Source: Myxococcales bacterium (GTDB lineage Bacteria; Myxococcota; Myxococcia; Myxococcales; Anaeromyxobacteraceae). Taken from it: DNA of 33,828 nt. Where the stretch lies: the NCBI GenBank assembly GCA_038320275.1, contig JBBQEB010000021.1, forward strand, positions 1 through 33,828. The letters run 5' to 3'. The position numbers and the translations under genes are program-made. The notes under the pieces were generated by a model. The model had not been told where the DNA came from, did not search any database, and saw nothing but the letters and a program-made list of their open reading frames with translations. Of the stretch, positions 1-33,828 are shown piece by piece (the stretch's first letter is position 1; every line of letters starts with the position of its first letter).

Positions 1-105
1 CGCGCGCCCGGATCGCCGACCCATACGCCGGGCTTCACCGTGGTGACGACCCCCGACCCCGCGCAGCAGCGCGCCATGGATCTCCTGGAGCGACTCGCCC
101 TGTAG
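1..105 (+). CDS. C-terminal fragment of a probable IS1634-family transposase (runs in from the left edge)
   Basis: Frame 1 reads RAPGSPTHTPGFTVVTTPDPAQQRAMDLLERLAL-stop. This resembles the C-terminal 'TTPxPxQxRAxxLL' tail I recall for IS1634-like transposases. Only 34 codons are visible. Confidence 0.55.
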   Translation, partial: RAPGSPTHTPGFTVVTTPDPAQQRAMDLLERLAL

Positions 106-189
106 CCAGACGAGCCGCACCTCCACCTTGACCAACCGCCCGTCATCACAGCCCAATCTTGCATGGCTCAATACGGAACTTCAGTTTAG
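1..189 (+). mobile_element. Right end of a putative IS1634-like insertion sequence
   Basis: Transposase-like tail, then a lower-GC spacer, then GGAACTTCAGTTTAG (175-189), similar to termini I recall for this IS group. The left end is outside the window. Confidence 0.5.
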
Positions 190-1149
190 CGCACGGTGAA
201 CACGATCCTCCGCTCCGTCCGCTGCCCCCACGCCTCGGCGACGTCCGCAAGGGGGACCGGCTCCGCGTCCACCGTCAGCTTCCCCGGCTCGACTGCGTTC
301 ATCACCTCGCCGACGCTCGCGACGATGGCGGCGTGGGAAGCACTGCCGAGCCCACTTCCCAGGAGCTCCAGGCCCGAGCTGCGGAGCGGGCCTGCCGGGA
401 AGCTGATGGTCGGACCGGCCATCGAGCCGATCTGGACGAAGCGAATTCGCGGCTCGGCCTTGCCGGAGCCGCTGCCGCCGACGGCAGCGAGGATGCTCTC
501 AGCCGGCGGGCCCCACAGATAGTCGAGCACGACCTGGACCTCGCCGCCGCCGAGCTCCGCGGCGAAAGGCGCGGACGAGCTCGTCCGCCGGCCCGTTCAG
601 CGAGATCACCGCGTCTGCACCCTCCGCGGCGAGCTCCGCCAGGCGCGCCTCGTTTCGCCCGGTCACCACCACGCGCCCCGCGCCCAGGTGGCGCGCGATG
701 CGCACCGCGAGCCGGCCGGAGGTGCCGGTGGCGCCGTTCACGAGGACGCCCTCGCCAGCCTGGAGGCGAGCCCGGGACTTCAGCGCCACCCACGAGGACA
801 TGCCGGGGTTGGCGATGGCCGCGGCGGTCACGTCGTCCAGGCCCGGCGGGACCGGCACGGTGTACTCACTTCGCACCGCGACGCGCTCCGCCAGGGCACC
901 CCAGGGGCGGGCGGGGAACGCGAAGTACACCCGCCTGCCGTCGGCCAGCCTTCCCACCCCGTCCACGCCCGGGACGAAAGGGAGCGCCGCCTGGCTACTG
1001 TAGTGCTTGCCGGACGCCTGGATCCTGGCGAGCGGGCTCAGCGCCGCCGCGGCCACCTCCACCACGATCTCACCCGGCGCGAGCCGAGGCTCCTCGAAGG
1101 CGCCGTACGACGGCGGGCCGTCGAAAGCGTGCACGACCGCTGCTCTCAT
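186..1149 (-). pseudogene. Zinc-binding ADH/quinone oxidoreductase (MDR) family gene with a +1 frameshift
   Basis: Starts MRAAVVHAFDGPP at 1149 and carries PFVPGVDGVG and the Rossmann motif VLVNGATGTSG. The C-terminal VLDYLWG...RIVFTVR is in another frame. Length 964 nt = 3n+1. Removing one A from AAA at 565-567 restores ...VRAFAAELGGGEVQVVLDYLWG. Confidence 0.8.
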
Positions 1150-1232
1150 GCGCTTGCCTTTCCGGACGTGGTGGCGAAGGTGCCGCGAAGATGCCTGCTC
1201 GTGAACATAAGAACGGGCCAAAGGGAGGACAC

Positions 1233-2027
1233 ATGGACCTGCAGCTCCGGGGGAAGCGCGCGCTCGTGACGGGCTCCACGGCGGGGATCGGGCTCGCCAT
1301 CGCGAAGGCTCTGGCGGCGGAGGGCGCCGCTGTGGTGGTGAACGGCCGCACGGCAGCGCGGGTGGACGCGGCAGTCGCGGCGGTGCGCTCCTCGACGAAG
1401 GGCGCCGAGGTGTACGGCGTCGCGGCCGACCTCGGCACGGCGGAGGGCTGCGCGGCGGCGGTGGCGGCGGCGCCGGAGGTGGACGTGCTGGTGAACAACG
1501 TTGGCGTCTTCGAGCCGAAGCCGTTCGCGGACATCCCGGACGCCGACTGGCTGCGCTTCTTCGAGGTGAACGTGCTCTCCGGCGTGCGGCTTGCGCGCGC
1601 GCACCTGCCCGGCATGGTGGCGCGGAACTGGGGGCGGATCCTCTTCGTCTCGAGCGAGAGCGCTCTGCAGATCCCGCCCGAGATGATCCATTACGGCATG
1701 ACCAAGACGGCTCAGCTCGCGGTCGCACGGGGCCTCGCCGAGACGACCCGCGGCACGGCGGTCACCGTGAACGCCGTCCTTCCTGGGCCAACCCTGAGCG
1801 AAGGCGTGAGCGAGTTCGTCGCCGCCATGGCGCGCCAGTCCAGCAAGACGCCGGCGGAGATGGAGCGCGAGTTCTTCGCAACCGCTCGGCCCAGTTCGCT
1901 GCTGCAGCGGTTCGAGACGCCGGAGGAGATCGCGGCGCTGGTCGCCTTCGTGGCGAGCCCCCTCTCGTCCGGGGTGAACGGCGCGGCGCTGCGCGTCGAC
2001 GGTGGGGTGGTGCGCGCCATCCCGTAG
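1233..2027 (+). CDS. Short-chain dehydrogenase/reductase (SDR)
   Basis: RBS GGAGG before the ATG. Motifs TGSTAGIG, NNVG, catalytic YGMTK (YxxxK) and C-terminal LRVDGG; 264 aa. Confidence 0.92.
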   Translation: MDLQLRGKRALVTGSTAGIGLAIAKALAAEGAAVVVNGRTAARVDAAVAAVRSSTKGAEVYGVAADLGTAEGCAAAVAAAPEVDVLVNNVGVFEPKPFADIPDADWLRFFEVNVLSGVRLARAHLPGMVARNWGRILFVSSESALQIPPEMIHYGMTKTAQLAVARGLAETTRGTAVTVNAVLPGPTLSEGVSEFVAAMARQSSKTPAEMEREFFATARPSSLLQRFETPEEIAALVAFVASPLSSGVNGAALRVDGGVVRAIP

Positions 2028-2069
2028 CGAACCCGGGCGCAAGGCGAGCCACGGGCCTATGGACGTAGC

Positions 2070-2651
2070 ATGAGCGAGACCAGGATCGGCATCATCATCG
2101 GCAGCACGCGGCCAGGGCGGAAGGCGGAGGCGGTCGCACGCTGGGTGCTGGACAACGCGGCGGGACGCAGCGGCGCGGCGTACGAGCTGGTGGACATCGC
2201 CGAGTTCGACCTCCCGCTGCTGGACGAGCCGGTGCCGCCGTCGATGGGGAAGTACACGAAGCCCCACACCAAGGCCTGGTCGGAGCGGATCGCCTCTTTC
2301 GACGGCTACGTCTTCGTCACGCCCGAGTACAACCACGCCACCTCCGGCGCGCTCAAGAACGCCATCGACTTCCTCTACAAGGAGTGGAACGACAAGGCGG
2401 CCGGGTTCGTGGGGTACGGCAGCGCCGGCGGCGTCCGCGCGGTCGAAAACCTGCGCCTGGTGATGGGCGAGCTGCAGGTGGCCGACGTGCGCGTCGCGGT
2501 AGCGCTCTCGCTCCGCACCGACTTCGAGAAGTACACCACCTTCAAGCCGGAGCCGCACCAGGTCGGAAGCCTGCACGCCATGCTCGACCAGGTGGTGGCC
2601 TGGGCGGGGGCGCTGAAGGGGCTGCGGGAATCGCGGACGAAGGCGGTGTGA
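2070..2651 (+). CDS. NADPH-dependent FMN reductase family flavoprotein
   Basis: GSTRPGR, TPEYNH and LKNAID motifs; 193 aa. Confidence 0.93.
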   Translation: MSETRIGIIIGSTRPGRKAEAVARWVLDNAAGRSGAAYELVDIAEFDLPLLDEPVPPSMGKYTKPHTKAWSERIASFDGYVFVTPEYNHATSGALKNAIDFLYKEWNDKAAGFVGYGSAGGVRAVENLRLVMGELQVADVRVAVALSLRTDFEKYTTFKPEPHQVGSLHAMLDQVVAWAGALKGLRESRTKAV

Positions 2652-2660
2652 AGCTCCCCG

Positions 2661-3857
2661 TCACGCCCACGCTTCCACGGCGAACCTCTCCAGCGCATCC
2701 TCGCGCAGCCGGAAGCCGAGCCCCGGCGTGCGCGGGACCACCAGCTCCCCCCCGCGGAGCTCGAGCTGCGTGTCGACGAGCTCCCGGAAGTTCAGGACCT
2801 GCGCGTCGGGAAAGTATTCGACCCAGGTGGCGTTGGCGGTGGAGGCCACCAGGTGCACGTGCAGATCGTGGAACCAGTGCGGCGCCATGGCGACCCCGAA
2901 GCCGGCCGCCGCGGCGGCGATCTTGCGCCACTCGCTGATTCCCCCGCACACGGCCGCGTCGGTCTGGAGGATGGCGGCCGCGCGCTTCTCGAGCAGCTCC
3001 TGGTGGCGCCAGCGGCCCGCCTCGATCTCGCCGGTGGCGACGGGCACGGGGGTCCTGCCGGCGAGCTGCGCGTGGCTCTCGATGTCGTCGGGGCTGAACG
3101 GCTCCTCGATCCACCAGGGGTCGCTGGGCTCCAATCGCTTCATGTACTCGAGCGCGGTTGCCAGATCCTTCCAGGCGTTGTTGGCGTCGAGCGCGAGGAG
3201 GACGTCCGGACCGACGGCCTCGCGGGCGGCGCGGATGCGCGCCTCCTCGCCCTTGGGGTCGAGCCGGCCCACCTTCATCTTCACCGCCCTGAAGCCCATC
3301 TTCACGTAGCCGGCGAGCTCGTCGGCGAGCCCCTGCGGGCCTTTACCCTCCGTGTAGTAGCCTCCGCTGGCGTAGGCGGGGACCGTGGCTGCCCCGGTCG
3401 ATCCCAGGTAGTCGGAAAGCGGGAGCCCCGCCGCGCGCGCGTTCCGATCCCAGAGGGCGATGTCGACGATCGAGAGCGCCCGCATGACCGAGCCGGCGCG
3501 GCCGTGGAGGATGGAATCCTGGTACCCCTCCGCCCACAGGCCCTCCACGTGAAGCGCGCTCCTCCCCAGGAGCGCCGGCGCGAAGAGGAGGCGCACCGCC
3601 GCCGAGACGAGCTCGCCGGCCCGGCTGCCGCCGTAGCAGAAGCCCTGGCCCTCCACACCGTCGGCAGTCCGGATGCGGACGAGCGCGTAGTCGCGCGCGA
3701 GCACGTGCCGCGTGGAGAAGGAGGTGGGCGTGTCGAGCGGCACGCGCACGGTGCGGGCCTCCACCGACACGATCCGGGAGGCCTCGGCGGCCGGGGCTTT
3801 CGCGGCCGGGTTGGCCTCGCCGCGGTCCGTGAGCCCCTTGCGAAGTTCGTTCGACAT
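2661..3857 (-). CDS. Enolase superfamily, mandelate racemase subgroup (probable acid dehydratase/racemase)
   Basis: RBS GGAGG. Motifs DIALWD, YASGGYY, KMK, metal ligands in LDAN / IEEP / TGE, and a His-Asp dyad (QTD...APH). Confidence 0.9.
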   Translation of the reverse strand: MSNELRKGLTDRGEANPAAKAPAAEASRIVSVEARTVRVPLDTPTSFSTRHVLARDYALVRIRTADGVEGQGFCYGGSRAGELVSAAVRLLFAPALLGRSALHVEGLWAEGYQDSILHGRAGSVMRALSIVDIALWDRNARAAGLPLSDYLGSTGAATVPAYASGGYYTEGKGPQGLADELAGYVKMGFRAVKMKVGRLDPKGEEARIRAAREAVGPDVLLALDANNAWKDLATALEYMKRLEPSDPWWIEEPFSPDDIESHAQLAGRTPVPVATGEIEAGRWRHQELLEKRAAAILQTDAAVCGGISEWRKIAAAAAGFGVAMAPHWFHDLHVHLVASTANATWVEYFPDAQVLNFRELVDTQLELRGGELVVPRTPGLGFRLREDALERFAVEAWA

Positions 3858-3889
3858 GTCCGTCCTCCAGTTCGCCTTGCAGTGCCTTG

Positions 3890-4819
3890 CTACCCCAGCC
3901 GCGCCCGCGGGTCCACGCGCGCGAGCCGCTCCAGGAGGAAGTCTACCTCGGCGCGCGCGGCCGGGGTGAGGACCGCGGAGGGCGCACGCTGGGTCTCGTG
4001 GGCGATGGCCCCGCGGCGGCAGAGCACGTACTTGCGCACGGCGAGCCCGACCCCCTGCTGCTGCTCGTAGCGCACGAGCGGCAGGTGGGCGTCGAAGAGG
4101 TCGTGCGCCTCGCCGCGCCGGCCCTCCTTGGCGAGCCGCACGACGTCCACCAGCATGTCCGGGAAGGCATACCCGGTCATGGCGCCGTCCGCGCCGCGCT
4201 GGAGCTCGAGATCGAGGAAGAGCCCGCCATTGCCGCACAGGATGGAGAGCTTTCGCAGGGAGCCCTCCCGCTGGAAGCCGCGGAGCGCGGAGATCTTCTC
4301 CAGGCCCGGCCAGTCCTCGTGCTTCAGCACCTTGCAGGAGGGATGGTCCTGCACGAGCTGGCGGATGACCTTGGGTGTCATCTGCACGCCGAGCGTGAGG
4401 GGGTAGTCCTGCAGCACCCAGGGGACGTCCGCGCCGACCGCCTCCACCGCCCCCCGGAAATAGGCCAGGATCGACTCGTCCGTGCGCAGGTGCGGGGGCG
4501 GCGCGATCATGACCCCGGACGCGCCGCGCTCCATCGCGCCCCGCGCGAGCGCGCGCATGGCCGCGAAGCCGGGAGACGAGACGCCCACCACCACCGGCAC
4601 CTTCCCGGCGCGCGTGACGACGTCCGAGGTGAGCCGCAGCGCCTCCTCCGGCTCGAGCTTGGGCGCCTCGCCCATGATGCCGAGGATGGTGAGCCCGGCG
4701 ACGCCGCAGCCCAGGTAGAAGTCCGTCACTCGCGCGACGGACTCATGGTCGAGGCGTCCGTCCGGGTGGAAGGGCGTGACCGCGATGGTGAAGACGCCAC
4801 CCGCGTCAGCGGTCAGCAC
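3890..4819 (-). CDS. DHDPS/NAL-family class I aldolase or dehydratase (not DapA)
   Basis: VTPF..DG.LD; GIMGE in place of GxTGE; QDYP; candidate Schiff-base Lys in LKHED; GADGAMTG. The GTG start overlaps the upstream gene end. Confidence 0.88.
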   Translation of the reverse strand: MLTADAGGVFTIAVTPFHPDGRLDHESVARVTDFYLGCGVAGLTILGIMGEAPKLEPEEALRLTSDVVTRAGKVPVVVGVSSPGFAAMRALARGAMERGASGVMIAPPPHLRTDESILAYFRGAVEAVGADVPWVLQDYPLTLGVQMTPKVIRQLVQDHPSCKVLKHEDWPGLEKISALRGFQREGSLRKLSILCGNGGLFLDLELQRGADGAMTGYAFPDMLVDVVRLAKEGRRGEAHDLFDAHLPLVRYEQQQGVGLAVRKYVLCRRGAIAHETQRAPSAVLTPAARAEVDFLLERLARVDPRARLG

Positions 4820-5531
4820 GCTCCGGCGCCTCCTTCGCCTTCCACGCCTCGTAGCGCGCCTTCGTCTCCGCGTTCATGGGGTAGAGGCCCGGGAGCGCCA
4901 CGCCGCGCTCCACCTCGCCCATGATCCAGCCCTCCATGCGCTCCTGTTCCGGCGCGGTCTGGAGCAGATCGGAGACGAAGGCCGCCGGGATCACCACCGC
5001 CCCGTCGTCGTCCGCCACGACCACGTCGTCCGGGAAGACCGCAACGCCGCCGCAGCCTATCGGCTCGCCCCAGTTGGCGAAGGTGAGCCCCGCCACCGAA
5101 GGCGGTGCCGCCGCGCCCTGGCACCAGACGGGGAGCCCGCTCGTGAGCACGCCCGCGAGGTCGCGCAGCACGCCGTCCGTGACGAGCCCCGCCACTCCCC
5201 GCTTCGCCATCCGGGAGGAGAGGATGTCGCCAAAGATGCCCGCGTCGGTGACGCCCATCGCGTCCACCACCGCGATGCAGCCCTCGGGCATCGCCTCGAT
5301 GGCGGCGCGGGTGGAGCGCGGGGAGGACCACGATTCCGGCGTGGCGAGGTCTTCGCGCGCGGGCACGAAGCGCAGCGTGAAGGCGCGGCCGACGCGCCGT
5401 CCCTGGCCCTCGCGGATGGGCCTCGTCCCGCGCATCCACACGTTCCGCAGCCCCTTCTTGAGGAGCAGGGTGGTCAGGGTGGCGGTGGTGACCTTCGAGA
5501 GCGTTTCCACGGCACTGCGGTCGAGCTCCAT
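4806..5531 (-). CDS. RraA-like / HMG aldolase family protein
   Basis: RBS AAGGAG. Motifs GRAFTLRF, VVDAMG, GIFGDIL, VTDGVLRD and VVADDDGAVVIP. Confidence 0.9.
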   Translation of the reverse strand: MELDRSAVETLSKVTTATLTTLLLKKGLRNVWMRGTRPIREGQGRRVGRAFTLRFVPAREDLATPESWSSPRSTRAAIEAMPEGCIAVVDAMGVTDAGIFGDILSSRMAKRGVAGLVTDGVLRDLAGVLTSGLPVWCQGAAAPPSVAGLTFANWGEPIGCGGVAVFPDDVVVADDDGAVVIPAAFVSDLLQTAPEQERMEGWIMGEVERGVALPGLYPMNAETKARYEAWKAKEAPERADR

Positions 5532-5572
5532 GCACTCTCCTTCGATTGAACGATCGCGATCGGGTGATCGCG

Positions 5573-6358
5573 TCAGATGCTCGCGATCATCCCGCCATCG
5601 ACCCGCAGCGTCGAGCCGGTGATGAAGGCGGCGCGCTCGCTGGTGAGGAAGGCGACCGCGTCGGCGTACTCGTCGGGGCGGCCGTAGCGGCCGGCGGGGA
5701 TGCCGGCGGTGCTCTCCGCCTCCACCACCTCCACGGTCTTCCCCTCCCGCTTGGCGCGCGCCTCGTCGAGGAAGCGGGTGCGCCCGGTGGCGATGCGTCC
5801 CGGCAGGATGACGTTGACCGTCACGCCGTCCTTGGCCACCTCGCGGGCGAGCGACTTCGACCAGCCCACGAGCGAGAGCCGGAGCGCGTTCGAGATGGCG
5901 AGGTTGGCGATGGGCGCGACCACGCCGGAGGAGGTGCTGGTCACGATGCGGCCCCACCGGCGCTCTCGCATTCCGGGCAGCACGCGGTCGGTGATGGCGA
6001 TGACGGAGAGCACCATCGCCTGGAAGCTGCGCGTCCACAGCGCCGGGTCCTGCCCGAAGGCGGGCGTGGGGGGCGGACCGCCGGTGTTGTTGACGAGGAT
6101 GTCCACCGGCCCGAAGCGCTCCTCGATCTTGCGGACCGAGGGCTCGACGAGCGCGAGGTCCGCGAGGTTCCACGTCAGCGCGAGCCCCTCGGATCCCTCC
6201 CCTTCGACATCCGTGATCGTCGCGGCGAGCGCGTCGGCCGAGATGTCGCCCACCGCCACCCGGGCGCCTTCCCTTCCCAGCGCCCGCGCGATGGCGCGCC
6301 CGAGGCCGCCTCCTCCGCCCAGCACCAGCGCCGTCTTCCCACGCAGCCCGAGGTCCAT
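5573..6358 (-). CDS. SDR family oxidoreductase (atypical active site)
   Basis: MDLGLRGKTALVLGGGGGLG, NNTGGPP, SNALR in place of YxxxK, and ITGSTLRVDGG. Confidence 0.9.
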   Translation of the reverse strand: MDLGLRGKTALVLGGGGGLGRAIARALGREGARVAVGDISADALAATITDVEGEGSEGLALTWNLADLALVEPSVRKIEERFGPVDILVNNTGGPPPTPAFGQDPALWTRSFQAMVLSVIAITDRVLPGMRERRWGRIVTSTSSGVVAPIANLAISNALRLSLVGWSKSLAREVAKDGVTVNVILPGRIATGRTRFLDEARAKREGKTVEVVEAESTAGIPAGRYGRPDEYADAVAFLTSERAAFITGSTLRVDGGMIASI

Positions 6359-6380
6359 GTTCGCGCCCTCCCGCGCCCTT

Positions 6381-7355
6381 CTATTCGCGCCCGCCACGTC
6401 CGTGCCAGGGCGTTTCCGGCACGGGGGTGCGTGGCCCCTCGCCCGCGAACCAGGCGACCAGGTTGTCGACCACGAGCTTTCCCATGATCGCGCGGGTGTG
6501 CTGCGTGGCGGAACCGGAGTGCGGGACGAGCACGACGCGTTCGCTGGCGAGAAGGGCGGCGGGGACGCGCGGCTCGTCGGCGAAGACGTCGAGCCCAGCC
6601 CCGAGCAGCGCGCCCGAGCCGAGCGCCTCCAGCAGGGCAGCCTCGTCCACCACCGACCCGCGGGCGACGTTCACCAGGATGCCCTGCGGCCCGAGCGCAG
6701 CGAGCACCTCCCGGCCTACCAGGCCGCGCGTGGCTCCTCCGCCCGGGACGATGGCGACGAGGGTGTCCACCTCGCGGGCCATCCCGAGGAGCTCCGGGTA
6801 GTGCCGGTAGGGCACCTCGGGCCGCGGCCTGCGGGCGTGGTAGACGACCGGCACGTCGAAGGCCGCGATGCGCTTCGCGATGCGCTGGCCGATGCGCCCC
6901 ATCCCGAGGAGCCCCACCGTCCGGCCGCGCAAGGTCGGGCTGAGCGGGAAGGTTCCCCGCAGCCAGCGGCCCTCGCGCACGAAGCGGTCGGCCTGCGGCA
7001 GGCGCCGCACCGTCGCCAGGAGGAGGCCCACCGTGAAGTCGGCCACCTCGTCGTCGAGCACGTCCGGCGTGTTGGTCACCACGATCCCGCGCCGGACCGC
7101 GACGGAGAGGTCGATGGAGTCGTAGCCGACGCCGAAGTTCGCGACGATCTCGAGGCGTGGCAAGAGCTCCAGGAGCGCTGCGTCGAGCGGCTCGCGCCCG
7201 CGGGTGGCGACGCCGCGGATGTCCGCGCCGTGCTCCTCGGCCAGGCGCCGAGCGCCGTGGTCCGCGGCGCGATGGACGACGAAGTGGACCGCGAGCGCAT
7301 CCTCCACGGCGGGCATCATCTCGCCCATGCTGAGGATCGCGGGCCGCGCGCTCAT
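6381..7355 (-). CDS. D-isomer-specific 2-hydroxyacid dehydrogenase (glyoxylate/hydroxypyruvate reductase-like)
   Basis: GVGYD, TNTP, GMGRIG, NVARG, GLDVFADEP and PHSGSAT, giving the Arg/Glu/His catalytic set. Confidence 0.93.
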   Translation of the reverse strand: MSARPAILSMGEMMPAVEDALAVHFVVHRAADHGARRLAEEHGADIRGVATRGREPLDAALLELLPRLEIVANFGVGYDSIDLSVAVRRGIVVTNTPDVLDDEVADFTVGLLLATVRRLPQADRFVREGRWLRGTFPLSPTLRGRTVGLLGMGRIGQRIAKRIAAFDVPVVYHARRPRPEVPYRHYPELLGMAREVDTLVAIVPGGGATRGLVGREVLAALGPQGILVNVARGSVVDEAALLEALGSGALLGAGLDVFADEPRVPAALLASERVVLVPHSGSATQHTRAIMGKLVVDNLVAWFAGEGPRTPVPETPWHGRGGRE

Positions 7356-8623
7356 CCGGCCGCCCGCGACAGCCGGGGCTGGAGCCTCCCGTCGCCGTCG
7401 AAGGCGAGCGTGCGCGGCGCGGGGTCTACCGTGACGCCGGGTCGCCCCTCCAGCTCGCGCGCGATGGGTCCCGATACGAGGCTCTCCTCGAGGAAGAGCG
7501 TGTTCGGGATGACCACGATCCGGAGCCGCTCGGGCGCCACGCCCGCCAGGCTCCGCAGCGCGGCCGCCACCAGCGCCCCCTCGGTGTCGAAGGTCATGGG
7601 GATGGCCGCCCGCACGACGAAGGTGCTGGTGAGGCAGTTGAGGTAGGTCTTCTCGCGGTCGACGCGATCGACCAGCGCCTTCGTGACGAAGTCGGCCAGC
7701 CCCACCCCGGTCGCGTTGCCGTGCGAGGCCTCCGAGAGCCCCAGCACCGCCAGCCGCTTCACCCGCGGGGCCTCCGGCTCGGGTTGCCCCTGGATACGCA
7801 GCCGGCCCACCACGTTGGTGTCGATCCCGGTCCCGCTGAAGTTCTTTCCCATCTCCTCGATGACGAGGAGGTCGAGCTCCTCGTCAGGCAGCGCGGGGCT
7901 GAGCGTCTTCGACCAGGCGAGGAGCTTCGCCTCCTCCGCCACCAGCGTTTCGGTGGCGAGGCCGCGCACCGCCGCGGTCTCCTCGTAGGCGTTCTCGACC
8001 ACCGCCAGCCCGCCGACCACCGGCAAGGCGGCCAAAACGGCGCGGCCGAGATCCACCAGGAGGCGCGGCAGCTCGCGCGGCCCGAGCTGGTGGAACCCCT
8101 GTGCGCCGAGCGGGCCGCCCAGCCCCACCACCACCATCTTCACGATCCCGCTCTCGAGCTCACCCTTGAACGAGGTGTGGGTCTTCACCCGGTTCACCGG
8201 GAGGATGGCATCCACCTCCAGCGCGGAGCGAAGCGTGTAGAGCGGGAGGCCGCTCGGGCCCTCGCCGATGAGGACGCTGTCGACACAGGTGCGCACCGGC
8301 GCGCCCAGCTCCGCCTCGGTGACGCCGAGGGAGGCGAGGAGCTCTGCCTGTCCGGCCTCGGTGCCGCCGCCGTGGCTCCCCATGGCGGCGAGCAGAGAGG
8401 GCTCGGCTCCCAGGCCGCGCACGTGCGCGATGGCCGCCCGCAGGAGGGAGGCGTAGCCGGCGATGCCGCGGCTGCCGACCAGGATCCCAACCCGCTGTCC
8501 CGGGCGCACCGTCCGGCCAAGGCCGAGCTTCCCCAGTTCCTCCTCGGCGGCCCGGCCCACGTCGTCCACCCGCGGGCGAGGAAAGGTCTGGCGGACGTGG
8601 AAGAGCGGGGGGAGGGCGGTCAT
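7352..8623 (-). CDS. Lactate racemase (LarA) N-terminal domain / DUF2088-type protein
   Basis: GSRGIA, AMGSHGGGT, NRVKTHTSF, ESG, GKNFSGTGIDTNVVGR and SHGNATGVG; 423 aa. 4-bp ATGA overlaps with both neighbours. Confidence 0.82.
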   Translation of the reverse strand: MTALPPLFHVRQTFPRPRVDDVGRAAEEELGKLGLGRTVRPGQRVGILVGSRGIAGYASLLRAAIAHVRGLGAEPSLLAAMGSHGGGTEAGQAELLASLGVTEAELGAPVRTCVDSVLIGEGPSGLPLYTLRSALEVDAILPVNRVKTHTSFKGELESGIVKMVVVGLGGPLGAQGFHQLGPRELPRLLVDLGRAVLAALPVVGGLAVVENAYEETAAVRGLATETLVAEEAKLLAWSKTLSPALPDEELDLLVIEEMGKNFSGTGIDTNVVGRLRIQGQPEPEAPRVKRLAVLGLSEASHGNATGVGLADFVTKALVDRVDREKTYLNCLTSTFVVRAAIPMTFDTEGALVAAALRSLAGVAPERLRIVVIPNTLFLEESLVSGPIARELEGRPGVTVDPAPRTLAFDGDGRLQPRLSRAAG

Positions 8624-11600
8624 GGGAGGGCCTCGATGGCATCGCCGCGCGGGACGGCTTGCCCACCGCGGGCCCGGAGTTGCCGCAGCAGCGCCTGCGC
8701 CGGATGCGGGATGCGGATGCCGTCCACGATCTTGGCCTGCGAGCGGCAGGAGTAGCCCGTCGCGAGCGCGTCGGTCGCGCCCGCGGGCCCGGCCAGGTGG
8801 CGGCCCCAGCTCATGCGGTAGATGGCGGTGGACGTGTCGCGGTGGTGTGCCAGGTGCCCGTAGGTTCCCGCCATGCCGCAGCAGCCCACCGCCTCGATGC
8901 GGAGCCCGAGCCCGAACCGCTCGAACACCGCCTGCCACTGCCCCAGCGAGGCAGGGGCGTTGGTGCGCTCGGTGCAGTGGCCGAGGAGCCGGTAGGTGCG
9001 CTGCACCTGCGCGCGGGGCCAGGAGGAGACGTGGCTCGCGAGCCACTCCTGGAGGAGCAGGACGTTCGGGGCGCGCTCCTTGCCCAGCGCTCCGGCGTAC
9101 TCGCTGCGATAGGTGAGCGACATGGCGGGATCGATCCCCACCAGCGGCACGCCGGTGCTGCCGAGGCCCTGCAGGACCGCCGCGTTCTTCGCCGCGGCGC
9201 GCCCGAAGGCGAAGCGGAAGCCGTGGATGTGGAGCGCCTTGCCGTTCGGGCGCAGCGGCGCCAGCCAGGGCCGCACGCCGAGCTCGCGCAGGAGATCGAG
9301 CACGTCGAGCACGAGCCCAGTCTCGAAGTAGCGGGTGAAGGCGTCCTGCACGATGACGACGCTCCGCGCGCGCTCGGGGGGCGAGAGCGCTCGCAGCGCG
9401 GCAGGCGTCGCCACCTCCACCCCGCGGGCCGCGAGCTCCCGGCCAAACCGCACCCGCGATAGGAGCGGGACGGAGGTGAGCCCGACGAGCCGCACCAGCG
9501 CTCGTCCCACCGCGCTGCCGGCGACGGCGTTGTAAACCGGCGCGAGCCGTGCCAGGAGCGGGAGCACGCTCTCCAGCCGTCCGATGAGGTGATCGCGCAG
9601 CGGCCGCAGGAAACGGCCGTGGTACAGGCCGATGAAGCGGGACCGCAGCTCGGTGACGTCCACCTTGATCGGGCACTGGCCCGAGCACGCCTTGCACGAG
9701 AGGCAGCCGTCCATGGCCTCCATCACCTCGTGCGAGAAGTCGCGCCTGCCGAGCGCGCGGCCGAGGGTGTGCGCGGCCCGAAGCGGCAGGGTCCAGATCG
9801 CCGAATGGGAGCGCCGCTCCTCCGCGAGAGGATCGCGCCCCGCCCCCACGAGCAGCCGCAGCCACTCGCGGAGCAGGACCGCGCGGCCCTTGGGCGAGTG
9901 ACGCCGGTCGCGCAGCGCCTTCCAGGACGGGCACATGGCGCTGTCCGCGTCGAAGTCGTAGCAAAGCGCGTTGCCGTTGCACTGGAGCGCGCCCTCGAAG
10001 CTGTGGCGCGTCTCGATGGGGATGGGGCGCTCGGCCTGCCCGCGGGTGGGGAGGCCGTCGATGGTGAGGAGCTGTCCACCGGGCGGGGTCGCGATCTTCC
10101 CCGGGTTGAGCTGGTTCCGCGGATCGAAGGCCACCTTGAGCGCCTGGAGCGCCGGATAGAGCGGCCCGAAGAACGCCGGCGCGTACTCGGATCGAACGCC
10201 CTTGCCGTGCTCGCCCCAGAGGAGCCCGTCGTACTTCTTGGTGAGCCGCGCCACCTCGTCCGTCACCAGGCGAATGAGCGGCTCCTGCGCGGGGTCGCGC
10301 ATGTCCACGGCCGGGCGGACGTGCAGCACGCCCGCATCGACGTGCCCGAACATGCCGTAGGCGAGGCCGCGCGCGTCGAGGGCTGCGCGCAGCTCGGCGA
10401 TGTAGTCGGCGAGATGGGCGGGGGGAACGGCCGTATCCTCCACGAACGGGATGGGCCGAGCCTCCCCCGGGCGATTTCCGAGCAGCCCCACGCCCTTCTT
10501 TCGCATCGACCAGACGCGCTTCACGTCGGCGCCGCGCGCGACCGTGTGTCCGCGCCGGCCGCGCGCCCCGCCCTCCGCCGCGAGCGCCGCGAGGAGCCGC
10601 GTCAGGGGCTCCTCCACCTCCTCCGGCGTCTGCCCCACGAGCTCGATGAGGTTCACCGCCTGAGCGGGGCCCTCCGGGTCGTCGGGGAAGAAGGCGCGCA
10701 CCTCGTGCCAGACGATGTCCTTGCGCGCCAGGTCGAGCACGGTGCCGTCCACCGTCTCGATGGACGAGGGAGCAAAGCCCATGAGCGCCGGCGCGTCCCG
10801 CAGCGCGCCGTCGAAATTCCCGTAGCGCAGGCACACCAGCGCGGTGTGTCGCGGCAGGGGGACGGCGTTCAGCTTCGCCTCCACCACGATGCCGAGCGTC
10901 CCCTCCGAGCCGCACAGGACGGAGTTGAGGTCGAACCGGCCCCGCGCGTCCCGCACGTGCGCGAGGTCGTAGCCGGTGAGGCAGCGGTTGAGCCGCGGAA
11001 AGTGCTGCCGGACCAGCTCCTCGTTGTCGCGGTGGATGGCGTCGAGCGCCCGGTGCACCGCGCCGGCGTGGTCGCCGCGCGCCTTCACGCGGGCCAGCTC
11101 CTCATCGTCCATGGGCGAGGAGCGCCAGAGCGTGCCGTCCGCCAGCACGGTGGCGAGCTCGAGGACGTGGTCGCGCGTCTTGCCGTGGACGCACGAGCCC
11201 TGGCCGCTGGCGTCGGTGTTCACCATCCCGCCCAGCGTGGCGCGGTTGGAGGTGGAGAGCTCGGGGGCGAACAGGAGCCCGTGCGGCGCGAGCGCGGCGT
11301 CGAGCTGGTCCTTCACGACGCCCGCCTCGACCCGAGCCCAGCGCCCCGCTGGATCGATCTCCAGGATGCGATTCATGTGGCGGGATAGGTCCACGACCAC
11401 GCCCGTGGTGAGCGACTGGGCGTTGGTGCCGGTGCCGCCGCCGCGGGCGGCGAGGTGCACCCCGGCGAAGCGAGGCTCGGCTGCGAGGCGCATCACCCGC
11501 TGCACGTCCTCGGCATGGCGCGGGTAGAGGATGGCCGCCGGCGGGAGCTGGTAGATGGAGTTGTCGGTGGCGAGGACCGTCCGGTCGCCGTGGCTCAGCG

Positions 11601-11694
11601 AGACCTCTCCGTCGAAGGCCCCGGCGCGGAGCGCCTCCGCGAAGGCTCGATCGATGCCCGGGGGCGCCGGAGGTGGTGGGATGCGCGGGATCAT
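8620..11694 (-). CDS. ydiJ: YdiJ-like FAD- and Fe-S-binding 2-hydroxyacid dehydrogenase (D-2-hydroxyglutarate dehydrogenase-like)
   Basis: TDNSIYQ, RGGGTG, GSEGTLG, GHVDAGVLHVRP, GEHGKG, CNGNALC...MCP, CLSCKACSGQCP, GCCG and GYSCRSQ; 1024 aa. Confidence 0.9.
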   Translation of the reverse strand: MIPRIPPPPAPPGIDRAFAEALRAGAFDGEVSLSHGDRTVLATDNSIYQLPPAAILYPRHAEDVQRVMRLAAEPRFAGVHLAARGGGTGTNAQSLTTGVVVDLSRHMNRILEIDPAGRWARVEAGVVKDQLDAALAPHGLLFAPELSTSNRATLGGMVNTDASGQGSCVHGKTRDHVLELATVLADGTLWRSSPMDDEELARVKARGDHAGAVHRALDAIHRDNEELVRQHFPRLNRCLTGYDLAHVRDARGRFDLNSVLCGSEGTLGIVVEAKLNAVPLPRHTALVCLRYGNFDGALRDAPALMGFAPSSIETVDGTVLDLARKDIVWHEVRAFFPDDPEGPAQAVNLIELVGQTPEEVEEPLTRLLAALAAEGGARGRRGHTVARGADVKRVWSMRKKGVGLLGNRPGEARPIPFVEDTAVPPAHLADYIAELRAALDARGLAYGMFGHVDAGVLHVRPAVDMRDPAQEPLIRLVTDEVARLTKKYDGLLWGEHGKGVRSEYAPAFFGPLYPALQALKVAFDPRNQLNPGKIATPPGGQLLTIDGLPTRGQAERPIPIETRHSFEGALQCNGNALCYDFDADSAMCPSWKALRDRRHSPKGRAVLLREWLRLLVGAGRDPLAEERRSHSAIWTLPLRAAHTLGRALGRRDFSHEVMEAMDGCLSCKACSGQCPIKVDVTELRSRFIGLYHGRFLRPLRDHLIGRLESVLPLLARLAPVYNAVAGSAVGRALVRLVGLTSVPLLSRVRFGRELAARGVEVATPAALRALSPPERARSVVIVQDAFTRYFETGLVLDVLDLLRELGVRPWLAPLRPNGKALHIHGFRFAFGRAAAKNAAVLQGLGSTGVPLVGIDPAMSLTYRSEYAGALGKERAPNVLLLQEWLASHVSSWPRAQVQRTYRLLGHCTERTNAPASLGQWQAVFERFGLGLRIEAVGCCGMAGTYGHLAHHRDTSTAIYRMSWGRHLAGPAGATDALATGYSCRSQAKIVDGIRIPHPAQALLRQLRARGGQAVPRGDAIEALP

Positions 11695-11697
11695 GCG

Positions 11698-13032
11698 TCA
11701 GTGCGGCGAAGGGCTCGTGACGGCCGCCGCGCCGCGACGGGCCACGGCGCTGGCGACGAGGATCCCGATCGCTCCCGCCGCGGTGAGGAACGCGAGCGGA
11801 AGCAGTCCGAGCGCGTAGCTGTGGGTCCTGTCCTTGATGACCCCGAGCAGGTAGGTGCCCACGAAGCCGCCCAGGTTGCCGATGGCGTTGATCTGCGCGA
11901 TGCCCGCGGCGGCCGAGGAGGCGGCGAGCCAGCCTGTGGAGAGCGCCCAGAAAGGTCCCTTGAAGCAGTAGGTCCCGATGACCGCCGCGCAGAGGATGAC
12001 GATCGTTGCGGCGAGGGAGCCCCCCACGAAGCCCGCCGCGACGAGGCTCACCGCGATCAGCGCGGAGGGGATCGCGGTGTGCCACACCCGCTCGCGGGTC
12101 CGGTCGGAGTGGCGGCCCCAGAGCACCATCGCCACGGAGGCCACGCCGAACGGCACCGAGTTGAGGAGGCCGGTCTGCATGTTGGTGAGGCCGAACGACT
12201 TGATGATCTGGGGCTGCCAGATGGAAAGGCAGACGCTCGCGCCGGTGCCTCCGGCGTACACGATCGCGGCGACGAGCACGTAGGGGTTCGAGAGCACGCG
12301 CCAGAGGGAACTGTGCGGCACGGTGGTCTTCGCCTTCATCTCGCCCTCCAGCGTCCGGACGAGCCAGGCGCGCTCCTCCGGGAGGAGCCACTTGGCGTCG
12401 TTGGGTCCGTTGCGCAGGACTGCGAGCGTCAGCACGCCCAGGATCACGGCGGGCACTGCCTCCACGATGAACATCCACTGCCACCCGCGCAGCCCGGAGG
12501 TGCCGTGCAGCCCCAGCAGAGCGGCCGAGATCGGCGAGCCGATGAAGCTCGACGCCGGGATGGCCACCATGAAGATGGCGATGATGCGGGCGCGGTGCTT
12601 CGCCGGGAACCAGTAGGTCAGGTAGAGGATGACGCCCGGGAAGAACCCCGCTTCGGCGGCGCCGAGCAGGAAGCGGAGCCCGTAGAAGGACTTCGGCCCC
12701 ACCACCAAGGCCATACAGCCCGCGATGATGCCCCAGGTGATCATGATGCGCGCGATCCAGACTCGCGCGCCCACCTTCTGCATGATGAGGTTGCTCGGCA
12801 CCTCGAGGAAAAAATACGAGATGAAGAAGACCGCGCCGCCGAAGCCGAACTGGGACGAGGACAGCCCCACGTCCTTGTTCATCTGCAGCGCGGCGAAGCC
12901 CACGTTCACGCGGTCGACGTAGGCGATGAAGTAGCAGAGCATGAGGAACGGGATGAGCCGCCAGGTCACCTTCTTGAGCGTGGCGGTCTCCAGGGCGGAT
13001 ACGGCCGGCATCACTGCGGGTGCGCTTGGCAT
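11698..13032 (-). CDS. MFS transporter, anion:cation symporter family (TtuB tartrate-transporter-like)
   Basis: WRLIPFL, DRVNVGFA, EVPSN, WIARIMITWG, RFLLGAAEAGFFPG, LRGWQWMF and INAIGNLGGF. Confidence 0.92.
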   Translation of the reverse strand: MPSAPAVMPAVSALETATLKKVTWRLIPFLMLCYFIAYVDRVNVGFAALQMNKDVGLSSSQFGFGGAVFFISYFFLEVPSNLIMQKVGARVWIARIMITWGIIAGCMALVVGPKSFYGLRFLLGAAEAGFFPGVILYLTYWFPAKHRARIIAIFMVAIPASSFIGSPISAALLGLHGTSGLRGWQWMFIVEAVPAVILGVLTLAVLRNGPNDAKWLLPEERAWLVRTLEGEMKAKTTVPHSSLWRVLSNPYVLVAAIVYAGGTGASVCLSIWQPQIIKSFGLTNMQTGLLNSVPFGVASVAMVLWGRHSDRTRERVWHTAIPSALIAVSLVAAGFVGGSLAATIVILCAAVIGTYCFKGPFWALSTGWLAASSAAAGIAQINAIGNLGGFVGTYLLGVIKDRTHSYALGLLPLAFLTAAGAIGILVASAVARRGAAAVTSPSPH

Positions 13033-13061
13033 CGGGATCCTCGCCTCACGTCTTCGGACCA

Positions 13062-13140
13062 GGTTCGACCTGCCCGTCCACCCTCGGGATCCGCCTGCCG
13101 CGGGCGGGCGCCGCCGAGGGCGAACGGGATCTCGAAAACC
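13062..13140. repeat. About 80-nt imperfect inverted repeat between the fumarase and MFS genes
   Basis: Nested arms GGTTCGA/TCGAAAACC, CCCGT/ACGGG, CCCTCGG/CCGAGGG and CGCCTGCC/GGCGGGCG around a 3-nt loop. Confidence 0.6.
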
Positions 13141-13143
13141 TCG

Positions 13144-14766
13144 CTACAGCCCCAGCTTCTTGAAGAAGTCGTTCCCCTTGTCGTCCACCAGGATGAAGGC
13201 CGGGAAGCTCTCGACCTCGATCCGCCACACCGCTTCCATCCCGAGCTCGGGGAAGTCGATGCACTCCACCTTCTTGATGTTCTCCTCCGCCAGCACCGCC
13301 GCCGGACCGCCGATGGAGCCGAGGTAGAAGCCCCCGTACTTCTTGCAGGCGTCGGTCACCTGCTGGCTGCGGTTGCCCTTCGCGATCATCACCATCGACG
13401 CGCCGTGCGACTGGAGCAGTTCGACGTAGGAGTCCATGCGTCCGGCGGTGGTCGGCCCGAACGAGCCAGAGGCCTTGCCCTTGGGCGTCTTCGCCGGACC
13501 GGCGTAGTACACCGGGTGGTCCTTCAGGTACTGCGGCACGCCCTTGCCCGCGTCGATGAGCTCCTTGAACTTGGCGTGCGCGATGTCGCGGGCGACGACG
13601 ATGGTGCCGTCGAGGAGCAGCGGGGTGGAGACGGGGTGCTGGGAGAGCTCCGCCTGGATCTCCTTCATCGGCCGGTTCAGGTTCACGCGCACGCCGTGCT
13701 CGTGCTTGCCGGTCCGGTACGGCGCCGGGATGAGGCGGCCCGGATCGTGGTCCAGCTCCTCGATCCAGATGCCATCCCTGTCGATCTTCGCCTTCACGTT
13801 GCGATCGGCGGAGCAGGAGACGGCGATGCCGATGGGGAGGGAGGCGCCGTGGCGCGGCAGGCGGACCACCCGCACGTCGTGGGCGAAGTACTTGCCGCCG
13901 AACTGGGCGCCGATGCCGAGCTTGTTGGCCGCCTGGAGCAGTTTCTCCTCGAGCTCCAGGTCGCGGAACGCCACGCCCTCGCCGCCACCGGTGGTGGGCA
14001 GGCCGTCGTAGTAGCGGGTGGAGGCGAGCTTCACCGTCTTGAGGCAGGAGTCGGCCGAGGTGCCGCCGATGGCGACGCCGATGTGGTACGGCGGGCAGGC
14101 GGCGGTGCCGAGGTACTTGAACTTCTCGACGAGGAAATTCTCCAGCTTCTCGGGCGTCAGGGTCGCCTTCGTCTCCTGGAAGAGCATCGTCTTGTTGGCC
14201 GAGCCGCCACCCTTCGTGACGAAGAGGAATTTGTACTCGGCGCCCGGCGTCGCGAGGATGTCGATCTGGGCCGGCAGATTGTTGCCGGTGTTCTTCTCCT
14301 CGTACAGGTTGAGCGCGCTCGTCTGCGAGTAGCGCAGGTTCTCCTGGGTGTACGTCTCGTAGATGCCCTTGGAGAGCCACTCCTCGTCGTTCGCTCCCGT
14401 CCAGACCTGCTGCCCCTTCTTCGCGTAGACCGTGGCGGTGCCGGTGTCCTGGCAGATGGGCAGCTCCCCGCGCGCGGAGATCTCGGCGTTCTTCAGGAAG
14501 GCGAGCGCGACGCCCTTGTCGTTCTGCGATGCTTCGGGGTCGTCGAGGATCTTCGCCACCTGCTCGTTGTGGGACGCGCGCAGGAAGAAGGAGCACTCGC
14601 GAATGGCCTCGCGCGCGAGAAATTCGAGCGTGGAGGGCTCCACCCGGAGCATCTCCTTGCCCTCGAAGATGCCCGTCGTGATGCCCTCCTTGCCGAGGGG
14701 GCGGAACCTCGTCGGATCCTTCGCGAGGGGGAACGGGTCCTGATACTGGAACGCTGGCGTCGCCAT
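13144..14766 (-). CDS. fumA: Class I (Fe-S) fumarate hydratase, FumA/FumB-like
   Basis: [46 protein letters not shown] and DDKGNDFF; 540 aa; RBS GGAGAGG. Confidence 0.95.
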
Positions 14767-14945
14767 GGGCCTCTCCATCCGCGGAGGAAAAGAAAGCTGG
14801 GATCCGCCGGAGCGGTCCCTCGAGCTCGATTCAGGGACGCACAGCAAACCACATCGACGGGAGGAGGTCGACCGCTCACCGACCCTTCCTGAGCATCGAC
14901 AATTTCGCGCGCTTTTCATACGTCTAGCCGCTGCGGCCACCCACG

Positions 14946-17195
14946 ATGAGCGAACTTCCCGCAACCTGGACCGAAAAGCTGCTGGACGTCACCTCGGCAT
15001 TCTCGCGAGCCCGCACCACCCAGGAGGTGGGAGAGGTGGCGGTCGGGTTGGGCGTGGAGGCGCTCGGTGCCGTCGCTGGCGCGCTGGCGCTGGTCTCCCG
15101 GGACGGCGCGGAGCTGTACCTCGTGGCGGGATCGAGCCTGCCCGGCGGAGCGGAGACGCGGACGCGGCGAGGGGTCGAGGAGAACGACCTCCTCTCGGAC
15201 GCCGCGCGCGAAGGCGCGACCGTCACCATCGAGAGCCCGGAGGAGCTCGCGCGCCGCTACCCTGACGCTGCTCGTGGGCTGCCCTGGGGCGAGGGCACCC
15301 GCATGGCGCTTCCGCTTGCCGGCGGAGGGCGGCTCCTGGGAGTCCTGGGGCTCGGGTTCGCCACCTGGACCGAGCTGCCCGGCACCTCGCGCGCCTTCGC
15401 CCAGGCGCTCGCCTCGCAGTGCGCGCAGGCCCTCGAGCGCGCGCGGCTGCTCGACGCCGAGAAGGAGGCGCGCAGGCGCCTCGCGATCATGGCGGACGCG
15501 GCCGAGGCGTTCAGCGCCCCCGACATGTCGCTGAAGGGAGTGCTGGAAGCCATCGCGAGGAGGACTTCCGAGGCGACGGGAGACGGGTGCGTCCTGCGCC
15601 TCCTCTCCGACGACGGGGTCTGGCTCGACGTGAGGGCCGCCTGGGCTCCCCCCGGGGCGGCGGAAAGCCCGTCCGCACAGGCCGGGCGTATCCCGGCGGC
15701 CGAGGGGCTCGCCGGGCACGCCCTCCGCTCGCTCGAGACTCTCTCCATCCCAGCGGTCGATCCAGCCTCCCTGGCGGAGGCGTCGGACGAGGAGCGCCGG
15801 GCATGGCTGGGCGAGGCGCGCGTCCACAGCCTGATCCTCGCCCCGCTGCACGTGGCAGGGCGTGCGCTCGGCACGCTGTCGGTCGCACGCACGCGACCGC
15901 ACGAGCCGCACGAGCAGGAGGACCGCCTGCTGGTGGAGGGCCTCTCCGGCCGCGCCGCCTCGGTGATCCAGAAGGCGCGACTGTACGACGAGATCCGGCG
16001 CAACGGCCGGCTGCTCGAGGAGACCTTGGCCCGCGAGCAGGCGGCGCGCAAGGAGGCGGAGACCGCCAACCGCTCCAAGGACGAGTTCCTCGCGATGCTC
16101 GGCCACGAGCTGCGCAACCCCCTCTCGCCGATGCTCACCGCGCTCGAGCTCATGAAGCTCCGCGGCGGCGAGGCCCATCAGCGCGAGCGCACCATCGTCG
16201 AGCGGCAGGTGCAGCACCTGGTGCGGCTGGTCGACGACCTGCTCGACGTCTCCCGCATCACCCGGGGAAAGGTCGCGCTGAAGCGGCGGCCGGTGGAGCT
16301 TCACGAGGTGGTCGCGAGCGCGCTGGAGATGGCGAGCCCGCTCCTCGAATCTCGCCGCCACCGGCTCGTGACGAGCGTCCCCCGTGCCGGGCTCCTGGTC
16401 GAGGCGGATCCCCACCGGCTGGCCCAGGTGTTCGCGAACCTGCTCATGAACTCTGCCAAGTACACCGAGCCCGGCGGCACGGTGGAGGTCCGGGGCGACA
16501 GGGAGGCGAGCCAGGTGGTCTTGCGCGTGCGCGACTCGGGGATGGGTATCGCGCCCGACCTGCTCCCCCGCGTCTTCGACCTGTTCGTGCAGGCCCACAG
16601 CGCGCTCGACCGCTCGCAAGGGGGCCTCGGCCTCGGGCTGACCATCGTCCGAACGCTGGTGCAGATGCACGGCGGCGTCGTACGCGTGGCGAGCGCCGGG
16701 CAGGGGAAGGGCAGCGAGTTCACGGTGGAGCTGCCGGCCCTGGACGCATCGGCGCTCGTCCCCAGGCCGCCTCCCCCCACCACCGCGCCGAGGGGGTCAC
16801 TGGCGGTGGCCCAGCGGGTGCTCGGGGTGGACGACAACGTGGACGCCGCGGAGGCGCTCGGCGAGGCCCTCTCCGCGCTGGGCTACTCGACGGCGACGGC
16901 CTTCGACGGCCCGGGGGCGCTGGACGCGGCGGCAAAGGAGCCGCCTCAGGTGGCCTTCCTCGACATCGGCCTGCCGGTCATGGACGGGTACGAGCTGGCG
17001 CGGAGGCTGCGCGAGCTGCTCGGCCCGTCGGTGAAGCTGGTGGCGCTCACTGGCTACGGGCAGGACCACGACCGAGCCCGCTCGCTGGACGCTGGCTTCG
17101 ACGAGCACCTGGTGAAGCCGGTCGAGCTGGCGCGCATCGAGGCGCTGCTCCACCGCGTGGCCCTCCCGCTGGGAGGCGCGGCGAGCAACGGGTGA
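14946..17195 (+). CDS. Cytoplasmic hybrid sensor histidine kinase (GAF-GAF-HisKA-HATPase-REC)
   Basis: H-box [14 protein letters not shown]-box [14 protein letters not shown] and GLGLGL. Receiver motifs VDDN, FLDIGLP, LTG and KP. Two GAF-like N-terminal segments and no obvious TM helix. Confidence 0.93.
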
Positions 17196-18460
17196 CGCCG
17201 GGCCAGCCCTCCACCGCCTCCAGGCCGGTCAGCGCCGATGTCCGGCTGCTGTTCGCGACCCGATCGCTGCGGCTCTTCGCCTACGGCCTCTACTCGGTCG
17301 TCCTGGTGCTCCACCTCTCCGCCGCCGGGCTCTCCGAGGCCCGCATCGGCCTCCTCCTCACGCTGGCGCTGCTCGGCGACACGGTCATCTCGCTCCTCCT
17401 CACCACGCGCGCCGACCGGCTGGGGCGCAGGCGCACGCTGATGGCGGGCGCCGTGCTGATGGTGCTGGCGGGCGCGCTCTTCGCATCCACGCGCAGCTTC
17501 ACCCTCCTGCTGCTCGCCGCGACGATCGGCGTCATCAGCCCGGCCGGCAACGAGGTGGGACCGTTCCTCGCGATCGAGCAGGCCGCGCTCTCGCAGGCGG
17601 TCCCCGGGGACCGGCGCACCCAGACTTTCGCCTGGTACACGCTGGCGGGCTCCTTCGCCACGGCGCTGGGGGCGCTGGTGGGCGGCGGGACGGCGTCCCT
17701 CCTGCAGCGGCGGGGATGGAGCGCGCTCGCGAGCTACCAGGCGGTGGTGGGGTCGTATGCGTTCCTCGGGCTCGCGCTGGCGGCCGCGTTCACCCGGCTC
17801 TCGCCCGCGGCCGAGGCGCCCGCGCGCGAGGCGCCGGCGCGACCCGCCTTCCTGGCGCTCGACCTCGGGCTCCACCGCTCGCGCGGCCTGGTGCTGAGGC
17901 TGGCGGGGCTGTTCTCGGTGGACGCCTTCGCGGGCGGATTCGTGATGCAGAGCTTCGTCGCCTACTGGTTCCACCAGCGGTTCGGGGCGGATCCGGCCAC
18001 GCTGGGAGGCATCTTCTTCGTCGCGAACGTGCTGTCCGGACTCTCCGCGCTCTCGGCCTCCTGGGTGGCCTCCAGGATCGGCCTCGTCCGCACCATGGTC
18101 GCGACGCACCTGCCCTCCAACGTGCTCCTCCTCCTCGTCCCGCTCATGCCCACCCTGCCGCTCGCGATGGCGGTGCTCTTCCTGCGCTTCTCCATCTCGC
18201 AGATGGACGTGCCGACCCGGCAATCGTACACGATGGCCATCGTGGCGCCGGACGAGCGCTCCGCGGCCGCGGGCGTCACCGGGATCGCGCGCACCGTCGG
18301 CTCGTCGCTGGCGCCGCTCGTCGCCGGGCCCCTCTACGCGGTGGCCTCCCTGGCGAGCGTGCCTTTCTTCATCGCCGGGGGGCTCAAGATCGCCTACGAC
18401 CTCGCGCTCCTTGCGGCCTTCCGCTCCGTGCGCCCCCCCGAGGAGGCAAAGCGGTCCTGA
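17192..18460 (+). CDS. MFS transporter
   Basis: The GTG start overlaps the kinase stop (GTGA). MFS motif A (ADRLGRRR), SPAGNEVGPF, SQMDVPTRQSY and many hydrophobic segments. Confidence 0.9.
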   Translation: MTPGQPSTASRPVSADVRLLFATRSLRLFAYGLYSVVLVLHLSAAGLSEARIGLLLTLALLGDTVISLLLTTRADRLGRRRTLMAGAVLMVLAGALFASTRSFTLLLLAATIGVISPAGNEVGPFLAIEQAALSQAVPGDRRTQTFAWYTLAGSFATALGALVGGGTASLLQRRGWSALASYQAVVGSYAFLGLALAAAFTRLSPAAEAPAREAPARPAFLALDLGLHRSRGLVLRLAGLFSVDAFAGGFVMQSFVAYWFHQRFGADPATLGGIFFVANVLSGLSALSASWVASRIGLVRTMVATHLPSNVLLLLVPLMPTLPLAMAVLFLRFSISQMDVPTRQSYTMAIVAPDERSAAAGVTGIARTVGSSLAPLVAGPLYAVASLASVPFFIAGGLKIAYDLALLAAFRSVRPPEEAKRS

Positions 18461-18514
18461 ACCTCGCGCCCGGGCCCCTGGCATCCGGGCGCGACGCGGC
18501 GCATCCTTCCCGCC

Positions 18515-19243
18515 ATGGGACCTGTCGAGGTGCTGGGGATGGTGGCCGGGCGGGCGCTGACGCCCATGGTGAAGGCGGGGGCGGCGGTGAAGGGGGACAG
18601 GCTCCTCCACGCGCGCGGCACCACCTATCCGGCCGAGGTGACGGCGCTCGCCGCCTCCGGGGCGGCCGGTGAGCTGGCGGGCCGTCTCGCCGGGCCGGCC
18701 CTGGTCCGCTTTTCCACGGCGCTGTGGCGAACGCGCCCGTGGCCCGACCTGCTCGGCTGCGCGCTGCGGCTCGGCGCCGGCGGGCCCGGCGAGCAGGATC
18801 TCCTCTTCTCCACCGCTCGGCACGTCTTCACCCTGGCGGGCGCGCTCTTCACCACCCGGCGCGACTTCCTCGACAACGACTACTACGCGCTCGCCCCATT
18901 CCGCGCTCCAGGGCTTCGCCGCGTCGAGCTGCGCCTCGTCGCCGCGCACCCGCGGGTGGTGGCGCGCGGCCGCTTCGGACGGCTCGACCAGGCGGTGCGG
19001 AAGGGGTCGGCGCTGCTCCGCATGGATCTGTCCGCGGGCCGCTGGGGCGCCTGGGAGCCGATGGCCGAGATCCAGGTCGGTGCTCCGCCCGCCGGAGAAG
19101 CGCTGCCGACCTTGCGCGCCGACCCGTTCCGCGCGGGCAAGGGGCTCGAGCCGGTGGGATTCCTCAACGCCCTGCGGCGGGCAGCCTACGGCGCGAGCCG
19201 GGAGGCGCCGGACGGATCAGCGAAGCGGGTTCGTCCAACGTAG
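18515..19243 (+). CDS. Small catalase-fold (putative heme-binding) protein
   Basis: RLLHARG, VRFS, DLLGCALR, QDLLFST and C-terminal LNALRRAAYGASR, in catalase-superfamily order; 242 aa. Confidence 0.65.
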   Translation: MGPVEVLGMVAGRALTPMVKAGAAVKGDRLLHARGTTYPAEVTALAASGAAGELAGRLAGPALVRFSTALWRTRPWPDLLGCALRLGAGGPGEQDLLFSTARHVFTLAGALFTTRRDFLDNDYYALAPFRAPGLRRVELRLVAAHPRVVARGRFGRLDQAVRKGSALLRMDLSAGRWGAWEPMAEIQVGAPPAGEALPTLRADPFRAGKGLEPVGFLNALRRAAYGASREAPDGSAKRVRPT

Positions 19244-19645
19244 GCCCGGGAAGCGGCCGAAGTCCGAGTCGTTCGAGTGCAGCTCGCAGCCGTGCTCGAT
19301 GGCGAGGGCCGCGAGGTGCGCGTCGGGCGTGAGGGCACCGGCCACACCCGCGCCGTCCAGCAGCGTCCCCAGGATGGCCAGGTGCCGGGGTCCCGGATCG
19401 AGCGGGAGGATGTGCGGCTGCCGGTACCACGTCTCGACGGCGTCCAGCGCCTCCCGCGGGCGCAGGGGCTTCACCAGCACGGACGGGCTCGTCATCAGAC
19501 GCAGGAACGCCAGGCTCACCGCCCAGGCCAGGCCGACCCCCTCGCCCCCGCGGATGAGCCCTTCCCACCAGCTCCGGGCGCGCTCGTGCTGGGGGACATG
19601 GGCCGCGTAGGCGTAAACGAGCAGGTTCACGTCAGGGACGATCAC
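19217..19645 (-). CDS. vapC: VapC-family PIN-domain toxin
   Basis: DVNLLVYA, DAHLAALAIEHG and SNDSDF acidic PIN motifs; 142 aa. Confidence 0.92.
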   Translation of the reverse strand: MIVPDVNLLVYAYAAHVPQHERARSWWEGLIRGGEGVGLAWAVSLAFLRLMTSPSVLVKPLRPREALDAVETWYRQPHILPLDPGPRHLAILGTLLDGAGVAGALTPDAHLAALAIEHGCELHSNDSDFGRFPGLRWTNPLR

Positions 19646-19898
19646 GCGCCGCCTCCACGACGAAGTCCTCCGAGTCCAGCTCCGCGGCGAGCTGGTTCAG
19701 GCGCAGCGGGTCCACCCCAGTCCGCAAGCCGGTGTCGAAGGGCTCCACCGCGAAGTCGCTCTGGGCGGCGGCGCTCCGCTGGGAAAGCCCGCGACGGAGG
19801 ACGTCGTTGAGCGTCTCCTTGAACGTGGCTCGCCGGGCGTGGGCGAGGCGCGTCAGCTTCTGGGCGACGTCGGGGTCCAGGGTGACGGTGGTGCGCAC
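19632..19898 (-). CDS. vapB: VapB-type antitoxin (ribbon-helix-helix)
   Basis: (M)RTTVTLDPDVAQKL...TFKETLNDVLRRGL; 88 aa; overlaps the toxin start by 14 bp. Confidence 0.88.
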   Translation of the reverse strand: MRTTVTLDPDVAQKLTRLAHARRATFKETLNDVLRRGLSQRSAAAQSDFAVEPFDTGLRTGVDPLRLNQLAAELDSEDFVVEAARDRP

Positions 19899-19902
19899 CC
19901 AG

Positions 19903-19937
19903 GCATCATGATGCTGGCATCCGCGAGCGTCAAGATG
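19903..19937 (-). promoter_or_regulatory. vapBC promoter with overlapping palindromic operator
   Basis: Minus strand TTGACG (19933-19928), 17 nt, CATGAT (19910-19905). Perfect palindrome GCATCATGATGC at 19903-19914, plus further GCATC/GATGC half-sites. Confidence 0.75.
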
Positions 19938-19948
19938 CGTGGCGCCTC

Positions 19949-20344
19949 TCAGTGCTTCAGCCCGCTCGGATGACCCTTCTCCTCCTCGAACCCGTGCGCG
20001 AGGACGAAGTGGTACACGGAGTACGGCTCCTCCTGCGAGCCGCCGACCAGGTCGAACAGGAACTGGCCCGCAGCGCCCCGGCCATCTTCCTCGTCCGGGG
20101 TGGCCTCGACGTAGAGCACGTCGCGCGCGTCGAGCACGAGCTCTCCGACGAGCTGCTTCGCCCAGACGAGCTGGACCACCGGGTTGCGCTCGTGGTCCTC
20201 CTCGATGTTCCAGTGGAAGGCGTCCTGGTCGTGGAGGAAGGTGTCCACGGTGCCCGCGCGGACGATGCAGCTCGCGTGAGTCTTGAGCCACTTCCAGAAG
20301 CGCTCGAAGGTGAGGGTGGTGCCCGTCTCGACGGTGACGCTCAT
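19949..20344 (-). CDS. Hypothetical acidic protein, 131 aa
   Basis: Strong G/C third-position codon bias and a natural globular composition; TACATT -10-like box 8 nt before the ATG. Confidence 0.8.
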   Translation of the reverse strand: MSVTVETGTTLTFERFWKWLKTHASCIVRAGTVDTFLHDQDAFHWNIEEDHERNPVVQLVWAKQLVGELVLDARDVLYVEATPDEEDGRGAAGQFLFDLVGGSQEEPYSVYHFVLAHGFEEEKGHPSGLKH

Positions 20345-20408
20345 GGAGCGGCAATGTACCCTGCCATCGCCCGCCGCGCAGAGGTCGATGTCGCGCTAGG
20401 ATGCGCCG

Positions 20409-20630
20409 ATGGATCTCCCCGACTCCGCTGCCCGCGCTCTCGACACTCTGCGGCTGCAGGGGAGGGGGCTGCGGTTCGAGGTGGCGAAGCTGTGCGGCGA
20501 GGAGCGCCACCGGCTCTCCGTGCGGTATCTGGATGCGGAAAGCCGCGAGGTGCGGCTCGGGCTGCTCTACGACGAGGATAAGGCCGCGCTCGAGCGGCTG
20601 CGCGAGCGCCTGGCTCAGCCTCCCGTGTGA
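20409..20630 (+). CDS. Hypothetical small protein, 73 aa
   Basis: Fills the gap between neighbours with typical codon usage; TAGGAT 6 nt before the ATG. Confidence 0.65.
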   Translation: MDLPDSAARALDTLRLQGRGLRFEVAKLCGEERHRLSVRYLDAESREVRLGLLYDEDKAALERLRERLAQPPV

Positions 20631-20649
20631 CCACGCTGTGAGGTGAGGC

Positions 20650-21762
20650 TCAGCCCGGCCAGCCGACGCGCTGGACGAGCCAGAAGCACCCCAGCGCGCC
20701 GATGGCCGCCGAGGCCGCGCGCACGCCGCCGCGCGCGAACGACTCCCTCCGCCGCAGGAAGGCGAGCACCGGGAAGGCCAGCGCGACGATGGCAAGCTGT
20801 CCGAGCTCCACGCCCAGGTTGAAGGTGACGAGGCTCGTGGCGAGCGCGCTGCGCGGCAGGTGCAGGTCGCGCAGGACGCTCGCGAACCCGAACCCGTGGA
20901 CGAGCCCGAAGGCAAAGGTGATCCGCCAGCGCCGCTCGATCGCGACCGCCTCGGCGGAGGGCCCCGCGCTGCGCCGCAGCGCCCACAGGTTCTCCGCCGC
21001 GACGAAGACGATGCTCCCGGCGATGAGCGGCTCGACGAGCCGGGCCGGGGGCACGACGAGATCGAGCGCCGCGAGCGCGAGCGAGATCGAGTGCGCGACG
21101 GTGAAGCTCGTCACCACCTTCACCAGCCCGCGCAGCGTGCCGCCCAGCAGGAGCAGCCCGAGCAGGAAGGCGATGTGGTCGTAGCCGGTGAAGATGTGCT
21201 CGACGCCCAAGGCAAGGAACTTCCGGGCTTGGGCCAGCGAGCTCGGCGGCCCCTCCACCTCGAAGGTGGGCGCGTCCGCCCGGGCCACGCGTTCATGCCG
21301 CTGCCCGCCGAGCTCGACGGTGGCGAGGTGGGTGTGGCCACGGGAGGTCGAGCGCAGGAATCCAAGGCTCACCTCCAGGCGCTCCACCGGGGAGGGGCAG
21401 GTCCAGGCCCCCGAGAGCGCGATCCCGTCGGGCGGCTCGGGCGAGGTGCCCTCTGAGGCGAGGACGCAAGGCGCCCCATCCCCCCGGATCGAGATGGAGC
21501 CGAGCGCAGCCTCCAGGAATTGCCGGCTCGTCGGGTCGAGCGCCAGGCGCGCTCCGGTCACCTCCCGGACCGAGAGCCTGAGCCGCAGGTGGACGGTCCG
21601 CCCGCTCACGTGGATCTCGCTCGTGCTCACGCCCACCTGATGCCCGAGCGCCAGGGCGGGCGCGAGGAGCGCTACGAGTCCGGCCCAGGACCGCCGCGAA
21701 GCGAGGGGAAAGCGCCTCTCGGCGGGTGGGCCCGGGCCCCCCCGTTCTCCTCGGGGAGGCAA
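20650..21762 (-). CDS. HupE/UreJ-family membrane protein with an N-terminal extracytoplasmic domain (start uncertain)
   Basis: Signal-like LVALLAPALALGH, then GVEHIFTGYDH, FTVAHSISL, FGLVHGFGF and FNLGVELGQ. Confidence 0.85.
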   Translation of the reverse strand: MPPRGERGGPGPPAERRFPLASRRSWAGLVALLAPALALGHQVGVSTSEIHVSGRTVHLRLRLSVREVTGARLALDPTSRQFLEAALGSISIRGDGAPCVLASEGTSPEPPDGIALSGAWTCPSPVERLEVSLGFLRSTSRGHTHLATVELGGQRHERVARADAPTFEVEGPPSSLAQARKFLALGVEHIFTGYDHIAFLLGLLLLGGTLRGLVKVVTSFTVAHSISLALAALDLVVPPARLVEPLIAGSIVFVAAENLWALRRSAGPSAEAVAIERRWRITFAFGLVHGFGFASVLRDLHLPRSALATSLVTFNLGVELGQLAIVALAFPVLAFLRRRESFARGGVRAASAAIGALGCFWLVQRVGWPG

Positions 21763-21766
21763 GGCC

Positions 21767-22768
21767 TCAACCCATTCTCGGAAGCAGGTACGCCAGCGAC
21801 CTTGCGTACCGGTAGTCGATCCCGCGGTGGCCGTCGTCGAACTCCTGGTGCTCCACCTCGACGCCGCCCTGCCGGAGCGATTCGGCCACCATGCGAGCGC
21901 CCCAGCGCAGGCGGAACTCGTCGCGCGTGCCGCAGTCGAGGTACGCGCTCCGCAGGCGCCGGAAGGCGTCCAGCCGGCGCGGGACGAAGCGAACGGGGTC
22001 GTGCTCCAGCCAGCGGGCCCAGACCCCTTCGCGCAGGCGCGCAGTGGCCGGGTCGAAGGGGAGCTCCAGGCCGAGCTCCTCGCCGGCGCGGGGAGAGTAG
22101 GCAGCCGCCATGGCGAGGACGTTCAGGACCTCGTGGTCGCTTCCGCGCAGCCGCGTCTCACGCCCGCGGATCGCCATGTCCGCGAACCAGGCGGCGGGGC
22201 TCGAGCCCTGCAGCGCCGCGGCCACCTCCGGAAAGTCGGGAAGGTAGCAGTACTCGAAGGCAGCATCCCCGGCGTGGGAGGCCACGTGCCCGAACACCTC
22301 GGGATGGTGGGCGCCCATCACCAGCGCGCCGTAGCCGCCCGAGCTCTTGCCCACCACCGCGCGCGCGCTCGCCGAGGGCAGCGTGCGCCAGCGGGAGCCC
22401 GCGAAGCCCACCACGTCGCGGGCGAGGTAGTCGCGGTAGCTCCCGATGGCGGCGCTGTTCACCCACTGCGAGCCGCCGAGGGCGCTCCACCCGTCGACGA
22501 AGACCGCCACGAAGGGGGGCAGGGCGCCCGCGACCACCAGCTCGTCGATGCGCTCCGGCACGGTGGGCGAGAAGGCGGATCGCTGAACCCAGCCGCGGAC
22601 CGTCCCCGTGAAGCCGTGCAGGAAGTACACGGCAGGGTAGCGCGCCTCCCCCCCACCGTCGTACCCGGGAGGCAGCCAGGCCAGCAGCTCCCTCCGCGAG
22701 GGGTCGCCGAGGGGATTGCCGCGCAGCGAAGGTGCGTCGAGCTCGACCCACTCCAGCCGTCCCTGCAT
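21767..22768 (-). CDS. Alpha/beta-hydrolase, enterochelin-esterase-like
   Basis: LRGNPLGDP, YFLHGF, nucleophile motif GKSSGG, DCG..DE and FDDGH. Confidence 0.9.
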   Translation of the reverse strand: MQGRLEWVELDAPSLRGNPLGDPSRRELLAWLPPGYDGGGEARYPAVYFLHGFTGTVRGWVQRSAFSPTVPERIDELVVAGALPPFVAVFVDGWSALGGSQWVNSAAIGSYRDYLARDVVGFAGSRWRTLPSASARAVVGKSSGGYGALVMGAHHPEVFGHVASHAGDAAFEYCYLPDFPEVAAALQGSSPAAWFADMAIRGRETRLRGSDHEVLNVLAMAAAYSPRAGEELGLELPFDPATARLREGVWARWLEHDPVRFVPRRLDAFRRLRSAYLDCGTRDEFRLRWGARMVAESLRQGGVEVEHQEFDDGHRGIDYRYARSLAYLLPRMG

Positions 22769-22932
22769 GATCCCCCCCGCGCGGTGAGGGAGCCATCATG
22801 TCTGGCCCGCTCGCCGCGCGCCCGCGGCGCCGCGCCTCGGCCCGCGTTCGCGTAACTCAGGCCACCGGACGGTGCAGTGCGCCCCGCGTCTCGATCCGGG
22901 CCGGTGCCCGCCGGGGCACTCGTGTCGCGGCG

Positions 22933-24036
22933 CTAGTGCGTCAGCTCCGGCGCCACGCGGTACACCTCGCTCAGCACCTCGTCAGGCACCATCGTGTTCC
23001 AGTGGCCGGTCGCCTTCGCCAGGAGCCAGACCGCAAGCAGCGTCGCCACCGCCGTCGCGGGCACGAGCCAGGGGGTGAGGCCCTTCTTTCCCCGCCGGGT
23101 GGTGGTGAGGCAGTCGGCCACCGTGCAGGCCGCCACGCAGGACATGCAGCCGGTGCACTCGGCCGTCCAGACGGAGTCTCGCGCGTGCACCGGGATGTCG
23201 ACCGGGCAGGCGCGCGAGCAGGCCCGGCAATCGTTGCAGGTGGAGGGATCGCGGACGACCTTCTGCGGTGACGCGAGGCTCGCCAGCCCGAGGAGCGCGC
23301 CGTACGGGCAGAGGTAGCGGCACCAGAAGTTCTTCACCACCACCGACAGGGCCACCAGCGTCCCGAGCACGATCGCCCCGGTCTGCGTGAGGCCCTGGAA
23401 GAAGAGCAGCATCTTCGCGTCGGCGGCCAGGTTGAACGGCGACCGCATGAAGGCGTCGAGCGCGAAGGCCGGCATCTGGATCACGACCGCCCAGAGAAAG
23501 AGGCCCAGCAGGATGTACTTGAGCGAGAGGAGCGGGAGGTCGAGCCAGAGCGGGATGCGCAGCGCGCGCCCGTGCCGCCAGAGCGTCTTCTTCCCCACCC
23601 ACTCCAGCGCGCGCGAGAGCGTGCCCACCGGGCAGACCCAGGAGCAGAACGCCTTCCGGGCGGCGAAGGAGCAGCCGATCGCGCCGAGCAGGATGGCGAG
23701 GCCGGCGGGGTGGATGTCGTCCCAGGTGCCCCGGAGGAGGAAGCGCTTCAGCCCGACGAGCGCGCTGATGGGGAGGAACGCCTCCACCGCCGGTGGGCGC
23801 GACGCCGTGAGCGGCCCGCCCCCGACCGCCTGCTGGTAGAAGCGCCAGAACTCGAGGCCCACCAGCGAGAGGAACGCTGCGTAGCCGAGCTGCACCGCCC
23901 ACCGGACGCGGGGCAGCCGCCGGTACGGGTTGGTCCACTTCTCGGCGCGCATCGACCCTGGCGAGGACGGGCCGCGGTCCGGCGAAGCGGGCGGCGGCTT
24001 GGGTGCGCCGAGGGTGACGAGAGGCATCGTGGACAC
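22933..24036 (-). CDS. Membrane 4Fe-4S binding protein (NapH/YccM-like); start at 24036, 24027 or 23952
   Basis: VEAFLPI, FCSWVCP, WCRYLCP, CNDCRACSRACP and CTGCMSCVAAC, with TM helices. Confidence 0.88.
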   Translation of the reverse strand: MSTMPLVTLGAPKPPPASPDRGPSSPGSMRAEKWTNPYRRLPRVRWAVQLGYAAFLSLVGLEFWRFYQQAVGGGPLTASRPPAVEAFLPISALVGLKRFLLRGTWDDIHPAGLAILLGAIGCSFAARKAFCSWVCPVGTLSRALEWVGKKTLWRHGRALRIPLWLDLPLLSLKYILLGLFLWAVVIQMPAFALDAFMRSPFNLAADAKMLLFFQGLTQTGAIVLGTLVALSVVVKNFWCRYLCPYGALLGLASLASPQKVVRDPSTCNDCRACSRACPVDIPVHARDSVWTAECTGCMSCVAACTVADCLTTTRRGKKGLTPWLVPATAVATLLAVWLLAKATGHWNTMVPDEVLSEVYRVAPELTH

Positions 24037-25466
24037 GAGCGGTCTTCTACCTTTCAAGCCCGGTCCCGGGAAAGGTGGGAGCAGGTCTCACCCCCTGCGG
24101 ACCGCCGGCGCGACGCGCGCGGGCGGCGAGGGGTTCGGCCGTCCGTCACGACCGCAGGGACAGGCGTTTTCCGGGGGGGCGCCCATCTTCGAAACGGCTG
24201 ATGCTCCCGCTCCTCTTCCCCGCAGCCTGCGGTAAAACGACGCAGTGTCGAAGCGCTCCTCTCCCTGGGCCAGCCTCGCAGGCGGCCTTCCGCCGGCGTT
24301 CTGGTGGCTCTGGACCGGCATGCTGGTGAACCGCCTGGGCGGGTTCGTGGTGCCGTTCCTGGCCATCTACCTGACGGAGCGGCGAGGCGCGTCGGCCGCG
24401 CAGGCGGGCCTCATCGGCTCCTTGTGGGGGCTAGGAGCCATCGCTTCCGGCCCGGTGGGCGGCACGCTCGCCGATCGCTTCGGGCGCCGGGTGACGATGG
24501 CGGGCGGCCTCGCGGTGGGGGGCGCCGGCATGCTCGCGCTGGGCTTCGTGGAGCGGCTTCCGGCCCTCGGCGCCGGGATGCTCCTGCTGGGCTTCGCCAC
24601 CGAGACCTTCCGCCCCGCCATGCAGGCGTCGATCGCCGACCTGGTCGAGGACCCCGCCGCGCGCGCCCGCGCCTTCGGCCTCGTCTACTGGGCAGTGAAC
24701 CTCGGCTTTGCGGTGGCGCTCGTCGCCGCTGGCGCGCTGGCCAGCGTCTCGTACCGGCTGCTCTTCGCCCTCGACGGCGCCACCACGCTCCTCTTCGCCG
24801 GTCTCATCCTTCTGAAGGTGCCGGAGACGCAGCCGGCAGGCGCCCGGCGCGGAGAGGGAAACCCGCTCGCGGGGCTCCTCCTCGCGCTCGGCGACCGGAC
24901 GCTGGCGGCGTTCATCGGCCTCAACTTCCTCTTCGCGCTCCTCCTCTGGCAGGGCCACATGGCCTTCCCCATCGACCTTCGGGCCAAGGGCTTCTCGCCG
25001 GCGGTCTACGGAGCGCTGATGGCGCTGAACGGCGTCGTCATCGTGCTGGTGCAGCCGTTCGTCACCCGGGCGCTCGGGCGGAGGGACGTCTCGCGCGTGC
25101 TCGCCGCCGCGGGGCTCCTCGCCGGCGCGGGCTGGGGCGCGAACGCCTTCGCGCGCTCGGTGCCGCTCGTGGCGGCTGGGATCCTGGTGTGGACGCTGGG
25201 TGAGATCGCCAACAACCCCACTGGCGCGGCGCTGGTGGCGGAGCTCGCGCCAGCCCACCTGCGCGGCCGGTACGGAGGAGCCTACTCGCTCTCATGGGCG
25301 AGCGCGTCGGCGGTCGGCCCCTTCGCGGGCGCGTGGGTCCTGGGCCGGTTCGGGCGCGAAGCGCTCTGGGGCGGCTGCTTCGCGCTCGGCCTCGCCGTCG
25401 CGCTGGGCCATCTCGCGGCGGCGCCCGACCGCAGGCGGCGGCTTGCCGGCCTTGCTCGCCGGGAGG

Positions 25467-26654
<1,188 letters not shown>

Positions 26655-26660
26655 GGCCGC

Positions 26661-27830
26661 TCACGACCTCCCGGAGCGCTGCTGCTCGCGCTCGATGGAC
26701 TCGAACAGGGCGCGAAAGTTCCCGGCCCCGAAACCTTGGTCCCCCTTGCGCTGGATGATCTCGTAGAAGAACGGCCCGGCCCGCGCGTCGCCGTAGAGCC
26801 CGGCGGAGTCCTCCAGGAAGATCTGGAGCAGGTAGCTGCCCGGCGCACCGCCATCGACCAGGATCTGGAGCTCGCGCAGCGTCCCGACCTCCTCCTGCAG
26901 CGCTCCCACGCCGATCTCCTCCAGGCGCTGGGGCAGCATGTCGTAGTAGCTGCCGGGCGTCGGCATGAAGTGGACGCCGCCCTCCCGCAGACCTCGCACC
27001 GCCGAGACGATGTCCTCCACCGTCAGCGCCGCGTGCTGGATCCCGTCGCCGCGCTGGTCCTCGTGGAAGATGTTGATCTGCGAGCTCTTGAAGGCCGGCC
27101 GCCAGGGCTCGTTGTTCGCGAACTTCACCCCGCTCGTCGGGTCGCGCATCACGATGGAGCGCAGCCCCGAGCCCTTGGCCTGCATCGCCTTCCTGCGGGC
27201 GTCGCTGGCGGCCTCGGCGGTGTGGAACTCGACCTCCCAGAACTCCTCGAACCCGAGCACGTGCTCCATCCACAGGAGCGCCGGCTTCATGGTCTCGAAG
27301 TTGGCGGTGATGTGGTCGACCTGCCCGAAGTGGTAGCGGTTCGCGCCGCCCTTCGGCGACGGGTGGACCCGCAGGCCGGGGTAGAGCCCGGCGAAGCCGC
27401 GCCGCTCCACGAAGCGGAAGGTGGTGTCGCCAAACGGCGTCGTGACGTTGAAGGTGGCGAGGGAGCCGCCGCCGTCCTCCGCTCGCTCCACGTCGGTGAC
27501 CGGCGTCGCGCCGCGCTCCTCCAGGAGCCGGAAGCAGCGATCGATGTCCTCCACCTCGAAGATGAGCGAACCGACGCCGTCCGGATGCTTCCGGAGCCAG
27601 CGCGAGGCTCGACCCCCGTCGCCCGCGGGCTCCGAGCAGACCACGCGCACGCCCGCAGCCTCGAACACCGCGGAGCGCTGGTGGCCCTCGCGCTGCAGCT
27701 CGGGGGAGGAGACGGCCGTCTCCGCGAAGTCGAGCCTGCCCGTGTAGAAGCGGCGGCTACGCTCCAGGTCGTGCACGTACGCGTGCAGCCCCTCCAGGCG
27801 GACGATTCCGATGGGCTCGAGCGCGGGCAT
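26661..27830 (-). CDS. hppD: 4-hydroxyphenylpyruvate dioxygenase
   Basis: DHITAN, GLRSIV, NEP, GIQHAAL, YLLQIF and FFYEIIQRKG.GFGAGNFRALFESIEREQ. Confidence 0.94.
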   Translation of the reverse strand: MPALEPIGIVRLEGLHAYVHDLERSRRFYTGRLDFAETAVSSPELQREGHQRSAVFEAAGVRVVCSEPAGDGGRASRWLRKHPDGVGSLIFEVEDIDRCFRLLEERGATPVTDVERAEDGGGSLATFNVTTPFGDTTFRFVERRGFAGLYPGLRVHPSPKGGANRYHFGQVDHITANFETMKPALLWMEHVLGFEEFWEVEFHTAEAASDARRKAMQAKGSGLRSIVMRDPTSGVKFANNEPWRPAFKSSQINIFHEDQRGDGIQHAALTVEDIVSAVRGLREGGVHFMPTPGSYYDMLPQRLEEIGVGALQEEVGTLRELQILVDGGAPGSYLLQIFLEDSAGLYGDARAGPFFYEIIQRKGDQGFGAGNFRALFESIEREQQRSGRS

Positions 27831-27836
27831 CGTTCG

Positions 27837-28517
27837 TCAGCTCCTCTCCTCGGGCGGCGCGTCGGGCTGCACGCCCGGCAGCGACCGGAGGAAGGGCTCC
27901 AGGGTGGCGCAGGCGGCCTCGACCCGGAGCAGGGTCGGGAAGTTGGAGACGTCCACGCCGTAGCGGCGCGCCCCGTAGAGCTGCGGCACGAGGTAGATGT
28001 CGGCGAGGGTGACCTCGTCCCCGTGGCAGAAGCGCCCGGCTCCGTCGCGCACGGCGCGCTCCAGCCCTTCCAGCCCCTTGCCCAGCCAGTGCCGCACCCA
28101 CTCGTCCTGCAGCCCGCCGCGCGCCTTCAGCCACTTGAGCGGCGCCTGGTTCTGGTACGGCTGGATGCCCGAGTTCACGTGCTCGGCGAGCGCGCGCACC
28201 CGGGCGCGGCCCCACAGGTCGGCAGGGAGGAGCGCAGGGGAGGGGAAGCGCTCGTCCAGCCAGGCGAGGATGGCCATCGACTGCACCAGGTAGCGGACCT
28301 GGCCGCCCTCGCGCACCTCCAGCACCGGCACCTGGTGGAGCGGGCTTCGCACGCCGTGGTTGGGCGACCACTGCACGCCCGAGCGCAGATCGACCGTGCG
28401 GTGCTCGAAGGCGAGCGCCTTGAGGTGCAGCCCGATGCGCACGCGCCAGGTGGACGAGCTGCGCCAGTAGCCGTGGAGGGCCAGCTCGGTCCCGCGCTCG
28501 CCTCCGGAGCGGGTCAT
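27837..28517 (-). CDS. maiA: Maleylacetoacetate isomerase (GST zeta)
   Basis: YWRSSSTWRVRI, QVPVL, QSMAI, SGIQP and QPDAP. Confidence 0.93.
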   Translation of the reverse strand: MTRSGGERGTELALHGYWRSSSTWRVRIGLHLKALAFEHRTVDLRSGVQWSPNHGVRSPLHQVPVLEVREGGQVRYLVQSMAILAWLDERFPSPALLPADLWGRARVRALAEHVNSGIQPYQNQAPLKWLKARGGLQDEWVRHWLGKGLEGLERAVRDGAGRFCHGDEVTLADIYLVPQLYGARRYGVDVSNFPTLLRVEAACATLEPFLRSLPGVQPDAPPEERS

Positions 28518-29491
28518 ACGACCTCCTGCTCGATGCGGCCGAAGACGCTCCGGCCATGGGGGTCCAGCATCTCGATCGCCACCCGTGCGCCGCGGCGCAG
28601 GTAGGGCGTCCTCGGTCTCGCGCCCGGCCCGCCGTCGAGGATCTCGAGGGTGCGCCGCTCTGCGAGGCAGGAGACGCCGCGCGCCCGGTCGGCGTTCGAC
28701 ACCGTGCCGGAGCCCAGGATGGTCCCCGCGGTGAACCCGCGCGTGCGCGCCAGGTGCTGCAGGAGCTGGAAGAACGAGAAGTGCATCTCGCCGGCGTCGG
28801 GGTCCCCCACCAGCGCGCCGTCGAGCTCCACCCGGAGGCGCAGGTGCACGCGGCCGCCGCGCCACGCTTCTCCCAGCTCGTCGGGGGTAGCCGCGAAGGG
28901 CGAGAACGCGGTGGCGGGCTTCGACTGGAAGAAGCCGAAGCCCTTGGCGAGCTCGCCAGGCACGAGCTCGCGGAAGGTCACGTCGTTGGCGAGGAGGAGC
29001 AGGCGCACGTGCTCGGCGGCGTGCTCCGTGCGGACGCCCTGGGGAACGTCGCCGAGCACCGCGCAGACCTCCCCCTCGAAATCGAGCCCGAAGGTCTCGT
29101 CGAGGAGCGGGATCGGGTCGGTGGGACCGAGCAGCACCCCGGAGCCACCCTGGTACACGAGTGGGTCGGTCTCGAGGGTGGGCGGAGGCTCCGCGCCCCG
29201 GGCCCTGCGCACGAGCCGCACGTGGTTCAGGAAGGCGGATCCGTCCACCCACTCGTAGGCGCGCGGCAGGGGCGCGTGCAGCTCCGCCGGAACGACCGGA
29301 CGGGACGGCGCGGCGCCGCGATCGAGCTCGGCGGCGAGCGCGCGCAGTCCCGGCTCGCAGCGCTCCCAGCCGTCGAGCGCGGCTTGCAGCGTGCGCGCCA
29401 CGGTGCCCGCGGGGGCGAGCCGCGCCCCGTCGCTCGCCACCACGGCGAGGAGCCCGTCTCGCGTGCCGTCGCGGAGTGTGGCGAGCCGCAT
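28514..29491 (-). CDS. fahA: Fumarylacetoacetate hydrolase family protein
   Basis: RBS AGGAG; MRLATLRDGTRDG, DGSAFLNH, DFEGE, ND, QSKP and GSGTVSN; first gene of the operon. Confidence 0.9.
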   Translation of the reverse strand: MRLATLRDGTRDGLLAVVASDGARLAPAGTVARTLQAALDGWERCEPGLRALAAELDRGAAPSRPVVPAELHAPLPRAYEWVDGSAFLNHVRLVRRARGAEPPPTLETDPLVYQGGSGVLLGPTDPIPLLDETFGLDFEGEVCAVLGDVPQGVRTEHAAEHVRLLLLANDVTFRELVPGELAKGFGFFQSKPATAFSPFAATPDELGEAWRGGRVHLRLRVELDGALVGDPDAGEMHFSFFQLLQHLARTRGFTAGTILGSGTVSNADRARGVSCLAERRTLEILDGGPGARPRTPYLRRGARVAIEMLDPHGRSVFGRIEQEVV

Positions 29492-29669
29492 CGTGAAGCT
29501 CCTAATCCGGCCCCCCGCGCGGTGCCGGGCCTCCGCGCCTGCACCCGGGCTGCTCCCCTGCAGAGGGGGGGGCCCGCGCGGCGAAGCGGACGGTTCGGCC
29601 TCCCTCGCGCGCAGACCTGCACCCGTGGGCACCTTGCAAGCTCCGGCCGCGGTGCGCAACCCATGGAGC

Positions 29670-30680
29670 GTGACGCTGCTCATCGAGCTCCAGCGCAAGG
29701 GATATCGCCGCCTCGGCACGCCCAAGGCGGGGTTCAGCTACGTGGCGCCCGACGGCAGGGCGCTGCGGAACGGCGAGCTCGAGCGCATCCAGGGGCTGAA
29801 GCTCCCCCCCGCCTGGTCGGACGTCTTCGTGGCGCCCCGGGCCAAGGTGAAGCTGCAGGCCATCGGCAAGGACAAGGCGGGGAGGTGGCAGTACCGCTAC
29901 CACCCGCACTTCCGTCAGCGGCAGGAGAACGCCAAGTACCGGCGCCTGCTCCGCTTCGCCGAGGCGCTGCCCAAGCTGCGCGCGGCGGTCGACCGCGACC
30001 TCCGCAGGCCCGGGCTCCCGCGCGACAAGGTGCTCGCGCTCGCGGTGCACGTCCTCGCCACCTGCTTCATGCGCGCCGGCTCGCAGGTGTACGCGGACAA
30101 GAACAAGAGCTACGGCATCGCCACCGTGAAGGCGCGGCACGTGAAGGTGGAGGGCGACCTCGTCCGCTTCGACTATCCAGGCAAGTCGGGGCAGCGGCAG
30201 GTGCGCCAGCTCCGCGACCGCCGGGTGGCGAGGCTGGTGAAGCACCTCCTCGCCGTGCGTGGCCCGGACCTCCTCAAGTTCGTCGAGGAGGGCGGCGCCA
30301 TCGTCGATGTCCGGCGGCGCCACATCAACGAGTACATCCGGCGGGTGGCAGGCGGCCCGTTCACCGCCAAGGACTTCCGCACCTGGGCCGGCACGCTCAT
30401 CTGCGCCTGCGAGCTGGCCCGCCACCACGCGTCGGCCGTGCCCGGGCGGACCGATCGCAAGAAGCTGGTGGTCGCCGCGGTGAAGGCGACCGCCGCCCGG
30501 CTCGGCAACACCCCCGCGGTCTGCCGCTCGTCGTACATCGTCCCGGCCATCGTGGACGGCTTCTCGCGCGGCAGGGTCATCGACACCTACTTCGAGGCGG
30601 TGGAGGAGCTGGCGCGCCAGCGGGGACTCCACGGCGCCGAGCGGGCCTTGCTCGAGCTCCTCGCGAGCGGCGGCCGTTGA
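29670..30680 (+). CDS. Bacterial DNA topoisomerase IB (start approximate)
   Basis: LPPAWSDV, LQAIGKD..GRWQYRYH, MRAG, SYGIAT, GKSG, FTAKDFRTW and LGNTPAVCRSSYI containing the catalytic Tyr. Confidence 0.92.
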   Translation: MTLLIELQRKGYRRLGTPKAGFSYVAPDGRALRNGELERIQGLKLPPAWSDVFVAPRAKVKLQAIGKDKAGRWQYRYHPHFRQRQENAKYRRLLRFAEALPKLRAAVDRDLRRPGLPRDKVLALAVHVLATCFMRAGSQVYADKNKSYGIATVKARHVKVEGDLVRFDYPGKSGQRQVRQLRDRRVARLVKHLLAVRGPDLLKFVEEGGAIVDVRRRHINEYIRRVAGGPFTAKDFRTWAGTLICACELARHHASAVPGRTDRKKLVVAAVKATAARLGNTPAVCRSSYIVPAIVDGFSRGRVIDTYFEAVEELARQRGLHGAERALLELLASGGR

Positions 30681-30757
30681 GCGCCTGGATACACAGGCCC
30701 TGACCGCGCGTTTCTGGTAGCGTCGGCGCCTCCATCCACCCCGTCGCGAGGTCCCCG

Positions 30758-31273
30758 ATGTCGCGCTACCAGGACGTGACGAAGGCGTTCGCCGCCGCCA
30801 AGAAGCGGTTCGACGGGTACTACTCGCAGTCGGCCTACTTCGCCGGCGCCTTCTCGCGCGCGCTGCTCGAACAGTCTGGCTGGCCGCGCGAGCTGGTGGC
30901 CTGGGAGCGGCCGGGTCACGGGCCGGTCGCGCATGTCGAGGACGCGCTCGTGCTCGACGCCGACACCTTCTGGCACCTCGGGCTCCACCTCCGGATCCAG
31001 GAGGCCGGCGGCCCCGGCGACAACGTGCGCGTGCTCATCCGCTTCAAGCGCTCCGGCACGGGCTACATCATGGAGCTCTTCCATGGCGTGGAGCTCGACG
31101 TGCAGGAGCCCACGCCCGAGGGCTTCCGGTCGGTGGTGGCCGCGCTGATGGAGGAGATCGCCTCGTTCTACGACCGTGGGCTCGACCTGTTCCTGGACGG
31201 GCGCGCCTCGAAGCTGCGGCTGCCCTTCAAGCCGCCCGTCCCGCGCCCGGTGCCGGCCGGCCCGAAGGAGTGA
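30758..31273 (+). CDS. Hypothetical protein, 171 aa
   Basis: Good codon bias and RBS-like GAGG; no family recognised. Confidence 0.78.
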   Translation: MSRYQDVTKAFAAAKKRFDGYYSQSAYFAGAFSRALLEQSGWPRELVAWERPGHGPVAHVEDALVLDADTFWHLGLHLRIQEAGGPGDNVRVLIRFKRSGTGYIMELFHGVELDVQEPTPEGFRSVVAALMEEIASFYDRGLDLFLDGRASKLRLPFKPPVPRPVPAGPKE

Positions 31274-32210
31274 CCTCGCGACCGCGCGCGCTCTCGGCCC
31301 GGAGCGCGTCGGCGGTGTAGAGCGCGAGCGAGGCCCAGATGAGGCCGAACGCCACCGCGTGCGCTGCGGTGAAGGGCTCCCGGTAAAGGGCTACCGCCAG
31401 CGCGAACTGTCCCGTGGGGGTGACGTACTGGAGGAGCCCCATGGTGGCGAGCCGCAGCGAACGAACGCCCACCGCGAAGAGGATGAGGGGCACGGCGGTG
31501 AGGATGCCGACGCCCACCAGGAGGGCGCTGGTGCGCGCGTCGCCCCCGAAGGCTCCCGCGCCCCGCACGCCGAGGATCACCAGGTAGCCCGCCGCCAGCG
31601 GTGCGAGCAGCGCCGTCTCCACCAGGAGCCCCACCACCGGGTCGATTGCGGCGCGCTTCCGGACGAGCCCGTACAGCCCGAAGCTCGCCGCGAGGAGGAG
31701 CGAGATCCAGGGGAGCGCGCCCAGCCTCGCCACCAGAGCGACCACCCCTAGCGCCGCCAGGAAGACCGCGAGCCACTGCGCGCGCCGGAGCCGCTCGCCC
31801 AGGAGCGCGAAGCCCAGGAGAACGTTCACGAGCGGCGTGATGAAGTAGCCGAGGCTCGACTCCAGCACCCGCCCGGCGTGCACCGCCCAGATGAACACCC
31901 CCCAGTTCACCGAGATGAGCGCGGTCGAGGCGAGATACGGGGCGAGCCGCCGGAGCGTGAGCGCACCTCGAAACGCGCCCCATCTGCGCTGCACCGTCAC
32001 GAGTCCCACCAGGAAGGCCATGGACCAGACCACCCGGTGGGCGAGGATCTGAAGCGGCCCCACCGCTCCCAGCGCCTTGAAGTAGACCGGGAAGAGAGCC
32101 CAGGCGAGGTAGGCCGAGAGCGCGCAGGCGAGCCCCACGCGCCGTGCCCGGAGGTCGGGCGGAGGCACGGGGGAGGTCGCCTCGCCGAGAGCGCCTGCGG
32201 ATCGCTTCAC
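31227..32210 (-). CDS. rarD: EamA-family transporter RarD
   Basis: AYLAWALFPVYFK, ILAHRVVWS, NWGVFIWAV, SLGYFITPLVNV and GLLQYVTP. Confidence 0.92.
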   Translation of the reverse strand: MKRSAGALGEATSPVPPPDLRARRVGLACALSAYLAWALFPVYFKALGAVGPLQILAHRVVWSMAFLVGLVTVQRRWGAFRGALTLRRLAPYLASTALISVNWGVFIWAVHAGRVLESSLGYFITPLVNVLLGFALLGERLRRAQWLAVFLAALGVVALVARLGALPWISLLLAASFGLYGLVRKRAAIDPVVGLLVETALLAPLAAGYLVILGVRGAGAFGGDARTSALLVGVGILTAVPLILFAVGVRSLRLATMGLLQYVTPTGQFALAVALYREPFTAAHAVAFGLIWASLALYTADALRAESARGREVTPSGRPAPGAGRAA

Positions 32211-32260
32211 GCGGCGCTTCTACCCTGGCCGGGCGCCATGCGCCCCGGTACATCACGACG

Positions 32261-32449
32261 ATGGCGGAGAAGCGCGGTGGGTTCGTGCCCGGGAGCGACG
32301 CCATCCGGAACGCGATGCGCTGGCTCGCCGAGCGCCGGGGGCACGACCCCGCGGCGCCTCGCTCGAAGCTGATCGAGGAGGCGGCCGCTCGCTTCGACCT
32401 CTCCCCGATCGACGTGGAGTTTCTCATGACGTCCTGGCGGGAGGGCTGA
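32261..32449 (+). CDS. Small hypothetical helical protein, 62 aa
   Basis: MAEKRGG...AIRNAMRWLAE...KLIEEAAARFDLSPIDVEFL; TACATC 6 nt before the ATG. Confidence 0.72.
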   Translation: MAEKRGGFVPGSDAIRNAMRWLAERRGHDPAAPRSKLIEEAAARFDLSPIDVEFLMTSWREG

Positions 32450-32535
32450 AGACCTCCCCCGCCGGCGGTGCCCGCCCCGCCGGAGAGACGCGAGACCCTT
32501 CCCACGGCCGCTCAATCTGGTAGAACCTCGGCCCC

Positions 32536-33522
32536 ATGGCCGACCTCTCCACAAGCTACCTCGGGCTGAAGCTCTCCTCCCCCCTCATCCTCGCCAGCTC
32601 GTCGCTCTCGAATCGCATCGAGAACCTCCAGCTCGCGGAGGAGCACGGCGCCGGCGCGGTGGTGCTCCGCTCGCTCTTCGAGGAGCAGATCGAGGCCGAG
32701 AACACGAAGCTCGAGGAGGCGCTCTCCTACGGCGCGCACGAGACCGCGGAGGCGACCCGCAGCTTCTTCCCGTCGCAGCGCATCGGGCCGGTGGAGTACC
32801 TGCAGCTCGTCACGCGCTCAAAGCGTGCGCTCGCGATCCCGGTCATCGCGAGCCTCAACTGCGTCGCTCCCGGAAGCTGGAGCGAGTACGCGAAGCAGAT
32901 CGCCGAGACGGGCGCCGACGCGCTCGAGGTCAACATGTACGCCGTACAGGCAGACCCCGGCGTCACCGCGCAGCAGGTGGAGGCCCAGTACGAGGAGGTC
33001 ATCGCCTCGATCGTGGAGACGGTGAAGATCCCGGTCGCGGTGAAGCTGTCACCGTTCTTCACGGCTCTCGCCAACGTGGTGCACCGCCTGGAGGCGCGGG
33101 GAGCGAAGGGCGTCGTCCTGTTCAACCGCTTCCTGCAGCCGGACATCTCCCTCGAGCGCATGACGCTGCAGAACGTGATGCCGCTCAGCCACCCGATGGA
33201 GGGCCTGCTGCCGCTGCGCTGGATCGCGCTCCTCTACGGGCGCACCCAGATGGACATCGCCGCCACCACCGGCGTCGTCGACCTGGCTGGCGTGTGCAAG
33301 GTGCTGCTCGCCGGCGCCACGGTGGTCCAGCTCGCCTCCGCGCTCATCAAGAACGGCGTCCCGTTCCTGGGTACGCTGCGGGACGGCCTCGACGAGTGGA
33401 TGGACAAGCGCGGTTTCTCCGACCTGTCCGACGTGCGCGGCACGCTCTCGCAGCGCGTGATCCGCGACCCGGGAGCCTTCGAGCGCGCCCAGTACGTGCA
33501 CCTCATCCTGTCGCAGAACTGA
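32536..33522 (+). CDS. Dihydroorotate dehydrogenase-like FMN protein
   Basis: DLSTSYLGLKL, SLFEEQI, PVIASLN, PVAVKLSPFF and LFNRF. The active-site region reads LEVNMY. Confidence 0.88.
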   Translation: MADLSTSYLGLKLSSPLILASSSLSNRIENLQLAEEHGAGAVVLRSLFEEQIEAENTKLEEALSYGAHETAEATRSFFPSQRIGPVEYLQLVTRSKRALAIPVIASLNCVAPGSWSEYAKQIAETGADALEVNMYAVQADPGVTAQQVEAQYEEVIASIVETVKIPVAVKLSPFFTALANVVHRLEARGAKGVVLFNRFLQPDISLERMTLQNVMPLSHPMEGLLPLRWIALLYGRTQMDIAATTGVVDLAGVCKVLLAGATVVQLASALIKNGVPFLGTLRDGLDEWMDKRGFSDLSDVRGTLSQRVIRDPGAFERAQYVHLILSQN

Positions 33523-33828
33523 CAGGCGCCGCGCGAACCGCCGGCGCCGCGCCGAGGAGCTGCTCGATGCGGTGCCGCCGGTGGTCGAAGATGGTCCGAA
33601 GCTGCCGCCGCACGAAGAGCCGGTGCGCAAGTTCACCCAGCCGGCCGAACGGCAGGGCGTACTCCACCGTGTCGAACACGTCCGTGCCTCCGGGCGCGCT
33701 CGCGAACGAATGGGTGTGGCGCCACAGCTGGTAGGGCCCTGAGAGCTGGACGTCGACGAACCTCCGCCCCGGCTCCCAGGCCTCGATCCGCGTCTGCCAG
33801 CGCATCGGCAGCCCGTGGAGGTGGATGC
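33503..33828 (-). CDS. SRPBCC-family protein, C-terminal part (truncated by the window edge)
   Basis: LHGLPMRWQTRIEAWEP..RFVDVQ..GPY..WRHTH...D.VEYALPFG...LRTIFDHR. Confidence 0.85.
   Translation of the reverse strand, partial: IHLHGLPMRWQTRIEAWEPGRRFVDVQLSGPYQLWRHTHSFASAPGGTDVFDTVEYALPFGRLGELAHRLFVRRQLRTIFDHRRHRIEQLLGAAPAVRAAPVSSATG

Follow-up and report, generated by a model that had tools for sequence, protein, structure and literature searches.

Which acid would be taken up and broken down, and by what route, by the nine co-oriented genes at positions 2661–14766 of this window (the whole analysed stretch of 33,828 nucleotides from a Myxococcales bacterium)? The earlier note had proposed an undescribed catabolic pathway for a hydroxy or sugar (di)acid, headed by a class I fumarase and complete from uptake to cleavage.

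Layout and conservation of the gene cluster

All nine open reading frames are intact and uninterrupted on the minus strand (Table 1), as had been claimed, and the family assignments of the earlier note hold in Pfam/NCBIfam profile searches, Pfam supporting the class I fumarase, ACS-type MFS, D-2-hydroxyacid dehydrogenase (2HADH), SDR, DHDPS-family and MR-subgroup calls. With the chosen starts, the reported tight packing of the eight genes from the MFS transporter onward is confirmed (gaps of -14 to +41 bp). The MFS and YdiJ genes are 3 bp apart, 4-bp overlaps join YdiJ to the LarA homologue (LarAH) and LarAH to 2HADH, the first gene of the core, and there follow gaps of 22 bp (2HADH-SDR) and 41 bp (SDR-RraA), a 14-bp overlap (RraA-DHDPS) and a gap of 32 bp (DHDPS-enolase); 111 bp separate fumarase and MFS. 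By this spacing, the eight tightly packed genes are a putative operon, one that likely serves the uptake and breakdown of a sugar diacid. Contigs from a public run span the DHDPS-enolase junction (3300–4882), the 2HADH-LarAH-YdiJ stretch (6567–9960) and the YdiJ-MFS and MFS-fumarase junctions with zero differences from the window; they stem from one run, probably of the source sample, and are therefore not independent.

Table 1. Features of the locus, with positions in the window
Feature	Positions	Strand	Length or extent	Basis or remark
MR-subgroup enolase (acid-sugar dehydratase/epimerase type)	2661..3857	-	398 aa including scar	Pfam/NCBIfam
Deletion scar of an IlvD/EDD (PRK06131-type) dehydratase gene	3828..3857	-	first ten codons	in frame with enolase
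DHDPS/NAL-family protein	3890..4819	-	309 aa	orthologue of uncharacterised PDB 3DZ1
RraA-like protein, PRK08245, HMG-aldolase fold	4806..5531	-	241 aa	NF006093 over cut-off
Atypical SDR	5573..6358	-	261 aa	S156-N157-x-x-R160 replacing Tyr-x-x-x-Lys
GhrB-type D-2-hydroxyacid dehydrogenase (2HADH)	6381..7355	-	324 aa	closest solved structures
Group-22 LarA homologue, predicted nickel-pincer (NPN) 2-hydroxy-acid epimerase/racemase	7352..8623	-	423 aa	NF052515
YdiJ-family FAD/Fe-S D-2-hydroxyglutarate dehydrogenase (predicted)	8620..11694	-	1024 aa	NF049975 over cut-off
ACS-type MFS anion transporter	11698..13032	-	444 aa	MFS_1
Class I fumarate hydratase	13144..14766	-	540 aa	Pfam/NCBIfam

The fumarase did not hold its place as head of the pathway. 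It is a resident housekeeping gene, present as a single copy in 20 of 22 same-family genomes (78–86% identity among the loci shown), and this MFS lies within about 1.5 kb of it at none of 19 kin loci; no FumC scored over cut-off in the genome. The fumarase is probably a bystander beside which the operon sits.

The five-gene core was found whole at one other locus, within a limited sampling: an alphaproteobacterium (L206) keeps the order 2HADH (65%), SDR (68%), RraA (75%), DHDPS (72%), IlvD and MR enolase (63%). The full eight-gene form was found in no other genome searched. Only two others among the 401 genomes of the phylum searched carry this enolase, one in the order IlvD-MR (79%)-ACS MFS, the other as 2HADH (72%)-IlvD-TTT-MR (78%). 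The same IlvD type flanks the enolase at 8 of 27 orthologue loci, and at 7 of the 10 with at least 66% identity; relatives of the MFS (44–46%) do so at four, and GarD/UxaA-like dehydratases, SMP-30 lactonases and NAD-dependent epimerase-family genes are further neighbours. Orthologues of 2HADH (65–72%) occur in L105, L206 and L216, while those of RraA mostly lie without the core (SDR at 8, DHDPS at 7, 2HADH at 1 and MR at 1 of 80 metagenome loci, many of them short). The nine genes are not one conserved unit: LarAH and YdiJ adjoin 0 of 27 enolase, 0 of 13 DHDPS and 0 of 17 SDR orthologue loci, and fumarase 0 of the 27 enolase loci. An uncharacterised acid-catabolic operon nevertheless stands, with its core order kept in L206 and its relatives among acid-sugar genes, and literature searches found no named pathway with this combination.

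A deleted dehydratase gene and the enzymes of the putative operon

The N-terminus of the enolase is a remnant of an IlvD/EDD gene, which the earlier note had overlooked. The scar is identical at 23 of 30 nucleotides to the IlvD start of L217 and at 22 of 30 to that of L105. Across the genome's 8.19 million six-frame residues its motif is found a single time, none of 119 enolase homologues has it, and its profile score is matched by 0 of 2476 ORF N-termini. On this sequence evidence, the IlvD/EDD gene has been deleted, leaving ten codons on the enolase. The flanking IlvD type at other loci is PRK06131, nearest to L-arabinonate dehydratase (AraD). With the gene deleted and neither an aldehyde dehydrogenase nor a regulator gene in the operon, the "full route" previously claimed is not supported. 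The loss of IlvD may leave the operon non-functional.

The enolase aligns with 2PP0 at K193-x-K195, D224, E251, E277, D300, H327 and E347, which supply the KxK motif, the three Mg ligands and the His-Asp dyad of the MR subgroup; six counted catalytic or metal positions, D300 and E347 being outside the count, are kept in at least 28 of 28–29 orthologue matches. Its orthologues reach 73–82% identity, and its best solved relatives (5OLC, 2PP0) only E 1e-52. It is not a TalGal, GudD, GarD, RhmD, DgoD or ManD enzyme by equivalog cut-offs (best score among TalGal, GudD, RhmD, DgoD and ManD 233 versus 500 bits).

The DHDPS protein matches 3DZ1 (E 7e-136) far ahead of 7C0C/3FKK (E 3e-26). Its Q137, K166 and E168, kept in 14 of 14 orthologue matches, correspond to Gln143, Lys171 and Glu173 of KdaD, whose residue roles have been described (PMC9795676). 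The KdaD C5 base Glu200 is absent, N197/G198 standing at the two glutamate positions, with Gly in 14 of 14 matches. By its residues this is thus a dehydratase-type (KdaD) active site minus the C5 base. A KdgD, DHDPS or NAL aldolase was rejected, with Gln at the catalytic Tyr and all seven NCBIfam models below cut-off (KdgD 40 versus 374 bits); Met49 takes the place of the KdgD Thr that binds the C6 carboxylate. KdgD-type chemistry uses decarboxylation in place of C5 proton abstraction, and changes at both glutamates gave KdaD variants a low Kdg activity (PMC13398020).

The RraA protein scores 347 bits on NF006093/PRK08245 (cut-off 208), and a likely FlDet orthologue encoded beside alginate lyases (L261), 39% identical over 232 aa, scores 343. 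The window protein is far closer to this likely orthologue than to HMG/CHA aldolase (E 3e-15), and membership of the latter (LigK) was rejected at 81 versus 305 bits (TIGR02798) and 85 versus 179 (NF006731). D102, R123, D124 and E200 are retained in 93 of 93 orthologue matches. D102, a Ser in the FlDet-like protein, is shared with the aldolase, where Asp-102 presumably has a functional role. The other three align with Arg-123 and the metal ligands Asp-124 and Glu-199 of that enzyme (PMC5065237). FlDet converts 2-keto-3-deoxy-D-glucarate into alpha-KGSA (alpha-ketoglutaric semialdehyde), is inactive on 4-hydroxy-2-oxoglutarate, and has an orthology band of 63–80% identity (PMC8563752). In our tree, which carries long-branch warnings and represents FlDet by the 39% proxy, the window protein falls in a branch apart from the FlDet-like pair.

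The nearest solved structures of 2HADH come from the 5J23 set of NADPH-dependent glyoxylate/hydroxypyruvate reductases (E 1e-95). The SDR is not a classical one, the Tyr-x-x-x-Lys catalytic motif being absent, and Ser-Asn-x-x-Arg is kept in 18 of 18 orthologue matches. The best NCBIfam matches of the MFS, HpaX and TIGR00893, are both below cut-off. YdiJ passes the NF049975 equivalog over its full length (1430 bits, cut-off 1350) with Cys motifs present, and occurs in 2 of 61 genomes searched, its own included; it is thus rare in the lineage, and here sits inside a catabolic operon. Since characterised YdiJ enzymes are strict for D-2-hydroxyglutarate and reject tartrate and malate (PMC9504171), these two substrates, suggested previously, are unlikely.

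LarAH has no Pfam match and passes NF052515 (group 22) at 453 bits (cut-off 400). Its predicted model (pLDDT 87) adopts a two-domain LarA fold (Z 18.6–22.0 to 12 LarA entries, next 6.2; Foldseek E 2e-11 and Z 22 to LarA/Mar2), although identity to solved LarA structures is 12–18% and an Asp72 equivalent is lacking. R52, H84, H149, K162 and H178, invariant in 37 LarAH sequences, are equivalents of R75, H108, H174, K184 and H200 by motif matching to the 20 group-22 rows of Dataset S2. With these NPN-binding and catalytic residues, and with a genome that scores above cut-off for larC and larE and whose larB was recognised by eye in the ORF adjoining larC, LarAH is a predicted NPN isomerase. Group 22 is labelled "unknown function" (Desguin 2020), and no substrate assignment for it was found in the literature consulted. 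Acid-sugar dehydratases lie at 6 of 9 other group-22 loci inspected, among them a GudD glucarate operon and a locus with the same IlvD type (64%) and larBCE; of the nine, one has a four-carbon acid-sugar kinase and one is uninformative.

A proposed hexarate route and its alternatives

We tentatively favour, at somewhat less than even confidence, a mosaic eight-gene operon that imports a hexarate and degrades it to 2-oxoglutarate, and that has lost its IlvD/EDD gene by in-frame deletion. The ACS transporter would import the diacid, LarAH would invert C2 and so make a second epimer usable, and the enolase would dehydrate the hexarate to 2-keto-3-deoxy-hexarate; where the operon is complete, IlvD would be another dehydratase at the entry. 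Each of two enzymes, the RraA/FlDet-type one and the KdaD-like one without C5 base, would take water and CO2 off one diastereomer, yielding alpha-KGSA. As the operon has no aldehyde dehydrogenase, alpha-KGSA would pass to D-2-hydroxyglutarate by way of the GhrB-type reductase and the atypical SDR, and YdiJ would then oxidise this to 2-oxoglutarate. The final step of the scheme is its weakest; the fumarase would remain a resident neighbour outside the pathway. No precedent was found for the passage from alpha-KGSA to D-2-hydroxyglutarate, and no operon enzyme has a characterised close orthologue. Aldehyde dehydrogenases whose best match, below cut-off, is alpha-KGSA dehydrogenase adjoin SDR-RraA-DHDPS in L099 and lie near a kin YdiJ in L258; in our genome, which is 91% complete, none of the three full-length aldehyde dehydrogenases scanned (of five matches) has this best match.

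The oxidative pathway for hexarates, with GudD/GarD, KdgD and alpha-KGSA dehydrogenase, shares the ACS transporter, the enolase-family and DHDPS-family dehydratases and the predicted end product 2-oxoglutarate, but here the enolase is none of GudD, GarD and TalGal dehydratase, the DHDPS protein has no KdgD Tyr, a KGSA dehydrogenase is missing, and RraA, SDR, 2HADH, LarAH and YdiJ are added. The oxidative DEHU pathway of Flavobacterium sp. UMI-01 (FlDet/FlDeg; PMC8563752) has the RraA-family enzyme in common; it differs in that the window protein belongs to another branch, the entry would be an imported diacid, and alginate lyase, DEHU oxidoreductase and FlDeg are absent. The Weimberg pathway resembles the locus in the deleted IlvD type and the Gln, Lys and C3-base Glu of KdaD, whereas the window lacks the C5-base glutamates, IlvD, aldose dehydrogenase and lactonase.

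The retro-aldol cleavage proposed before is now the less probable reading, since dehydratases are the nearest characterised kin of both the RraA and the DHDPS protein. A pentarate or hexarate would here become a 4-hydroxy-2-oxo diacid, which RraA would cleave to pyruvate and glyoxylate or tartronate semialdehyde; the GhrB-type enzyme would reduce the aldehyde, and the DHDPS protein would merely invert or hydrate C4. This suits the residues shared with the aldolase LigK/GalC (PDB 3NOJ), the reductase relatives of 2HADH, the lack of an aldehyde dehydrogenase and the weak epimerisation of pentarates by a LarA homologue (PMC11770544). Yet the family has a closer characterised relative, a dehydratase/decarboxylase that does not act on 4-hydroxy-2-oxoglutarate; the scheme leaves a strict D-2-hydroxyglutarate dehydrogenase without a role, and an internal stop interrupts the malate synthase match of the genome. 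We consider this route rather unlikely. LigK/GalC itself shares the RraA fold with the window protein and is only distantly related to it, and the locus has no aromatic ring-cleavage genes.

Less probable still is a decaying island, in which IlvD was the sole entry dehydratase, the enolase is an epimerase only and the core no longer supports growth on the substrate here. The genome has no other PRK06131 member over cut-off, related loci carry the GntR or LysR regulator genes that the operon lacks, and L250 combines a group-22 LarAH with the same IlvD type without such an enolase, as if LarAH and enolase were interchangeable epimerases. However, all eight genes are uninterrupted, the deletion preserved frame, start codon and ribosome-binding site, GC3 (0.93–0.95) agrees with that of the resident fumarase, and the enolase retains both bases and all metal ligands. 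We give the same low credence to two unrelated modules in one transcript: YdiJ and LarAH would scavenge D-/L-2-hydroxyglutarate as electron donors, and another substrate would be handled by the five genes downstream. YdiJ and LarAH overlap and are not seen beside the core elsewhere, the closest named LarAH matches are mostly from Sporomusaceae, and the closest LarAH locus (65%) has a TAXI transporter and a GlcD/GlcF-like dehydrogenase pair, a mark of the hydroxyglutarate-racemase-like group 11 (PMC7583248 Table S1); but LarAH also overlaps the first core gene, and acid-sugar operons are where other group-22 genes lie, in one case together with the same IlvD type and in another with a PRK08245 gene. 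It is improbable that the substrate is a hydroxylated amino acid or a lactam (hydroxyglutamate type) entering the same 2-oxo-acid core after deamination. Genes for amino-acid transport, for aminotransferases or related to lactams do surround several cores (a polar amino-acid ABC system in L206; PLP aminotransferase, alanine-racemase-family and glutamate-cyclase-domain genes elsewhere), but the transporter in the window is an ACS anion carrier, the window encodes no aminotransferase, deaminase or lactamase, and enolase and LarAH orthologues occur in acid-sugar contexts.

What the operon may mean for its enzyme families

Acid-sugar operons of unassigned function are common, and the surprise is therefore moderate; the scar makes this genome's version a derived one, unsuitable as pathway reference. 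The hexarate reading includes, as a doubtful extension, a pathway of new design: a nickel-pincer aldarate C2-epimerase would feed an uncharacterised enolase, RraA-fold and KdaD-like enzymes would split two 2-keto-3-deoxy-hexarate diastereomers, and alpha-KGSA would reach 2-oxoglutarate without aldehyde dehydrogenase through D-2-hydroxyglutarate, by way of the GhrB-type reductase and the tyrosine-less SDR. If true, this would be the first function for LarA group 22, and the recruited LarAH/YdiJ and lost IlvD would record a substrate change in one genome. The operon is useful for assigning four orphan enzyme subfamilies, widespread and without assigned reaction, that it gathers in a short stretch: the LarA homologues of group 22, the main RraA branch of PRK08245 (which the plasmid records seen annotate as "ribonuclease activity regulator"), 3DZ1-type DHDPS proteins and Ser-Asn-x-x-Arg SDRs. 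Parts of it are present in cultured strains of Paraburkholderia, Ensifer and Loktanella. Given the contexts, the substrates to screen come down to a dozen aldarates with their 2-keto-3-deoxy products, and each orphan subfamily is therefore directly testable.

A probable eight-gene operon beside a resident fumarase

The nine co-oriented genes singled out in the earlier note, which run in the order class I fumarase, MFS (ACS-type transporter), YdiJ, LarA homologue (LarAH), 2HADH, SDR, RraA, DHDPS, and enolase (MR subgroup), are real and uninterrupted. From the fumarase downward they are spaced by 111, 3, -4, -4, 22, 41, -14, and 32 bp, so that the eight genes beginning with the transporter, packed at -14 to +41 bp as had been noticed, lie as close as in an operon, and the fumarase stands apart. 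Pfam and NCBIfam agree with the family assignments first proposed, and sharpen three of them: in NCBIfam, YdiJ passes the D-2-hydroxyglutarate dehydrogenase equivalog, LarAH scores over the cut-off of 'nickel pincer cofactor-dependent isomerase, group 22', and PRK08245 accepts the RraA protein, which fails the models for LigK (HMG/CHA aldolase). Four junction regions are crossed unchanged by contigs of one run, probably that of the source sample. A promoter and terminator scan with a sigma-70 model, uninformative at 72% GC, returned 0 promoters and one unrelated terminator; the 111-bp fumarase-MFS spacer has a folding z of -1.87 (11 of 200 shuffles were equally good) and no U-tract. Neither GC nor GC3 distinguishes the operon.

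Of 22 same-family genomes, 20 hold the fumarase as a single copy (24/37 of all genomes searched, own included), the window's MFS lies within ~1.5 kb of it in none of 19 kin loci, and no FumC over cut-off was found in the genome. In a set of 61 genomes (own included), 2 carry a close RraA orthologue, 3 a group-22 LarAH, and 2 YdiJ; the enolase is present in 3 of the phylum's genomes, with 401 searched. The names of its closest matches suggest a Myxococcota-like lineage. The fumarase is a resident gene and the remaining eight are not. A tartrate or malate pathway headed by this fumarase, among the options of the earlier note, is unlikely in view of the fumarase distribution, the kin loci, and YdiJ specificity, as characterised YdiJ enzymes oxidised only D-2-hydroxyglutarate among twelve acids tried, and not malate or tartrate (PMC9504171, accessible text). 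The eight genes very probably form an acid-catabolic operon of undescribed substrate.

Features of the operon, its surroundings, and related loci
Feature	Location	Strand	Remarks
Fumarase	window 13144-14766	minus	
Enolase	window 2661-3857	minus	first ten codons at 3857-3828
SDR and NADPH-dependent FMN reductase	window 1233-2651		converge on enolase end, 9 bp apart
GAF hybrid histidine kinase	window 14946-17195		divergent from fumarase; none found beside kin fumarases
HupE/UreJ-family protein	window 20650-21762		12 kb from nickel-pincer gene; family linked to nickel uptake
Aromatic amino-acid catabolic cluster	window 25467-29600	minus	HPPD-like glyoxalase-fold gene; companions presumably homogentisate dioxygenase, GST-type isomerase, FAH-family genes
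Bacterial topoisomerase IB	window 29391-30680		
LarA-domain gene	own genome, G000:C63:6261-6872		
LarA-domain gene	own genome, C108:11393-11935		
Malate synthase, sole match	own genome, G000:C15:5721-6344		internal TAG
Group-22 LarAH locus L225	other genome, G014:C26, ~234000-254000		LarAH between TTT transporter and glucarate dehydratase over cut-off; GarL/HpaI-like aldolase upstream

A conserved core and a lost dehydratase gene

Loci for comparison came, among others, from a DHDPS search of 251 alphaproteobacterial genomes (16 matched) and an enolase search of 201 Burkholderiales genomes (11 matched), with 10 regions fetched in each case. In one of them, L206, a GntR gene and an amino-acid ABC system are followed by 2HADH (65%), SDR (68%), RraA (75%), DHDPS (72%), an IlvD/EDD dehydratase, and enolase (63%), so that the window's order is kept with a single gene added. 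IlvD-enolase-ACS MFS (L217) and 2HADH-IlvD-TTT-enolase (L216) are the arrangements in the two kin genomes where the enolase occurs. In co-occurrence counts, which are biased to their seeds because the loci were seeded with enolase, RraA, or DHDPS, which use analyst-chosen thresholds, and which exclude our own loci and the duplicate L218, the IlvD type neighbours the enolase orthologue at 8 of 27 loci (at 7 of 10 where identity is >=66%). RraA flanks 11/13 DHDPS and 16/17 SDR orthologues, partly since many loci were RraA-seeded; most RraA orthologues are without the core, with SDR at 8 and DHDPS at 7 of 80 loci. Among the loci compared, the whole five-gene core recurs once, in L206; LarAH, YdiJ, and fumarase do not recur with it, and none of them lies beside the enolase, DHDPS, or SDR orthologues compared (n = 27, 13, and 17).

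Around the RraA orthologues of the metagenome loci L105-L184, a small conserved ORF 3' of RraA and a divergent gene occur in 38/80 and two more genes in 28/80; these are presumably cupin and 5-oxoprolinase (PxpABC) subunits, and in L138 they are co-oriented and run into SDR-RraA. Small Burkholderiales genomes of 1.6-2.1 Mb (L199-L201, L204) retain the enolase, next to 3-hydroxyacyl-CoA-dehydrogenase-family, Ldh-2-family, and lactonase genes and TTT/TAXI transporters.

The window's enolase has 398 aa versus 378 in its closest relatives. Its first ten codons match the start of the IlvD type (23/30 nt to L217, 22/30 nt to L105), and the codons that follow are similar to the native start of the L217 enolase. 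With its Met, the motif turns up a single time among the genome's 8.19 million six-frame residues (3 times if Met is left off), and it is found in 0 of 119 enolase homologues; against a profile from six IlvD starts, its score is reached by 0 of 2476 ORF N-termini (longest possible starts used). The rest of the genome (91% complete) has no PRK06131 member over cut-off. We conclude that an in-frame deletion removed the IlvD gene and that the enolase now uses the IlvD start. Misassembly is an unlikely reason for the missing gene, as a separately assembled contig, though probably from the same sample, spans the junction unchanged. The deleted type is nearest to L-arabinonate dehydratase. The operon is real but derived.

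Active sites and the group-22 LarA homologue

The LarAH model (pLDDT 87) structurally matches only LarA entries (Z 18.6-22, next 6.2); PDB sequence searches gave nothing real, the repeat-protein matches being spurious, and the protein is placed by fold search only. R52, H84, H149, K162, and H178 do not vary over 37 sequences; judged by motif, they are the counterparts of the five residues that every one of the 20 group-22 rows in Desguin's Dataset S2 retains. The genome has larB, larC, and larE, which need not serve the group-22 protein alone, since two further LarA-domain genes are present. PMC7583248 lists group 22 without assigned function and names SDR, IlvD, and TRAP genes in its neighbourhood, and the accessible parts of this and two other papers (PMC11770544, a 2024 follow-up, and PMC12611868) assign it none. 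Nine other group-22 loci were inspected: six have acid-sugar dehydratases, one a four-carbon acid-sugar kinase, one is uninformative, and the closest (L223, 65%) has GlcD/GlcF-like genes. LarAH therefore fits an acid-sugar theme, though it could just as well have come in as a pair with YdiJ. Two of the six are L225, where LarAH belongs to a GudD operon and is a clean candidate aldarate 2-epimerase, and L250, a Loktanella operon in which the deleted IlvD type (64%) stands with larBCE and a UxaA-like gene. Proteobacterial group-22 genes in L250, L256, and L259 accompany larB/C/E, UxaA-like genes, and IlvD/EDD dehydratases.

The KxK motif, three metal ligands, and His-Asp dyad of the enolase, which we take to be its catalytic and metal-binding residues, align with L-talarate/galactarate dehydratase; the protein falls far under every cut-off of the named acid-sugar dehydratase families. 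Its orthologues adjoin GarD/UxaA-like dehydratases, lactonases, NAD-dependent epimerase-family genes, and acid transporters. The DHDPS protein is an orthologue of the uncharacterised 3DZ1 (PDB), with L-KDA dehydratases as next matches, and shares their Gln, Lys, and C3-base Glu, replacing the aldolase Tyr. It has Asn-Gly where those enzymes have two glutamates, including the C5 base (PMC9795676, accessible text). In KdgD, according to the accessible part of PMC13398020, decarboxylation takes the place of the C5 step, and variants of KdaD (an L-KDA dehydratase) altered at these glutamates gained low Kdg activity; Met49, at the position where a Thr of KdgD binds the C6 carboxylate, counts against KdgD-like chemistry. 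The 2HADH comes nearest to NADPH glyoxylate/hydroxypyruvate reductases, and in the SDR Ser-Asn-x-x-Arg replaces Tyr-x-x-x-Lys in 18/18 matches.

A possible hexarate route and its rivals

As a whole, the operon is best read, tentatively and at somewhat less than even chance, as a route from a hexarate to 2-oxoglutarate, each step of which we infer. The MFS would import the hexarate, LarAH would invert its C2, and the enolase would dehydrate it; the RraA and DHDPS proteins would dehydrate and decarboxylate the two 2-keto-3-deoxy diastereomers, giving alpha-ketoglutaric semialdehyde (alpha-KGSA), which would become 2-oxoglutarate through D-2-hydroxyglutarate. This last step is the weakest, because the operon has no aldehyde dehydrogenase and alpha-KGSA dehydrogenase is never the best match of the three full-length ones in the genome. 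Aldehyde dehydrogenases with that best match (under cut-off) lie beside the core in L099 and near a kin YdiJ in L258.

Retro-aldol cleavage to pyruvate and a C2 or C3 aldehyde, akin to the ending envisaged in the earlier note, seems unlikely; the relatives of the RraA protein bear on it and on the hexarate route alike. The RraA protein keeps the aldolase Arg and metal ligands (roles in PMC5065237, accessible text), and LigK is distant. FlDet, an RraA-family protein of 237 aa, converts 2-keto-3-deoxy-D-glucarate to alpha-KGSA and is inactive on 4-hydroxy-2-oxoglutarate, KDG, KDPG, and DEHU (PMC8563752, accessible text). Its proxy here, a 238-aa Arenibacter protein whose gene lies beside two alginate-lyase-family genes and with an N-terminus like that of published FlDet, passes PRK08245 and shares 39% identity with the window's protein over 232 aa. 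The latter lies on a separate branch from the FlDet-like pair, in a tree with long-branch warnings where no starred set holds it, and the proxy has Ser in place of D102; the window protein's reaction may therefore differ from that of FlDet. In 4/5 Flavobacteriaceae genomes no match was found. L256, one of the group-22 loci above, further carries a PRK08245 gene that belongs to the FlDet-like branch.

Two further explanations are still more doubtful, and equally so. The operon might be a decaying island, given the lost dehydratase gene; its remaining genes are uninterrupted. An independent 2-hydroxyglutarate module might stand in front of the core; the acid-sugar setting of most group-22 loci fits the hexarate route. 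A hydroxy-amino-acid substrate, to which the ABC system of L206 could point, is the least probable, with enolase and LarAH orthologues set among acid-sugar genes.

The operon would work like the known oxidative aldarate and Weimberg pathways, yet belongs to none of them; its eight-gene form occurs only once among the loci compared. Literature searches for the gene combination or its markers, with subscription journals mostly outside their coverage, found no description of the cluster; the NphT paper (PMC13524815, accessible text) concerns another fold. Above all, the operon offers a way to test four orphan subfamilies.
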